A DNA stretch of 64,000 nt, taken from NCBI RefSeq assembly GCF_963921235.1, contig NC_086124.1, positions 27,900,001 through 27,964,000 on the forward strand, written 5' to 3'. Made by a program: the position numbers and the translations under genes. The notes under the pieces were generated by a model. It was not told where the DNA came from, did no database searches, and saw nothing but the letters and a program-made list of their open reading frames with translations. Each line of letters starts with the position of its first letter. Position 1 is the first letter of the stretch. This document shows positions 1 through 64,000 of the stretch, one piece after another. The stretch comes from Mobula hypostoma (lineage: Eukaryota).

Positions 1-580
1 CAAGTGCAGTGTTACCAATCTTTTATGCTGAGGCTTCATAAGAGATTGGTCTGATGTAGTTTGAGTACCGGAGAGGGTCTGAATGAGATTAACCAGAATG
101 ATCCTGACAATGCACGGGTTAACATATGATGAGAATTTGATGGCTCTGGGCCGGTACTTGGTGGAGTTTAGACGAATGATGGGGGTGGGGGGGGTGGGGG
201 TGTAAATCTCATTCAATCCTATCAAATACTGAAAAGCCTAGACAGAGTGGACGTGGAGAGGATGTTTCCTCTCGTGGGGGAGTCGAGCACCAGAGGACAC
301 AGCCTCAGAATAGGAGGACATCCCTTTAGAACAGAGATGAGAAGGAACTTCTTTAGGTAAGTCCCTGAATTCATTGCCACAGACTGCTCTGGAGGCCACG
401 TCACTGGGTAGATTTAAAGATGAAGTTGAAAGCTTCTTCATCATTAAGGGTGTCAAAGGTTACGGGGAGAAGGCAGAAATACGGGGTTGAGTGGATAATA
501 AATTAGCCATGAAATGCCAAAGCAGACTCAATAGGCCAAATGGACAAATTCTGCTCCTATAATTTACGACCTTGTGGTGA
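1..580 (+). mobile_element. CR1 LINE 3' fragment
   Basis: Matches the degenerate CR1 ORF2 C-terminus and 3' UTR seen in better-preserved copies in this window (gagtggacgtggagaggatgtttcc, agagatgagaaggaacttctt). Boundaries approximate. Confidence 0.75.
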
Positions 581-714
581 TCAGCATGGTCCAGTTGGGC
601 TGAAGAGCCCATATCTGTATTACTCCATGACTGATGTAGAAAGGGGAGTTACTGGTCCTCACCAGATTACAGCAGGATTCTGTTCCTGCGAAACAATCAT
701 AACCTGAATGGGTT

Positions 715-2081
715 GAAAATGTGAACCAAATCACCCAATCATGTGGCAGCAACTCAATGCATCAAAGCATGCAGACAAGGCCAAGAGGTCCAGTTGTTGT
801 TCAGACCAAACATCAGATTGGGGAAGAAATGTGATCCAAGTGACTTTCACCATGGAATCTAGTGAAGTTGGCGCCTGTGTACAACGTCCCCCTGGTCGAC
901 ATCTACCAGATAGTCCATGAAACTGTTTATTTCACTTCTTTTACTTCTGCTTTTCATCTTAAATGTGTTTCTAGAACTGTTAAGAGCCTGTGATTTAGAG
1001 TTTGGAGATCAATTGGGTGACCTAGTGCTTTGCTGTCTCCAGGAAGATTCCAGGAAGCTCAAACAGCCTCAGGGCGAAGCAGCTTAAAGATAAGGTAGGG
1101 GCCAATGATCGAGTCCCTTTTGCCGAGTAAAGTGTCGAGGAAGATTGAATCTGAGGCAACTGCTTGCCTTTTGATTGCAGGGATGGATTTCTCTGCTGTC
1201 AGAGGAGTCTGTGTAGTGCCTTTCACTCACTGTTGTTGGAGGGTAGGCCTCTGTGTTTGAGTGGTCTCTCTCTCTCTCTCTCGCTGTTGGTCAGAGGACA
1301 TCACCAAGGTTCTGAATTTATGGATTGGACTATGGACTTCCAGTCTTATGATTTTTATATTCTATGTTTTCCCCTGTTCTTTCACCTTGTTATTGCATAG
1401 CATGTTTTGTTAGTTTTTTGTGTGGGGGAGGGGGTTTAGGGCTTGATGTTTTTGTTAGTTTTTTACGTGACGGAGTGGGGTTTAGATGGGTTGATGTTCT
1501 TGTAGCATTTTGATTTTTTTGTGCAGGGTGGGGGTTTGATGCTCCTGTTCAGTTTTGTTTTTTTTTGTGCCGGGGGGGGGGGGGGTTTGATGTTTATCTT
1601 TGAATGACTTCCACGGATTTCTTTTTTTCATGGCTATCTGGAGAAATGAATCTCAGAGTTGATACTGAATACATAGTTTGATAATAAGTGAACCTTTGAA
1701 CGATGCTGATGCACGACAGGGTGGTTTGAGTATCTCAGAAATTGTTGAGTTCCCGGGATTTTCAGGCACAAGTCTTAAGTTTAAAGTGAACAGTGTGAAA
1801 AACAAACCAAAAAAATTATCTACTGAGTGGCAGTTGTGGGCAAAAATGCCTTGTTAGTGTGATTTCAGAGGAGAATGGCCAGACTGGTTCCAGCTAACAG
1901 GAACACAATAGTAACTCAAAGAACCGCCTGTTACAATTGTAGTGTGCAGAAGAGCGTCAGTGAACGCAAACATTTCGAACCTTGAAGTGGATGGGCTACA
2001 GCAGCATAAGACCACGACCTTACACTCAATGGTCACTTTATTATGTAGAGGAGGTGCCTAATAAAGTGGCCACTGAGTGTA
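715..2081 (+). mobile_element. Tc1/mariner-derived non-autonomous element (MITE) split by an insertion at ~859-1701
   Basis: Internal sequence (agcaactcaatgcat...cagaccaaacatcag...gtgacttt) resumes at ~1702 (gggtggtttgagtatctcag). The right end is ...aataaagtggccactgagtg followed by TA. Same family as the copies at 2959, 17154, 19430 and 48820. Confidence 0.7.
859..1701 (+). repeat. Unclassified interspersed repeat (probable LINE 3' UTR) inserted into the Tc1 MITE
   Basis: Interrupts the MITE at ggaat|gat. It ends in gaatctcagagttg...tttgataataagtgaacctttgaac, a tail type resembling the one near 15200. Confidence 0.45.
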
Positions 2082-2160
2082 TAATATAGTGTTTGACAGA
2101 GTGTGAACCAGATCGTCACCAGTACACTGGACCCCAAATTATTCAGACTCTGAGCCTTAC

Positions 2161-2442
2161 CCCAAACTGCATGCAGCTTGTCAGGGACGCTCAAATGCTT
2201 GATTTCACAAGTGTAAGTGTCACCCTTCCCGGGGTCAATTTCGACCTGTAGCCGGACTTGGAACGTCCCATCCTGGTTGGGTAAAATTTTCGTCATTAGC
2301 ACTTCCCGATTGATCACTACACCATTCCGCAGCCACGTTGCGTGGATTTTCTTGGGATAAAATCCATGCACTTGGCATATCAGGGCCAAGGTATTCTCTC
2401 TGTTCTTCAGGTGTCTTGAGGTTATTGTGATAGTTGGCTTCG
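2161..2442 (-). CDS. WB: MHC W-category beta-chain-like gene, Ig C1-set (beta2) exon
   Basis: Acceptor ctgcag|CG at 2442 and donor TGG G|gtaag at 2161; 282 bp, phase 1/1. Translation: (A)KPTITITSRHLKNRENTLALICQVHGFYPKKIHATWLRNGVVINREVLMTKILPNQDGTFQVRLQVEIDPGKGDTYTCEIKHLSVPDKLHAVW. It has the C1-set LxCxVxGFYP, W and YTCxxxH motifs. LPNQDGTFQ is class I alpha3-like (P235/G239), not the class II beta NGDWTFQ. Confidence 0.85.
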
Positions 2443-2958
2443 CTGCAGTGGACAGAAACACATTGAAGCTGAACTTGGTTACAGGATCAGAAAAAGTAAA
2501 GAGTAACAGAATTTCAAAGTTCAAAGTATGTTTACTATTAAAGCATGTGTATATCATACAACCTTGAGATTACAGCATGACGAAATGGAGGAACAGACAC
2601 AATGGGTCGAATGGTCTAATTCTGTTCCTATGTTTATTCACCTCCCTAGATGCTGCCTGGCCTACTTAATGGTGCGCGCGCGCGTGCGCGTGTGTGTGCA
2701 TGCACGTGCATACACACGTTGCTTTGGATTGCCACCATCTGCCGAATCTTCTGTGTTTAGAAACTGTCCCCCGGTCATCTGCCTCTGACCAGGGGTAGGG
2801 TTCTTTCTGTCACTCCCAGGTCACATGAAAGTTTCAAGAACTGTTGGTAACCCAAAGTTTCCATAAGGTGGAAATACTTAGAAATAAAAATTTGCATGGT
2901 GAGGTTAATTAGCTACAGGTTAGTGCAGATCAGAATCAGGTCTAATATCACTGACATA

Positions 2959-3428
2959 CACTCAGTGTCCACTTTATTAGGTACACCTGCTCATTAATAT
3001 AAACCTCTTATCAGCCAATCATGTTCCAGCAACTCAATGCATAAAAGCATGCAGACGTTGTCAAGAGGTTCAGCTGTTGTTCAGACCAAACATCAGAATG
3101 GGGAAGAAATGCAATCTAATTAACTTTGACCATGGACCAGATGGGGTGGTCTGAGTATCTCAGAAACTGCTGATCTCCTGGGATTTTCATACACAACGGT
3201 CTCTAGAATTCACAGAGAACGGTGCGACAAAGAAAAAACATCCAATGAGCGGCAGTTTTGTGGGTGAAAGCACCTTGTTAATGAGAGAGGTCAGAGGAGG
3301 ATGGCCAGACTGGTTCAATCTGACAGGACGAGGATAGTAACTCAAATCACCATGTGTTACAGCAGTGGTGTGCAGAAGAGCATCTCTGAATGTACAACAT
3401 GTCACACCTCAAAGTGATTGAGCTACAG
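2959..3428 (+). mobile_element. Tc1-derived MITE, truncated by the Buster insertion
   Basis: TA then cactcagtgtccactttattaggtacacc terminus, followed by degenerate Tc1 transposase N-terminal sequence. Confidence 0.7.
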
Positions 3429-5745
3429 CAGTGATTCCCAAGGGGAGTGCGGTATTGTATGATGTCATGGGGGAGGGCAGTAAATGGCACCCCCTTACTT
3501 GAGGCTTGAGACCTGACCGACCGTTAGTAGAGCAGGCACTTCCGACAAAAAGGATGAGGCACTGGAACACAGGAAGAACCACAGCTCAGCGGGCGGTGAG
3601 CACTTGTCCTCACAACAAGTCTGAAATTTGACAATCTCGTCCAACTTTACCAACCAAACAGACATTATTGAGGATGCGTAAGTTAGCAAACAGGGTGTCC
3701 AACAGTTACCCTTGACTTGCAGCATGGAACGAGTTCGTGCAATTTAACAGTTGATAGGTCAAGTACACCCTCTCAACCTTCGTGACAGATCTATGGAAAA
3801 CAGGTCGCGTAACGATACAGCGCTGGTCGGAACCAAATGGTGAAATAGAGTCAATCAGTGAACCTGTCAACACCGAGGAATCCTGTTGAGGTGTTCAAAG
3901 TGACCTCAGCTTCATATGTGCGGTCAAGAACCATCTTTGGGGATTACCAGACATTACGTGACTGGTCAATCGTGCTAACTGGAATAGTAAGAAGATGGCT
4001 TCCCAAACACAAGTTCTGTCCCGACTAACATTTGATTCCAATCTGAATCCTTGTCAATGTAATTTTTGCAGTTGTGATCGTCTTCATCTTTGCCTCGCTG
4101 TTCCTTTGCGTGCCGCTGCCATCGTTCCATCCGTGTCAACTCACTGCCGTCAACATCCGATAGGCATTCCCAGTGGTGTTAATTTATTATTTTAATTTAG
4201 CCCCGTTAACAATGGGTAAGTATGTACGGTGCGATCTCTACAAGCTTGAAGGCGGTGAAGCCTTGAATTCTAATCCTGCTAAGAAACAGAAACTACACAA
4301 AGTGTGCCAATACAAAGTTACGTACCTGAAATATGGTTTTATTCCATCCCATTAGATCAGCAGCGCCCCATGTTTCCTATTTGTAATACTGTACTGTCTA
4401 ATGAATCCATGAAACCATCAAGATTGCAGGAACGCTTCTGCAAAAGACACCCTGAAAAGGCTACTTATGGTATTACTCGGTTCCAGAAGATGAAAGAAGC
4501 ATTGGAAAACCATTGCACACTCGAGTCATTTGCCAAGAAATGACCTTGCTGGTGATCTCATTGCTTCTTATATCATTTCCAAAATGATAGCAAGGTGTGG
4601 AAAATCTCATACTATTGGTGAAAGATTAATAATGCCTGCTGTATCAGAAGTGCTCACCCCTGTTCTGAAAATGGAAACCAGTATTTTAAAATCAATTCCT
4701 CTGAGCAATAGCTCATAGTATTGATGAAATGAGTGAAGATAAGGAATATCAACTGTGCACAGAGCCACAAAAAACAGAATTTGGGATTCAACTGGATGAG
4801 TCAACAGTGTAAGGTAATGCGGCATTGCTAAAGTCATATGTACAGTTTATCAAAAAGGGAAAAAGCGATTCTCTTTTGTAAAAAGTTAAAAACATATCAA
4901 CAGAGAAACAATCTATGATGAGCTCAAAATGTATATTGAAGATGAAAATATTTCAATTAGGAACATGATTTCTTGTACAAGAGATGGAGCACCATAAATG
5001 ACAGGTTGCCATGCCGGTTTAGTGACATTAATGAAAAAAGAAATTCCAAGTCTGTTTGCAATCCATTGTGTTATTCATCATCGATACCTTGCAGCCAAAA
5101 ACCTCAGCTCGTGACCTTTTTCAAGCATGACTCTTGTAATACCTGCTATCAACAAAATTAAAGCTCATCCATTAAATAGCAGAATATTTCACCATTTATG
5201 CCAAGATAACAATGCAGAGGTTGAACGCTTGCTTCTTCACACTGAAATGTGTTGGCTGTCAAAAGGCTGCTGCTTAAAACATTTCTTTGATCTTTTTGAC
5301 ACTGGTGGAAGTCAACAAGATTGAACTTCTATATGAAGATGTGGTAAACAAAGCCAATCTGTATGACAAACTGAACATTCTAAATACGAAACTGCAGCGT
5401 GAAAACCAATTTAATCCAGGCAAAAAGCGCAGTGCCCACTTTTATCAGAAAATTGGAAATATGTAAGCAAAACATTGGGAGAAGAATGTTCTCAGTTTCC
5501 CTGCATGAGAAGTATGGCACTCTCTTTCACAGATGGTGATTTGCAAGAGTGCTCCTTACACCTGCAGTCACCAAAGAAAGATTTTCAGAATTGATTCAAG
5601 GATTTGAACGATCCAGAAATTTTGGACTGGATAATTAGCCCATTCCTTTGCAAGGTGGAAGAACAGAAAGAGGGCTTGCAAGAAGAAATTACCAAAATTC
5701 AGAATAAGGGAGAAGCAAAAGTGCTTATTTAAAAATGTCCATTTT
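3429..5745 (+). mobile_element. hAT Buster/Charlie-type DNA transposon, decayed SCAND3/ZBED5-like transposase
   Basis: 5' terminus cagtgattcccaa is preceded by agcTAcag (nnnTAnnn Buster target pattern). Frameshifted ORF pieces: YLKYGFIP, VLSNESMKPSRL, HTIGERLIMPA, INKIKAHPLNSRIF...LLLHTEMCWLSKG. Cut on the right by the L1. Confidence 0.85.
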
Positions 5746-5746
5746 G

Positions 5747-8700
5747 GGACTTCGGGGTTGAGCATGGAGTGACTGGGTGCGTGTGAGTGTGGCTCCCGAG
5801 TTTTATTGAAAATCTACCTGCTTATCTTTACCGTTTTCTCGAGATAACTGAATATTTAACATTGTGAACCCCGGGACGTTGCTGGACACTGAAATGGGAA
5901 ATAAAATGTACCTTCGAAGTAAAACTGGGGAAACAGATAGTGAAGCCTCGAGCAAGAAAGCTGATGTTACAGTAATGGTGCTGTTGCACGTTGCTGGACC
6001 TGGACCTGCACTGCCCGATGACTTGGAGAGGCTTTGTTTAGTACTTCTTACTGACATGATGCAAGTGGTGCATTCTGTCCTAAAAAGAGAACTTGAAGAT
6101 GCTTTGTCACCAGTGAATGCTACCATGGAACAAATTATGTCTGCTTATGAGTCACACGACGAACGCATTCCTGAGTGATTACAGTGACCGACTGGTGAGC
6201 GCCGAAGCCGCCATTGCAGCGTTGCAGAGCGAAAACGCGTTTCTGAAGGGAAAGCTAGATGACCTCAAAAATCGGTTGCGGAGATCCAATTTGAGAGTGG
6301 TTGGCATTCCTGAAAATTTGGAAGGTTCGGACTCTGTTAAACTTATGACCGAGTTTTTTGACGAAGTGCTGGGGACAAATTTCTTCCCAAGGCCTCTTGT
6401 GCTTTTGTGTGCTCACCAAGTTGGGCCTAAACCATCCAGTGTCTCTGAAGCTAAGCAAACGAGACCAAGAACGTTCCCGGTTCTCTTTCACTTCTTTAAG
6501 ATAAGCAATGCATCAACAGACGGAAGCAGGAGCTGTATTTCCGCGGACATCGCGTGTTTTTTTTAATGAAGATTTTAGTGCGGAGTTGGGGAAAAAACGA
6601 GCAGCTTTTGAGGAGGTGAAATCCCTGCTTTACAGGAAAGGGGTCAGGTTTGGCCTCTTGTATCCTGCCCAGCTCCAGGTCATGCGTGAAGGTAAAAAGC
6701 ATTATTTCGATACACCAGAGGCGGCCAAAGAGTTTTAACATTTGCGCTGGGGAGAAGAAGAACGAGAAAAGCAATGACTTTTTTTTTGGGTTATTCATGC
6801 AGTATTGAAGGGGCCTCCTGCCGAGGCAAACTGTTAATTTTCGCAATCCACTTCTTTGTTCATTTTTTCCAGTTTAATTTGTGGAACACGATCGGGTCAA
6901 ACTGCTGTGCTGCCAAAACTGATTAACAAAAACTTTTAACCAGCAAAATGTAAATATTTGGGATTTGTATCTCTGGTGTTTAGTTTCCTAGTTTTTTTTA
7001 AATGGTTTGCTTGACCTGTGTTATCTTTAGCCTATATATATTACAGGTAGAATAAGTAATCGTATAAATTTTAAGGAGGGGAGCCACCCTGGATTAGATT
7101 GAAAGTTTGGTTGTATGGGGAACGCTTTGGAAGTGTTTTGTTTGGTACTGCCTGTGATCATCCTCAGTTGGGGAGGTCGATCTAGTTTTCGGGGGTTAAT
7201 TGGGTTTTTTTGTTGTTTGTGTAAAGGGGTGGGGGGAGTGTTTTGGGGTATTTCCATGGTAGCTTATTATTTTGTGTGTTACGGATTGGCCAGACTTTCT
7301 TTTCATTGTGCGTTATTGTGTGCAGCTTGTGCCCTTGCACTGTTTTGGATTGTAGGCCCTGTGTGTCTTTTGATATGGTTAACATGAGTGCTGATGATGG
7401 AGGCCACCCTGTGAGGTTTATTTCTTGGAATGTAAAGGGGCTCAATGGTCCTGTTAAAAGAGCTAAAGTTTTCTCTCATCTCAAACAATTAAAAGCAGAT
7501 ATACCATTTCTACAAGAGTCACATTTAAAAGTGTAAGACCATAATAGACTTTGTAAAGCGTGGATTAGTCAGGTTTTTCATTCCAGATTTAATAGTAGGT
7601 CCAGGGGGGTGGCAATATTAATCACCAAAAGAATGTAGTTTACACCATCTGATGTAATCAGTGACCTTAATGGTCGCTTTATTATAGTCTCTGGATCTCT
7701 CTTTCAGATACCTGCCATTTTGGTAAATGTTTATGCCCCTAATTGGGATGACGTCCACTTTGCAAATAAGGTTTTGTCATTAATACCTAACCTGAATACA
7801 CACCGGCTAATCTTTTCAGGAGATTTGAATTGTGCTATGACCCACTGCTTGATAGGTCTAGCTCTAGGGAAACATTTTCTGGTATGGCAAAGGCCATCTC
7901 GATGTTTATGCAACAAAATGGTTTTGTGGATCCTTGGAGATTTTTGAATCCATCATTCTCTTTCTTTTCTCATGTTCAACACTCCTATTCCAGGCTAGAC
8001 TATTTCTTTATAGATAGCTCCTTGATACCAATGATTAGACAAATTGAGTATACTGCTATAGTTATATCTGATCACTCGCCCATGAAACTGGACCTATGTT
8101 TTCCTTTAAACATTAGAGAACGGCCTCTGTGGAGACCCCTTTTGCTTTCCAATGAGAAATTTTGTAGTTATATCGGCTAACATTGACACATTTTTCGAGA
8201 CCAACAAAACTGAGTTGATATCGTACTCTTTACTTTGGGAAACTTTAAAAGCTTTCTTGAGGGGTCAAATAATATCTTATACTTCACATGCCAATAAAGA
8301 GCGTAGGAAGGAAATGCAAGTGTTATTGCAATCTATTTTGAACTTGGATAGGCAATATTCCGAGGCACCCACTGCAGAATTATATAAAAGCTGGGCTGAT
8401 TTGCAAGTGAAGTTTAATCTTCTCTCTACAAACCAATCAGAACAATTAATTCTTAAGGCACGTGGCCTCTAATATAGTGACAAGGTGAGCCGGCTTATGG
8501 CTCATCAGTTGAAGCGTCAAGCTGCATCACGACTTATTCCCCAGATAAGAGACACGCACCAAAACTTGACAAGCAATCCAAAAGAGATTAATAACATCTT
8601 TTGCAACTTTTTATTCCTCTCTGTATGCCTCAGAGTTCCCCTCAGGTATAACAAATATGGAACATTTTTTTAGTTAATTTGGAAATACCAACTCTGGAAC

Positions 8701-10790
8701 CAGAGGAGGTGGAGAATTTAGATCGGGCTCTTGGGTAGGAAGAGATTAATAATGCCATTATGCCTATGCAGAGTGGTAAATCCCCAGATCCTGATGATGA
8801 TCTGATATAATTTTATAAGAAATTTAAGGTAAGCTCATACCGGTCCTTCTAGAAGTGTTTCAGGAATCTTTGGAGAATTGTTCCTTACCCCCTACTCTTT
8901 CACAGGCATCTATTTCACTTCTTCTTAAGAAGGACAAGGACCCGACTCAATGTGGATCATATCACCCCATCTCACTTTTGAATGTGGATGTGAAAATTTT
9001 GGATAAAGTGCTTGCATGTCGTTTAGAACATCCCCTTCCCAAGATAATCTCAGATGATCAAACAGGTTTTATTAAAAATTGCCATTCTTTTTTTAATATC
9101 CCTGGACTGGCTGATGTGGTTTATTCACCCAGTGATTCTCCAAGTCTGGAGGTTGTTATCTCCTTGGATGCGGAGAAGACATTTGATAGAGTGGAGTGGG
9201 TATACTTGTTTAGTGTTTTGGAGAAATTTGGATTTGGCAGAATATTTGTAGCCTGGGTTAAGCTATGATATCACTTGCCTTTAGTGTGTATACAGACAAA
9301 TTATTTTCGATCTGACTATTTCCCATTAACATGTGGCACTCACCAAGGCTGTCCATTGTCCCCTCCTCTTTTTGCAATTGCAATTGAGCCTCTTTCTATT
9401 GCACTTAAGTCAACAACATTATTTCAAGGTGTTAGGAGAGGCGACATAGAACACCGTGTATCCCTATATGCTGATGACCTCTTACTTTATGTTAGCGACC
9501 CTGCAGGTAGCTGTCCTGCTATTGTGTCATTATTAGGCCAATTTGGAGCCTTCTCTGGCTATAAACTGAACCTTCAAAAAAGCAAATGATTTCCCATTAA
9601 TAACTTGGCCCTACAGATCTGACAGGAATCCTTGCCTTTTCCTTTATCTCAAGATGGTTTTGTATACCTATGAATACATGTTACTCGCTCTTTTACATCT
9701 CTGTCTGAAGCTAACTACAGGCCTCAGGTTGGCCAAATGAAGGCTGATTTTGAGAGATGGCAGTTTACCCCTTACTATAGCTGGGAGAATTCAATCAGTG
9801 AAAATGACTATACTTTCCAGATTTCTTTATTTGTTCCAGTGCTTACCAGTTTTCTTATCTAAGTTATTTTTCAAATCAATCGACCAAGCTATAATCTCTT
9901 TTATTTGGGAAAATAAGGTCCCAAAGGTTAATAAGTGCACTCTCCAAAGAGGTCATGACGTAGGTGGAATGGGCCTTCCTAGCTTTGTTCATTATTATTG
10001 GGCATCGAACATTCAAAAAGTATTATTTTGGCTTCACCGGCCAGATATAATCTGGTGCCTGCTTGAGTCACGGTCTTGCCACTCCTCGTCTCTCCCAGCT
10101 TTGGTGTATTCTTCCTTACCATTGAAATCCTCTCAATTCACATCTAACTCGGTCGTGCTCTCCACCCTCAAAATTTTTAATCAATTTTGCTTCACTGTAA
10201 GTTCACATCAGCTTCAGTTTTGGGTCCCATTCATAGAAACCATCTATTTCTTCCCTCCACACTCGATTCATTTTTTAGACAATGGGGTTTGAACTGTCTT
10301 ATGCGCATTAAGGATTTGTACACTGATAACATATTGATAGTTTCGATAACCTGTGCAGTAAATATGGCCTTCTGCATAATCATTTTTTAAAACACCTGCA
10401 GATTCACCACTTTGTCAGGGAAAAATGTCCCTCTTTTCCTGATCTACCACTTGCTATGTTGTGGGGAAAAACTCACTCATAGCTTTAATAATAAAGGGCT
10501 GATCTCTGTACTATACTCTCAGCTGATGTCTTTGGGAGTTCAAGATCTAAACAAAACTAAAACTAGGTGGGAGGTTGATCTTGGTATGGATCTGGTTGAG
10601 GAATATTGGGCAAAAGCATTGAATAGGGTTCATTCCTCATCATCATGTGCTAGACTGGGGCTCATACAATTTAAAGTTTTACACAGGGTACATTTATGTA
10701 AAGCCAGCCTTGCTGACATATATCCTGGGACAGATGCTGGTTGTGACACATGGACTGTTCATAAATCTGATGGCAGAAGGGAAGAAACTT
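5747..10790 (+). mobile_element. Near full-length decayed L1-clade LINE (ORF1 ~5894-6738; ORF2 ~7384-10790)
   Basis: ORF1 pieces include DDLKNRLRRSNLRVVGIPE and FGLLYPAQL. ORF2 has the APE endonuclease ISWNVKGLNGPVKR, RT QGCPLSP and SLYADDLLLY, and a C-terminal QFKVLHR. Many stops and frameshifts. Confidence 0.9.
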
Positions 10791-10839
10791 TTCCTGAACC
10801 CTTGAGCGTATGCCTTCAGGCTCCTGTACCTCCTCCCTG

Positions 10840-11290
10840 AAGGTAGCACTGAGAAGAGGGCATGTCCTGTGTGGTGAGGGTCTTTGATGATGGATGATGC
10901 CTTTTTGAGGCATCACTCCTTGAAGATTCCTGAATGCTAAGGAGGCTCGTACCCATGATGGAACTGACTGAGTTCACAACTTTCTGCAGCTTCTTTCAAC
11001 CCTTTGCAGTATCTCCACCCCTCCCCCCATGTGCAGCCAGTTATACCTCTCCACGGTATATCTGTAGAAATTTGACATACCAAATCTCCTCAAACACGTA
11101 ATGAATATAGTCGCTGTCGTGCCTTTTTGTAACTGCCTCGACATGTAGGCCCCAGGATAGATCCTCAGAGACATTGATGTCTAATAACTTGAAATTGCTC
11201 ACTCACTCCACTTCTGATCCCTCTTTGAGGACTGGTGTGTGTGTTCCCTTGTTTTGCCCTCTCTGTCAGCCTCTGCCACACAGCCTACTT
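10840..11290 (-). mobile_element. Rex1/Babar-type LINE 3' fragment
   Basis: Reverse complement encodes the decayed IIKDPHHTGHALFSVLPSG-type terminus shared with the copies at 16.7, 35.4 and 50.3 kb. Confidence 0.6.
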
Positions 11291-11299
11291 GAACATCGC

Positions 11300-11812
11300 T
11301 TTGAAAACAAAACTTTAATTCCACTTCCCACTCCCATGCCATGGCCTCCTCTTCTGTCAGGATGAGGCCGCACTCAGGTTGGAGGAGTAACATCTTGTAT
11401 TCTGCCTGGGTAGCCTCCAACCTGTTTGCAGGACCACCGATTTCCCGAACTTCCAGTAATGCCCCCCTCCACTTCATCATTCCCCATTCCCTTTTCACTC
11501 TCTCACCTTACCTGCACATCACCTCCCTCTGGTGCTTCCCCCCTTTCTTTCTTCCATGCCCTTCTGTCCTCTCCTATCAGATTCCTCCTCCTCCAGCCCT
11601 GCACCTCTTTTCCCAATCAACTCCCCAGTTCCTTACTTCACCCCTCTCCACCTCCTAACTCTGACTCCTCAACTTGTTTCTCCAGTCCTGATGAAGGGTC
11701 TCAGCCCGAAACGTCGTCTCTACTCTTTTCCATAGATGCTGCCTGGCCTGCTGAGCTCCTCCAGCACTTCGTGTGTGCTGCTTGGATTTCCAGCATCTGC
11801 AGATTTTTTTGT
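11300..11812 (+). mobile_element. Penelope-like element 3' fragment (end of GIY-YIG region plus 3' terminal repeat)
   Basis: Homologous to 61100-61680 of the long Penelope copy (actcaggttggaggag, gggtagcctccaacctg, gatgctgcctggcctgctg). Confidence 0.75.
11683..11720 (+). ncRNA. Minimal type I hammerhead ribozyme motif with a damaged stem I
   Basis: cagtc CTGATGA agggtctcagccc GAAAC GTC gtctc. The catalytic core is intact; the 3' stem-I strand is mutated from gactg. Confidence 0.55.
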
Positions 11813-11826
11813 GAAAATAAACTTAC

Positions 11827-12084
11827 CCGTCAGAGCTTGAACAGCCTGGTGAACGATCTCCATGGCAAAAGGCATGTCATTAACATAGCGGGCAACATTT
11901 CTGATAAGCTTTTGATCGCGGTTCAGTTTGTCCACGAAAGACTTCACAAGTGGATTGATGGCCACAAACTTTCCTGTTGTATAATCAAAGCCAACAGCCA
12001 CTTCTCCATTGTAAGCAAACTGCAGGGTAGCCATTGAGAACTCCGAACCTTTACCAGAGAAAGTCACTTGACCGATGTGCATTC
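11827..12084 (-). CDS. WB: MHC W-category beta-chain-like gene, membrane-distal groove (beta1) exon
   Basis: Acceptor ccag|GA at 12084 and donor ACG G|gtaagt at 11827; 258 bp, phase 1/1. Translation: (G)MHIGQVTFSGKGSEFSMATLQFAYNGEVAVGFDYTTGKFVAINPLVKSFVDKLNRDQKLIRNVARYVNDMPFAMEIVHQAVQALT. GMHIGQ resembles class I alpha2 GSHTxQ, and QFAYNG resembles QYAYDG. Confidence 0.85.
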
Positions 12085-12219
12085 CTGGCAAGCGAATAAT
12101 AATAGATCCGTTAGCCATTTGTGAGAGTGAAATGGCTCATTTTAAAACCTTAAAATTAATCAAACTGAAAGAACAAATTTGTCTCTCCCTTCTGTGGAAA
12201 CCTCACCATTCTGACGGCA

Positions 12220-13220
12220 ACAGGTGCCACTCCTCCAGAACCACCTCTCCCTCCCACTGTAAAACTCCAATAGCTGGGATTTGGTGTTGGTACTGCTGAC
12301 CCTTCACCCTCACTCTCGGCACCCTCCTCTTCCCCAGTTCGATGCCCACGTCCCCACCCACCTCTTCGCCCAAACCCCTCCTCGCCATCGAATTGCCCTT
12401 CCCTCAACACCTCTCCCCACAGACATCTCTCCTCACCGTCCACACCCAACTCTCCACCCACCCCCTCTCTCCCTACCCACCCTCGGTGACTACTTCCCTC
12501 CCTCCGCAAACATCCTTGGCGGTCCCTCCCCACCCACTCACCCATAGCCCCCTCCCAATCTCAGTGCCCTGTATCCTCCCCACTCTCTGCACCCCCACAA
12601 CTCCACTCCTCAGCCCTCCGTCCCACCCTTAGCACCCCTCTCCCTCCCCACACACCTTTGGCACCCTAATTCCTTCCCCACACAACCATCCCCAGTGACC
12701 CCTCCTCTTCCACCACCCCCTCAACAATACTCAATCCACCTCCACTCCCTCCCTTCCTGCTTTCTCTCAGTGCATCCTTCCCTTCCCACGCCCGTTCTGT
12801 GCCCTCTCTCCTCTCCTTTGGAAGCCCCTCCTCTCCCATGGTGCCCACTCCAGTACTCTCCATTGGTGCCCCCTCCTCCCTACCTTCCCTTTGCACCCCC
12901 TTCCCACCCTCCTTTGGTGTTCACTCCCTACCCACCCTGCCTCAATGTCACTCCCCTCTCCTCCCCACCCTCCATCGGTACCCATTCCCCTCCCCTCCCC
13001 TCTTAACCCTCCCTCAGTTCCCCTCCCCACCCTCCCTTGGTGCTACTCTCTCCACCTTCCTTCAGCGAGGTCTCCCTTTCCCTCCTGACCTTTACCCTCC
13101 CCTCCCTCCCTCCCTAGTTGCCCTCTTCCCTCTCTTGCCCACCCTCCCTCAGTGTCCCCACCCCTCTCTACCTCCCTACGCTCCATCGGTGCCCCCTCCC
13201 ATCCCTGCTGCGCTGCGCTC
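12220..13220. repeat. ~1 kb C-rich low-complexity tract filling most of intron 1
   Basis: The plus strand is dominated by C and T runs, so it is G-rich on the gene's sense strand. It produces only spurious Pro-rich or Gly-rich ORFs. Confidence 0.85.
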
Positions 13221-13225
13221 CTCAC

Positions 13226-13370
13226 CCAGGGCAGTGGAGCCGTTGAGGAGGAGGAGGAAGGCGGCGAGCAGAGAGGGAGAGCGGCGTCGCCTCACGCCGG
13301 CCGGCGGCTCCTGAGACAGCGGGAGGAGCAGCTGGCTCACGGTTCGCGGAGACGGCATCATTCCCCACAT
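13226..13370 (-). CDS. WB: Leader (signal peptide) exon of the WB-like gene
   Basis: In-frame ATGs at 13370, 13361 and 13358. Translation: MWGMMPSPRTVSQLLLPLSQEPPAGVRRRRSPSLLAAFLLLLNGSTAL(G). The phase-1 donor CTG G|gtgag at 13226 joins in frame to the GA of the next exon. Lies in a CpG-rich segment. Confidence 0.8.
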
Positions 13371-13560
13371 CCCTTTCACCGAAGGCTGAGGACCTTGTCA
13401 CACAGCCTCTACGCGCGAAACCGATCGCCAGCCGGCAGGTCCCGTAACGGGAGGCGATCGATGTAGAAGTTTCCCCGGCTGAGTGGACGGCCGCTGCCAC
13501 AGACAGGCGGGGCGAGGCGGGAGAAACGCCTTCTGTTTCCACATGGCGCTTTATTCTCAA
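13230..13560 (-). promoter_or_regulatory. CpG island / probable promoter of the WB-like gene
   Basis: Locally dense CpG in an otherwise CpG-depleted window. It overlaps the leader exon and contains a GC box (ggcggggcg at ~13506). Confidence 0.6.
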
Positions 13561-13629
13561 CGAGACTCAACAACACTAGACGAAAGGTGATTGGGATACC
13601 AGCTGAGAGGAGCGTGGATTGGGGCGGGT

Positions 13630-13968
13630 AATAACAGGTGGGGGGGGGGTAGGTGTGTGAGTGGGACACCAGGTGAGGGGGGGGTAGGTGTGTGAGTGGG
13701 ACACCAGGTGAGGGGGGAGGTAGGTGTGTGGGTGGGACACCAGGTGAGGGAGAGGTAGGTGTTTGGGTGGGATACCAGCTGAGGGGAGGTGGTTCGGTTG
13801 GTGGGATGCCAGGTGAGAAGGGAGGTGGGTGGGTGTAATACCAGGCGAGGGGGAGGTGGAATGGGGGGAAAGCAGGTGAGGGGGAAGGTGGGTGGATGGG
13901 ATACCAGTTGTGCCATAAGGTGGGTGATAGGGGGGAGGAGTATACCAGGTGAGAGGGACGGTGTGTGT

Positions 13969-14004
<36 letters not shown>
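13630..14004 (+). repeat. G-rich ~35-bp minisatellite followed by a (TG)n microsatellite (13961-14004)
   Basis: About four close copies of ggtaggtgtgtgagtgggacaccaggtgagggg, then degenerate copies, then a TG run. Confidence 0.85.
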
Positions 14005-14006
<2 letters not shown>

Positions 14007-14059
14007 TAGGGGGCTACCAGGTAAGAGGGGATAGCAGGTGTTTGGATGGTAGACAGGTG

Positions 14060-14410
14060 GGTAGTGGATGGGGGTATGCCAGATGAAGGGGAAGGTGTGA
14101 GGTTGCTCCATTTTCCATTCTTATCAGATTCCTTCTTCTTCAGCCTTAACCGCTTCCACCAATCACCTTCCAGCTTCTTATTCCAAAACCTCAACCTATC
14201 CCACCCACCTTCCGCCTCTCCTGGCCTCACCTATCACCTGCAAGCATGTTCACCTTCCCCACCTCCCACCTTCTTATTCTGGCTTCTCCCCACCACCCCC
14301 CCCCCACCTTCCTTTCCAGTCCTGGTGAAGGTTCTCGGTGTGAGATGTTGATTGTCCATTTCCCTCTCTAGACATTGCCTGACCTGATGGGTTCCTCCGG
14401 CAGTTTGTGT
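14060..14410 (+). mobile_element. Old Penelope-like 3' terminal fragment with a decayed hammerhead motif (14317-14354)
   Basis: cagtc ctggtga aggttctcggtgt gagat gtt gattg, followed by ctagacattgcctgacctgatgggttcctcc. Confidence 0.55.
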
Positions 14411-14574
14411 GTCTTACATTTATGTAGCATCTTTGAAGACATTCCATGTCAATTAAATGTGTCATCAAATGCTCAGGAGACCAATGGCACCTAATGGCGA
14501 TTCCTTTGCTTGCATCTTTGGAAAGAGCTCTATTTCTTTCTTTTTTCCCTTTTCGGGGTTCTTTTGAAGATCCT

Positions 14575-15230
14575 GACCTGGAGTGACACGCTGACTTCGG
14601 TTCTTTGCGGGAATGGGACCCGCTCTTGGGGTCTCAGGACTGGCTGCTTTTTGATATGCCATGGACGCGGCCTGGAAGACTCGCGCACCTTTGGTGTGCC
14701 GGATTCCGGTGGCTCTGGAGGTAGGTGGACTCGAGGTCGGTGCCGGTGCCTGGTGTGTTGTGGGAGATGAAAGACCCGAGTTCTTTGGGCACAAAGCTCA
14801 GAAAAAGCGATGCAGCTGACTTTTAAGTCTGTTGTTTATTATACCTCCCCTCTCACTGTGAAACGGGGATACCTCTTTTTCCATTATTAGGGAGAGAGAG
14901 AGAGAGAGAGCCCGTGGTATGTCGAATACTGGGTGAATGAGTAGTCTTTGGGGTACTGCAAGTCCGTGTCTTTATTGGTGCTTTGCTGCACGCTTGAGTT
15001 CTTTGTCGGGGTTGCTGACGCTTTTTTACTGGTGGGGGAGAGGGGGGTTGTTGCCTTGCTGCTGCTTATGCGTGGCAGGGGTGAGCTGGGGGGGTGGGCT
15101 TTGGGGTTCTAACATTTAACTGTCATTCATTCTTTGGGGAACTCCTCTGTTTTCATGGACGTTTGTGAAGAAAGGGAGTTTCAGGGTGTATATTGTATAC
15201 ATTCCTCTGACATTCAATGCACCTTTGAAA
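14575..15230 (+). repeat. Unclassified interspersed repeat; a related copy is inverted at ~41250-42170
   Basis: Shared core cccctctcactgtgaaacg...ttattagggagagagag, found as its reverse complement at ~41670-41730. Confidence 0.6.
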
Positions 15231-15389
15231 TGTGACGTTGAGATGCCAATGGCAAAAATTGCAAAGGTCAACAGATGTTTGAAGGAAGAGGTAACTAAGC
15301 TACTTAGAGGAGCAGAGAGGTGCAGATATTACAGGTGATAATTCTTAAGAGCTGCTGACAATGGACTGGGTGGTGTAAGAAACCAGGGA

Positions 15390-15870
15390 TGAGGTGACTA
15401 CCTTCTCTGGAATCTCACTAGGCTGTGGCCTCAGCCTCCTTCTCTGTTTCTTGTACACTCACAACTGTGCAGCCACAGTCTGTGTTACTCCATCTACAGG
15501 TTTCAGGGAGACACCATTGTAGTGGGCCGAACCTCAAAAAGCAATGAGGGGGAGGAGAGGAAGATACAAGAGAGCCTAGTGGCATGGAGTCGTGACGACA
15601 GCCTCTCCCTGACTGTCAGCAGAACAAAAGGCTTTGTCAGTAACATCAGGAAAGAGGGTGGGGCACATGTTCTTGTGTACCTCATTGGTACTGAGGCTCA
15701 GAGGGTTAAGAGCTTCATGTTCCTAGGTGTGAACATCACTAATGTTCCATCCTTGTCCAACCACCTAAATGCCAAGGCCAAGAGCACTCACCAATGCCTC
15801 TGTTTCCTCAGGAGGCTAAAGAAATCTAGCGTGTCCCTTTTGACCCTCTCCAAGGGTCGTCACCTTATCA
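15390..15870 (+). mobile_element. Rex1/Babar-type LINE RT fragment
   Basis: Translation VKSFMFLGVNIT...HQCLCFLRRLKK is the typical post-RT FLGV...FLRRLK motif. Confidence 0.65.
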
Positions 15871-16699
15871 TGGTGGGGAGGCTCGTGAGTTCCTGAGGTC
15901 CTGAGGGTAATGCCGCCTGGAGCTTAGGCCCTGATAGGGTCACCCACGGTGGTAAGGTTAACGGAAAAGTTCCAGACAAAGAGCGATGCAACTAAGACCT
16001 CAGTTGTAGGGCTGGCGGAAGATAATGACACATCACAATGACAGTGAGGGCCGGGGACGGCTGTAGCAGTGACGGGTCTCCAGTCGCCTTGCACTCCACG
16101 CCACTGGACCCTGACCTGAATCTGTCAATGACTGCGCATCAGCATCTCCACGTCGAACGCATAGCTGTGCTCCATTAAGGGAATAGCCCCTTTGGAGAGT
16201 GTCATACTCGTTCGAGTGAATGTTCTATCCTTGTATGCAGCGGCACTAGAGAATGCCATCATGGCTTGATGGGGCAACGGCTCTGCACGTGACTGCAAGA
16301 AACTGTGGAGCTGCGGGCCACAACTCAGCACATCGCGGAAAGCGGCTTCTCCTCCATACACTGCTTGCTGCTTCAGCAAAACAGCCAGCATAACCAAGGA
16401 CCCCAGCCACCCCAGACATTCTCTCTTCTCCCCTCTGCATTGGGCAAAAGCCTGAAAGCATGCACTACCGGGCTCACGGACAGAGTCCATCCTGGTTATA
16501 AGGCCATTGAATGGCCCTCTAGTCAGATGAGGTGGAATCTGGACCTCATAACCTTTCTGGTTGTTGCCTGTGCTGTGTTTTCTCTGTTACTGGAAGACCC
16601 TACTCTTCATTGTGTGATTGCTTTCCCCTTGTACCATCTCAGTGCGCTGATGTGATAAATGATTTGCTGGTGTGACATGCAAAAACCAAATTTTCCCAC

Positions 16700-17060
16700 T
16701 CCTTTCAAGATGTTTGAGGCCATCTTCAAAAGGCAATGCCTGAAAAGGGTGGCATCCGTCATTAAGGACCCCCATCACCCAGGACGCACCCTCTTCTCAT
16801 TGCTACCATTGGAGAGGAGGTACACGGACCTGAAGGCACACGCTCAACGTTTTAGGAACAGCTTCTTCTCCCCCTCCACCACATTTCCAAATGGTCCATT
16901 ACCTCATGAATACTATTTTGCTCTCTTTTCTCTCTACTTATTTATTTTAATGTTTTGTCATTTATATATTGAAATTTATAGCATTATTTATGCATTGCAA
17001 TGTTCTGCTGTTGCAAAACAATCGCTTTCACGACACATGTCAGTGATAATAAACCTGATT
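16700..17060 (+). mobile_element. Rex1/Babar-type LINE 3' end
   Basis: VASVIKDPHHPGRTLFSLLPLERRY...RFRNSFF, followed by an AT-rich tail ending in aataaacctgattctg. Confidence 0.65.
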
Positions 17061-17153
17061 CTGTGCTTGGGGTCACATGACAATTTCAGTGTGGGAGAAA
17101 CATGGACAAGCCACACAACATATTGCACATGTTTCCAGTGAATGCTTGATATT

Positions 17154-18090
17154 CACTCAGGGGCCACTTTATTAGGTACTTTAATGCAAATATCTAATCA
17201 GCCCATCATTTGACAGCAGCTCAATGCATGTGTTTTTGTTCAGACTAAACATCAGAATGGGGGAAGAAATGTGATCTAAGTGACTTTGACTGTTGGTGCC
17301 AGATGGGGTGGTTTGAGTATCTCAGAAACTGCTGATCTCCTGGGATTTTCACATACAAGTCTCTAGAGTTTACAAAAACTGGTCCAAGGAACAGAAGTGG
17401 AGTGGCAGTTCTGTGGGTGAAAGCGCAGAGGAACATCTGGATTAACTTCTGAAATGCCTCTTCACTGCCGCTGCTACTGTGCGATCGGGAATCTCCGGAG
17501 ACGAAGGCCCCAAATCCTCGGTTTGCCTATCGCCTGTTGCCGGGGCCGGGGTCGAAATGCTCGGCAGAGATGGTGCTTGGTGCTTGGTGTCAAATAGGTG
17601 GTCGGAGGATTGGAGTTGTTCGGACGGACTCGGAGTCGGACTGTGGTCAGATGCTTCCGGGATGCTGCATCGTCAAGTTGGCATCACTGGAGGTTTACCG
17701 TCTGCGTGAGATGATGGGACTTTCGACAGACTCTGTGACTTTTACTGTGCCATGGTCTGTTCTTATCAAATTATGGTATTGCTTTGCACTGTTGTAACTA
17801 CATGTTATAATTATGTGGCTTTTATTAGTTTTTAAGTCGGTTTGTCAGGTGTTTTCGTGATATCTTTCTGGAAAAACATTTTTATCATTTCTTAATTCAT
17901 GCATTACTAAATGACAGTAAAAGGGACTGCGTGTCCTCATAATCATAATCATAATTTGTTAATGAGAGAGGTCAGAGGAGAATGACAAGACTAGTTCATA
18001 CCGACAGGAAGACAACAGTGAGTCAAATAACTACACATTAATACAGCAGTGTGCAAAAGAGCATCTTGAATGCATAGCATGTGCACCTTG
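17154..18090 (+). mobile_element. Tc1-derived MITE split by a ~530-bp insertion (~17425-17955) that ends in (ataatc)n
   Basis: MITE sequence gtgggtgaaagc|ttgttaatgagagagg is separated by a GC-richer insert with a tandem ataatc tail, which suggests a LINE 3' end. Confidence 0.6.
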
Positions 18091-18094
18091 AAGT

Positions 18095-18250
18095 TTATAC
18101 GTTCTCCCCGTGACCATGTGGGTTTCCTCTGGGTGCTCTGGTTTCCTCCCACAGTCCCCAGACCTACTGGTTGGTAGGTTAATTGGTCTTTGTAAATTGT
18201 CCTGTGATTAGACTAGCATTAAAATGGGGTTTCTGGATGGCACAGCTCAA
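18095..18250 (+). mobile_element. V-SINE (HE1-like) fragment
   Basis: Core gtgggtttcctctgggtgctctggtttcctcccaca matches the conserved V-SINE central domain. Confidence 0.6.
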
Positions 18251-19429
18251 AGGAGAAGGGCCTAAAATATTTATTACTAAATAAACCTACACTTAACAAT
18301 AATCAACCAATTTACCAATTTCAAAGTGGAAGAAAGACGGCAAGCCACACTATATATTACATAAATTTGCATATTTTAAATTCTGTGCATTCTTTGGGGA
18401 GATGAGGAACTTAACTCAGCTTTGGGGAAGTTTCACATGGGAGGTCTCGTGTTGGCTCTGTGCCCAAGACACAAAATTACATTCTGCAGCACACTGAAAT
18501 GCACTGAACCTGACCTGGGGGATTTCTCAAGCTGTGTTCCTTTGTTCAACCGGGAAATGGTCTCATTGAAATATCCTTACAACCAACTACACTGGATTAT
18601 CCACATAACAATATTTTTTTGAGCGGAGAGCAGCAGTTACTCAATAAGATCTGGTTTCTTTTCTATCATATGTCCCTTGTTCAAGGCTCAAAGTAGATGT
18701 ATTATTAAAGTACATATATGTCACCATACAGAACTCTGAGATTCATTCCCTGTGGGACTACGTACATAGTAAATCCAATGTGTCACCAATGTTCCGGATT
18801 CTTCTCTGAGAACCCATGAGTCCAAAATTTAAGTGTAGAAAAGTAGCATCACATACTTAACGTCCATTTGGGAGGTTAACCCCCAAAAGTTTACAAAACC
18901 GGAAAAATGGGAGCCCTATGAAGGGTCTTGGCCTAAAATATCAATTCTTATTCCTGTAGCTGCTGAGTTCTTCTGGCATTTTGTGTGTGTGTTACTCAAA
19001 AGTGGAAAATACTGGATTTTCCTCCGGCCAGGCTAAATGATTCAGTGTGACTCTGGTCTGAGGTCCTGGGTAAAACACTAAGCAGAGAAAAGATTATGAG
19101 ATGACTCATGCGTGAATCTTATGAATAACAGGAAGGGTGAAATGCAACAGATTTAAATAAAGTAGGAGGAACATCTACTGAACTTCATTTGGAAGAGCCT
19201 TTCTGCCCCAGTGTTTCATGTGGTTTGGATTGGGTATTTCAAAGTTCAGAGTTCAAAGTAAAGCTCACTATCAGAGTACACACGTCACCGTATACAACCC
19301 TGAAATTCTTTATCCGTGGGCATACTTAGCAAATCTCTAGAACACCATCTGTAAACAGTATCTATAAACTATAAACAATCTCTGCAACTTGTTTCAGTCA
19401 GAACAAGGGGAAGTACACTGTGATTAAAG

Positions 19430-19960
19430 CATACAGTTGGTACCTAATAAAGTAGCCACTGAGTTTACATTCATGGTCACCTTGCTGCTGTACCCTGTCC
19501 ATGTCAAGGTTCGATGTATTGTGCATTCAGGGATGCTCTTCTGCAACCACTGTTGTAACGCATGGTTATTTAAGTTACTGTCAGCGTGGGCCAGTCTGGC
19601 TGTTCTCCTCTGAACTCTCTCATTAGCAAAGTTTTTTCACCCACAAAATTGATCCTCACTGGATGTTTTTTTTTAATTTTTGCACCAGTCTGTGTCAACT
19701 CCAGAGATGCTTGTGTGTGAAAATTACAGGAAATCAGCAGTTTCTGAGATACTCAAAACACCCAAATGTGGCACCAACAATCACTCCATTTTCAAAGTCA
19801 CTTAGATCACATTTCTTCCCCATTCTGATGTTTGGTCTGAACAGCAACTGAATCTCTTGACCATCTCTACGTGCTTTTATGCATCGAGTTACTGCCTGGT
19901 GAATGGCTGATTAGATATTTGCAATAATGAGCAGGTGTACAGGTGTACCAAATTTATTAT
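19430..19960 (-). mobile_element. Tc1-derived MITE
   Basis: tacctaataaagtagccactgag terminus plus the reverse complement of the internal sequence of the 2959 copy. Confidence 0.65.
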
Positions 19961-20369
19961 TAAAGAAAATGTGATATTGAAACATACTGTTTCAACTTCT
20001 GGAGCTGCAAAAGGCCTTGGACCAATGTTCCCTTTTTCTTTTTTTAAAGCTGCATAGACCAACAATTGTTCTGAGCAGGAATTTTTTACATGGCCCGAAA
20101 ACTGTGTGATACTTTGAATGTTATCTTTTTCTTTAGTATGTATACTCTTGAATATTTAGAATGAAAATTGAAAGATCACATACTTTTGATTTTATTTACT
20201 AACTGAAGTGTACAATGAAATAGAGTACAAAAAAGAAAATTTTTCATGCTTCATAAACCTTTTCTTGTCTGTTTTTCTTCCAGCTGCGTGGCAACAAAGG
20301 CTATGTGTGTGGGAGCATTTCAGTTACACCATGGCTGTGCACCCGTGTGGCTTAGATGGAACGGTGCCT

Positions 20370-22260
20370 TGGACAGATTAGGAGAATAGGCAAAGAAGTG
20401 GCAGATGGCATGCAATGTAGGGAAGTGTATTCTCTTGCACCTTGGTAGAAGGAATAAAGGTGTTGGCTGTTGTATAAATGGGGAGAAAATTCAGGAAGCA
20501 GAGGTGCAAAAGGACTTCAAAGTTGCTGGTGAACGCAGCAGGCCAGGCAGCATCTCTAGGAAGAGGTACAGTCGACGTTTCGGGCCGAGACCTTTCGTTA
20601 GGACTAACTGAAAGAAGAGCTAGTAAGAGATTTGAAAGTGGGAGGGGGAGGGGGAGATCTGAAATGATAGGAGAAGACAGGAGGGGGAGGGATGGAGCCA
20701 AGAGCTGGACAGTTGATTGGCAAAAGGGATATGAGAGGATCATGGGACAGGAGGCCCAGGGAGAAGGAAAAGGGGGAGGGGGGAAAAGCCCAGAGGATGG
20801 GCAAGGGGTATAGTGAGAGGGACAGAGGGAGAAAAAGGAGAGAGAGAAAAAGAATGTGTGTTTATAAATAAATAACGGATGGGGTACGAGGGGGAGGGTG
20901 GGGCATTAGTGGAAGTTTGAGAAGTCAATTTCATGCCATCAGGTTGGAGGCTACCCAGACGGAATATAAGGTGTAGCTACTCTCTGTCCGCCAGAGAAAG
21001 CAGGATCTCCCAGTGGCCTCATATTTCAATTCCACATCCCATTCCCATTCTGACATGTCTATCCACGGCCTCCTCTACTGTAAAGATGAAGCCACACTCA
21101 GGTTGGAGGAACAACACCTTATATTCCGTCTGGGTAGCCTCCAACCTGATGGCATGAACACTGACTTCTCAAACTTCCGCTAATGCCCCACCTCCCCCTC
21201 GTACCCCATCTGTTATTTATTTATATACACACATTCTTTTTCTCTCTCTCCTTTTTCCCCCTCTGTCCTCTCACTATACCCCTTGCCCATCCTCTGGGCT
21301 TTTCCCCCCTCCCCCTTTTCTTTCTCCCTAGGCCTCCTGTCCCATGATCCTCTGATATCCCTTTTGCCAATCAACTGTCCAGTTTTTGGCTCCATCCCTC
21401 CCCCTCCTGTCTTCTCCTATCATTTTGGATCTCCCCCTCCCCCTCCCACTTTCAAATCTCTTACTAGCTCTTCTTTCAGTTAGTCCTGACGAAGGGTCTC
21501 GACCTGAAACGTCAACTGTACCTCTTCCTAGGGATGCTGCCTGGCCTGCTGCGTTCACCAGCAACTTTTATGTGTTTGCTTGAAATTCCAGCATCTGCAG
21601 ATTTCCTCGTGTGCGCAAGAAGACTTGGTAATCCTCTTGCAGGATTTCCCGAAGGTTAACTTGCAGGTTGAGTCATTATTAAGGAAGGCAAATACAATGT
21701 TGACATTCATTTCAAGAGGGCTTGACAATAAAAGCAAGAATGAAATGCTGAGGATTTATAAGGCACTGGCCAGACCACATTTGGACTATTGTGAGCAGTT
21801 TTCGGACCCGTATCTCAGAAAGGATGTGACAGTATTGGAGACGCTCCAGAGGAGGTTCACAAGAATGATCCCGGGAATGAAAGGGTAACAAATGGCGCTG
21901 AGTCTGTACTTGCTGGAGTTTAGAAGAATGAGTGGAGATCTCATTGAAACCTATTATAGAGTGAACGTAGAGAGGATGCTACCAATAGTGAGAGATCCAA
22001 GGGGTCCAGCCTTTAGACAGAAATGAGGAGAAATTTCTTTATCCAGAGAGTGGAATTCATTGCCACAGACAGTCGTGAAGGCCAAATCATTGGGTATAAT
22101 TAAAGAGACGTTGATAGGTTCTTGATTAGTAAGGGCGTCAAAGGTATGGGGAGAAGGCAGGAGAGTGGGGTTGATTGGAAAAATAGATTAACCTTGATGA
22201 AATGGTGGAGCGGATTCGATAAGACTGAATGGCCTAATTCTGCTTCTGTGTATTATGGAA
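20370..22260 (+). mobile_element. CR1 LINE 3' part, interrupted by the Penelope insertion at 20518-21614
   Basis: KCILLHLG upstream of the insertion; after it KANTMLTFISRGL...LYKALARPHLDYC..QF...QRRFTRMIPG and the CR1 3' UTR. Confidence 0.75.
20518..21614. mobile_element. Penelope-like insertion with inverted terminal arms
   Basis: 20518-20975 is the reverse complement of ~21115-21575. It is flanked by a degenerate direct repeat, gcaaaaggactt / gcaagaagactt. Hammerhead motifs lie at 20569-20606 (-) and 21481-21518 (+). Confidence 0.8.
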
Positions 22261-22389
22261 ACCTCAGGGTAATAGTTGAATAAGTGAACAAATAGGGAAC
22301 TAGCATCATAAAGGACCAGAGGGACACAGATACTGTATTATGGGTGATAATTTTAAGAGGTGCTGTCACTGAACACTAGGTGGTGTAAG

Positions 22390-22890
22390 AGACCAGAGAT
22401 GAGGTAGGTGTCTTCACTGGAATTCCACAAGGTGCATTGTTAATCCGCTTCTCCCTGTACAGTCATGACCTCCTGGCCAGATTCTGGTTGAACCCCGCCA
22501 ACAAGTTTGCAGATGAGACCACTGTAGCGGGCTGGATCTCAGATACCAATGAGAGGAAGTAGAGGAAAGAAAGAGAGAGCCCAGTGGCATGGATTCGCGC
22601 TAACAACCTCTCCCCGACTGTCGGGAGAACAAAAGAGCTGGTCCTTGACTTCTGGAAGGGAGCGGTGCACGCACTCCTATTTACAGCAGTGGTGACGGGG
22701 TGGAGAGCTAATAATTTTTAGTAGTGAACATTATCAATAAGTTCTGCTCCACGCCGCAGCTAAGAAGGTGCACCATCTCTTCTATGTGGTCTGGAAGATA
22801 AAGAAATTAGTCTGCCCCCTTTGTACCCTCACCAAGTTTTATCGATGCACCATGTTACGTGGATGTATTATGACTTGGTTCGGCAACTGT
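22390..22890 (+). mobile_element. Rex1/Babar-type LINE RT fragment
   Basis: aagtttgcagatgagaccactgtagcggg (decayed KFADDTTV motif) and the downstream homology shared with the 15390 and 49330 copies. Confidence 0.55.
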
Positions 22891-24039
22891 TCTGCCTGGG
22901 ATCTGACACCGGACAATGCAGATAGCCACGAGTGCTCGTCCCAACTGGCCTATTTCTGAAGATCATCGCCACGGTGTTGGAAAGAGTTTTGAGCTGCAGG
23001 ATGAAAATTATTTGTAGTTCCATGAACACCAGAGCAGCACATACAGTAGTTGTGATCGGTGCAGACTCTGGACCTCACCCCAAACTGCACAGTCTCTCCA
23101 GGACACCCCTGTGCTCCAGTTGAGAAGTGTAGGTGCCCCCCTGCTGGGGTCAACGCTGAACATGAAGTCTGAGTTGGAATGTGTCAGTTTGGCAAAAGGC
23201 TGCTCCTGAACATCTCCTGCTCGATGGCTTCGCCATTCCGCAGCCACGCTGTGTTGACGTCCCTTAGGTAAAGTCCATCCACTCTGTACATCAGGACTGA
23301 GGGCTTTACTCCCACGTTCAGCTGTGTTAACGTTATGGTGATGGAACGTTTCACTGCAGTGGAGAGAAACCATAAGACACAGGAGCAGAATTAGATCATA
23401 CGGCCCATCGAGTCTGCTCTGCCTTTCCATCATGGCTGATTCATTAACCCTCTCAACTCCATTCTCCTGTCTTCTTCCCGGAACCTTTGATGCCATTACT
23501 AATCAAGAACCTAACAACCTCCACTTTAAATATACCCAATGACTTGACCTTCACAGCTGTTTGTGACAATGAATTTCACAAATTCACCACCCTCTGGCTG
23601 AAGAAATTCCTCCTCATCTCTGTTCTAAAGGGACACACTTCCATTCTGATGCAGTGCCTCAGAATTACTGAGAATGCTCAGTACAGGAGATGGAATATCA
23701 TGTTATAGCATATTGGTAAGGTCACCTCCATAGTGCTGAGGCTATGAAGACTGCCCCAGCTTTTGTGCTCCATGCCCGCTAACATGATAAACTGATAAAC
23801 CAGACTTTGGGCTGCTCCAGGGTTCGGATCTGAGGATCATTTTGGTTTGGAATGCTGCTGTCTGCATGACCTCTTTTTGCTTTCTCTTGCACATTGATTG
23901 TTGTTTTTTTCTTTAATAAGGTTCTTTCAGATTCCTTGCTTTGTGGCCACCTGTGAGCAAGCAAATCTCAATGTTGTTTAATTTTTACATTCTTTGATAA
24001 CAAATGCACTTGAATCTTGAATCAATGTACAGTTCTGGT

Positions 24040-24740
24040 TACTCTCCTGTAGGAAGAATTTTATTAAATGAATAAGGTGTAAACAGTATGTTACCAAGAC
24101 AAGAGATTATAAGAAACTGGATAGGCTGGGTCTATACCCTCTCAATTGTAGGAGTTTGAAAGGTGACCTTATAAACTTTTGAGGTTTATAAGATCACTCT
24201 TGGAATATTGTGTTCGGCTATGTTTGCTTCATTACAGGAAGGACATCGACACTTTAGAGAGGATGCAGATGAGATTTATCAGAATGTTGTCTGTTCTAGA
24301 GGGCATGTCTTATGAGGACAGCTTAAGCAAGCTAGGGTTTTTCTCTTTGGAGCAAATAAGATGAAAGTTGACTTCATAAAGGTGTAAAATGATAAGAGGT
24401 GTAAAATGATAAGAGGCATAGATCAAGTAGATAGCCAGAAACTCTTTCCCAAGGCCAAAATGCCTAATACAAGAGGGCATAATTTTAAGGTGATTGATGG
24501 GAAGAATGGTGGGAGGGAAGATGTCAGAGATAAGTTTTTACACAGAGTGGTGGGTGTGTGGAATGCACTACCGGGGTGGTGGTAGAGGCAGATACATTAG
24601 GGGCTTTTAAGAAACTCTTAAATAGGTACATGAATGATAGGAAAATGGAGCTCTAAGTGGGAGTGTAGAGGTAGATTGATTAGGAGTAGGTTTAAAGGTC
24701 TGCACAACATCTTGCGCCAGAGGGTCTGACTGTGCTGTAA
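24040..24740 (+). mobile_element. CR1 LINE 3' fragments
   Basis: RSLLEYCVRL...QMRFIRML...GMSYEDSLSKLGFFSLE followed by a CR1-type 3' UTR. Confidence 0.65.
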
Positions 24741-25779
24741 TATTCTGTGAAGTCATAAGGGACATAGAGAAGGTGAATACAATCTTTTTCTCCAGGTTGG
24801 GTAGAAGTGAGAGAGTGAGAAAGAAAGACTTATAAAGGACCTGAGGGGAAACTTGTTCCACACGAAGCCTTGTAGTTATTGGGAATGAGCTGGCAGAGGA
24901 ATATTTGAGGCAGGTATAGTTATGACATTTAAAAGGCCTTTGGGCCAGTAAAGATTAAATGATCTAAAGATTAGCCTCACTTGTCACATGTACATCGAAA
25001 CACATATCGAATCACAAACACAAGAGCTTCTTCGGATGCTGGAAATCCAGAGCAACACTTTGTGTGAACGATGATCACAGACTGAGGATTGCACGGCAGG
25101 CCTAGCCATGCTTTTGAAGCCTTCGTAACATTCCCACATGGATTGGAAAGGTTTAGAGCAGTGGTTCCCTTCCTGGGGTTCTCAGATGCCTTTGTTAATG
25201 GTAGGGGTCCATGGCATAAAACAATGTTGAGAACCCCTGGTTCAGAGGGACATGGACCAAATGCAGGTTTCTGTCCTGCTGTTTGAAGACCCTTGAATCG
25301 TTCCCTAGTTTGACAAGATGGGCTCTGGATCTCACCGTGGGCCTCTCCATGGCCTTACATCTTATTGTCTACCTACTTACACTCTGAAACTGTATCTCTT
25401 TGTTCTGTATTCTATTATTGTTTTATCCTCGTACTACCTCAATGCACAGTTGTAATGAAATGATCTGCATGGATGGCATGTACTGTACCTTCGTTAGGCT
25501 ATTCGCTCAGATTAATTCAGTTCAAGGTGGAAGATTATTTATCGTCATTCTTCAGTACACGAGTGTAAAGGAAAACAAAATGATTGTTATTTCCAGTCCA
25601 ACACAGCACAAAACAATACAATTAGAAGGCCAGTAAATATAAAAGCAATTCTATAAAACAGAATGTACAAGTGAGAGTTTGAGTGCAGCCATATATACTC
25701 AAGATTAGCTTATACACAGGGACTGATTGTATGTACACAAAGTGACAGTAGGTACAGGATTCTGTTATCCTCGGCTTCG

Positions 25780-26240
25780 TAAGTCCAGGGAAGACAATCT
25801 CCGGCCCCGCCAAACATGTGAGACTAAGTCACGAGCCCACCCCGAAACCCCCTGTTTGTGTGTAATTCGTTACCCTGTTACAAATGAGTGCTATGAAATT
25901 ACAGACAGTACAACGCATTCAGTTAAAAGATTTAGCTTTACAATTCTTAACTTGATGAAAGGGTTAGTAAAGAAAGAACAAAAAAAAAAGAAAAGGGCCC
26001 ATTTTTGTGAAGCAGTCTAATGTGCACAGGTTGGACTCTCGGTTTCCCCATCGGTGATCCTCCATCGATCACCCCGGGCTTTGTCGAATCACGGTCCTGC
26101 CCTGGGTCCAATCCTACAGCCTCTTCTCTCCCGCGTCTTGGCTCTTCATCTCTCTCTGACAAGAGCCCCAAGCCCAACCTTAGTATCCCTCACCAGAGAA
26201 ACCTCCCTTAATCCAACCATCCTAATTGGATGGCACACAA
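25780..26240. mobile_element. Probable solo-LTR-like fragment
   Basis: Shares acagacag...tttacaattctta-like blocks with the 44388-45020 element. The termini are not resolved. Confidence 0.35.
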
Positions 26241-27735
26241 TTCTCCTATTTCTTATCTTCAACAATCATCATCATCATCATCAGGTGCTGAGCCCAGTTT
26301 GAGCTTTGACTGCCGTGGCCCACACACTCCTGTTTCGGGTCAAGTGGATCAATTCATTGGTATTCATTTCCAGTTCTCTGGCTGCTGTCCCCATCATCAT
26401 TTGTCTTTGTCTTCCTCTTGCTTTCTTCCCCTCAATCTTTTCCATAATTACCGTGCATTCTAACTCCTCTTTCCTAATCATATGCCCAATGAAGTTACGT
26501 TGCCTTTTCATGATCTCATACATTATTTCTCTTTTTGTGCTTGCTGTGTTCATGACATCCTCGTTAGATATTTGTTTCATTCATGGCATTCTTTGCATCC
26601 TTCTCAAAAAATGCATCTCTGCTGCTTCAATTCATTTCCTCATGTTACTAGATATTGTCCAACATTCTGAGCCATATAACATAACTGGATAAACGTAACA
26701 TTTCAGTGCTCTGAGGTGGGTTGTCATGCCTAGTTTAGTATTGGTCAGTGTACTCTTTGTTCTCGTAAAGGTGTCTTTTGCCATCCCTATTCTTCTTTTG
26801 ATGTCCAAGTCACACCTGCCATCTGATGTCACCCAGCTTCCTAAGTAGCAAAAGTTCTTTACTTGTTTCATGTCTTCCCCATTTATTCTCAGCCTGCAGA
26901 TAGGATTCTACTTCTTTTTGGATATCGCCATACATTCTGTCTTTTTGCAATTGATAGATAGACCCATTTTTGCTTTTTCTTCAACAGTTATATCAATTAA
27001 GTTTTGTAGTTCTTCCTCCGTACTTGCAATTAACACAGTGTCATCTGCATATCTGAAATTATTGATGTTTTCACTGCCAACTTTGATTCCAAAGGTGTCT
27101 CTTATTTTTTGTAATATTGTTTCACTATACACATTAAATAAATCAGGAGAGAAAACACATCCTTGTCTAACGCCTCTCTTGATTTTCGTAAACTGACTCA
27201 CATCGCTATCTATTCTTATAGTGCAGTTCGTTCCCAGTACAGATTTCTGATTAAGCGGAGGTCTTTCGAATCTAGATCTAGAGTTTTCTGTAATATTTCA
27301 AATAACTTATTGTGCTTCATTTTATCAAATGCTTTTGTGTAGTCGATAAAACAAACGATCGTTTTGCACTTGAATAGCTTGTTCTGATAGTATCCTTAAT
27401 ATCAATATTGCATTTCTTGTGCCTTTGTCTTTCACAAAACCACATTGTTCTTTACCTATTTCAGCTTGTATCTTACTTTTAGCTCTTGTCATCAAAATTC
27501 TTAGAAGTATCTTGGTAATATGACTCATTAAACTTATGGTCCTATGTAATTCGCATTCTATTGCTCCAGGTTTCTTAGGAAGAGTGATAAATACTGATTT
27601 TTTCATCTCTTCTCAATTATTCCAGTCTCATAAATGTCATTGATTAAATCCGTAATTTTTCAATTCCATAATCTTCGAGGGAGATAATTTGTTTATTACT
27701 AATTCATCAGGACCTGCTGCCTTTCCTTTCTTCAT

Positions 27736-29879
27736 AGAAACCATAGAAAAACTACAGCACAGAAACAGGCCTTTTGGCCCTTTTTGCCTGTGCTGAACCA
27801 TTTTCTGCCTAGTCCCATTGACCTGCACATGGACCATATCCTCCATACACCTCCCATCCATGTATCTGTCCAATTTATTCTTAAATGTTAAAAAAGAACC
27901 CGCATTTACCACCTCGTCTGGCAGCTCATTCTATACTCCCACCACTCTCTGTGTGAAGAAGCCCCACCTAATGTTCCCTTTAAACTTTTCCCCCCTCACC
28001 CTTAACCCATGTCCTCTGTTTTTTTTTCTCCCCTTGCCTCAGTGGAAAAAGCCTGCTTGCATTCACTCTATCAATACCCATCATAATTTTATATACCTCT
28101 ATCAAATCTCCCCTCATTCTTCTACACTCCAGGGAATAAAGTCCTAACCTATTTAACCTTTCTCTGTAACTGAGTTTCTCAAGTCCTGGCAACATCCTTG
28201 TAAACCTTCTCTGCACTCTTTCAACCTTATTAATATCCTTCCTGTAATTTGGTGACCAAAACTGAACACAATACTCCAGAATCGGCCTCACCAATGTCTT
28301 ATACAACGTCATCATAACATTCCAGCTCTTATTCTCAATACTTTGATTAATAAAGGCCAATGTACCAAAAGCTCTCTTTATGACCCTATCTACCTGTGAC
28401 GCCACTTTTAGGGAATTTTGTATCTGTATTCCCAGATCCCTCTGTTCTACTGCACTCCTCAGTGCCTTACCATTTACCCTGTATGTTCTACCTTGGTTTG
28501 TCTTTCCAAAGTGCGATACCTCACACTTATCTGTATTAAACTCCACCTGCCATTTTTCAGCCCATTTTTCCAGCTGGTCCAAGTCCCTCTGCAGGCTCTG
28601 AAAACTTTCCTCACTGTCCACTACACTTCCAATCTTTGTATCATCAGCAAATTTGCTGATCCAATTTACCACATTATCATCCAGATCATTGATATAGATG
28701 ACAAATAACAATGGACCCAGCACTGATCCCTGTGGCACACCACTAGTCACAGGCCTCCACTCAGAGAAGCAATTCTCTACTACTACTCTTTGGCTTCTTC
28801 CATTGAGCCAATGTCTAATCCAGTTTACCACCTCTCCATGTATACCTAGTGACTGAATTTTCCTAACTAACCTCCCATGCGGGACCTTGTCAAAGGCCTT
28901 ACTGAAGTCCATGTAGACAACATCCACTGCCCTCCCTTCATCCACTTTCCTGGTAACCTCCTCAAAAAACTCCAGTATGACCTATCACACACAAAGCCAT
29001 CTTGACTCTCCCTAATAAGTCCCTGTCTATCCAAATGCTTGTAGATTCTGTCTCTTAGTACTCCCTCCAATAACTTACCCACTACCGACGTCAAACTTAC
29101 TGGCCTCTAATTTCCCGGATTACTTTTCAATCCTTTTTTAAACAATGGAACAACATGAGCCACTCTCCAATCCTCTGGCACCTCACCCATAGACACCGAC
29201 ATTTTAAATATATCTGCCAGGGCCCCTGCAATTTCAACACTAGTCTCCTTCAAGGTCCGAGGGAACACCCTGTCAGGTCCTGGGGATTTATCCACTTTAA
29301 TTTGCCTCAAGATAGCAAGCACCTCCTCCTTTTCAATCTGTACAGTTTCCATGATCTCACTACTTGTTTCCCTTAATTCCATAGACTTCATGCCAGTTTC
29401 CTTAGTAAATACAGACTCAAAAAAACCATTTAAGATCTCCCTCATTTCTTTTGGTTCCGCACATAGCCAACCACTCTGATCTTCAAGAGGACCAATTTTA
29501 TCCCTTACAATCCTTTTGCTCTTAATATACCTGTAAAAGCTCTTTGGATTATCCTTCACTTTGATTGCCAAGGCAACCTCATGTCTTCTTTTAGCCTTCC
29601 CGATTTCTTTCTTAAGTATTTTCTTGCACTTTTTATACTCCTCAAGCACCTTATTTACTCCCTGTTTCCTATACATGTCATACAACTCTCTCTTCTTCTT
29701 TATCAGAGTTGCAATATCCCTTGAGAACCAAGGTTTCTTATTCCTATTCACTTTGCCTTTAATCCTGACAGGAACATACAAGCTCTGCGCTCTCAAAATT
29801 TCTCCTTTGAAGGCTTCCTACTTACCGATCACACCCTTGCCAGAGAACAATCTGTCCCACTCCACGCTTTTTAGATCCT
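27736..29879 (-). mobile_element. 5'-truncated CR1 LINE inserted in the RTE
   Basis: 321-aa RT ORF at 27980-28945 ([32 protein letters not shown]) and a tttctatggtttctat tail. A 5-bp ttcat repeat lies at both junctions (27731-27735, 29880-29884). Confidence 0.9.
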
Positions 29880-30927
29880 TTCATCTTATTTATTGCATTA
29901 CAACCTTCAGATTTTAAAATACTTGGACCTTCAATGTTCTTCTTAATTTCTGGTTTTTCACCTCGATCGTCTTCAAACAATTCCTGAATATACTCAGTTC
30001 ATAATCTGTTCATAATCTCATCTTTTTCCATGATAATGGTACCGTCCTTTGTTTTCAAACATCCACCTGAAGAACAGAGGAGCTTTTTACCAGTGATATT
30101 CTTGATTTGTTGATGTAACCTTTTTGAATCAGTGATAAGGATTCTTTCCATTTGCTCACATTCCTGATTTAACCATTCTTCTTGGCTTTTTGACATAAGC
30201 TTTTAACTTCTTTATCTAAGGACTTATATTCATAGGATTTGCTTTTTACCATCTCCTTTCTTCCATTAGATTTTTGATTTCATCTGTCATCTATTTATTC
30301 TTTGTGCTTTTTTTCTTTTTTGGGAATCACTGACTTTCCTGATTCTACCAAGGCATCCTTTAGAGAGTTAAATTTCATTTCTACATGATTGCTATCATCT
30401 TCAACAGATCCTATTTCTAGACTTTGAAATCTATTCCTTACTTCAATTGTAAATTTTTGTCTTAAGTTTACTTCTTTAATTAATTGCAAGTAGCCAAGGG
30501 ATTGTACAAGTTTTTGCTTGTTTAGTTTTTTAAGTTTTACTTTTACATGACATACTACTGGGTTATGGTCTCTGTTACAGTCTGCACCTGGATATGTTTT
30601 GCATTGAGTCACTGAGTTTCTAAATCTTTGGTTTATAGTAATAAAGTCAATTTGATTTCTAGTGTTATCACCTGGACTTTTCCAGTTCCACAAATGTCTT
30701 GGATGGTTTTTAAAGTAGGTGTTCATAATGACCTGATTATTCATCTTGCACCATTCTACCCATTTGTCACCTCTTTCACTTCTTTCCCCTAGTCCAAATT
30801 TTCCTATGGTATTTCCATCAGCACCTTGTCCTACTTTAGCATTTAGATCTCTCATGACAATAACAATATCTTGCTTGTTCAAGCTCTTCATAGAATTTAT
30901 CTATATCCTCATTTGTTCCATCTGTTG

Positions 30928-33266
30928 TTGAGCAATGAGGAAGGGTTAATTAGCAATCTTGTCGTGAGAGGACCCTTGGGTAAGAGTGACCATAATATGG
31001 TGGAATTCTTCATTAAGATGGAGAGTGACATAGTTAATTCAGAAACAAAGGTTCTGAACTTAAGGAAGGTTAATTTTGAAGGTATGAGACGTGAATTAGC
31101 TAAGATAGACTGGCAAACGACACTTAAAGGGTTGACGGTGGATATGCAATGGCAAGCATTTAAAGATCGCATGGACGAACTACAACAATTGTTCATCCTA
31201 GTTTCACAAAAGAATAAATCAGGGAAGGTAGTGCACCCATGGCTGACATGGGAAATTAGGGATAGTATCAATTCCAAAGAAGAAGCACACAAATTAGCCA
31301 GAAAAAGTGGCTCACCTGAGGACTGGGAGAAATTCAGAGTCCAGTGAGGAGGACAAAGGGCTTAATTAGGAAAGGGAAAGAAAATTATGAGAGAAAACTG
31401 GCAGGGAACATAAAAAGTGACTGTAAAAGCTTCTATAGATATGTGAAAAGAAAAGGATTGGTTAAGACCAATGTAGGTCCCCTACAGACAGAAACAGGTG
31501 AATTGATTATGGGGAGCAAGGACATGGCAGACCAATTGAATAAGTACTTTGGTTCTGTCTTCACTAAGGAGGACATAAATAATCTTCTGGAAATAGTAGG
31601 GGACAGAGGGTCCAGTGAGATGGAGGAACTGAGGGAAATACATGTTAGTAGGGAAGTGGTTTTAGGTAAATTGAAGGAATTAATGGTAGATAAATCCCCA
31701 GGGCCAGATGGTCTGCATCCCAGAGTGCTTAAGGAAGTAGCCCAAGAAATTAGTGATAATTTTTCAGAACTCTTTGGATTCTGGACTAGTTCCTGAGGAT
31801 TGGAGGGTGGTTAATGTAACCCCACTTTTTAAAAAAAGGAAGGAGAGAGAAACCGGGGAATTATAGACCAGTTAGCCTAACATCAGTGGTGGGGAAAATG
31901 CTAGAGTCAGTTATCAAAGATGTGATAACAGCACGTTTGGAAAGCAGTGAAATCATCAGACAAAGTCAGCATGGATTTGTGAAAGGAAAATCATGTCTGA
32001 CGAATCTCATAGAATTTTTTGAAGATGTAACTAGTAGAGTGGATAGGGGAGAACCAGTGGATGTGGAATATTTGAATTTTCAAAAGGCTTTTGACAAGGT
32101 CCCACACAGGAGATTAGTGTGCAAACTTAAAGCACACGGTATTGGGAGTAAGGTATTGATGTGGATAGAGAATTGGTTGGCAGATGGGAAGCAAAGAGTG
32201 GGAATAAACGGGACCTTTTCAGAATGGCAGGCAGTGACTAGTGGGGTACCGCAAGGCTCAGTGCTGGGACCCCAATTGTTTACAATATATATTAATGATT
32301 TAGATGAGGGAATTAAATGCAGCATCTCCAAGTTTGTGGATGACACGAAGCTGGGCGGCAGTGTTAGCTGTGAGGAAGATGCTAAGAGGATGCAGGGTGA
32401 CTTGGATAGGTTAGGTGAGTGGGCAAATTCATGGCAGATGCAATTTAATGTGGATAAATGTGAGGTTATCCACTTTGGTGGCAAAGACAGGAAAACAGAT
32501 TATTATTTGAATGGTGGCCGATTAGGAAAAGGGGAGGTGCAACGAAACCTGGGTGTCATTATACACCAGTCATTGAAAGTGGGCATGCAGGTACAGCAGG
32601 CGGTGAAAAAGGCAAATGGTATGCTGGCATTTATAGCAAGAGGATTTGAGTACAGGAGCAGGGAGGTACTACTGCAGTTGTACAAGGCCTTGGTGAGACC
32701 ACACCTGGAGTATTGTGTGCAGTTTTGGTCCCCTAATCTGAGGAAAGACATCCTTGCCATAGAGGGAGTGCAAAGAAGGTTCACCAGATTGATTCCTGGG
32801 ATGGCAGGACTTTCATATGATGAAAGACTGGATCGACTAGGCTTATACTCATTGGAATTTAGAAGACTGAGGGGGGATCTTATTGAAACGTATAAAATCC
32901 TAAAGGGATTGCACAGGCTAGATGCAGGAAGATTGTTCCCGATGTTGGGGAAGTCCAGAACGAAGGGTCACAGTTTGAGGATAAAGGGGAAGCCTTTTAG
33001 GACCGAGATGAGGAAAAACTTCTTCACACAGAGAGTGGTGAATCTGTGGAATTCTCTGCCACAGAAACAGTTGAGGCCAGTTCATTGGCTATATTTAAAA
33101 GGGAGTTAGATATGGGCCTTGTAGCTAAAGGGGTCAGGGGGTATGGAGGGAAGGCTGGTACAGGGTTCTGAGTTGGATGATCAGCCATGGTCATACTGAA
33201 TGGCGGTGCAGGCTCGAAGGGCTGAATGGCCTACTACTGCACCTATTTTCTATGTTTCTATGCTTC
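30928..33266 (+). mobile_element. 5'-truncated young CR1 LINE inserted in the RTE
   Basis: 407-aa RT ORF at 31886-33109 and a tttctatgtttctatgcttct tail. Highly similar to 55330-57684. Confidence 0.9.
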
Positions 33267-35389
33267 TATACCTGTATAATTGCTAAATCAAATGGTTGTC
33301 CTCTGAATCTAACAAGGAGCACTCTTTCTGATATTGCCCAATGTCCTAAATCACTTTTTAACCATGTTTTCATTCATAAGAATTCCTACTCCATTAGTAT
33401 GGGATGTTCCACAAGAATAAATTAGTGTTTTATTTCTATTCTGACATGTTCCAGCACCTATCCAATGAACTTTGCTAATTCTCATGTTGTTAATCTTTAG
33501 TCTTTCCATTTCACTTATCACATTGTCCAATCTTCCTGCTTGATATAGGGTTCTGACATTCCAAGTGGCAATAATTTTATTTTGCGTTACTTGAATTTTA
33601 TGAGCAGTAGCTTGATGACGGTCGGGGATCCCCTGCTGACCAGAATCAACCCTACCGAGCGAAGCATCTTAGACTTGTCTTGAAGATCCTCTTGACACTG
33701 TTGTTGTGTGATACATTTTGTGAGTTGGACCATGGTTTTCTTAGCAAATAGATTCTAGCAAACCTAGTATCTAGCAACAGTGGTTTGCTATTGCCTACCG
33801 TTGGGCGAACTAAAGAAATCGCCATTTCTCCTCCCAAATGTTCATCCACCTGTACTATAGCCATTGACATCTTCAACAATAAACCAAACATAAGCTGAAA
33901 ACAAGCAGCTCACACAGAAGAGCACAAAATGAAATACAAAACAGCATAACAGTAAAAAAATACGAACCAGGGCATTACATGTACATAAGGTGACTGACAG
34001 GAACAAGGCCTGTTCCCGAGCTGGGTGACTCTGATGGACAGCATAGTCATGATGGGCCACAGGGTCTGCTCCTATGCTGACTGACCTTATTGTGTCAGTG
34101 CACAGACGGTGGGGACACTGTCAGCCACACCCTATTCATCCTTGGTCATCCAGTACGGAGGGGCAGGGAGAAAGGCTGATGCCCCAGTTAATCTGCTCCT
34201 GGTAGCTGGGTAAGATAATTACCTGTGGGTTTTGGAGGTGGGTAGTGGAGGGTTCTGACCAAGCTGATTACCTGGCAATGTTTGAGGGAGAGGGGGATGC
34301 CCGTGCCTGGGCAGATGTGGAAAAATAACATGCACAGTGACGATGGGTAGTACAGAGGTACTTCGAGACCTTTGGGCACTCTGGGGGGTTGGGGCTAAAT
34401 TCTATCCTCGATGAGGATAGGAATGTGTTAGCTTAATCTGTATTAGTCATAATTTGCCCGTTTACGTTTGTAATGCAGTGTATCAGAGCACTGCAGTGGT
34501 TTGAATTGAGAATAAATGTAATTTTGTAAATAGACTGGTGGGGGCGCTGTTGTCAGCAATTTGCCTTGCATTTGTAGAGTTGGCTTCATAACTTCAACAT
34601 AACTTCCATGATGTTAATGATGTAGACAGCTCGGCGTTCAGGATCAGAACTTCCTTGGTACGGTTGACTTCAAAGACAGGGTTTGTGGTGGTTCAGGCCA
34701 CTGATAAAGTCTTCCAACAGTGGAATACGGGCCAGAAATTTCCTGACAGAGAAATCAAAATAGGTGATGTCTTTGCCAATGTAACCAAATCGCAGGCCCG
34801 TTTCTGAGAACCACAGAGCTGTGTAGGAGTCGACTGTCTTCCCTGATGAACACAATTGAGAAGAAGGATAGTTGAAGAGTCGTCTCAAGGGTAGGGTGTG
34901 TTGCGAATGAATTGCATGAAACATGGTGATTTCAATCTTCTGAGTTGCAGGTTCCACCTGACTATAAGTTACAATTTCAATCCATTTGCTCCCATGCTAG
35001 ACAACACACTTGTTAGACCACACTTACGTTGACTGTGTGACTATCAGAAATGGCTGAGAGTATTGGATACAACAAAGTTTACGGGAGCAGAAGCCACCCC
35101 AGCTGTAGTACTGTAGACCAGAGCTAGGCATGCCCCTAATGAATAGTGGGGAGAAGCAAAGGGATCTTGGGGCTCACACCCATAGATCGCTCATGTTTGG
35201 TAGGACGAGTTATCAGATCAGGTTTAATACCACTGGCATATGTCATGTAAATTGTTGATTTGTTGTTTTGTGGCAGCAGTACAATGCAATTATTGACATA
35301 TAAAACTATGAATCACAATAAGAAGGACATATAGAATTAAATAAGTAGTGCAAAAAGAGAGGGAAAATTTCTGAGGTGGTGTTCATGGG

Positions 35390-35880
35390 TTCATTGTCCA
35401 TTCAGAAATCTGATGGAAGAGGGGAAGATTCTGTCCCTGAAACATTGAATGTGCCTACTCGGGCTCCCATACCTCCTCCTTGATGGTAGCAAAGAGAAGA
35501 CATGTCCTCAGTGATGGGGTCCTTTGTGATGGATGCTACCTGCCTGAGGTATCGCCTTTTGAAGATGTCCTGGATGTTGAGGAGGCTAGTGCCCATGATG
35601 CAGCTGGCTGAGTTTACAACTTTCTACAGAGTTTTCTGATCCCGTGTCATGGCCCCTCCATAACAAACTGCGATGCAACCAGTTTGAATGCTCCCCATGG
35701 TACATCTATAGAAATCTGCATGTGTCCTTAGTGACATACCAATTTTCTTCCAACTCCCAATGAAATACAACCGCCATTGAGACTTCTTTGTAAACTGCAT
35801 CAATATGTTGAACCCAGATTAGAGCTTCAGAGATGTTAACACCCAAGAACTGGAAACCGCTCACCTTTCCACTGTTATGC
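35390..35880 (-). mobile_element. Rex1/Babar-type LINE fragment
   Basis: Reverse strand gives FQFLGVNISE and ITKDP...-type motifs. Confidence 0.6.
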
Positions 35881-35904
35881 TTTAAGAAAGGGTACGGTGT
35901 ACTC

Positions 35905-36170
35905 ACCTTCAATTAGTCAGGGAATTTAATTCAAGAGTGAGGAGGTAATGTTGCAGCTCTATTAAACGCTGGTTTGACCCCATTTGGAGTATTGTGTTTA
36001 GTTCTGGTCACCTCATAGGAAGGACATGGAAGCTTTAGAGAGGGTGCAGAGGTGATTTACCGGGATTCTGCCTGGAGTGGTGAGCATGTCTTATGAGAAA
36101 TGACTGAGCGAGCTCAGGCTTTTCTCTTTGGAGCGAAGGAAGGCGAGAGATGACTTCATGGAGGTCTACA
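35905..36170 (+). mobile_element. CR1 LINE fragment
   Basis: gaccccatttggagtattgtgtttagttctggtc (decayed RPHLEYCVQFW). Confidence 0.6.
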
Positions 36171-36224
36171 AGACGATATCAAGCGGATGGTCACTAAATC
36201 TATGCCGTGTTTTTTTCACTTGCC

Positions 36225-37660
36225 TATTTCCTTTAAATCTTTTTATTGAATAAGTATACAAAAAGGTAAACCATATAAACATTAATACAATGTTAAAATA
36301 TAATAAAATTCCAGAAGGTATCAATACCAAAAAAAAATACTACAAACAATGTAATTTAAACATAAAAAACCAAGATAACATAATAGTATACTAAATTTTA
36401 TATATATATCAATGGAAAAAAAAGAAAAAAAAACCCCCAAAAAAAAACACACCGTGCAACTAACTAAAAGCAAAGCAAAGCAATGGGCTAACTTGAAACC
36501 AAACAGAGTTAAACTTAAAATCACGTCTTCAATCCCAACCTCCATTAAAAACAGTGAAAAAAAAACAAGAAGGGTATATATTACATTAAATGAAAGTATC
36601 GAATAAAAGGTCCCCAAATCTGTTCAAATTTAAATGAAGAATCATAAAGGTTGCTTCTAATTTTCTCCAGATTCAAACATAAAATCGTCTGAGAGAACCA
36701 AAAAAAGGTAGTTGGAGCATTAAGCTCTTTCCAATGTTGTAAAATACATCTTTTCGCCATTAAAGTAAGAAATGCGATCATTCTACGGGCTGAAGGGGAA
36801 AGATTACTAGAAATTTTGGAAAGTCCAAAGATAGCAGTAATAGGGTGAGGAGAGATATCTATATTTAATACCTTAGAAATAATATTAAAAATATCTCTCT
36901 AAAAAGTTTCCAAAGTAGGACAAGACCAAAACATATGAGTTAAAGAGGCTATCTGCCCCGAACATCTATCACAAAAAGGATTAATATGCGAGTAAAAACG
37001 CGCTAACTTATCTTTGGACATATGTGCTCTATGAACCACTTTAAATTGAATTAGGGAATGTTTAGCACAAATAGAGGAAGTATTAACTAATTGTAAAATC
37101 TGCCCCCAATCATCCACAGAAATGGTAAGCCCCAATTCCTGTTCCCAATCTACCCTAATCTTATCAAATGGAGCTTTCCTAAGTTTCATAATAATATTAT
37201 AAATCATAGCCGATGCACCTTTCTGACATGGATTAAGGTTAATTATCGAATCTAAAATATATGTAGGAGGAAGCATAGGAAAGGAAGAAAGTATAGTACT
37301 TAGGAAATTTCTAACTTGTAAATATCTAAAAAAATGTATTCTTGATAAATTATATTTATTAGATAATTGTTCAAAAGACATAAGGGAACCATCTAAAAAT
37401 AAATCCAAAAACCGTAAAATACCCTTAGTCTTCCAGGTTTGAAAAGCGCGATCCGTAAAAGAGGGAGGAAAAAATATGTTACCTAAAATAGGAATCGCTA
37501 ACCCCACTTGCCTATTTCAATACTTCAGGTCTTTTGCTTCATTCAATATGATTGGGACTGATACTCTGATCTCAACATATTCTTTCTCTTTCCTTACTCA
37601 TTTGGATAATTTCTACATCCAGAAGTCTAGCTTTCTTCTTAAAGGTAACAATAAAGATTA
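36225..37660 (-). mobile_element. L1-clade LINE 3' fragment with 3' UTR
   Basis: ORFs at 36899-37507 (PPSFTDRAFQTWKTKG, LIQFKVVHRAH, CDRC...HMFWSCP) and 36581-36781 (LMAKRCILQHWK) match the L1 ORF2 C-terminus. An aataaa lies near 36243 on the minus strand. Confidence 0.85.
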
Positions 37661-37855
37661 ATTTGTCACATGTACATTGAAAGCAAACATACAGAGTAAT
37701 ATGTCGTTTGCATTAACAACCAACACAACTTAAGGTCGCCATATATTTTGGCACCAACATAATGTTTATCAGAACAATACGAGCAACAAAACAACAACAG
37801 AACAGCAATAAATCAACAACAACGAAACAGGCTTCATTCCTCCCGACCACCCACT

Positions 37856-37874
37856 CACACACACACACACACAC
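37856..37874. repeat. (CA)n microsatellite
   Basis: Direct reading of the sequence. Confidence 0.9.
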
Positions 37875-38539
37875 ATACAGATGGTCCTGCAACGCCAGGA
37901 CAGTCCGCCTTTGAGCATCCAACCTCCGATGATCTTGCAGATATCAACCTCCAGACTTCCGTTTGACCTTCAGGCTTCGATATTTGCTATTGATCCCAGA
38001 CCTGCCAGTGAAAGGATCTTGAACTCCAGACTTGCCAACTCGGACACCAAAGGGATCACCTGTCCTCATGCCTCCTGCCCACGTGAATCCACAGACCCGG
38101 GCAGATTCAGGGGGTCAGTGCATATTGGCCCATCTTGAAGGTAACCCTCTTCATATAAGCTGGAACAGGTGGTTGGCTTTGAAGGTCTGTGAAACTCAGG
38201 AAAAAAAAACAATGCAGATACCTGATTGGAATTGTCCATGATTTCCAGTATTTCTGTGTTATTTCACTTACACCTCAAGTCTTTTGCCTCATTCATTACG
38301 ATAATGTCTAATCCCATCAAAACGAGATGCTTTTGTTCTTTCCTCACACTCTTCGATGACTTCTACTTGCAGAAATCTATCTGTCTTCTTAAAGATTAAG
38401 GTAAAGATTGGCTTTATTGTCACAGGTACCTTGACACATACAGTGAAATGCATCGATCAATCAGTGAAGATTGTGCCAAGGGCAGGCTGCAAGTGTCGCC
38501 ATGCTTCTGGCACCAGGATAGCCTGCCCACAGCTTGCTA

Positions 38540-38700
38540 ACACTAACTGTACGTGGGAGGAAACGGGAGCTCCTGGAGGAAACACACACCGTCATGGGGA
38601 GAAAGTACAAACTCCTTACAGACAGCAGCAGGAATTGAACACCGATTGGTGATTGCTGATGCTTTAATGGCATTTTGCTAACCGCTACCCTACAATGCTG
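38540..38700 (-). mobile_element. V-SINE (HE1-like) fragment
   Basis: gggaggaaacgggagctcctggaggaaac...ggggagaaagtacaaactcc is the reverse complement of the V-SINE core. Confidence 0.55.
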
Positions 38701-39187
38701 CAAAATCCTAATGATGTGCCAGACTGGCTGATTTTCTAGGCTGTTGGATGTTGTCTTTTAACACCGCAGCCTGCGCAATTTTATTTTTAACGTATGAATG
38801 ATAATGAAATAATTATTCCCATGAATAAAGTGAGCCCTGATGAGTTTAAATGTGAGTAATTCCTTTAAGGAGGTGTCGCAGATAGATAGGGTTGTGGAGG
38901 GAGCTTTTGGCACACTGACATTCATAAATCAATGTACTGAGTACAGGAGTTTGTGATATTATATTGAAATTGCATGAGACGTAGGTGAGGCCTAATTTGG
39001 AGTATTGTGTACAGTTTTTATCACTCACCTAAGGAAGAATATCAATAAGATTAAAAGTGTACAGAAAAAGTTTACAAGGACGTTGATGAGATTTGAGAAC
39101 CTGAGTTATAGGGTGTAGGGTAACGTAATTGGGAGAAATGTACTATTGGCCAGAAGAAACTATGGTATGCAATTAGTGGACTTGACG

Positions 39188-40451
39188 TGTTACGTACCCC
39201 ATAATGGGTTAAAGAACCAGCAGAAATGGAACACACCTGGAGTCTGGTTTTGCTGTAAGCTAATTCTATTTTATTAGTAACTACGTAATAAAGTAACATA
39301 AAATCAGATAAATCAAACAGGTTAGCACAGTTTATGCATATATAGGTGTGGAAATACAGAACCTAAACTTCTTAAAGCTTAGGTGGTAATTGATACAGTC
39401 TTACGATGGTATGTAGACGAAGTAATTTCAGTTCATGATGCACAGGTTAATTAATGCAAGATGTTTGTAATCCAAAGGCGGATGTTGTGAGAAGGCAATT
39501 ACATCGATATTCCACAGATTCCGCGACAGCAATACAAAATAACAATAGTAGTAGGTTTTATCTCGGAAGTTGTTCCACTCCACACACAAAATATCACCGA
39601 CAGTGACCTTCAACGAATATCCTTTCAACACAAGTGGTAGCACAGCCTAATTCAGCTATGGGACATCTCAAAGTGGTGGCCACAGGATACTCCAGTGGAT
39701 AATTCAGGATACGTATGGATTATCACCAACAGTAGCTTATCACAAAGGGGACCCTCTTCAAGGGAACCACCACCCAGGCAAAGGGTCGACACACCGGCAG
39801 ATTCCACAGGGTTACCCCAAACATGATAACCACTTATCCAGTTCCACGACATACAAAATAACTCCAACAGTGATTTGCCACAGGGGTGCCTTTCTTCAGT
39901 GAATTACCACACCCAGACAAAAGGGTAAACACACACGTGGTGTTCACAAAGGTTTTCCCCTCACCAGAGAACCCACTCCTGTGGATTAACTAAGTGACAA
40001 TCACACTTTTGTAGTCGAATGGAAACAAACTCACCCTCATGGGCTACTTTGGGAGAGAGTCCAAACAGTGATCTCTTTGTCCCTAGGTTTCTTCTGTTTC
40101 AAACCTATCTCTCCTCTCTTCTCTTCCTGCAAACTTGTTCTAGTTGCAGAAAACTTGTGAGAGTCATTTATCAATACTCAGGATCGATCTCAACTCACCC
40201 CTTTAGGGCTACTGAAAGTTTAAACCAGTGACCAACTTACTGGTGTCTTCCATTGACTCTAACTGTGTCTGCCTGTGTGTCCTTGTATATTCAAAACAAG
40301 CTGCAGAGAAACCATAACATCAATTGTCCATCAAATAACTCCATCTCTCTCTCTCTGGAGCAGCTCAAACAGCGTCCAGAAGTCAGTCTCATTCTCCTGA
40401 CGTTTTAAAGTGACAGTCCACAGAAAATATGAACCCTAGGGGTACATAACA
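39188..40451. mobile_element. Solo LTR (1264 bp) with a 4-bp TSD
   Basis: Termini tgttacgtacccc ... ggggtacataaca (TG...CA, inverted). TSD gacg at 39184-39187 and 40452-40455. No coding interior. Confidence 0.85.
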
Positions 40452-42344
40452 GACGCATCAAAATGGGGAAGCAGACAAACTAATTGTCTTTGTTTTCCCC
40501 TCCCGCTCCATTTTGTGGACTCTGAACTGATTATTGCTCTGGGATAATCTAATCAGAGTAATTGAATGTTGACACAAAGAAGCTTGAAATAATGACCTTA
40601 AACCTGTGACCATTTCAGACAAGTAGATATTTATGTAAGATGCTAGACCCTACCAAAAAGCCAGCTGTAATTTCATTAGACTCTGTCTGGGTCGCCTCAT
40701 TTAACTGCTTTGGACCAGTCAAAGCTACAAATACACAAGGTGGGCAGAACCATGAAACAAAGTTGGTTGTAGCCCTGTATAAGAATCAGTGAGAAGGTGA
40801 CCTTGAGCCAATGGGATGGAGATCCACCGGTTCAATTTATGAGGAACACTATGAGTCAATAGCTCAAAATACACAGGGGTGAAGACCACGAAGAACGCCT
40901 CGACAGTGTAGCCTCCTTTCCCTGGGTAATATCTTTTCTTTTCATTTACTGTTCATGGGGGGGGGGCGGCATCAGGGATTCTAGTGGGGTCCTCACAGGT
41001 AGTTAGTTTGTGAACCCATGTGCTTTTCAGATGAGACAATAAAAGTTACTTGTCAGTAATTACAGATACTCTGTGCCTCACTGATCTATATTACAAGGGG
41101 TGATTCTTGTAATAGGTTCATGGTTAAAAAGGGTTTCAAAGGTTATGGGGCAAGGCTGGAGAATGGGGTAGAGCAGGAAAATAGATCAGCCATGACTGAA
41201 TGGCAAAATAGAATTGATGGGCTGAATAACCTAACACTACTCTTATGTCTTATGGTCTCTTATGGCATATGGTAGTTGCAGGGGGAGGTGCTGTAAGAGG
41301 AGAGGTGGTCAGAATATGGGGCAACCTTGTACAGGTGTACAAGGTCATTCAATAGGTGCATTTTATGTCAGAGAAATGTATACAAAATACATTCTGAAAT
41401 TCTTTTTCTTCACAGACATCCACAAAAACAGAGGAGTGCCCCAAAGAATGAATGACAGTTAAAACATTTGTACCCCAAAGCGCCCCCCAACTCCCCCTCC
41501 CACCCATAAGCAGCAGCAAGGCAATGACACCCGTCCACCCCAACCAGCACAAAAGCGTCAGCACCCTCCACTGAGCACTCAAGTGTGCAACAAAGCATCA
41601 GTAAAGACACAGACTTGCAGTTCCCCAAAAGCTACTTGTTCACCCAGTAATTCGACATACCACAGGCTCTTTCTCTCCCTAATAAGGGAAAAAGAGGTGT
41701 CCTCGTTTCACAGTGAGAGGGGAGACATAACAAACAACTCGCTGAGTTACGATGTTAAAAGTCTGTTGCGTCACTTTTTCCGAGCTGTATGCCCAGAGAC
41801 TTGGCATCAGAAAGGCGCAGCTCCCCGGACACACAACCCCCGGCAGCTAACCTGCGGCTCCTGATGTTCCGTGTTCTCCCACAACGCTTCAGTGAGTGGC
41901 ACTAGCCTCACATCAGCACGTCCCCAGAGCCACGAAATCCCAGAATCCTGAAGGCGCACCAGTGTTCCAGGACGCGTCCTTGGGATATCAAAAACCGGCC
42001 GGTCATGAGCCCTGAGAGCGGGTTCCATTCCCGCAAAGAACTGAAGTCAGTGTGTAAATCCAGGTCAAAAGAACACCCTGAAAAGGGGAAAAAAAGAGAT
42101 ATCTGAGATAGAAATAAAGTTGTTTCCAAAGATGCAAGCAAAGGCGTCACCATTTGGCGCCATCTTAACTTTGCCCCGCCTTCAAACTTAAGTTGTTTTA
42201 CAATTTTCTCATGTATTGAGGTACAATAACAAGCTCAGAGATTGTGGCTGAGAAGAATACTGGATCAGCCATGATGCAATGGTGGAGAAAACTCGATGGG
42301 CCAAATGGCCTACTCTGTTGCTATATCTTATGGTCTTATGATAG

Positions 42345-43265
42345 GAGGCAGGAAGCAGAGGGTGAGGGTTGAAGGTTGTGTCTTGGAAAGGTGGCTGGTG
42401 ACTAGTTGGCTGCCACAGGGTTGGTCACAAATTCACCAGGCCTGATCACTAAGGTTGTGGACAACACAAAATGATGCATTCTGGGAAGGCAAACCAACAT
42501 GGAACTGTACTGTCAATGGTCGGGTGAGACAGGATTATTTACATGGGACCCGAGGATCAATGATCTTATTTACACAGAGGGTGGTAAGTAGTTGGAATGA
42601 TCTGTCAGAGGAAGTAGTTGAGGCAGGTACAATCGTATCACTGAAGAGGTATTTGCATAGATTTGGTTGCAAAGAGAAATGCTGTTTTATATATACAGTG
42701 TTTTTAGATTTTGTGATGGTGAGGATTGGAGAGATATTGTCCAAATTCAGGAAAATGGGACAAACTGAGAGGGCACCATGGTTTGCATGGATTGGCTGGG
42801 CTGAAAGGCCTGTATCCATGCTGGATTGCTCTTTGACTCTTCAAGACTCTATGAGACGAGTTAGAAGCTGTCCAGGACAGTAGTAACAGAAAGGCATGGG
42901 GAAGAAACATGGAAGGACAGGGAAGGGGACAGTAACAGCGAGAAAGACAGACAAAGAGAGATACAGAGAGGGAGGGAGATGAAGGGTGAAAGAGAGAGAG
43001 GGAGAGAGACAGAAGGAGGGAGACAAGGGAAGGAGAAGAGGCAGATCGAGGGTGGGAGGAGATGGGGGAAGCAGAGATAGAGAGGTTCGGGGAAACAGAG
43101 TGGGGGTGATGGGGGAAATGGTGCGGGGAAGACAGAAAAAGAGCAACTGAGAGACAAAGACCATACCCCAATTTAAAACCGTTACCCCAATTACTAACCC
43201 TAAGCCTCTAGTCACTGACCTAGTCCCAACTCTTTACCTCACCTCCAGTCGTCATGTTACTCCTT
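42345..43265. repeat. Duplicated ~0.9-kb composite unit, copy 1
   Basis: Internally deleted CR1 mosaic, then a GA-rich tract, then a unique tail ending gtcatgttactcctt. Colinear with 46617-47552. Confidence 0.8.
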
Positions 43266-43629
43266 ACATGTTATAAATTTCTGGTAACGTTCAGGATTTA
43301 GTCTAGAGGCTTAGAGTTAGTTCCAGTGCATCCTTTCTTCGATAAGGGGCCCAGAAGTTCCCACAATACTTTCACCAATGCCTTAAAAAGCCTCAGCATG
43401 ACATTGTTGCTTTTATATTCTAGTCCTTGTGAAATGAGAGTCTCCCTCGCTGTATCTCCCCCACCTCCTGACATTTCTACTCAAGTCACTGACTTCCCTC
43501 CAGTGGGGAATGGGAGGTCTCAGCTCACTCCCACTGACTGAATTCTGCCACTCACCTAAGCCTTTGTTTGGTTCCTCTGGTAGAAGAAACCACCGTGTGA
43601 ATATTGAATGCTGTGGACTAGACTGGAAA

Positions 43630-44240
43630 AAATGTAAGTGAATTACTTTCTTGCCCTGTAAGGTGCATTCAGGTCCCACGATGGTGCGATGGGAAGAGGT
43701 CAGAGTATTGTGAGCAGTTTTGGGCCCTTTACCTGAGAACAGATTTGCTGGCATTGAAGGGAGCCTACAGGGGGTTCATCAGAATGGTCCCGGGAATGAA
43801 AGAGTTAACTTATGAGGAGCGTTTGATTTTTCTGGGCCTGTACTCATTGGAGTTTGGAAGAATCAGGGGGAATATTCATTTTAACTTACTAGTTAGTGAA
43901 AGGCCCAGATAGAGAACATGAAGAGAGAATGTTTCTTATAGTGGGGGAGTCTAGGAACAGAGGGCACAGCTTCAGAATAGGCCATTGCTTTAGAACAGAG
44001 ATGAGGAGGAATTTCTTTAGCGGTGAATCTGTAAAATTCATTGTCACAGTCAGCTGTGGAGATGGAGACAAGGGATGTCTTTAAAGTGGAGGTTGATAGA
44101 TTCTTGGTTAGTAAGGGTGTCAAGGGTTACCGGGCAAGGCTAGAGAATGGGGCAGAGAGGGAAAATGGAAAGATGGAAAGGCAGAACATAATAGATGGGT
44201 CGAAAAGCCTAACACTACTCCTGTGTCTTATGGTCTCTTC
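43630..44240 (+). mobile_element. CR1 LINE 3' fragment
   Basis: Decayed EYCEQFW, FRTEMRRNFF and a CR1 3' UTR. Confidence 0.65.
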
Positions 44241-44387
44241 TGGAGGTGCTGTAAGAAGGGTGCAGTGAGAACGTGGGGTGACCTTGCAGAGGTGTATCAA
44301 GTCATACATAAGTTGTTTTGCTGTTGTCACATGCACCAAAGTACAATAAAAAGTGTATCTTGCATAGCGTTCATGCAGATCAAATCA

Positions 44388-45020
44388 TGTAACGCTCAGG
44401 TCTATCGGCTCGTGTTTATCCAGGAAACCCCGTCCACCCGCCGAACCGTGTCTCACGGTTGCGTTGTTGCTGTGTAATGCCACCTGGTACAAACTCACAC
44501 ATCAAATATCAGACAGCACACAATGTACAATTTACAGGTTACTCTTTATAATTCTTACTGGAACTATGAAATAAATAGAGATACAATATAAAAGGGAAAG
44601 AGAAAGGCGCCAGACTTATCAGAGTTCAACCTCTTCGTGCACACAAGTTGTAGCTGAAATAACGGGGCTTCTCTCCACCATGCGATCCTCTCCGACCACC
44701 TCGACTCGCCGCTCGGGACCAACCACGGTGGTCGACCAGAGCGCTTCCAGCACGTCCTTCTTCTCCGGGTCTCCTCCCGAAAAGCCCGCCAAACCACCCG
44801 GTTCCCAGCCATACGAGACAGAATATCACCCACAGAAAGATTAACATGGACACCCACTGGTTCGTTCGCTCCCTTATCAATAATATAACCCAAACAAGCA
44901 GAGAGAGAGAACATCCTTACATCGCAGTATTTATTACAGACACGCCATGTTTAGTTCTAACATAACAAAGAAGCCATTTTAAGAGCCTTCGCAGTAACAT
45001 AGAAGAAGAAACCCATTACA
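44388..45020. mobile_element. Probable solo LTR (~630 bp)
   Basis: tgtaac...cattaca termini with flanks atca/atta (4 bp, one mismatch). It interrupts another repeat (caaatca|ttac...gcattgaggtagaacaagg). Confidence 0.5.
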
Positions 45021-45089
45021 ATTACATGGTGCATTGAGGTAGAACAAGGTAAAGCAAAAAAATAATTCACAGTAAAATGTCAGAGCAAC

Positions 45090-46615
45090 AGAGAATATTC
45101 TGCAGGATAGGCAATAAGGACGAGATGGACTACACTCCAGGGATCTGAAAGAGGTGTCTGTAGAGATAGTGGAGGCATTGATGATGATCTTTCAAGAATC
45201 ACTAGATTCTGTAATTGTTTTGGAGTACTGGAAAATTGCAAATGTCACTCCACTCTTCAAGAAGGGAGAGAGGCAAAAGAAAGAAAATGGTAGGTCAGTT
45301 AGTCTGACTTCAGTGGTTGGGAAGATGTTGGAGCCGATTGTCAAGGAAGAGGTTTTGTGGGTACTTGGAGGCACATGATAAAATTGGCCATGGTTTCCTT
45401 AAGGAGATATCTTGCCTGACAAATCTGTTGGAATTCTTTGAGGAAATAACAGGCAGGACAGACAAAGAAGTCAGTGAGTTTTGTGTACTTAGATGTTCAG
45501 AAGGCCTTTGACAAGGTGCCACACATTAAGGCTGCTTAACAAGATAAGTATCTGTGTTATTACAGGAAAGATACTAGCACGGAGAAAACAGTAGCAAATT
45601 GGCAGGAGACAAAGAATTTAAATTAAGGTAGCCTTTTCTGGTTGGCTGCCAGTAACTAGTGGTGTTCCACAGGGGTCTGTGTTGGGACGACTTCTTTTTA
45701 CGTTATATGTCAATGACTTGGATGACAGAATTGATGGCTTTGTTGTAGAGTTTTCAGACAATACTAAAATAGATGGAGGGGTATGTAGTTTTCAGGAAGT
45801 AGAAAGAATACAGAAGGATTAGACATTAAGAGAATAGGCAAAGAAGTGGCAGATGAATACAGTGTCAGGAAGTGTATGGTTATGAACTTTGGTAGAAGAA
45901 ATAAAAAGGGTAGATTATTTTCTAAGTAGAAAAAAAAAATTCAAAAATCTGAGGTGCAAGGGGACTTGGGAGTCCTTGTGCAGGATTCCCGAAAGGTTGA
46001 GTGGGTGGTGAGGAAGGCAAATGTGATGTGAGTATTCATTTCAAGAGGACTAGAATATAAAAGCAAGGATATAATGTTGAGGCTTTATAAAGCACTGGTG
46101 AGGCCTCACTTACAGTATTGAGCAGTTTTGTGCCCCTTATCCAACAAAGGATGTGATGACCCTGGAAAGGTTCAAGGGAAGTTTATTAAAATGATTCCAG
46201 GATTGAGAGGCTTGTCATAGGAAGAGCATTTGATGGTTCTGGCCTGTACTCACTGGAATTCAGAAGAATGAGGGGTGACCAAATTGAAACTTATTGAATG
46301 TTGAAATGCCTCTTTGAGGTGGATGTGGAGAGCATGCTTCCTGTGGTGGAATATCTAAAACCAGAGGACACAGCCTCTGAGAGGTGTTCTTTTTGAACGG
46401 AGACGAGGAGGAATTTCTTTAGCCAGAGAGTGGTGAATCTGTGGAATTTTTTGCTACAGGTGGCTGTGAGGGCAAGTCTTTAAGTATATTTAAGGTAGAG
46501 GTTGATAGGATTCTTGATTAGTCAGGGCATGAAGGGATGCAGGAAGAAGGCACAAGATTGGAGCTGAGAGGGAAAATGGAGCAGCCATGTTACCATGGTG
46601 GAACAGACTCGATGG
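45090..46615 (+). mobile_element. Decayed CR1 LINE, RT to 3' end
   Basis: [35 protein letters not shown] and later CR1 motifs, with many indels. Confidence 0.8.
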
Positions 46616-46616
46616 G

Positions 46617-47552
46617 GTAGGAAGCAGAGGGTGGGGGTTGAAGGTTGTCTCGGAATGACGGCTGGTGACTAGTGGGCTGCCACAGGGTTGGTCATAAATT
46701 CACCAGGCCTGATCACTGAGGTCGTGGATGACACAAACTGATGCATTCTGGGAAGGCAAACCAACACGGAACTGTACTGTCGATGGTCGGGTGAGACAGG
46801 ATCATATACAAGGGACCTGTGGTTCAACCTATTTATTTATTCAGAGGGTGGTGAGTAGATGGAATGATCTGTCAGAGGAAGTGGTTGAGGCAGATACAAT
46901 AGTATCACTGAAGAGGTATTTGCATAGATTTGCTTGCAAAGATTGCCAGTTTTATATCCAGAGCATCTTTAGATTAGTGTGCATCATTGGGATGGTGAGG
47001 ATTGTATGGATATTGGCCAAATTCAGGAAATTCGGAGAAGCTGAATGGATTGCACCGACTGGCTGGGCCGAAAGGCCTGTATCTGTGTGCTCAATTGCTC
47101 TGTGATTCTCTAAGACTCTGATACGAGGTAGAAGTTGTCCTCAGCTAATAATGAATGGTAATAAGAGAGGGTGGAGGGGCAGAAAGATGGAACGACAGAG
47201 AGGGGGACAGTAACAGAGGGAAACAGACAAAGAGAGAGACAGAGAGCGAGGGAAATGAAGGGGGAAAGACAAGGTGGATGACGGAGGGGGGATAGAGACA
47301 AAAGTGGGAGGGGAGAGAGAGAGGATACAGAGTGGGGGTGATGGGGGAATCGGAGTGGGGCTGGCAGAGCGGAGGAAGACAGAGAGGGAGGGTGAGGGAG
47401 ACAGAGAGAGGGAGCGAGAAACAGAGCGGCTGAGAGACAGAGAAACATACCCCAATTTGTAACACTAACCCCCACCACCAATTTTAAGCCCTCGGGCCCT
47501 GGCCCTGACCTGATCCCTAATCTTACCTCATCTCCAGTTGTCATGTTACTCC
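46617..47552. repeat. Duplicated ~0.9-kb composite unit, copy 2
   Basis: Same order and same CR1 deletion junctions as 42345-43265. Confidence 0.8.
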
Positions 47553-48819
47553 TTTCAGTCTTTTCTACCTTCTTCCCAATGGGAGGGGTGTGTGGCATCT
47601 CCAAGGGACATAAATCGGGTGAATGCAGATAGCCCTTTTTTCCAGGATAGGGGAATCAAGAGCTAGAGGACAAAGGTTTAGGTAAGAGGGGAGAGATGTA
47701 ATAGGAACCTGAGGGTCTATTTTTCCACAGAAAGGGTGGTTTATATCTGGAACCAGATGCCAGAGTTTGGAATGGAAAGGTTGACGCAGGTATATTAACA
47801 ATGTTTAAAATACCCTGGACAGCTACATAGGCATAAGACACAGGAGCAGAATTAGTCCATTCAGTCCATCCAGACTGTTCCACCATCCATTATTAGCTCT
47901 GTTATTTTCTCAACCCCATTCTCGTGTTTCCTCCCATAACATTTGATGCCCTTTCTGATGAAGAATCTATCAATCTCTGCTTTAAATATACCCCAGGCTA
48001 TGCCTCCACAGCCGACTGTGGCGATGCATTTCATAGATTCACCATGTTCCAGCAAAAGAAATTTCTCCTCACCTCTGACTTAAAGCCTCCTATTCTGAGG
48101 TTGTGACCCTGGTGCTAGACCCCCTCACTATTGGAAACTCCCTCTCCACGCCCACTCCATCCTGGCCTTTCAATATTTGATAGGTGTCAATGAGAATCCC
48201 CACCCCAATTGTTCTTCTGCGCTCCAGGCCTAGAGCCATCAAATGCTACATGGATGGGAAGGGTTAACAGGGGGATGGAGCAAACACTGCAAATGGAAAC
48301 TTGGGTCAGCACAGACCAGTTGGGCAGAAGGGCCTGTTGTCTTACTGTATGACTCTTTAATATTCTGAAAGACGAGGAAGGGAGAAGACAAGTTAGGTCT
48401 TCAATGAAGCTTGGGACAAGCAGTTCGGCCATTTTGGGAGAGGCCGCTGTGAGAGTGGGTCCTTGTGTAGGCTTCAGCATGAAGAAGCTTAGTGCATGGC
48501 CCAGGTTCTTGGCGCGAGGGCAGGAACTTTAGAAAGAGAAGTCTCATTGATTGACTAATTGCAGGACGGAACAAAATAAGTTATTCCAAAACACTCAGCA
48601 AATGAGATACATAACACAGTTGTTGAAAACAAGACCCTAAATAGTAGAGTGGCAATGTATGCGTTTTGGTCTGGAAACATTGATTTAGCCTGTCTTGTCA
48701 TTTTGTTGTAGAATTGGATCTATTTTCTCAGACTTAAGTGCAGGACAAAATAAATGATTCCAAAGCACTCAACACTAACTTAGCTGATTTGGTAGTTTTC
48801 TTATACGACTGGATCTACC

Positions 48820-49225
48820 GTGGCCACTTTATTAGGTACACCTGTTCACCTGCTTGTTAATGCATATATCTAATCAGCCAAACATGTGGCAACAACTCAA
48901 TGCATAAAAGCATGTAGACGTGGTCAAGAGGTTCAGTTGTTGTTCAGATCAAATATCAGAGTGGAGGAACAAAAGTGATTGAAGTGACTGTGACCTGGGA
49001 ATGATTGTTCGTACCAGATGGGGTGGGTGAGCATCTCAGAGACAGCTGAGAGGTCGGAAAAGAATGGTTCAAACCGACAGGAAGGCAATAGTAACTCAAA
49101 TAACCATGCATTATGAAGGTGGTGTGCAGAAGAGCATCTCTGAATACTCAAAACTTAAAGTGGATGCGCTCTAGCAGCAGGAGATCGTGAAGTTACAACA
49201 GTGGCCACTTTATTAGGTACAGTAG
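48820..49225 (+). mobile_element. Tc1-derived MITE
   Basis: gtggccactttattaggtacacc start, the shared internal sequence, and a second cagtggccactttattaggtaca at ~49199. Confidence 0.65.
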
Positions 49226-49329
49226 GTAAGTCCAGATAGAGTCGCTTTATTGGGTAAAAGAACCAAGCAGGAAGTCTTCCACAGCACCGGTATCTTTTCC
49301 TGACTCAGTCTCAGATTGTAAAGGTGCAT

Positions 49330-50480
49330 CAAAATACCAGAGAGCAGGTACCCACCTGCTTCAAAGGAGTGACGGTAATACCAGTGCCCAAGAAGAGCAG
49401 GGTGATTTGACTCAACAACTATTGCCCAGTGGCACTTATATCTAATGTGCTGACGTGTTTTGAGAGGTTAATGATGGCTAGAATCAATTCCTGCCTTAGC
49501 ACCAACCTGGACCTGCTGCAATTTACCTAATAAATCTACAGTGTTTGCAATATCACTGACTCTCCATCTGGTCTTGGATCACCTGGACAATAGTAATACT
49601 TATCTCGGGCTGCTGTTTATTGACTACAGCTCAGCATTCAACACAATCATACCCTCGGTAGAAATCAACAAGCTCCAAACCCTGGGCCTCTGTATCTCCC
49701 TCTCCAGCTGGATCCTTGACTTCCTGTCTGGGAGACCACAGTCTGTGCAGATTGAAAATTCCTCACTGACAATCAACACTGGCTTAGCTCAAGAATGAGG
49801 GCTACTCCCTCTACACTCACGATTGTGGGGCTAGGCACAGCTCAAACACCATCTATAAATTTGCCAGCTTTGACAGAACTATTGTTGGCAGAAATTCAGT
49901 TGTGACAGGGAGGCACAACGGAGTGAAATAGGTCAGATGGGTGAGTGGTGTGGCAGCAACAACTTTGCAAGACGAAGGTTGGGGAAGTCAGGAGGATACA
50001 CACCAGTCTTCATTGACGGGTGGAAAGGGTGAGCAGTTTCAAGTTCCTGGGTGTCATATCTCTGAGGATCTTACCTGGGTCCAACATATTGATGCAAATA
50101 CAAAGAAGGAATGACAGTGGCTATATTTCATTAGGGGTTTGAGGAGATTTGGTATGTCACCAAAGACACGTGCAAATTTCTACATTGGTACCATGGAGAG
50201 TATGCTAACTGGTTGCATCACCATCTGGTATGGTGGTGCCACTGCAAGTGGTAAACTCAGCTATCTCCATCATGGGCACAAGCCTCCCCAGCATCTAGGA
50301 CACCTTCGTAAAGCAATGCCTTGGAGGCAGCATCCATGATTAAGAGCCCCATCACCCAGGACATGCCCTCTACTCATTGCTACCATCAAGGCCGAGGTTC
50401 AGGAGCCTGAAGATACACACATTGCAAGAACAGCTACTTTCCCTCTGCCATCAGATTTCTGAATGAACAATGAACCCATG
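49330..50480 (+). mobile_element. Rex1/Babar-type LINE RT-to-3' fragment
   Basis: [41 protein letters not shown] and later ESMLTGCITIWYG. Confidence 0.75.
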
Positions 50481-50589
50481 AACATTACCTCAGTATTTTC
50501 CCCTTCTCTATTTGTACAACTTAATTAACTTAGTTTTCTTCTTTATATATACATACTCTTGATTGTAATTTACAGTTTTTATTATTACA

Positions 50590-52480
50590 GAGTAATAGAG
50601 AAGTGCAGCACAGAAACATGCCTCTATGGTCCAACTGGTTTATGTCGAAACCATTTAAAATACCTACTTCCATCAACCTTCTCTGGGACCATATCCCTCA
50701 ATACCCTTACCTTCCATGTACCTACCCTAACTTTGCTTAAACATTGAAATTGTGTTTGCATGCACCACTTGTGCTGGCAGCTCATTCCACACTCTCATGA
50801 CCCTCTGAGTGTAGAGACTTCCTCTCCTGTTTCCCTTAAATATTTCACCTTTCACTCTTATCCCATGAGCTCTTGTTGTAGTCCCACTCAACCTGAGTAG
50901 ATAAAGCTTGCTTGCATTTACCCTATCTATACCCCTCATAATTTTGTATACCTCTATCAAATGACCTACGTTCTAAGGAATAAAGACCCGGCAACATCCT
51001 TGTAAATTTTCTCTGCATTCTTTCAAGCTTGTTTACATCTTTCCTGTCGGTAGGTGACCAAAACTACACACAATAATCCTAATGAGGCCTCACCAACTTC
51101 AACATAACATCCCAAAGCCCGTAGTCAATATTTTGATTTATAAAGGCCAATATGCCTAAAGCTTTCTTTACAACCCTCTCTCCCAGTTATGCATTCCAGA
51201 CCCCTTTGTTCTACCACTCTCTATAGTACCCTCCATTCACCATGTAAGACCTATTCTGGCTGGACCTACTGAAGTGCAACATCTTGCACTTATCTGCATT
51301 AAATTCCATTTGCCATTTTCAGCCAATTTTTCCAGCTGATCCAGATCCCCAAGCAAGCCATGATAGGCTTCCTTGCTGTCCACTATACCTTCAATCTTGG
51401 TGTCATCTGCAAGTTAGCTGATCCATTGAACCAAGTTATCATCCAGGTCAATGATATCAATGACAAGCAACAATGATCCCAGTACTGAACCCCACTAGTC
51501 ACAGGTCTTCAGTCAGGGAAGCAACAAGCCCACAAAATTGAATCCAATTTACTGCCTCATCCTGAATGTTGAGCAACTGAACCTCTTGACCAACCTCCCA
51601 TGTGGGACCTTATTAAATGTCTTGATAAAGTCCATGTAAATGACATCCACTACATTGCCTCCATCCACTTTCCTGGTAACTTCCTCGAAAAACTTTATAA
51701 GATTGGTTGGACATAACCTACCAGGCACGAAGCAATGCTGACTATCTCTAATCAGTCCATGTCTATCCAAATACTTCTTTATCCAGTCCCTTAGAATATC
51801 TTCCGATAACTTTCCCACAACTTTTGTAAAACTCACTGGCCTACAATCTCCTGGTTTATGTTTACAGTCTTTCTTAAACAGTGGAACAACATTGGCATCC
51901 TCCAATCTTCTGGTACCTGTCCCATCATGATCTGAAAATCTCTGCTTGGGCTACAGCCAATTCTGCACTTGCCTCTCATAGCGTCTGAGGGAACACTTTG
52001 TCATGCCATGGCAATTTATCCACCCTGATTTGCCTCAGCACAGCAAACACCTCCTCCTCTGTAATCTGTAGAATCCTGTCACCTTGTCTACTTCATGCCT
52101 TCTTTTAGCCCTCCTGATTTCTGTCTTAAATGTTCCCTTGCATTTCTTATACTCCATAAGCACCTCATTTGTTCCTACTTGCCATACACCTTTTTTCCTT
52201 AACCAAGGCCTCAATATCTCCTGAGAACCAAGCTTCCCTGCACTTGTTACCTTTACCGTTGGTACATAACTAGCATTTTGCTCTCAAAATTTCACTTTTG
52301 AAAGCTTCCCACTTACCAAGTACACCTTTGCTAGAAAACAGCCTGTCCCAGCCCGTACTTTCCAGATCATTTCTAATACCGTTAAAATTGGCCTTTCGCT
52401 GAATTAGAATCTCAACCTGAAGACCAGACCTATCTTTTCATATATTTACTTTGAAACTAGTTGCATTATGATGCAAGGTG
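50590..52480 (-). mobile_element. Decayed CR1 LINE
   Basis: ANVVPLFKK...DVIYMDFIKTFNKVPHG and LIEVYKIMRGIDRV on the minus strand. Confidence 0.8.
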
Positions 52481-52491
52481 CTCACCTGCAC

Positions 52492-53025
52492 CGGTGATTC
52501 CCAATGGGTGCAGTTATGTGTTCTAAGAGGCCGTTAAAGGAAATGGAAGGCGTTGGGGGGGGGCGGTGTATAAGATTCTTGGAGGGGGGCAGTAAACGGC
52601 ACCGTAACTTGAATCTTGAGACCTGACCGACCGTTGGTTGAGCTGGTACTTCCAGAAAAAAAAGGATGAGGCTCTGGAACACAGCTCAGCAGGCGGTGAG
52701 CACTCTTCGTCACAACAAGTCTGAAATTCAACAATCTCATCCAACCTTACCAACTAAAGAGACATAATTGGGGAGGCATAATTTAGCAACCAGAATCTAT
52801 TGACTTGTGGTACGGAACGAGTTCATGCAATATAACAGTTAGTAAGCCAAGTACATCCTCTCAACTTTCTCTACAGACCTACAAAAGCAGATTGCACAAC
52901 AAGACAGTTCTGGCCTGAACCAAACGGTGAAATAAAGACAATCGGTGAACCTGCCAACCCTGAGGATACTTCTTAATGTGTTCAATATGTGCGGTCAAGA
53001 ACCACTTGGGGATTATGAAGCTTTA
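52492..53025 (+). mobile_element. 5' end of a second Buster-type transposon
   Basis: Begins cggtgattcccaa and is colinear with 3429-3960 (ttgagacctgaccgaccgtt, cacaacaagtctgaaatt, tatgtgcggtcaagaacca). Confidence 0.7.
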
Positions 53026-53039
53026 TGTGATTGGTCTCA

Positions 53040-53560
53040 GCAACACTCACAACACGCTGGAGGAACTCAGCAGGTCGGGCAGCATCCATGGAAAAGATCA
53101 GTCAACGTTTCGGGTCGAACCCTTCATCAGGACTGAAGAGGGAAGGGGCAGAGGCCCTATAAAGAAGGTGGGGGGAGGGTGGGAAGGAGAAGGCTGGTAG
53201 GTACCAGGTGAAAAACCAGTAAGGGGAAAGATAAAGGGGTGGGGGAGGGGAAGCAGGGAGGTGATAGGCAGGAAAGGTGAAGAAGGAATAGGGGAAAACA
53301 CAATGGGTAGTAGAAGGAGGCGGAACCATGAGAGCACTTCTCCCTGTAAGCGTAAGTGCTACACCTGTCCCTACACCTCCTCTTTCGCCACCATTCAGGG
53401 CCCCAAACAGTCCTCTGCCCCTTCCCCCTTCAGTCCTGATGAAGGGTTCCGGTCCGAAACTTTGAATGATCTTTTCCACGGATGCTGCCCGACCTGCTGA
53501 GTTCCTCCAGTGTGTTGTGAGTGTTGCTTTGACCCCAGCATCTGCGGAGTATTTTGTGTT
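53040..53560. mobile_element. 521-bp Penelope-derived insertion with inverted arms and a 14-bp TSD
   Basis: TSD tgtgattggtctca at 53026-53039 and 53561-53574. The ~115-bp arms (53040-53155 vs ~53410-53525) are inverted, and the centre has a short tgtaagcgtaagtgctacacctgtccc piece of the Penelope endonuclease region. Confidence 0.85.
53099..53135 (-). ncRNA. Minimal type I hammerhead ribozyme motif
   Basis: Minus strand: cagtc CTGATGA a ggg ttcga ccc GAAAC GTT gactg. Stem I (cagtc/gactg) and stem II (GGG/CCC) are perfect, with a GUU triplet. Confidence 0.7.
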
Positions 53561-55006
53561 TGTGATTGGTCTCAAGTTGTCAATAATGGCAAAAAATGTT
53601 CGGCTTTTGAACTTCTGAGAAGACGTTTGAGCTTCAAAAAGTGGATCAAGAGTGCTGGAACCACTGAAATCATCATACGTGCGATTTTGCTTGTGTTTTC
53701 TTCAAGTTTGCTGTTGATAATCTTCACACTCAGATCCATGGCTTTTTGCTCAACGTCTGAAAAAGTGGACCAAATAATTTGAATATATCCATGCAAGGAT
53801 TCATAGAGTGCACATGCTGTGTTCAAGTCTTGGCCAGAAGATTGCAAAGAAGCACTGGTCATTTGAAAACGCTGTCATACTTGATCCCACAATATGACCA
53901 TTATTCCTGTTTCCAACTTCATCATGGTTGAAAGTAGTCCATGAGCCTGTTGTCGACACTCTGCCTTCTGATCATTGTTATTTGAAATGTCATCCAAGAC
54001 TTGTTTTATTGCAGAAAAGCTGTGTAAAAGTGCTTTTGTTGCAACTGCACGAGCTGACCACCTGGTATCTGACATTCTTTTCACAATGGGGAAGTGAGCA
54101 CCACCATCAGATAATGCAGCAGAAAGGAGATCCCACTGATAAGTAGAAGCAGGAAAAAATGTGTACAGGCGTTCTACAAATTGAAAGAAAATTAATACTT
54201 CTTGACAACATTCAGCAGCACATTTTCCAACCAATTTTAGTGAATAGAATGTAATCCGCAAACTCATTCAGCTCTTTAATTCGTGTCACTGTACTTGCCA
54301 CTCATGTTGCTGGCATTGTCATAAATTTGACCATGGCAGTCTTTTATATCAATGTCATTTTCCTTTAAAAAGTCAAGTAAACTAAGTGAGCTGTTCAGCA
54401 CTATAACCTTCCATATCCAAAAACTTCACAAATCTTTCAACCGGTCCAGACGGCAAAACATAGCGCAAAGTCAAAGTCAGCAGGTCCACATTCGATATGT
54501 CTGGAGTAGAATCCAATGGAACCGAATAATACTTGTATTTCTTCACTTCACCGATAATGTGATCCAGTATGCTGGATCCAATCAGATTGATGAATTTCTC
54601 ACACGTTGTTTTAGAAAGGTATGATTTATGTCCCCTTACTTGGTTTGCATGAGCATTTATATGCTCTGCCAGAAAAGGGTCAAAGTTGGCCAGTAATTCT
54701 AACAACCCCAAGTAATTTCCATTATGAGGAGAACCAACAAAGTGAAAAGCCTCATTCTTCTAAAAACTTTACAACTTTAATTATTCACTCCAGAAGTATG
54801 CGCCAATACTTTTGTTCAGTCTCCATTTCTTTCACAAGGTGGGAAGCGACACGTTTAGCTTCGTTTTTGTGCATCAACAGTGAAATTAAGGCTTGTCTAT
54901 GTGAGGAACTTTCTTCATGTCGATGTAATAAATTGCTTGCATTTTTCCAGTCATTAAACCCCTCTTCACTAAACTTTGATGAACATCCTGAAGTCATAAC
55001 CTTGCA

Positions 55007-57684
55007 TGGAAAGGAAGGACATAAGCCGGGAAGATGTGGAATCGATATGGGTAGAGCTGCGTAACACTAAGGGGCAGAAAACGCTGGTGGGAGTTGTGTA
55101 CAGGCCACCTAAAAGTAGTAGTGAGGTCGGAGATGGTATTAAACAGGAAATTAGAAATGTGTGCAATAAAGGAACAGCAGTTATAATGGGTGACTTCAAT
55201 CTACATGTAGATTGGGTGAACCAAATTGGTAAAGGTGCTGAAGAAGAGGATTTCTTGGAATGTATGCGGGATGGTTTTTTGAACCAACATGTCGAGGAAC
55301 CAACTAGAGAGCAGGCTATTCTGGATTGGGTTTTGAGCAATGAGGAAGGGTTAATTAGCAATCTTGTCGTGAGAGGCCCCTTGGGTAAGAGTGACCATAA
55401 TATGGTGGAATTCTTCATTAAGATGGAGAGTGACATAGTTAATTCAGAAACAAAGGTTCAGAACTTAAAGAGGGGTAACTTTGAAGGTATGAGACGTGAA
55501 TTAGCTAAGATAGACTGGCAAATGACACTTAAAGGATTGACGGTGGATATGCAATGGCAAGCATTTAAAGATTGCATGGATGAACTACAACAATTGTTCA
55601 TCCCAGTTTGGCAAAAGAGTAAATCAAGGAAGGTAGTGCACCCGTGGCTGACAAGAGAAATTAGGGATAGTATCAATTCCAAAGAAGAAGCATACAAATT
55701 AGCCAGAAAAAGTGGCTCACCTGAGGACTGGGAGAAATTCAGAGTTCAGCAGAGGAGAATAAAGGGCTTAATTAGGAAGGGGAAAAAAGATTATGAGAGA
55801 AAACTGGCAGGGAACATAAAAACTGACTGTAAAAGCTTTTATAGATATGTAAAAAGGAAAAGACTGGTAAAGACAAATGTAGGTCCGCTACAGACAGAAA
55901 CAGGTGAATTGATTATGGGGAGCAAGGACATGGCAGACCAATTGAATAATTACTTTGGTTCTGTCTTCACTAAGGAGGACATAAATAATCTTCCAGAAAT
56001 AGTAGGGGACAGAGGGTCCAGTGAGATGGAGGAACTGAGTGAAATACATGTTAGTAGGGAAGTGGTATTAGGTAAATTGAAGGGATTAAAGGGAGATAAA
56101 TCCCCAGGGCCAGATGGTCTGCATCCCAGAGTGCTTAAGGAAGTAGCCCAAGAAATAATGGATGCATTAGTGATAATTTTTCAAAACTCGTTAGATTCTG
56201 GACTAGTTCCTGAGGATTGGAGGGTGGCTAATGTAACCCCACTTTTTAAAAAAGAAGGGAGAGAGAAACCAGGGAATTATAGACCGGTTAGCCTAACGTC
56301 GGTGGTGGGGAAACTGCTGGAGTCAGTTATCAAAGATGTGATAACAGTACATTTGGAAAGTGGTGAAATCATCGGACAAAGTCAGCATGGATTTGTGAAA
56401 GGAAAATCATGTCTGACGAATCTCATAGAATTTTTTGAGGATGTAACTAGTAGAGTGGATAGGGGAGAACCAGTGGATGTGGTATATTTGGATTTTCAAA
56501 AGGCTTTTGACAAGGTCCCACACAGGAGATTAGTGTGCAAACTTAAAACACACGGTATTGGGGGTAAGGTATTGATGTGGATAGAGAATTGGTTAGCAGA
56601 CAGGAAGCAAAGAGTGGGAATAAACGGGACCTTTTCAGAATGGCAGGCAGTGACTAGTGGGGTACCGCAAGGCTCAGTGCTGGGACCCCAGTTGTTTACA
56701 ATATATATTAATGACTTGGATGAGGGAATTAAATGCAGCATCTCCAAGTTTGCAGATGACACGAAGCTGGGTGGCAGTGTTAGCTGTGAGGAGGATGCTA
56801 AGAGGATGCAGAGTGACTTGGATAGGTTGGGTGAGTGGGCAAATTTATGACAGATGCAATTTAATGTGGATAAATGTGAAGTTATCCACTTTGGTGGCAA
56901 AAATAGGAAAACAGATTATTATCTGAATGGTGGCCGATTAGGAAAAGGGGAGGTGCAATGAGACCTGGGTGTCATTATACACCAGTCATTGAAAGTGGGC
57001 ATGCAGGTACAGCAGGCGGTGAAAAAGGCGAATGGTATGCTGGCATTTATAGTGAGAGGATTCAAGTACAGGAGCAGGGAGGTACTACTGCAGTTGTACA
57101 AGGCCTTGGTGAGACCACACCTGGAGTATTGTGTGCAGTTTTGGTCCCCTAATCTGAGGAAAGACATCCTTGCCATAGAGGGAGTACAAAGAAGGTTCAC
57201 CAGATTGATTCCTGGGATGGCAGGACTCTCATATGAAGAAAGACTGGATGAACTGGGCTTGTACTCATTGGAATTTAGAAGATTGAAGGTGGATCTGATT
57301 GAAACGTATAAAATCCTAAAGGGATTGGACAGGCTAGATGCAGGAAGATTGTTCCCGATGTTGGGGAAGTTCAGAACGAGGGGTCACAGTTTGAGGATAA
57401 AGGGGAAGCCTTTTAGGACCGAGATTAGGAAAAACTTCTTCACACAGAGAGTGGTGAATCTGTGGAATTCTCTGCCACAGGAAACAGTTGAGGCCAGTTC
57501 ATTGGCTATATTTAAGAGGGAGTTAGATATGGCCCTTGTGGCTATGGGGATCAGGGGGTATGGAGGGAAGGCTGGGGCAGGGTTCTGAGTTGGATGATCA
57601 GCCATGATCATAATAAATGGCGGTGCAGGCTCGAAGGGCCGAATGGCCTACTTCTGCACCTATTTTCTATGTTTCTATGTTTCT
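55007..57684 (+). mobile_element. Young 5'-truncated CR1 LINE (ORF2 from within EN to the end)
   Basis: One reading frame runs 55006-57588, broken only by TGA at 56848-56850 (TGG in the sister copy) and TGA at 56959-56961 (CGA in the sister copy). It ends in a (tttctatg)n tail. Confidence 0.92.
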
Positions 57685-58208
57685 AAACAGAATAGGCTTC
57701 CTTTGTTTTCTGAACAGAATAACCAATTTCTTTCATGTTGCTTGTTTGTAGGTTTATGAACATATGTAAAATAAGACTTCTGATAGTGCCGAGGTTTCTT
57801 TTCATTGTCAGACAATCGCATGGATGAAGACATCACTTCCCTTGGCTATCCAATATTCACGATCACAATAATCTAGATTGTATGGCCATTCACCAATATC
57901 ATTAGAGCTCTTGTTCTTTTCACTTGTTCTTTCACATTCAGTGGACGCTGGATGTTGCTGTATCATGCCTTCTGCCACACTAGTACTAGTTGTTCCTATA
58001 TTTCCAGCTTCAGCCGTTATAGCACCATCACCATCTCCATGAACACCAAAATATTCTGTCAATTTAGGTGTTTTTGATATCATAAATTGGTCTCTTCTTT
58101 CTTTTTCTTCTTTCGCTGTACGTTTTGCACTTCCAGAAGCATAATAGCGTCCAATATCTCTAGCTGTCTTTCTCATTGCTATCTACATGAAAACAACAGC
58201 ATTGCCAG

Positions 58209-61200
58209 GTGATGCCTACACCGAAGAAGTTTAGATCCTCTCTTCGACGGGAGTTCAGCGAAACCATCTCTCACTGCTCCCCATCTGTAATTTCTTCGGC
58301 TCTTCAAATTTTCGACCACACTTTGACTCAAATTCGCTATCACAGCCATATATCCTTTCTTGGAACGTGCCTCCGTCGCCAACTTACTCCAGTTGGCTTT
58401 AGGATTCGTTTCCAATCCTCTCAATTTGGACCTTCTGAGGATCCCAGGTACTCACATTTTATTGTCTCTGCCTCTCGCCGCTTCTCCCGTCAAGCTCTGA
58501 AGGCGACGCTCTCCGCCATGAGGAGGTACTTGGTGTCCCTATCCCAGACCGTTCCACACCTTCGGGACACTTTCTTCGCCGTCTGTAATGGTCCTACCCG
58601 TTATTTCATCCTCCGTCGGATTCACGCCTGCAATCGCCGTTTTTTTGACTTTGTCATGTTAGGCAAAGATCGCAAGATCTTACATCTACGGACTCCAGAG
58701 CCTGCCGGCCCCGACGCTAGCAGGCATGAACTTTCAATTGTGGCCCCCGCCATTGATCTCGCCGGCTCCAACACTCTGGACATATTCAAAACCCGGACTC
58801 CAGCAACGACCATGGACACCTTCACAGTGATTGCGCAACCACCAGCTGCGTCTCCAGCCTTGAACTCCAGACCGGGTCTTTATGTGCTGCTGTTGTGACT
58901 CCCGTCTCCCCTTCCCCCACCAATACTCTGCAATCCCGTCTCCCTCCGATCCCATCGTCAGCTCCTGGGCCCTCAGAGGCTCCATCTTCCTCTCACCCCA
59001 ACCCTCCCCTCTCCATTGACACCCCCAGCCTCCCCCCTCCCCCCCTGATCCCAGCTCTCATCCGTGCCGGGTCTTTACCATCCCCTCCGACCTTCAACTG
59101 TCGGAGGCAGAACGCTCTGTCCTCAGTAAGGGCCTCACGTTTGTCCCCCTTCGCCCACACCTCAGCGAGTTCCGTGTTCGCCACGATGCGGAACTTTTCT
59201 TCCGCCGTCTCCGTCTCCGAGCCTACTTCTTCGGCAAGGACTCTTCCACCCCCACCGATGACCCCTTCTCCCGTCTTCAACCCTCCTCTTCTTCATGGAC
59301 ACCCCGCTCTGGTCTTTTGCCTGCTCTGGATCTCTTTATCGCTAACTGCCGACGGGACATCAACCGTCTCGACTTCACCGCACCTTGTCCCCATTCCAAC
59401 CTCACTCCTTCGGAACGCTCTGCTCTCCACTCCCTCCGCACTAATCCTAACCTTATTATTAAACCCGCTGATAAGGGGGGTGCTGTTGTAGTCTGGCGTA
59501 CTGACCTCTACCTTGCCGAGGCACAGCGACAACTCGCGGATACCTCCTCTTATTTACCCCTCGATCGTGACCCCACTAAGGAGCACCAGGCCGTTGTCTC
59601 CCACACCATCACCGACTTTATCCGCTCAGGGGATCTCCCATCCACTGCTACCAACCTTATAGTTCCCACACCCCGCACTTCCCGTTTCTACCTCCTACCC
59701 AAGATCCACAAACCTGCCTGTCCTGGCCGACCTATTGTCTCAGCCTGTTCCTGCCCCACCGAACTCGTTTTTGCATACCTCGACACTGTTTTATCACCCC
59801 TTGTTCAATCCCTTCCGACCTATGTTCGTGACACTTCTCACGCTCTTAAACTTTTCGATGATTTTAAGTTCCCTGGCCCCCACCGCTTTATTTTCACCAT
59901 GGATGTCCAGTCCTTATATACTTCCATCCCCCATCAGGAAGGTCTCAAAGCTCTACGCTTCTTTTTGGATTCCAGACCTAATCAGTTCCCCTCTACCACC
60001 ACTCTGCTCCGTCTAGCGGAATTAGTCCTTACTCTTAATAATTTCTCCTTTTGCTCCTCCCATTTCCTCCAAACTAAAGGTGTAGCTATGGGCACCCATA
60101 TGGGTCCTAGCTCTGCCTGCCTTTTTGTTGGGTTTGTGGAACAATCTATGTTCCGTGCCTATTCTGGTATCTGTCCCCCACTTTTCCTTCGCTACATCGA
60201 CGACTGCATTGGCGCTGCTTCCTGCACGCATGCAGAACTCGTTGACTTTATTAACTTTGCCTCCAACTTTCACCCTGCCCTCAAGTTTACCTGGTCCATT
60301 TCCGACACCTCCCTCCCCTTTCTAGATCTTTCTGTCTCTGTCTCTGGAGACAGCTTATCCACTGATGTCTACTATAAGCCTACTGACTCTCACAGCTATC
60401 TGGACTATTCCTCTTCTCACCCTGTCTCTTGCAAAAACGCCATCCCCTTCTCGCAATTCCTCCGTCTCCGCCGCATCTACTCTCAGGATGAGGCTTTTCA
60501 TTCTAGGACGAGGGAGATGTCTTCATTTTTTAAAGAAAGGGGCTTCCCTTCCTCCACTATCAACTCTGCTCTTAAACGCATCTCCCCCATTTCACGTACA
60601 TCTGCTCTCACTCCATCCTCCCACCACCCCACTAGGAATAGGGTTCCCCTGGTCCTCACCTACCACCCCACCAGCCTCCGGGTCCAACACATTATTCTCC
60701 GTAACTTCCGCCACCTCCAACGGGATCCCACCACTAAGCACATCTTTCCCTCCCCCCCCCTCTGCATTCCGCAGGGATCGCTCCCTACACAACTCCCTTG
60801 TCCATTCGTCCCCCCCATCCCTCCCCACTGATCTCCCTCCTGGCACTTATCCATGTAAGCGGAACAAGTGCTACACATGCCCTTACACTTCCTCCCTTAC
60901 CACCATTCAGGGCCCCAAACAGTCCTTCCAGGTGAGGCATCACTTCACCTGTGAGTCGACTGGGGTGATATACTGCGTCCGGTGCTCCCGATGTGGCCTT
61001 TTATATATTGGTGAGACCCGACGCAGACTGGGAGACCGCTTTGCTGAACATCTACGCTCTGTCCACCAGAGAAAGCAGGATCTCCCAGTGGCCACACATT
61101 TTAATTCCACATCCCATTCCCATTCTGACATGTCTATCCACAGCCTCCTCTACTGTAAAGATGAAGCCACACTCAGGTTGGAGGAACAACACCTTATATT

Positions 61201-61683
61201 CCGTCTGGGTAGCCTCCAACCTGATGGCATGAACATTGACTTCTCTAACTTCCGCTAAGGACCCACCTCCCCCTCGTACCCCATCTGTTACTCATTTTTA
61301 TGCACACATTCTTTCACTCTCCTTTTTCTCCCTCTGTCCCTCTGAATATACCTCTTGCCCATCCTCTGGGTCACCCCCCCCCCCGTCTTTCTTCCCGGAC
61401 CTCCTGTCCCATGATCCTCTCGTATCCCCTTTTGCCTATCACCTGTCCAACTCTCGGCTCTATCCCTCCCCCTCCTGTCTTCTCCTATCATTTTGCATCT
61501 CCCCCTCCCCCTCCAACTTTCAAATCCCTTACTCACTCTTCCTTCAGTTAGTCCTGACGAAGGGTCTCGGCCTGAAACGTCGACTGCGCCTCTTCCTATA
61601 GATGCTGCTTGGCCTGCTGCGTTCACCAGCAACTTTGATGTATGTTGCTTGAATTTCCAGCATCTGCAGAATTCCTGTTGTTT
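58209..61683 (+). mobile_element. Near full-length Penelope-like retroelement (RT + GIY-YIG endonuclease)
   Basis: RT motifs LPKIHK..PGRPIVS, MDVQSLYTSIP, GVAMGT and LRYIDD (ORF 59317-60831). GIY-YIG VIYCVRCSRCGLLYIGETRRRLGDRFAEH (ORF to 61258). A 10-bp direct repeat gcattgccag lies at 58199-58208 and 61684-61693. Confidence 0.92.
61549..61586 (+). ncRNA. Minimal type I hammerhead ribozyme motif in the Penelope 3' terminal region
   Basis: tagtc CTGACGA agggtctcggcct GAAAC GTC gactg: CUGANGA core, short stem II, GAAA, ACGU palindromic stem III, GUC triplet and a stem I closing pair set. Confidence 0.7.
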
Positions 61684-62439
61684 GCATTGCCAGATCATCG
61701 TTGTTGTGGCGTGGATGAAATCACAGAGCGTTGTGTTCCCGGTAGGTACAAGGCAGTTTCTTTATTCGACAAAACAAGGTTACAGCAGGCAGAGACCCCT
61801 GGCAGAACATGTCTAACCACCTTGTGATTGAGGTTCGATATTTATTTGTTAAACACAAAGGACAGTTCAAAGTTACAAGTATAGACAATTCTTTGAAGTT
61901 TTCACATCTTTTGATTAAATTCATTCTACCAGCACCAGTATGCCTAAGCTGGCATTCATGGCCTTTAGAAATGCAAGTTAAAATCCATAATACATTATTT
62001 GGTATGTTTCGTGCTATCATAGAGGTCAATTCGTATTCAAAAAAAGCATAGATATGGTGTCTTCGCAACTACACGTAAACTTAGGATTCTTGTGTCAGAG
62101 ATGCATTGTTACAAATGAAACTGGGTTCACAGCTTTTAGGAAATGCATTGTTATGAATTCAATCTAAAGTACTTTGTCAAAGAGCAGAAGGCTGCTGGCT
62201 GAAGTCATTTATTTAAGTGTAAATGAATCGTTTATCGTTTACTCTAACAATCGTGAGAATACGGTGAGCTCGGATGCCAATTTCACCAGACTGCAGTTTG
62301 GAAGCATTTAGTGTGGGCGGGGCCCTCGAAGATGTGGGGCCGGTAGCATATGGTACTTTTGCTAGTAGGTTAATCCAGCCCTGTGTGCACTCTCTGGTTG
62401 GAAACTCTCCTGAACAAATTTGACGAGCTCTATCCCATC

Positions 62440-62645
62440 TCATCCTTCTACAGTATGGGAGTCCCAGTGAATATGTGCAAAGTTAAAACCTTATGTTTCT
62501 TGCAATAGCCTATGACCTCTCTACAGATTTGTTCCTCTGCATCCCTCGGACTGTTGGGTGGTCTGTAATATAGTCCTATTATCGTGGTCAGACCTTTCTC
62601 ATTTCTCAGTTCCACCCACAACACCTCACCAGATGAGTTCTCCAG
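62440..62645 (-). mobile_element. CR1 endonuclease fragment
   Basis: EVLWVELRNEKGLTTIIGLYYRPPNS is the typical CR1 EN segment. Confidence 0.75.
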
Positions 62646-62928
62646 TGAAGCCAATCCCGAGACCGGCGAGTCGGCACCTGTCAGAGACTGCGCGTGCGCT
62701 CGTCATCCGGCCGCCCGCCGCTGATTGGCTGCCGCGGCTTCCCGCCAGAGACCCCCCCCGCCCTCTCTCCGGCGCGTGACTCCGCCGGCGGCCGGGCTGC
62801 TCCCTCGCTCTATTCGGCGTTGAGGAGCGGAGGAGCGGGGCTGGGACTGGGGCTGGGGCGGTACGTTGGGCGGGGAGGTTGCCTCCTCCTGCCTCCAGCC
62901 GCTCTTTGCTTTTGGCACAGTCGCAACC
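62646..62928 (+). promoter_or_regulatory. CpG-island promoter with CRE/X2-like half site, Y (inverted CCAAT) box, NRF1-like site and GC boxes
   Basis: tgcgcgtgcgc at 62689-62699, CGTCATC at 62701-62707, CTGATTGG at 62721-62728, a second CCAAT at ~62651 and ggggcgg near 62856. Confidence 0.65.
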
Positions 62929-63004
62929 ATGGGTCGATATTGCACTGCCTGGGCGCTCCTCCTGCTCCTCGCCGCTCGTTTGGGGACTCGCAGCTCGGCG
63001 GCCG
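62929..63004 (+). CDS. Signal-peptide first exon of an unidentified secretory/membrane gene (candidate WA partner)
   Basis: Strong Kozak context gcaaccATGG. Translation MGRYCTAWALLLLLAARLGTRSSAA(G), with a phase-1 donor GCC G|gtgagt at 63004/63005. Confidence 0.75.
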
Positions 63005-63154
63005 GTGAGTCGATTCCTGTCGCGGGGATCACCGCGCTTGGTGCAGATTGTGGGATCCTGCACAGTTCGCATTGCTGGGGTCATCAACCGGGTCGGGGGT
63101 GGGGTGTTATGGGTTGGATCTTGTTGTTTAAGGGTTAAACTTCCTGGTAAGACC

Positions 63155-64000
63155 TGTCACGTATCCCGTGATGGGAATAAAGAACCAGCAGAAATAGAAA
63201 ACGCTTTGGAGTCCAGTATTACTATTCACTAGTAATATTTATTAGAAACTACTCAATACAGTAATATAAATGTAGATAAATCAAACAGGTTAGCAATGAT
63301 TATTTATGTAAATAAGTATATCAGTAAGTGTGGAGATATAGGTGAAAAACCAAGCTTCTTCAAGTCTAAGGGTAAAAAGATACTGTCTTACGATGATGAG
63401 TAAAGTTCAGTTCAGATCATGGTGTTCAGTTGAGTAGTGATGGAGAGAGAGGGAGGGAGAGAATTGGGTCTTCAGGTGAGCTGACACCGTTGATCTCCTC
63501 GTTGTCCTCCGAAATCCTTTAAAGTCACAGACTGTGACTTCAACAAAGGGGACCAGTTTTCTGTGGTGGAGCTATCACCCAGGCAAGGGTGGACACATGG
63601 CCAACTCCCCACCGGTCACTGCCTTTTCTTTTCACTGCAGGAGCCACTGATCGATCTGCCTGATCGATCCTCCAAAAACCCACTTTTTCTGCCGGCATTA
63701 CAAAGCTCATTCAGTGTCCAAAACACATGTCTGAGGTCTATATCATCTGACCTTCTATTTATCTCACTGTACTGAGTATCAACTGTTATTCAAGTTACTC
63801 CCCCTTCCCTTCTCTGTGTAAGAAATGCAAGCAGGCAAATGTCTTTGAGAAGTATCAACATGCTGCTGAAAAATCATAACATTGATTGTCCATCAAATAA
63901 GGCTGCCTTCAGTCACCATAGCAACTTACGAGCTGCTTGGTGCCATCTCCAACTCAGCAGAAATCCAAAAGTTAGCCAGTTCTTTCTCGTGCCTTAAAGT
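63155..64000. mobile_element. LTR related to the 39188 solo LTR, running off the window
   Basis: Starts tgtcacgtatcccgtgatggg..aaagaaccagcagaaat..ggagtc, matching tgttacgtaccccataatggg..aaagaaccagcagaaat..ggagtc. Both also share gataaatcaaacaggttagc and ataacattgattgtccatcaaataa-like blocks. Confidence 0.75.

Follow-up and report, generated by a model that had tools for sequence, protein, structure and literature searches.

A question raised by this locus is to which branch of the MHC family its product belongs. The DNA analysed, a stretch of 64,000 nt from Mobula hypostoma (hereafter the window), contains three exons of an MHC chain, all on the minus strand, which the earlier note had read as a gene for a W-category beta chain (WB). 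The W category is a little-studied third MHC group that joins a class II layout with class I contact residues (PMC8713811). The evidence below makes it very probable that this gene is an intact WB paralogue of the WB_DS1 lineage. Because W-type genes were already known, from skates and as multicopy genes in elasmobranch genomes (PMC8713811 SI; PMC10751288), the Mobula gene adds a member rather than a new category; the locus contributes a complete, well-resolved batoid WB_DS1 gene that public annotation masks as "class II beta-like".

Exon structure of the gene

The exon coordinates, lengths and in-frame phase-1 junctions proposed from the sequence all hold on splicing, with GT/AG borders (Table 1). 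The three exons join into 685 nt without a stop, every junction being in phase 1, and the product equals residues 1-228 of the 291-aa RefSeq model XP_062891132.1 of M. hypostoma (P0001). Exon 1 supplies residues 1-49, with a signal peptide in which a hydrophobic core comes after a long basic n-region, and exon 3 keeps both Ig cysteines, the conserved Trp, P57 and G61. P0001 continues past the part encoded in the window into the connecting peptide, transmembrane (TM) and cytoplasmic portions; their exons are absent from the window and lie further 3', to the left of it, where the TM exon had been expected.

Table 1 Features of the WB gene in the window
Feature	Position	Strand	Description
Proximal upstream block	13371..13560	-	~190 bp; conserved across WB paralogues of diverged types
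Exon 1, start codon and signal peptide	13226..13370	-	145 bp; ATG start; donor GT; ends in phase 1
Intron 1	12085..13225	-	1141 bp; sense strand purine-rich; degenerate short repeats
Exon 2, beta1 (groove) domain	11827..12084	-	258 bp; AG/GT; phase 1 at both ends
Intron 2	2443..11826	-	9384 bp
Exon 3, beta2 Ig C1-set domain	2161..2442	-	282 bp; AG/GT; phase 1 at both ends

The introns hold no second groove exon, again as proposed: a tblastn search with 157 queries (MHC class I, class II and W proteins) brought up no extra MHC-like exon in intron 1 or 2. A segment of about 9 kb in intron 2 (roughly 2562-11529), with interspersed repeats common to other parts of the window, is missing from a sister copy at another locus (L002), where the flanking blocks adjoin (megablast); thus, this segment conceals no conserved exon.

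The gene is present in RefSeq, but under the generic label "class II beta chain-like". In the NCBI annotation, it and a distant paralogue form a single gene of 279 kb that has four isoforms, some of them chimeric and some intron-retaining, which blurs the transcript support for the model.

Signature residues

The motifs GMHIGQ, QFAYNG and LPNQDGTFQ, which the earlier note had singled out, were all found in the WB product. Exon 2 carries the WB/class I-type residues H3 and Q6 (within GMHIGQ) as well as A32 and G35 (within FAYNG); since the first beta strand of class I and W sequences was not aligned correctly by MAFFT, H3 and Q6 were assigned by visual inspection and from the alignment of Okamura et al. 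2021 (PMC8713811). A32, G35, P57 and G61 are class I-like and equivalent to class I A117, G120, P235 and G239, while their counterparts in conventional class II beta (IIB) are F/T, R/K, Q and W, respectively. In the LPNQDGTFQ columns, the class I-like rows show P in 26 of 26 and G in 19 of 26, whereas W occupies the latter position in 7 of 7 IIB rows. The TM segment of P0001, GYVIGIIAGIIGILIAVSGG, encoded outside the window, has glycines (G..G..G......GG) that align one-to-one with those of houndshark WB_DS1 in Dataset S3 of the same paper.

Two further features depart from this pattern. The D37 feature is lacking, as position 37 of beta1 (class I D122) is V in the window gene. D37 is the hydrogen-bond partner of Trp61 in the WA chain (PMC8713811), so that one listed interface contact is missing in this copy. 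Class I has D here, and most WB chains have D or E. Among the batoid copies, this position is D in three, T in two, and V, A and E in one each, and shark WB_DS1 sequences have E or D; in Dataset S1, the WB_DS1 rows have E and the DS3 rows other residues (PMC8713811), which makes D37 a characteristic but not a universal residue. Both groove cysteines are missing as well, with V and M at the two columns, where C is found in 6-7 of 7 IIB rows and in 26 of 26 class I-like rows. The batoid WB_DS1 sequences all share this loss, as do two from sharks, which indicates that it is old and tolerated. The locus shows that the WB_DS1 lineage can do without the D37 contact and the groove disulfide.

Recent duplicates and divergence of the groove exon

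The gene lies in a cluster of recent duplicates with a span of >280 kb, which shows an expansion of WB_DS1 in Mobula. In the comparison with the L002 sister copy, exon 1 is 100% identical at the DNA level and the introns are 93-98% identical (intron 1, 93%). Exon 2, however, differs by 37 nonsynonymous and 4 synonymous changes (dN 0.216, dS 0.073), giving an omega of about 3 that derives from one pair of copies with very few silent changes. The excess of replacements is significant by Fisher's test (p 0.04), and so is that of nonsynonymous sites relative to the intron (p 9e-7). Within codons 45-69 of this exon, 17 of 25 are replaced, and silent changes are absent from the codons whose residue is unchanged. 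Exon 3, on the other hand, is under purifying selection (omega 0.33, p 0.02). Across six batoid copies, identity is 64-74% for beta1, 82-90% for beta2 and 90-100% for the leader.

This nearly pure replacement change in the groove exon, mainly in its helical half, suggests that the copies have been selected for distinct specificities towards ligands or receptors, and a fast-changing groove exon amid near-identical surroundings is a hint that W molecules have variable ligands. We therefore put forward, tentatively and as a possibility short of an even chance, that Mobula WB_DS1 has expanded into near-identical units whose beta1 domains, especially the helical half, are driven apart by positive diversifying selection, with little change in promoter, leader, Ig domain, TM and introns. 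If true, this would be the first sign that W molecules bind varied ligands or receptors like classical MHC molecules, and the variation in W molecules would be spread over paralogues instead of alleles.

The same data could also come from a recent duplicate in decay, the groove replacements reflecting relaxed constraint or patchy gene conversion. Such a history would fit the loss of the D37 contact and of both groove cysteines, a WB relic in the window that is clearly dead and lies 10-20 kb from the gene, the roughly 9 kb of repeats taken up by intron 2 and the chimeric and intron-retaining NCBI isoforms, and the omega above 1 rests on 4 silent changes. We nevertheless consider it unlikely. 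The reading frame, splice sites, Ig cysteines and Trp, and TM are all intact; the Ig exon is under purifying selection; and neutral decay predicts an omega close to 1 instead of 3 and should also have affected the leader, beta2 and the presumed promoter. Moreover, the dS of exon 2 (0.07) equals the intron divergence, which argues against the import of an old divergent segment. The loss of the groove cysteines, being old and tolerated as noted above, also counts against decay.

Placement within the MHC family

Profile and structure searches bear out the identity of both domains, and some of their results would also suit class II. MHC_II_beta was the sole Pfam match of exon 2 (27.6 bits; cut-off 20.9), and exon 3 matched C1-set (E 3e-17). 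In the AF2 model, the pLDDT was 85-90 for beta2 and 70-83 for beta1, and the best Foldseek matches were HLA-DR/DP/DQ beta chains (~185 columns, E 1e-14). NCBI likewise names every member of the family class II beta-like, except a skate fragment called 'MHC class I-related gene protein-like', and the two-domain tree puts WB_DS1, WB_DS3 and IIB on one side against class I. This tree did not resolve the mutual order of these three, nor the monophyly of all W beta lineages (DS1 with DS3) against class II beta, the latter as in Okamura et al. 2021 (PMC8713811). The class II matches and names and this tree would fit a nonclassical, divergent chain of the conventional class II beta group outside the W category, but we regard that as very improbable for the reasons given below.

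An exhaustive HMMER search of 1.8 billion proteins returned, as the nearest relatives outside the rays, shark proteins listed as WB_DS1; the top non-batoid matches were P0012 (Cetorhinus/Carcharodon, E 5e-61) and P0020 (Stegostoma), with class I and class II beta trailing at ~1e-20, so that the scores to WB_DS1 lie ~40 orders of magnitude above any IIB. The shark rows were called WB_DS1 by their match to Datasets S1 and S2 of Okamura et al. 2021 (PMC8713811); for instance, P0159 (Carcharodon XP_041035565.1) equals the 'great white shark WB DS1L' rows of that paper except for one exon-border residue. Exon 2 of the window gene itself matches the WB_DS1 rows of Dataset S1, and exon 3 those of Dataset S2.

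In maximum-likelihood trees, from which bony-fish WB and WB_Nds5L were left out, the query grouped with its batoid paralogues and shark WB_DS1 at 100/98 (beta1+beta2), 98/90 (beta2) and 98/96 (beta1). Conventional IIB formed a separate clade without the query (98/94), and a 97/94 branch split the class I-like sequences from the query. The trees and the protein search, two of the checks that the earlier note had suggested, set the query with shark WB_DS1 (support of 98-100 in the trees), apart from class II beta and class I. Neither of the residue features of conventional class II beta, Trp61 (W153, here G) and the Cys15-Cys79 disulfide, is present, and a paralogue of the gene is accompanied by a beta2m-like WA gene and not by a class II alpha gene (see below).

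For the Ig exon, the best matches in a PDB sequence search were MR1 and class I alpha3 domains; TAL-effector chains also gave high whole-sequence scores in this search but zero accepted stretches, and were discarded as compositional artefacts. That the gene is a class I heavy-chain gene or fragment with a missed or lost alpha1 exon, as these matches, the NCBI name of the skate relative and the class I-like A32, G35, P57 and G61 might imply, is scarcely credible, since the window has no alpha1-like exon, the leader joins the groove exon directly and in phase, the short intron 2 of the sister copy has no room for a further conserved exon, the alpha2 disulfide is missing, the TM is of the class II beta/WB type and the 97/94 branch intervenes.

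Overall, the WB features found here are the class II beta-type layout, P57/G61, A32/G35/Q6, the clustering and the glycine-patterned TM. The WB identity proposed in the earlier note is upheld by HMMER, the trees and residues A32/G35/P57/G61, with assignment to WB_DS1, although D37 and the groove cysteines are missing.

A candidate WA partner

Within the 64-kb window, neither an Ig C1 motif scan nor tblastn with skate and shark WA fragments from the paper's datasets detected a WA gene. Elsewhere on the same chromosome (L001), however, a WA_DS10-like gene with Y8, L37, L55, F57 and W61 lies tail-to-tail with a WB paralogue (P0009), 4.6 kb from the 3' end of the latter. A search with the alpha2 exon of this WA gene gave a single hit within the length limits, a 'beta-2-microglobulin-like' protein of Hemitrygon.

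A WA-WB heterodimer and its cell-surface expression have been reported for recombinant tiger salamander chains only (PMC8713811). By analogy, the WB chain of Mobula would pair with a WA_DS10-type alpha chain into a class II-shaped cell-surface heterodimer with class I-type contacts between its domains. The beta2m-like alpha2 domain of WA may insert Trp61 under the groove sheet, against Q6, A32 and G35 of WB, and P57 of WB may contact Tyr8 of WA; at position 61, WB has G in place of the invariant Trp of class II beta. The WB chain may also bind ligands.

Upstream region

Alignment of the upstream regions of the window, L002 and L001 copies defined the proximal block listed in Table 1. It has long invariant runs, although the beta1 domains of the same genes are only ~41% identical at the protein level, and is presumed to act as the core promoter. 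An ISRE-like stretch in it, GGAAACAGAAGG (13540-13529), is conserved only in part in the diverged paralogue, and no regulatory role is claimed for it.

Comparison with known systems

The closest known counterpart is WB_DS1, described from the banded houndshark, with WB_DS1-like sequences in great white shark, whale shark, spiny dogfish and little skate (PMC8713811). The Mobula gene has the same exon layout, the common beta1 pattern G-x-H-x-x-Q...FS...L-[QR]-F-A-Y-[DN]-G...F-[ND]-Y-T-T, the common beta2 start AKP-x-I-T-I-T-S, P57, G61 and the TM glycine pattern. It differs in that its protein is only 45% identical to lamniform shark WB_DS1, that position 37 is V instead of D/E, and that the groove has no cysteine, whereas dogfish and bullhead shark WB_DS1 have one in strand 1. 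In Mobula, WB_DS1 is present as several near-identical units in which the groove exon is the fastest to diverge, and the one WB-WA pair read (L001) is tail-to-tail, in contrast to the head-to-head pairs of the paper (PMC8713811).

With conventional class II beta chains (such as HLA-DRB1, chicken BLB2 and shark class IIB), the gene shares the leader/groove/Ig/TM organisation, the overall fold of both domains (the Foldseek E 1e-14 given above) and the Pfam MHC_II_beta match. However, it lacks Trp61 (W153) and the beta1 disulfide, has P57, falls outside their clade, and presumably pairs with a beta2m-like WA chain rather than a class II alpha chain.

With the alpha2-alpha3 part of class I heavy chains and MR1, the chain has in common the interface residues A32, G35, P57 and G61, and, of the solved structures, MR1 and class I alpha3 give its Ig domain the best scores. 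Unlike these molecules, it has neither an alpha1 domain nor the alpha2 disulfide, carries V in place of D122, ends in a class II beta-type TM and lies on the far side of the 97/94 branch.

Gene structure and annotation

The leader, single groove exon and single Ig exon that the earlier note had read in this stretch, joined in frame and at phase 1 throughout, were confirmed in every detail, including coordinates and splice borders. The window contains no N bases, every junction of the W-category beta-chain (WB) gene is phase 1, and the three exons splice into 685 nt free of stops. The product, in which the motifs GMHIGQ, QFAYNG and LPNQDGTFQ are all found as that note had listed them, shows no difference from the first 228 residues of P0001 (XP_062891132.1, 'rano class II histocompatibility antigen, A beta chain-like isoform X4', Mobula hypostoma, 291 aa). 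The gene is already in RefSeq, filed under a generic class II name. Beyond residue 228, P0001 continues with a connecting peptide, a transmembrane (TM) segment and a cytoplasmic tail, whose exons were not found within the window; the coding span is 34.7 kb by NCBI coordinates, and the last exon therefore lies ~21 kb left of the window.

As the earlier note had claimed, neither intron holds a second groove exon: tblastn against the window, with 157 proteins from class I, class II and the W-category as queries, detected no additional exon of MHC type, alpha1 included, in either of the two introns. Moreover, ~9 kb of intron 2 are missing in the sister copy (the P0006 gene at locus L002), where the flanking blocks adjoin, and because of this absence the long intron 2 is seen to be a repeat-filled insertion hiding no exon. 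L002 has another, incomplete copy at its right end (92-93% identity to window 1-4291) that also carries the insertion. The insertion is therefore older than one duplication and younger than another. Intron 1 is a degenerate purine-rich repeat.

NCBI covers the window (chromosome OY992621.1, assembly GCA_963921235.1, near 28 Mb) with a single 279-kb gene, XP_062891129.1 to XP_062891132.1. Isoforms X2 (320 aa) and X4 (291 aa) use the window exons, while X1 and X3 use the leader, beta1 and beta2 of the type seen in the paralogue P0008; the 3' exons are common to the pairs X1/X3 and X2/X4, and X1 and X2 have an additional 29-aa exon between TM and tail. Three genes are nested within this model, namely those of P0006 and of the paralogue P0009 and an SRCR/C1-set model. 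This model may be a merger of two paralogues, or splicing may really link distant cassettes to common TM exons.

Coordinates of the WB gene, related loci and other features
Feature	Sequence	Position	Strand	Details
Exon 1	window	13370-13226	minus	145 bp, begins ATG, donor GT
Exon 2, groove	window	12084-11827	minus	258 bp, borders AG...GT
Exon 3, Ig	window	2442-2161	minus	282 bp, borders AG...GT
Intron 2 insertion	window	~2562-11529		absent from P0006 copy
Upstream conserved block	window	13371-13560		alignment of copies
Upstream conserved block	L002	9811-10000		alignment of copies
Upstream conserved block	L001	~9820-10009		alignment of copies
Minisatellite	window	13635-13907		35 bp, ~6-8 copies
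(GT)22 run	window	13961-14005		
Relic Ig exon	window	23354-23090	minus	
Relic groove remnant	window	~34810-34682	minus	
Retroelement ORF region	window	27980-33109		
RT fragment	window	27980-28945	minus	
RT fragment	window	31886-33109	plus	
Retroelement ORF region	window	55006-57588		
LINE-type ORF	window	55006-56850		endonuclease and reverse transcriptase
Retroelement ORF region	window	59317-61258		RT, then weak GIY-YIG match
WA_DS10-like alpha1	L001	33850-33752	minus	
WA_DS10-like alpha2	L001	31997-31683	minus	
WA_DS10-like TM	L001	30179-30066	minus	

Assignment to the WB_DS1 lineage

P0001 was compared with 1.84 billion representative proteins in an exhaustive HMMER search. After the ray paralogues, the first rank was taken by P0012 (E 5e-61, 45% identity over 236 residues), whose cluster groups XP_041035565.1 of the great white shark with a protein of the basking shark; zebra shark P0020 (E 2e-37) and catshark P0026 (E 2e-33) were also recovered, and proteins clearly of class I or class II beta appeared at ~1e-20. 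Lineage names were assigned by matching the relatives to the sequences that Okamura et al. list in Datasets S1 and S2. Great white shark P0159 equals the row 'great white shark WB DS1L' except for one exon-border residue, P0020 and the little skate fragment P0027 match the whale shark and little skate WB_DS1-like rows, respectively, and P0026 matches WB_DS3 rows. The query shows the WB_DS1 pattern in both beta1 (G-x-H-x-x-Q, FS, L-Q-F-A-Y-N-G and F-D-Y-T-T) and beta2 (AKPTITITS...GFYP...TWLRNG).

In a maximum-likelihood tree of beta1+beta2 (LG+C20, 44 rows), the query grouped, at 100/98 support, with two shark WB_DS1 proteins and seven further proteins from batoids; the rows of conventional class II beta, each of which has Trp61, formed a separate clade (98/94) outside which the query falls, and the class I-like rows lay across a 97/94 branch. 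The same WB_DS1 grouping was obtained from beta2 alone (98/90) and beta1 alone (98/96). Thus, the WB identity proposed in the earlier note is borne out by the HMMER ranking, the Dataset S1/S2 row matches and three trees (98-100 support), which place the query with WB_DS1. The branching order among WB_DS1, WB_DS3 and class II beta is not settled by the tree; Okamura et al. likewise could not order this domain group (PMC8713811).

Class I-type residues on a class II beta-like chain

The groove exon scored 27.6 bits against the Pfam family MHC_II_beta (cut-off 20.9), its sole family match, and among solved structures it bore only a weak resemblance to chicken class II beta. The Ig exon encodes a C1-set domain (E 3e-17); among sequences of solved structure, it comes nearest to alpha3 of MR1 and of classical class I. 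An AlphaFold2 model from an 18-row alignment (pLDDT 85-90 in beta2 and 70-83 in beta1) predicts four strands and then a broken helix, followed by an Ig domain of seven strands and a helix in the TM, and its best PDB matches in Foldseek were class II beta chains (HLA-DR, DP, DQ, DO and chicken BL2) over both domains (E ~1e-14). The TM of P0001 is GYVIGIIAGIIGILIAVSGG, and its glycines all match the houndshark WB_DS1 row of Dataset S3 (Okamura et al.). The chain therefore combines a class II beta-like shape with a class I-looking Ig domain, and these two traits together define the W-category (PMC8713811).

As the first strand was misaligned by MAFFT, H3 and Q6 were judged by eye and against the alignment of that paper. 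In the alignment columns, the query has A at position 32 (A/G/S in class I-like, F/T in class II beta rows), G at position 35 (G in 26/26 class I-like rows; R/K/Q and one G in class II beta), P at position 57 (P in 26/26; Q in 4/7 class II beta) and G at position 61 (G in 19/26; W in 7/7 class II beta). Asp122 of class I (position 37) hydrogen-bonds Trp61 of beta2m, whereas the query has V there; among eight batoid proteins this position is D, T, V, A or E. At the two groove cysteine columns, C is present in 26/26 class I-like and 6-7 of the 7 class II beta rows; the eight batoid and the two shark WB_DS1 proteins all lack it.

Divergence of the groove exon from the sister copy

The window gene was then compared with the P0006 gene at L002 using Nei-Gojobori counts. 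DNA identity was 100% in exon 1, 96.9% over 130 bp upstream, 93-98% in the introns, 92.9% in exon 3 and 84.1% in exon 2. Exon 3 showed 11 nonsynonymous and 9 synonymous changes (omega 0.33, p 0.02), a deficit of replacements, and the Ig domain is under purifying selection. In exon 2, 37 changes were nonsynonymous and 4 synonymous (dN 0.216, dS 0.073, omega ~3; Fisher p 0.04 for nonsynonymous versus synonymous sites, and p 9e-7 for nonsynonymous sites versus intron 1). The helical half of beta1 (helices at model residues 93-132) holds 22 of the 31 replaced residues. Over six batoid copies, protein identity to the query was 64-74% in beta1, 82-90% in beta2 and 90-100% in the leader.

Import of an old divergent segment into exon 2 could be considered as a source of these differences. 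Codons 45-69 have 17 of 25 residues replaced, and the eight codons with unchanged residues carry no silent change; synonymous divergence of exon 2 is also not different from intron divergence. Both points speak against the import. The pattern is that expected of diversifying selection on the binding surface, a reading that is suggestive, as a single pair of copies was compared at the DNA level and silent sites are few.

Upstream region and other window content

Almost invariant sequence of ~190 bp precedes the ATG, as seen in comparing the P0001/P0006 type with the much more diverged P0009 type. It contains a GGGGAAACTTCTACA element and a partly conserved GGAAACAGAAGG element, and is a candidate shared promoter as judged from its conservation. 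The minisatellite lies just upstream of this block, and the (GT)22 run is also upstream.

A relic of a second, dead WB_DS1-like gene was also observed. Its Ig exon (~67% DNA identity to the live exon; best protein match shark WB_DS1, 46%) still has its acceptor and donor sites, but it has suffered deletions of 5 bp and 2 bp, contains an in-frame stop and shows both Ig cysteines replaced (TGC>TAC, TGT>TCT); the groove remnant terminates in a stop. Among the retroelement ORFs, the one with the GIY-YIG match would fit a Penelope-like element.

A WA_DS10-like gene, the probable partner type, on the same chromosome

No exon of WA, the alpha-chain partner of WB, was found within the 64-kb window. 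At L001 on the same chromosome, a WA_DS10-like gene lies 4.6 kb past the last exon of P0009 on the opposite strand. It is 67-75% identical to little skate WA_DS10-like fragments and has the full WA/beta2m signature (Tyr8, Leu37 replacing the Ig Trp, Leu55, Phe57 and Trp61); NCBI names its stingray counterpart 'beta-2-microglobulin-like'. One database model, apparently merged in error, predicts a 473-aa product in which SRCR domains are joined to the C1-set exon of this WA gene. With the WA partner type present beside a WB paralogue, the W system is therefore complete on OY992621.1.

Discussion

The window gene belongs to the WB_DS1 lineage: its structure is that of a class II-type beta chain and is intact, and its interface residues are of class I type. 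By analogy with salamander experiments and class I structure, its chain would pair with a WA_DS10-type chain, whose Trp61 would pack beneath the groove sheet against WB Q6, A32 and G35 and whose Tyr8 may touch P57; the dimer would be expected to reach the cell surface, as in the published salamander experiments. Asp37 and the groove disulfide are lost in the window copy, so the Trp pocket and the groove would be held somewhat differently. The replacements seen in the helices give a hint of diversification in ligands or receptors.

A 2021 study described W-category genes from sharks, little skate, some teleosts, lobe-finned fish and salamanders and distinguished three lineages in elasmobranchs (PMC8713811), and in 2023 those of elasmobranchs were found to be multicopy, syntenic and outside the MHC (PMC10751288). 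In the 'W-category' literature searched, whose coverage is incomplete, we found no paper on Mobula and none reporting selection on the groove exon. Shark WA-WB pairs are arranged head-to-head (PMC8713811), whereas the single Mobula pair read here, P0009 and its neighboring WA gene, is tail-to-tail.

What the first reader, a model, noticed from the sequence alone, without database searches (positions are those of the whole stretch)
11827..12084. Groove domain has lost both canonical cysteines and the D122-equivalent
Seen: the 86-residue domain has no Cys. By eye, the class I alpha2 C101 position aligns to Gly (VTFSG), C164 aligns to Pro (RYVNDMP vs AYLEGTC), and D122 is Val (YNGEV). Neither extracellular domain contains an N-x-S/T sequon. 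Established: the alpha2/beta1 disulfide is conserved in nearly all class I and class II beta chains. Inference: a divergent, non-classical groove, possibly binding a non-peptide ligand or none. The exon is still stop-free with perfect splice sites among heavily decayed neighbours, which suggests purifying selection.
Basis: partly seen in the sequence, partly recalled or inferred. Interest (0 to 1): 0.72.

Follow-up and report, generated by a model that had tools for sequence, protein, structure and literature searches.

The report
Cysteine-free W-category MHC beta1 exon
This exon encodes the outer domain of an expressed "W-category" MHC beta chain in a devil ray, and its missing disulfide bond is an old, already visible trait of that gene lineage in sharks and rays, not a new loss.

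Summary
Window 11827-12084 (minus strand) is a 258-nt, phase-1 exon with AG/GT borders. Its 85-86 residues have no Cys, Gly at the class I C101 position, Val at the D122 position, and no N-x-S/T sequon.

It is exon 2 (beta1) of an annotated Mobula hypostoma gene (XP_062891132.1). RNA contigs from three samples splice it exactly to the leader exon and onward.

The gene is a W-category beta chain of the WB_DS1-like lineage (Okamura et al. 2021).

Every WB_DS1-like beta1 I could check lacks the helix cysteine, so none can form the disulfide. That covers seven species in the 2021 supplement and 16 database proteins from sharks, skates, sawfish and stingrays. The strand cysteine survives only in skates, bullhead sharks and dogfish. 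Gly at that site is shared by sawfish, stingrays and Mobula.

Only the loss of the acidic residue at the D122 position (E/D elsewhere; V/T/A in Mobula copies) is specific to Mobula.

The exon keeps all family-invariant residues and sits on a short branch, which argues for constraint.

Verdict: a new member of a known kind, low interest. The scan has already noted other W-category copies in this genome.

The parts
11827..12084 (-). Exon 2: beta1 (membrane-distal, groove) domain of the W-category beta chain; 258 nt, phase 1; Cys-free, no sequon
   Evidence: Translation. Pfam MHC_II_beta 27.5 bits against a cutoff of 20.9. 100% match to P0001 residues 49-134. RNA contigs cover exactly 11827-12083 with 0 differences in two runs.
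13226..13370 (-). Coding part of exon 1: start codon at 13370, 48 codons plus 1 nt of signal peptide, donor G|gtgagg. RNA contigs extend the 5'UTR up to about 13494
   Evidence: Sequence, spliced CDS check, RNA contigs 13225-13494 and the joint 12083->13225 in three runs.
12085..13225 (-). Intron 1 (1141 nt, GT..AG)
   Evidence: The joint 'skips 1141, CT..AC' on the + strand appears in runs X5, X6 and X7. RNA depth in the intron is zero except one bin in X7, while the DNA run X8 covers it.
2161..2442 (-). Exon 3: beta2 Ig C1-set domain with the W/class I-type ILPNQDGTFQ (P57, G61) motif; acceptor ctgcag|CG, donor TGGG|gtaagg
   Evidence: Pfam C1-set 62.8 bits; sequence; tblastn 100% to P0001 residues 135-228; CDS check.
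2443..11826 (-). Intron 2 (about 9.4 kb), filled with retrotransposon-type ORFs on the + strand. The 11500-11826 stretch next to the donor is a very high-copy repeat
   Evidence: ORF list with reverse-transcriptase-like ORFs at 7.2-10.8 kb; contig depths of 1e5-3e6 at 11701-11834.
23000..23354 (-). Decayed WB beta2-like pseudo-exon (in-frame stop, frameshift, both Ig cysteines replaced)
   Evidence: tblastn with P0001, P0002 and P0005.
34682..34810 (-). Decayed WB beta1-like fragment (…RFGYIGKDITYFD…)
   Evidence: tblastn with P0001, E 2e-4.

Best explanation
The stretch is the beta1 exon of an intact, transcribed W-category MHC beta-chain gene (WB, DS1-like lineage) of the lesser devil ray Mobula hypostoma.

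The chain has the class II beta layout: signal peptide, beta1, Ig-like beta2, connecting peptide, transmembrane and cytoplasmic parts.

By inference from the family (heterodimer formation was shown for salamander WA/WB), it pairs with a W-category alpha chain. In that pair, beta1 would supply four strands and one long helix to a class II-shaped groove platform.

The strand-to-helix disulfide that class I alpha2 and class II beta1 domains carry is absent. The helix cysteine is missing from every shark and ray DS1-like sequence examined, so it was probably lost in the ancestor of the whole DS1-like lineage, before sharks and rays split. The leftover strand cysteine was later replaced several times. 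The change to Gly is shared by sawfish, stingrays and Mobula.

The domain is therefore a normal member of a disulfide-free lineage, held together by packing alone. It is most likely a non-polymorphic, non-classical molecule whose ligand, if any, is unknown.

Shown here: exon structure, splicing, transcription, family assignment, and the distribution of the cysteines. Inferred: pairing with WA, surface expression, and the absence of classical peptide binding.
For: Gene and expression:
- The three window exons splice to residues 1-228 of XP_062891132.1.
- RNA contigs in three samples join leader to beta1 at GT..AG, end exactly at 11827, and continue 220-233 nt into another exon. There is almost no intron coverage.

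Family:
- Pfam MHC_II_beta and C1-set hits.
- The AlphaFold2 model has four strands, a helix and an Ig domain, and matches class II beta chains over about 185 columns.
- W/class I marks Q6, A32 and G35 in beta1, and P57 and G61 (not W61) in beta2.
- The beta1 profile hits class I with its first half and class II beta with its second half, as published for W-category.

Cysteines:
- Published WB_DS1 sequences and 16 database beta1 domains all lack the helix Cys.
- The strand site is C in skates and Heterodontus (plus dogfish in the paper). It is G in Pristis, Hemitrygon, Hypanus and Mobula, and I, Y, F or V in other sharks.

Constraint:
- All 4 invariant and 6 near-invariant family positions are kept.
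- This copy has the shortest branch among the Mobula 'long' copies (0.066).
- Its helix half is 70-72% identical to the stingray proteins, against 49-60% to its own Mobula paralogues.
Against: - The acidic residue at position 37 (D122-equivalent) is Val here. The 2021 paper counts it among the W/class I interface residues that contact the alpha-chain/beta2m Trp.
- The mature chain has no N-glycan site.
- The only two well-supported exon differences seen in a second species' DNA are both nonsynonymous (G80R, D105N). One contig there carries a 1-nt deletion at 11948. Some relaxation of constraint therefore cannot be excluded.
- No dN/dS could be computed.
- The partner alpha chain was not examined. 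Only a candidate WA leader exon lies in the window, and no WA Ig exon was found there.
- The transmembrane and cytoplasmic exons lie outside the window.
Confidence: 0.85

Rival explanations
1. One reading: a lineage-specific loss of the disulfide and of D122 marks a newly specialised groove, for a non-peptide ligand or for no ligand, in this ray.
For: - Val at the D122-equivalent is specific to Mobula copies (V, T or A) while all other DS1-like sequences have E or D.
- Mobula has several paralogues that differ mainly in the helix half of beta1 (49-60% identity there against 79-88% in the sheet half).
- The residues that classical class II beta chains use to hold peptide are not recognisable. 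For example, Leu aligns to W61 in the 'LN' motif.
Against: - The disulfide is missing from the entire DS1-like lineage in sharks and rays, including the published founding cDNA. It therefore says nothing special about this gene.
- Among the Mobula copies, this one has the helix closest to the stingray proteins (70-72% identity).
- Other W lineages (DS3, Nds5L) also lack the acidic residue at position 37.
Confidence: 0.08
2. An expressed but decaying copy: the gene is still transcribed and open, but constraint on beta1 is relaxed and it is on the way to the fate of its dead neighbours.
For: - Dead WB exons lie upstream on the same strand, and the scan noted several dead W copies elsewhere in this genome.
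- The conserved acidic residue 37 and all glycan sites are lost.
- The two best-supported exon differences in the second species are both nonsynonymous, and one contig has a 1-nt deletion.
Against: - All three exons are open and all four splice sites are canonical and used.
- Every invariant and near-invariant family position is retained.
- The branch is short.
- The exon shows about 2 listed differences in 258 nt, against at least 20 in 451 nt of intron 1 in the same foreign run. Not all differences were listed, and paralogues may cross-map.
Confidence: 0.07
3. A classical or DM/DO-type class II beta gene, as the database names ('class II histocompatibility antigen ... beta chain-like') suggest.
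For: The Pfam MHC_II_beta hit, class II beta chains as best fold matches, and the NCBI product names.
Against: - Beta2 has G, not the W61 that is invariant in conventional class II beta chains, and it has the class I/W-type P57.
- There is no beta1 disulfide.
- The profile scores class I alpha2-alpha3 about as well as class II beta (92 against 105-109 bits).
- The nearest relatives are the published WB_DS1-like sequences.
Confidence: 0.01

Closest known systems
W-category MHC beta chain, WB_DS1 / WB_DS1-like lineage (Okamura, Dijkstra et al., PNAS 2021, PMC8713811): banded houndshark, blue shark, catshark, great white shark, bullhead shark, dogfish, little skate
   Same: - Exon layout, 85-residue beta1 with no gaps relative to the sharks, and no helix cysteine.
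- Q6, A32 and G35 in beta1, and the 'LN' motif in the helix.
- P57 and G61 in beta2.
- A glycine-rich transmembrane segment.
- 39% identity in beta1 and 54% in beta2 to the basking shark DS1-like protein that clusters with the great white shark one.
   Different: - Gly instead of C, F, Y or I at the strand-cysteine site. This state is shared with sawfish and stingrays.
- Val instead of E or D at position 37.
- No N-glycan sequon, whereas sharks have NYS/NYT in beta1 and NIT/NAT in beta2.
- A long 49-residue leader.
- Part of a Mobula cluster with several paralogues.
Stingray proteins XP_ entries P0012 (Hemitrygon akajei) and P0014 (Hypanus sabinus), likely orthologues
   Same: - 69-71% identity in beta1 and 82-85% in beta2.
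- Same FSGKG strand.
- Same ...VNDMPFAME.. helix.
- No Cys in beta1.
   Different: They keep Asp at position 37. Hypanus keeps an NYT sequon.
Classical MHC class II beta chains (e.g. HLA-DRB1, chicken BLB2) and class I alpha2-alpha3 (e.g. MR1, HLA-A2)
   Same: - Fold and domain order.
- The second half of beta1 aligns to class II beta and the first half to class I alpha2.
- Phase-1 exon structure.
   Different: - No C15-C79 / C101-C164 disulfide.
- G instead of W61 in beta2.
- No recognisable peptide-anchoring residues.
- No N19/N86-type glycan.

Membership tests
W-category beta chain (WB) | Class II beta-type architecture: separate leader, beta1 and beta2 exons, then connecting-peptide/transmembrane/cytoplasmic exons, with phase-1 introns | tested here: met
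   Exons at 13370-13226, 12084-11827 and 2442-2161 are all phase 1. Together they equal residues 1-228 of P0001, and the TM/CY part follows in the annotated protein.
W-category beta chain (WB) | Beta2 lacks the W61 that is invariant in conventional class II (mostly G61) and has P57 | tested here: met
   ILPNQDGTFQ gives P at position 57 and G at position 61. P is invariant across the two alignments; the D before G61 is invariant in A1.
W-category beta chain (WB) | Beta1 carries the W/class I-type interface residues Q6, A32, G35 and D37 | tested here: inconclusive
   Q6, A32 and G35 are present (MHIGQ, FAYNG). Position 37 is Val instead of D/E. Published DS3 and Nds5L WB also lack an acidic residue there, so D37 is not strictly defining.
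W-category beta chain (WB) | Closest relatives are published WB sequences rather than class I or class II | tested here: met
   An exhaustive HMMER search of 1.8 billion representatives found only 5 hits. Three are DS1-like proteins of a stingray and lamniform sharks (plus the gene's own product), and the fifth is an unrelated repeat protein. [quoted passage not shown]
W-category beta chain (WB) | Paired in the genome with a WA gene, and forms a heterodimer with it | not tested
   No WA Ig exon is in the window. A candidate WA leader exon at 62929-63010(+) and an expressed WA gene 34.5 kb beyond the window start are reported only in earlier scan notes. No WA sequence was available for a complex prediction.
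WB_DS1-like sublineage | 85-residue beta1 without the helix cysteine, and an 'LN' motif in the helix | tested here: met
   Aligns without gaps to the shark and skate DS1-like beta1 domains. N54 is invariant and L53 conserved. No helix Cys in any of the 16 sequences.
Conventional (classical or DM/DO) MHC class II beta chain | Invariant W61 in beta2 and the beta1 C15-C79 disulfide | tested here: not met
   G at position 61 and no Cys in beta1.

The most novel reading that the evidence does not exclude
Devil rays may have remodelled this molecule. Four observations point that way:
- All 'long' Mobula copies have lost the acidic residue that should bond to the alpha chain's signature tryptophan.
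- The copies differ mostly in the groove helix.
- One copy type carries a conserved Cys-Cys pair in that helix.
- Two leader-beta1-beta2 sets appear to share one set of membrane-anchor exons.

Together these could mean a mobulid-specific diversification of W-category ligand binding or chain pairing, possibly through alternative cassettes in one transcription unit.
Probability: 0.1. Interest if true: 0.5.

Novelty: new member of a known kind. Interest (0 to 1): 0.2.

Why it matters
[quoted passage not shown] Their ligands and function are unknown.

This report places one devil-ray gene firmly in the DS1-like lineage and shows it is expressed. It also states something the published alignments contain but that is not pointed out in the parts of the paper I read. 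The whole DS1-like lineage of sharks and rays has done without the groove-domain disulfide since before sharks and rays diverged, with the orphan strand cysteine replaced repeatedly.

That is useful background for anyone who wants to express or crystallise these proteins. It does not change the picture of the family.

Tried and rejected
Only one skate transcript (L001) was obtained, and it is too distant (38% identity in beta1) for a meaningful dS.
- WA partner. Regex and tblastn scans found no WA Ig exon in the window, and no WA protein id could be reached. For that reason complex prediction was not run and no binding claim is made from a model.
- AlphaFold2 monomer. Mean pLDDT was 62.7 (70-84 in the domain cores) with arbitrary domain orientation (rmsd about 14 Å to class II beta chains). 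I used it only for topology, not for groove geometry.
- Cross-species reads. The single read-laying run gave only a partial list of differences, and paralogues at about 90% identity can cross-map. The exon-versus-intron contrast and the 2 nonsynonymous to 0 synonymous count are therefore weak evidence.
- Pseudogene and classical class II readings were considered and rejected (see rival explanations).
- The supplement FASTA of the 2021 paper is machine-read from a PDF and contains letter errors. I cross-checked its cysteine states against Dataset S1 and against database proteins of the same or related species.
- Operators' notes. The window has no N runs.

Full report
**What is at the coordinates**

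On the minus strand, 12084->11827 is a 258-nt open exon. It is flanked by a polypyrimidine tract and AG acceptor (…attattcgcttgccag|GA) and a consensus donor (ACGG|gtaagt). It starts in phase 1.

The product runs (G)MHIGQVTFSGKGSEF…VHQAVQALT. It contains no cysteine and no N-x-S/T. Pfam places it in MHC_II_beta (27.5 bits, cutoff 20.9). The window contains no N runs.

**The gene**

An exhaustive HMMER search of 1.8 billion representative proteins returned only five hits. The first is a 100% match, P0001. This is XP_062891132.1 of Mobula hypostoma, named 'rano class II histocompatibility antigen, A beta chain-like isoform X4'.

Joining 13370-13226 (leader), 12084-11827 (beta1) and 2442-2161 (Ig C1-set beta2; Pfam 62.8 bits) reproduces P0001 residues 1-228 exactly. 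All introns are phase 1, as in MHC genes.

The connecting-peptide, transmembrane and cytoplasmic exons lie beyond the window start. The annotated gene spans 34.7 kb. Intron 2 is about 9.4 kb and is filled with retroelement ORFs.

**Expression**

I laid Logan contigs of three runs guessed to be RNA, from the same species, on 11500-13500.
- They cover the 5'UTR and leader (13225-13494) and exactly 11827-12083, and nothing in intron 1 apart from one bin in X7.
- They carry the joint 12083->13225 (CT..AC on the plus strand, which is GT..AG for the gene).
- They run on for 220-233 nt past 11827 into sequence that is not the adjacent intron.
- Two of the three contigs have no mismatch in the exon.

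A DNA run of a second species covers the intron as well. The exon is therefore transcribed and spliced at both borders.

**Family**

The 2021 description of the W-category (PMC8713811) lists the marks of the beta chain:
- a class II-type layout;
- Q6, A32, G35 and D37 in beta1;
- P57 in beta2, and G61 there instead of the W61 that is invariant in conventional class II.

This gene has H3, Q6, A32 and G35 (MHIGQ…FAYNG) and ILPNQDGTFQ (P57, G61). Position 37 is Val.

The non-batoid hits of the exhaustive search are basking shark and great white shark proteins. [quoted passage not shown]

A profile of the batoid and shark proteins scores class I alpha2-alpha3 (MR1, 92 bits) almost as high as class II beta chains (105-109 bits). 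A beta1-only profile hits class I with its first half and class II beta with its second half. This is the published mixed character.

The AlphaFold2 model has four strands, a long helix, an Ig domain and a TM helix. It matches class II beta chains over about 185 columns.

Veríssimo et al. 2023 (PMC10751288) already report W-type genes as multicopy, with conserved synteny, outside the MHC in the elasmobranch genomes they surveyed.

**The cysteines**

- The class I strand cysteine aligns to the G of FSGKG.
- The helix cysteine falls in a two-residue gap just before the M-P of VNDMP.
- D122 aligns to Val.

This state is not new. Published sequences (Dataset S1 and the supplement FASTA of the 2021 paper):
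- Banded houndshark WB_DS1 (the founding cDNA), blue shark, cloudy catshark and great white shark beta1 domains have no cysteine at all.
- Zebra bullhead shark and spiny dogfish keep only the strand cysteine.
- The partial little skate sequence has no helix cysteine.

I then collected database proteins from Mobula hypostoma and M. birostris, Hemitrygon, Hypanus, Pristis, Amblyraja, Rhinoraja, a skate transcript, Cetorhinus, Heptranchias, Heterodontus, two Scyliorhinus species, Mustelus and Stegostoma. I aligned their beta1 domains.
- None of the 16 has a cysteine at the helix site.
- The strand site is C in the three skates and in Heterodontus.
- It is G in Pristis, the two stingrays and Mobula.
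- It is I in Cetorhinus and Heptranchias, Y in Scyliorhinus, F in Mustelus and V in Stegostoma.

The simplest reading has two steps. The helix cysteine, and with it the disulfide, was lost in the common ancestor of the elasmobranch DS1-like lineage. The orphan strand cysteine was then replaced several times. The change to Gly predates the split of sawfish from stingrays and devil rays.

Other W lineages differ. Nds5L and the teleost WB keep both cysteines. DS3 keeps the strand cysteine and has its own extra one.

**What is specific to Mobula**

Position 37 is E or D in every DS1-like sequence outside Mobula. It is V in this gene, T in P0010, P0011 and P0015, and A in P0013. In class I the equivalent D122 hydrogen-bonds to Trp60 of beta2-microglobulin. 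The 2021 paper expects the WA tryptophan to sit there. I could not examine the Mobula WA chain.

The lack of any sequon in the mature chain is shared with the Hemitrygon protein P0012. It is not shared with the Mobula paralogue P0010, or with Hypanus or Pristis (all NYT in beta1), or with skates (NTT in beta2).

**Constraint**
- The exon keeps all four invariant positions (Q5, A23, G26, N54) and all six near-invariant positions of the family alignment.
- In maximum-likelihood trees it sits on the shortest terminal branch of the Mobula 'long' copies (0.066 for the ectodomain).
- Its helix half is 70-72% identical to the stingray proteins but only 49-60% identical to its own Mobula paralogues, while its sheet half is 79-88% identical to those paralogues. 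This copy has kept the old helix and the others have moved away.
- In the DNA run of a second species, the listed differences are two in the 258-nt exon against at least twenty in 451 nt of intron 1.
- Both exon differences are nonsynonymous (G80R, D105N). One contig shows a 1-nt deletion. The list was truncated, and paralogues may cross-map.

I take this as reasonable but not formal evidence for purifying selection. No dN/dS could be computed, because orthologous DNA was not retrievable.

**How it most likely works**

Shown: an expressed beta chain with an MHC beta1 and Ig beta2 ectodomain of the DS1-like W lineage.

Inferred from the family: it pairs with a WA chain, as shown for the salamander proteins, and reaches the cell surface. 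Its beta1 forms half of a class II-shaped platform.

The residues that classical class II beta chains use to hold the peptide backbone are not recognisable. For example, Leu aligns to W61. The 2021 paper finds W groups non-polymorphic and without complete peptide-binding sets. A non-classical role is therefore the best guess, and the ligand is unknown.

**Verdict**

This is a further, expressed member of a family described in 2021.

Earlier notes of this scan on the same genome list more W-category alpha and beta copies, several of them dead. I did not test those notes, beyond seeing the decayed WB exons and a signal-peptide-like ORF at the noted WA leader position in this window.

Noticed in passing
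outside the window (3' exons); proteins P0001 and P0010; gene models: This leader-beta1-beta2 set and a second one (P0010: beta1 74% and beta2 86% identical) have 63 of 63 identical connecting-peptide/TM/cytoplasmic residues. Two same-strand gene models end at the same coordinate, and one starts more than 10 kb upstream of this leader. Either two cassettes are spliced onto shared 3' exons, or the annotation has chained neighbouring copies.
   Followed up: partly
proteins P0010 (M. hypostoma) and P0011 (M. birostris), beta1 residues 65-66: These Mobula paralogues carry two adjacent cysteines in the beta1 helix (KYVTCCV), conserved between the two species. The site is about 5-6 residues before the canonical helix-cysteine site. 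No other DS1-like sequence has them.
   Followed up: no
window 23000-23354 (-) and 34682-34810 (-): Decayed WB exons lie upstream on the same strand. One is a beta2-like exon with a stop, a frameshift and both Ig cysteines replaced. The other is a beta1-like fragment with a GYIGKD motif that looks like a different W lineage.
   Followed up: partly
window 11500-11826: The part of intron 2 next to the beta1 donor is a very high-copy repeat. Summed contig depths are 1e5 to 3e6 in both RNA and DNA runs of two species, with many rearranged joints.
   Followed up: no
window 62929-63010 (+): An ORF here reads MGRYCTAWALLLLLAARLGTRSSA…, a signal-peptide-like start on the opposite strand about 49.6 kb upstream of this gene's leader. 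Earlier scan notes call it a candidate WA leader exon. No WA Ig exon follows within the window.
   Followed up: no
window 13495-13650 (-), upstream of the RNA-supported 5' end: Two CCAAT motifs (ccaatcc, ccaatcac) and a GAAACAGAAG element that resembles an interferon-response site lie within about 150 nt upstream of the furthest RNA contig end. Seen by eye only.
   Followed up: no
proteins P0016 (M. hypostoma) and P0005 (Hemitrygon akajei): Stingrays and Mobula share a second, older DS1-like sublineage with a 76-residue beta1 (9 residues shorter in the first strands) that keeps D/E at position 37 (100/100 support in the tree).
   Followed up: partly

What the first reader, a model, noticed from the sequence alone, without database searches (positions are those of the whole stretch)
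62929..63010. Divergently transcribed signal-peptide exon: candidate alpha-chain (WA) partner
Seen: a CpG island, a perfect Kozak ATG, a 25-aa hydrophobic leader and a phase-1 GTGAGT donor, pointing away from the WB-like gene. No other host gene lies between them. Established: MHC leader exons end in phase 1, and WA/WB genes occur as linked pairs. Inference: the two form a head-to-head alpha/beta pair. The leader alone cannot identify the gene.
Basis: inference. Interest (0 to 1): 0.72.

Follow-up and report, generated by a model that had tools for sequence, protein, structure and literature searches.

The report
Ray MHC W-alpha gene's first exon
The rest of that gene does not follow directly, though: two scavenger-receptor (SRCR) exons lie in between, and no RNA from the exon has been seen.

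Summary
A CpG island (62501-63200) contains a Kozak ATG at 62929, a 25-codon signal peptide and a phase-1 GTGAGT donor at 63005-63010. It is the only such exon on either strand of the window.

Stingray W-category alpha chains of the DS10-like lineage start MGRYPAAWALLLLL. They match 62902-63003, including 27 bases of 5'UTR, at 22 of 34 residues (tblastn E 2e-7; 0 of 2000 shuffles reach the score).

The divergent beta gene in the window is WB_DS1-like. In sharks that lineage pairs head-to-head with WA_DS10-like genes.

It is not a simple pair:
- The genome is Mobula hypostoma.
- The two ATGs are 49.6 kb apart.
- A broken WB pseudogene and transposons lie between them.
- NCBI annotates nothing at this exon. 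The next coding sequence on this strand starts 11.2 kb downstream and encodes 473 aa (SRCR, SRCR, C1-set), ending where the WA gene ends.

Three probable RNA runs show no reads on the exon, although one of them holds the WB exon.

My odds:
- Signal-peptide exon feeding the SRCR(-WA) unit: about 0.45.
- Stranded duplicate: about 0.35.
- True WA exon 1 with a long intron: about 0.12.

The scan noted the same stretch in an overlapping window (s1-141921, s1-142437).

The parts
62501..63200 (.). CpG island around the exon; presumed promoter
   Evidence: GC 0.67-0.70 and CpG observed/expected 0.89-0.95, against 0.38 for the window. No TATA box. GC boxes at 62856 and 62868. Unique sequence: zero depth in runs whose repeat-derived contigs pile up on both flanks.
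62651..62728 (+). CCAAT (62651), half-CRE CGTCA (62701) and inverted CCAAT CTGATTGG (62721-62728) upstream of the exon
   Evidence: and direct reading. The 15-base CGTCA-to-CTGATTGG spacing equals the X2-Y spacing I recall for HLA-DRA (from memory, not a tool result). No RFX/X1 half-site lies next to it, so this is not a demonstrated SXY module.
62902..62928 (+). Last 27 bases of the 5'UTR, conserved with stingray WA genes
   Evidence: This stretch translates to LFAFGTVAT; P0033 and P0034 have LFAFGTVSA (7 of 9). It is part of the tblastn hit 62902-63003.
62929..63004 (+). Coding part of exon 1: 25-codon signal peptide plus the first base of codon 26
   Evidence: MGRYCTAWALLLLL against MGRYPAAWALLLLL of P0032-P0034.
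63005..63010 (+). Splice donor GTGAGT, phase 1
   Evidence: with coordinates recounted.
63156..64000 (.). Start of the intron: interspersed repeats, no exon
   Evidence: Many short contigs, mostly 95-99% alike, at depths of hundreds to thousands. No SRCR or MHC motif in any frame.
2162..13370 (-). Divergent partner: intact WB_DS1-like gene. Leader 13223-13370, beta1 about 11827-12084, beta2 2162-2443; the membrane and tail exons lie before the window's start.
   Evidence: P0002 (XP_062891132.1, Mobula hypostoma) matches at 100%. DS1-like by comparison with Dataset S2 fragments.
23090..34879 (-). Broken WB_DS1-like pseudogene lying between the WB gene and the leader
   Evidence: Beta1 relic 34673-34879: E 3e-8 against the WB beta1 and 41% to P0013. 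Beta2 relic 23090-23363: frameshift near 23187, an in-frame stop, and both Ig cysteines replaced.

Best explanation
The stretch is exon 1 of a W-category MHC alpha-chain gene of the DS10-like lineage. It comprises a CpG-island promoter, a 5'UTR, a signal peptide that sends the chain into the ER, and a phase-1 donor. It lies head-to-head with WB_DS1-like genes, the same pairing as in sharks.

In Mobula hypostoma the alpha-chain body does not follow within a few kilobases, as it would in a stingray-sized gene (10.6-10.7 kb from leader to stop). The next coding sequence on this strand starts 11.2 kb downstream. It is modelled by NCBI as one 473-aa product with SRCR, SRCR and C1-set domains, and it ends where the WA gene ends, 45.4 kb from this ATG.

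I think it most likely that this exon is the 5' exon of that unit. Leader, SRCR, alpha1 and alpha2 exons are usually all phase 1, so the leader can splice in frame to the SRCR exons. That would give a signal peptide to an SRCR-SRCR product, with or without the WA part.

Shown: the exon's anatomy, its homology to stingray WA exon 1, the lineage of the WB partner, and the positions and domain content of the neighbouring gene models.

Inferred: that the exon is spliced to the SRCR exons, and that the product is made at all.

Odds: WA exon 1 by descent, about 0.9. Currently used as the 5' exon of the SRCR(-WA) unit, about 0.45.
For: Anatomy:
- Only leader-like exon in 128 kb of sequence (both strands), against 0.05 expected.
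- First ATG, with an upstream in-frame stop.
- Strongest CpG island in the window.

Homology:
- P0032 (Hemitrygon akajei), P0033 (H. akajei) and P0034 (Hypanus sabinus) carry MGRYPAAWALLLLL.
- tblastn of these proteins against the whole window hits 62902-63003 with 22 of 34 identities, E 1.7e-7 to 2.2e-7.
- Smith-Waterman score 101 against 25 +/- 5 for shuffles, 0 of 2000 reaching it. WB leaders and skate WA leaders show no similarity.
- The three proteins are WA_DS10-like: 32-33 of 44 identical to the little skate WA_DS10-like Ig fragment, against 11-14 to the DS5-like fragments. Pfam finds C1-set only.

Partner:
- The window's WB is DS1-like: 24-25 of 41, against 14 of 39 for DS3 and 14 of 33 for Nds5L.
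- Sharks pair WA_DS10L with WB_DS1L head-to-head.

Downstream:
- I anchored the NCBI gene list of GCA_963921235.1 on the WB ATG at 13370. This puts a 473-aa SRCR, SRCR, C1-set gene at window positions 74185-108340 on the plus strand, with no annotated gene between 13370 and 74185.
- The end, 108340, equals the end of the WA gene in two first-stage notes, which checks the mapping.
- 25 (leader) + about 209 (two SRCR exons) + about 239 (stingray WA without its leader) is about 473.
Against: - No RNA support. Runs X1-X3 have zero depth over 62670-63101. X3 holds 0.96 of the WB beta2 exon's sampled words but 0.00 of the leader's.
- NCBI's longest product starts at 74185 and leaves this exon out.
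- Stingray WA genes span only 10.6-10.7 kb from leader to stop. The WA body therefore probably has its own leader near 96.9 kb, which would make this one a spare.
- The last 11 residues of the leader differ from the stingray sequence (3 of 11 identical), as relaxed constraint would allow.
- The WB paralogs of this cluster share a 49-residue leader that matches the window 49 of 49. If that reflects recent duplication, a young dead copy could still look perfect and keep its CpGs.
- I could not read any base beyond 64000.
Confidence: 0.45

Rival explanations
1. Stranded duplicate. The exon and its promoter are a copy (or the displaced original) of a WA 5' end that is no longer joined to any mature mRNA. 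The working WA gene uses its own leader about 34 kb downstream. The copy survives because it is young, or it acts only as a promoter or enhancer.
For: - Zero RNA depth in three runs, one of which expresses WB.
- Left out of the NCBI model.
- Stingray WA genes measure 10.6-10.7 kb, which matches the 11.4-kb 'intact' WA gene noted downstream.
- A WB pseudogene next to it shows that this part of the cluster holds decayed duplicates.
- WB paralogs share a leader that matches the window 49 of 49, which fits recent duplication.
Against: - ATG, Kozak context, open frame, donor and CpG island are all intact. The neighbouring WB pseudogene, by contrast, has a stop, a frameshift and lost cysteines.
- GC-rich first exons are often missing from short-read contigs.
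- Only three small runs were laid on the exon.
Confidence: 0.35
2. True exon 1 of the WA gene. This is the only (or the main) leader of the alpha gene whose body ends at 108340. Intron 1 has grown to about 34 kb through transposons and two captured SRCR exons, which are normally skipped.
For: - The lineage fits: a DS10-type leader opposite a DS1-type WB.
- Same strand, with no other annotated gene in between.
- The searches that found stingray and skate WA proteins found no plain WA protein of Mobula.
Against: - The downstream WA gene was read by another first-stage reader as intact over 11.4 kb, the size of a whole stingray WA gene including its leader.
- No RNA covers this exon.
Confidence: 0.12
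3. Leader of an unrelated gene. The exon is the native signal-peptide exon of an SRCR gene, or of another secreted protein, and its likeness to WA leaders is chance.
For: - SRCR exons follow it.
- Elsewhere on this chromosome a 2164-aa multi-SRCR gene sits head-to-head with a WB paralog, 7.7 kb apart.
Against: - 19 of the first 23 aligned residues, including 7 of 9 positions translated from the 5'UTR, are identical to stingray WA proteins.
- None of 2000 shuffles reaches the score.
- It is the best hit of those proteins' N-termini anywhere in the window.
Confidence: 0.04
4. Chance open reading frame in a GC-rich island.
For: GC-rich DNA has few stop codons, so short open frames are common there.
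Against: Composite features are expected 0.05 times per window, and the exon is conserved across species.
Confidence: 0.01

Closest known systems
Stingray WA_DS10-like genes (P0032 and P0033 of Hemitrygon akajei, P0034 of Hypanus sabinus; NCBI names them 'class II ... alpha chain-like' or 'uncharacterized protein')
   Same: The leader begins MGRY..AWALLLLL, and the 27 bases before the ATG are conserved. If the exon boundaries correspond, the stingray leader exon is also 25 codons long.
   Different: The stingray genes run 10.6-10.7 kb from leader to stop, with no neighbour within 10 kb and no SRCR domain. Here the alpha body ends 45.4 kb away and SRCR exons intervene. The last 11 leader residues differ.
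Shark WA_DS10L/WB_DS1L head-to-head pair (great white shark 285-kb contig; Okamura et al. 2021, PMC8713811)
   Same: The same two lineages, facing away from each other.
   Different: That paper describes plain WA and WB genes and mentions no SRCR anywhere in its text or supplements. Here a WB pseudogene, transposons and two SRCR exons are interposed.
Classical MHC class II alpha/beta gene pairs (for example HLA-DRA and DRB)
   Same: A leader exon ending in phase 1, paired alpha and beta genes, and a CCAAT/Y-type box upstream.
   Different: No X1 (RFX) box was found next to the Y-like box. W-category alpha chains have a beta-2-microglobulin-like Ig domain (PMC8713811).
NCBI model of 473 aa with SRCR, SRCR and C1-set domains in Mobula hypostoma (window positions 74185-108340)
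   Same: Same strand, immediately downstream. Its length fits leader + two SRCR domains + a leaderless WA chain.
   Different: Its coding range starts 11.2 kb after this exon, so it does not contain it. I could not obtain its sequence.

Membership tests
W-category MHC alpha chain (WA) gene | Sequence homology to established WA chains | tested here: met
   The leader plus 27 bases of 5'UTR match stingray WA_DS10-like proteins (22 of 34, E 2e-7, 0 of 2000 shuffles). Those proteins are 32-33 of 44 identical to the published little skate WA_DS10-like Ig fragment.
W-category MHC alpha chain (WA) gene | Class II-type architecture: leader, alpha1, beta-2-microglobulin-like alpha2 (C1-set), then connecting, membrane and tail parts | tested here: inconclusive
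   Only exon 1 lies in the window. The public gene list shows a C1-set domain in the next gene model on the same strand, but after two SRCR domains. No DNA beyond 64000 could be read.
W-category MHC alpha chain (WA) gene | Head-to-head linkage with a WB gene | tested here: met
   The WB_DS1-like gene on the minus strand has its ATG at 13370; this exon is on the plus strand at 62929. The two are 49.6 kb apart, with a WB pseudogene in between.
W-category MHC alpha chain (WA) gene | W-type contact residues in alpha2 (equivalents of beta-2-microglobulin F56, W60 and W95) | not testable with these tools
   The alpha2 exon lies outside the window and its DNA could not be fetched (searches returned no DNA).
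W-category MHC alpha chain (WA) gene | Transcribed together with WB, and paired with it at the protein level | tested here: not met
   Zero depth on the exon in X1-X3. X3 holds 0.96 of the WB beta2 exon's words and 0.00 of the leader's. The sample is small and the runs are only guessed to be RNA. Protein pairing cannot be tested here.
MHC class II-type SXY promoter | S, X1 (RFX), X2 (CRE-like) and Y (CCAAT) boxes at fixed spacing | tested here: not met
   A Y-like CTGATTGG (62721) and a half-CRE CGTCA (62701) lie 15 bases apart. No RFX half-site adjoins them, the only GTTGCY lies at 62878, and I could not identify an S box.
SRCR-superfamily gene (leader of) | Leader followed by phase-1 SRCR exons and homologous to SRCR-gene leaders | not testable with these tools
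   The SRCR domains are known only from the Pfam list of the neighbouring model. There is no SRCR exon in the window. The 473-aa and 2164-aa proteins could not be retrieved.

The most novel reading that the evidence does not exclude
This WA-type promoter and leader drive an in-frame leader-SRCR-SRCR-alpha1-alpha2-membrane transcript. The devil ray would then make an MHC W-category alpha chain carrying two scavenger-receptor domains at its tip, able to pair with WB. In the paper library I searched, no paper holds both SRCR and W-category or W-type MHC.
Probability: 0.2. Interest if true: 0.8.

Novelty: new member of a known kind. Interest (0 to 1): 0.5.

Why it matters
W-category MHC molecules were described only in 2021 and their function is unknown. 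This result does four things.

- It places one of their alpha-gene starts in a manta-family ray.
- It shows that the shark DS10/DS1 head-to-head pairing extends to rays.
- It shows that exon 1, and even part of its 5'UTR, is conserved between devil rays and stingrays.
- It marks the 5' boundary of a locus where two SRCR exons sit between a WA leader and a WA body.

If the leader, the SRCR exons and the WA body are spliced together, the product would be a clear case of exon shuffling between an innate pattern-recognition domain and an MHC chain. If they are not, the exon is a dated marker of how the cluster was duplicated and broken up.

Tried and rejected
- Exact look-up of the two read-through ORFs that contain the leader (69 and 90 aa): not on record.
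- phmmer of the leader against 1.84 billion representative proteins: only a tandem-repeat artefact, P0001. The real relatives were missed, presumably because they are not cluster representatives.
- Profile of WB plus the leader (A1): found only WB, class I and class II chains. The leader columns were split and mixed, so the blank means little.
- Profile A2: WB P0010 plus three short WA fragments copied from Dataset S2 and S3 of PMC8713811. It found the stingray and skate WA proteins, but not the 473-aa Mobula protein.
- Reads: three runs laid on 62400-64000 gave no depth on the exon, no joint and no loose end at 63004.
- Fetching DNA beyond the window through the public assemblies: every place came back without DNA because the files are too large.
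- Scan of the window for SRCR motifs: none.
- Search for a second copy of the promoter and leader inside the window: none.
- The PDF alignments of WA leaders in the 2021 paper's supplement are machine-read and repeat rows, so I did not use them.
- Other reading frames of the exon's 3' half do not restore the stingray sequence VPCSGSAYS (read by eye), so a simple frameshift does not explain the divergence.

Full report
**What is there.** The window is vertebrate DNA. A 100% match of its Ig exon to XP_062891132.1 identifies the genome as Mobula hypostoma, assembly GCA_963921235.1.

At 62929 an ATG sits in the context caaccATGg. It opens 25 codons, MGRYCTAWALLLLLAARLGTRSSAA, plus one base, and is followed by GTGAGT at 63005-63010. 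So the coding part ends at 63004, in phase 1. It is the first ATG after 62633, and an in-frame stop lies at 62821.

The exon lies in the strongest CpG island of the window, 62501-63200. Its GC is 0.67-0.70 and its CpG observed/expected is 0.89-0.95, against 0.38 overall.

I ran a composite scan for a Kozak ATG, a short open frame, a hydrophobic core and a consensus donor. It finds this site and no other on either strand. Locally shuffled sequence gives 0.05 such sites per window.

**What it is.** The leader turned out to be identifiable. I built a profile from a WB protein plus three short WA fragments copied from the datasets of Okamura et al. 2021. It retrieved alpha-chain-like proteins of skates and stingrays.

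- Three of them carry the same start: P0032 and P0033 of Hemitrygon akajei and P0034 of Hypanus sabinus. P0032 begins MGRYPAAWALLLLLVPCSGSAYSVAE. P0033 and P0034 carry the same sequence after a 20-residue extension that ends LFAFGTVSA.
- tblastn of these proteins against all six frames of the window hits exactly 62902-63003, with 22 of 34 identities and E about 2e-7.
- The Smith-Waterman score is 101, against 25 +/- 5 for 2000 shuffles, none of which reaches it.
- WB leaders and skate WA leaders score at background.
- The match includes 27 bases upstream of the ATG, so the exon itself is conserved, not only its hydrophobic character.
- The three stingray proteins belong to the DS10-like WA lineage. 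They are 32-33 of 44 identical to the little skate WA_DS10-like Ig fragment, against 11-14 to the DS5-like fragments. Pfam sees a C1-set domain only.

**The partner.** The divergent gene in the window runs on the minus strand. Its leader ATG is at 13370, beta1 at about 11827-12084 and beta2 at 2162-2443. It is WB_DS1-like: 24-25 of 41 identities, against 14 of 39 for DS3 and 14 of 33 for Nds5L. In sharks, WA_DS10L and WB_DS1L form one of three head-to-head pairs (PMC8713811).

**Why it is not a simple pair.** Three facts complicate the picture.

1. The two start codons are 49,559 bases apart.
2. A WB_DS1-like pseudogene lies between them on the minus strand. Its beta1 relic is at 34673-34879. 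Its beta2 relic, at 23090-23363, has a frameshift, an in-frame stop and both Ig cysteines replaced.
3. The stretch from about 52000 to 62650 is mostly transposon-derived. It includes a LINE reverse transcriptase at 55006-57588 and a Penelope-like element with reverse transcriptase and GIY-YIG domains at 59317-61258.

**What lies downstream.** The window ends 990 bases after the donor, and those bases are repeats. No tool returned DNA beyond the window. The public gene list around the WB gene could be read, however.

- I anchored that list on the WB ATG (locus position 254519 = window position 13370).
- It then places a gene for a 473-aa product, with Pfam SRCR, SRCR and C1-set, at window positions 74185-108340 on the plus strand.
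- A further WB gene, P0010, lies tail-to-tail 4.6 kb beyond it.
- No gene is annotated between 13370 and 74185.
- The derived end, 108340, is the end that two first-stage notes on the overlapping window give for the WA gene. This confirms the mapping independently.

So the next coding exons after this leader are SRCR exons, followed by a WA body.

The arithmetic fits an in-frame chain: 25 (leader) + about 209 (two SRCR exons) + about 239 (a stingray WA without its leader) is about 473. Leader, SRCR, alpha1 and alpha2 exons are typically all phase 1 (established knowledge of Ig-superfamily and group B SRCR genes).

NCBI's coding range nevertheless starts 11.2 kb after this exon and does not include it.

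**Is it used?** I found no evidence that it is.

- Three runs of the same species have zero depth over 62670-63101, with no joint and no loose end at 63004.
- As a control, the WB beta2 exon is held at 0.96, 0.79 and 0.67 of its sampled words by runs X3, X4 and X5 of the same study. These runs are only 86-170 Mb of contigs, so they are most likely RNA.
- X3 holds none of the leader's words.
- GC-rich first exons are often lost from short-read contigs and only a few tissues are sampled, so this is weak negative evidence.
- Stingray WA genes span 10.6-10.7 kb from leader to stop. That is close to the 11.4 kb another reader gave for the 'intact' WA gene downstream, which suggests that gene has its own leader.
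- The WB paralogs of this cluster share a 49-residue leader that matches the window 49 of 49. If that reflects recent duplication, a young unused copy could still look perfect.

**Verdict on mechanism.** That this is WA_DS10-type exon 1 by descent: about 0.9. For its present role:

- About 0.45: it is the signal-peptide exon of the downstream SRCR-SRCR unit, with or without the WA part.
- About 0.35: it is a stranded duplicate.
- About 0.12: it is the true exon 1 of the WA gene, with a greatly expanded first intron.
- About 0.05: everything else.

**Promoter.** Upstream elements are a CCAAT at 62651, a half-CRE at 62701 and CTGATTGG at 62721. The 15-base CRE-to-Y spacing matches what I recall for class II promoters (from memory). 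No RFX site adjoins them, so I do not call this an SXY module.

**Novelty.** W-category genes and their head-to-head pairing are already known. This exon is a new member in a ray. SRCR exons between a WA leader and a WA body are not mentioned in the 2021 paper or in the 2023 elasmobranch MHC survey. No paper in the library holds both SRCR and W-category or W-type MHC. In Hemitrygon the alpha-like neighbour of the orthologous WB has no SRCR hit. Whether the Mobula fusion is a real protein or an annotation chain remains open.

**Earlier notes.** The scan noted the same stretch in an overlapping window as 'duplicated W-alpha promoter and leader fused to SRCR exons' (s1-141921) and as a 'possible SRCR-SRCR-WA read-through' (s1-142437). 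I used these as leads. The WA nature of the leader and the domain order of the neighbouring model are confirmed here. The word 'duplicated' and the splicing itself are not.

Noticed in passing
window 23090-23363 and 34673-34879, minus strand: A WB_DS1-like pseudogene. The beta2 relic has a frameshift, a stop codon and both Ig cysteines replaced. The beta1 relic is cut short. No leader exon for it was found.
   Followed up: partly
Public gene list around the window; window 2162-13370: NCBI joins two WB paralogs, 88% identical, into one 279-kb 'gene' with isoforms X1-X4. X1 and X2 carry an extra 29-residue cytoplasmic exon. The last coding exon of the window's WB lies about 21.3 kb before the window's start.
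   Followed up: partly
Elsewhere on the same 37.5-Mb record: A 2164-aa multi-SRCR gene sits head-to-head, 7.7 kb away, with another WB paralog (P0026). SRCR and W genes are thus neighbours at two places on this chromosome, and that gene is a possible source of the SRCR exons near this leader.
   Followed up: no
window 13224-13370, minus strand: The first 49 residues of P0005, P0006 and P0026 match this WB leader exon 49 of 49. P0006's gene maps about 220 kb away by the gene list. This means very recent duplication or gene conversion, or gene models that borrow one exon.
   Followed up: no
P0033 and P0034 (stingray WA models): Both models start at an upstream ATG, which adds 20 residues before MGRY. 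Mobula has no ATG there and has an in-frame stop at 62821. P0032 starts at MGRY. The extension is probably an annotation artefact over a conserved 5'UTR.
   Followed up: partly
window 59317-61258 (plus strand) and 55006-57588 (plus strand): A Penelope-like element with long open frames, a reverse transcriptase domain and a GIY-YIG domain. It is CpG-rich, so probably young. Beside it lies a LINE with endonuclease and reverse transcriptase domains.
   Followed up: partly
window 16051-16350, 17401-17750 and 41751-42050: Three further short CpG-rich stretches with no recognised exon. Two of them lie 3-4 kb upstream of the WB start.
   Followed up: no
Hemitrygon akajei locus of P0012: The tail-to-tail neighbour of the stingray WB ortholog is a 182-aa C1-set product without SRCR hits. 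In Mobula the neighbour at the corresponding place is the 473-aa SRCR, SRCR, C1-set product.
   Followed up: no
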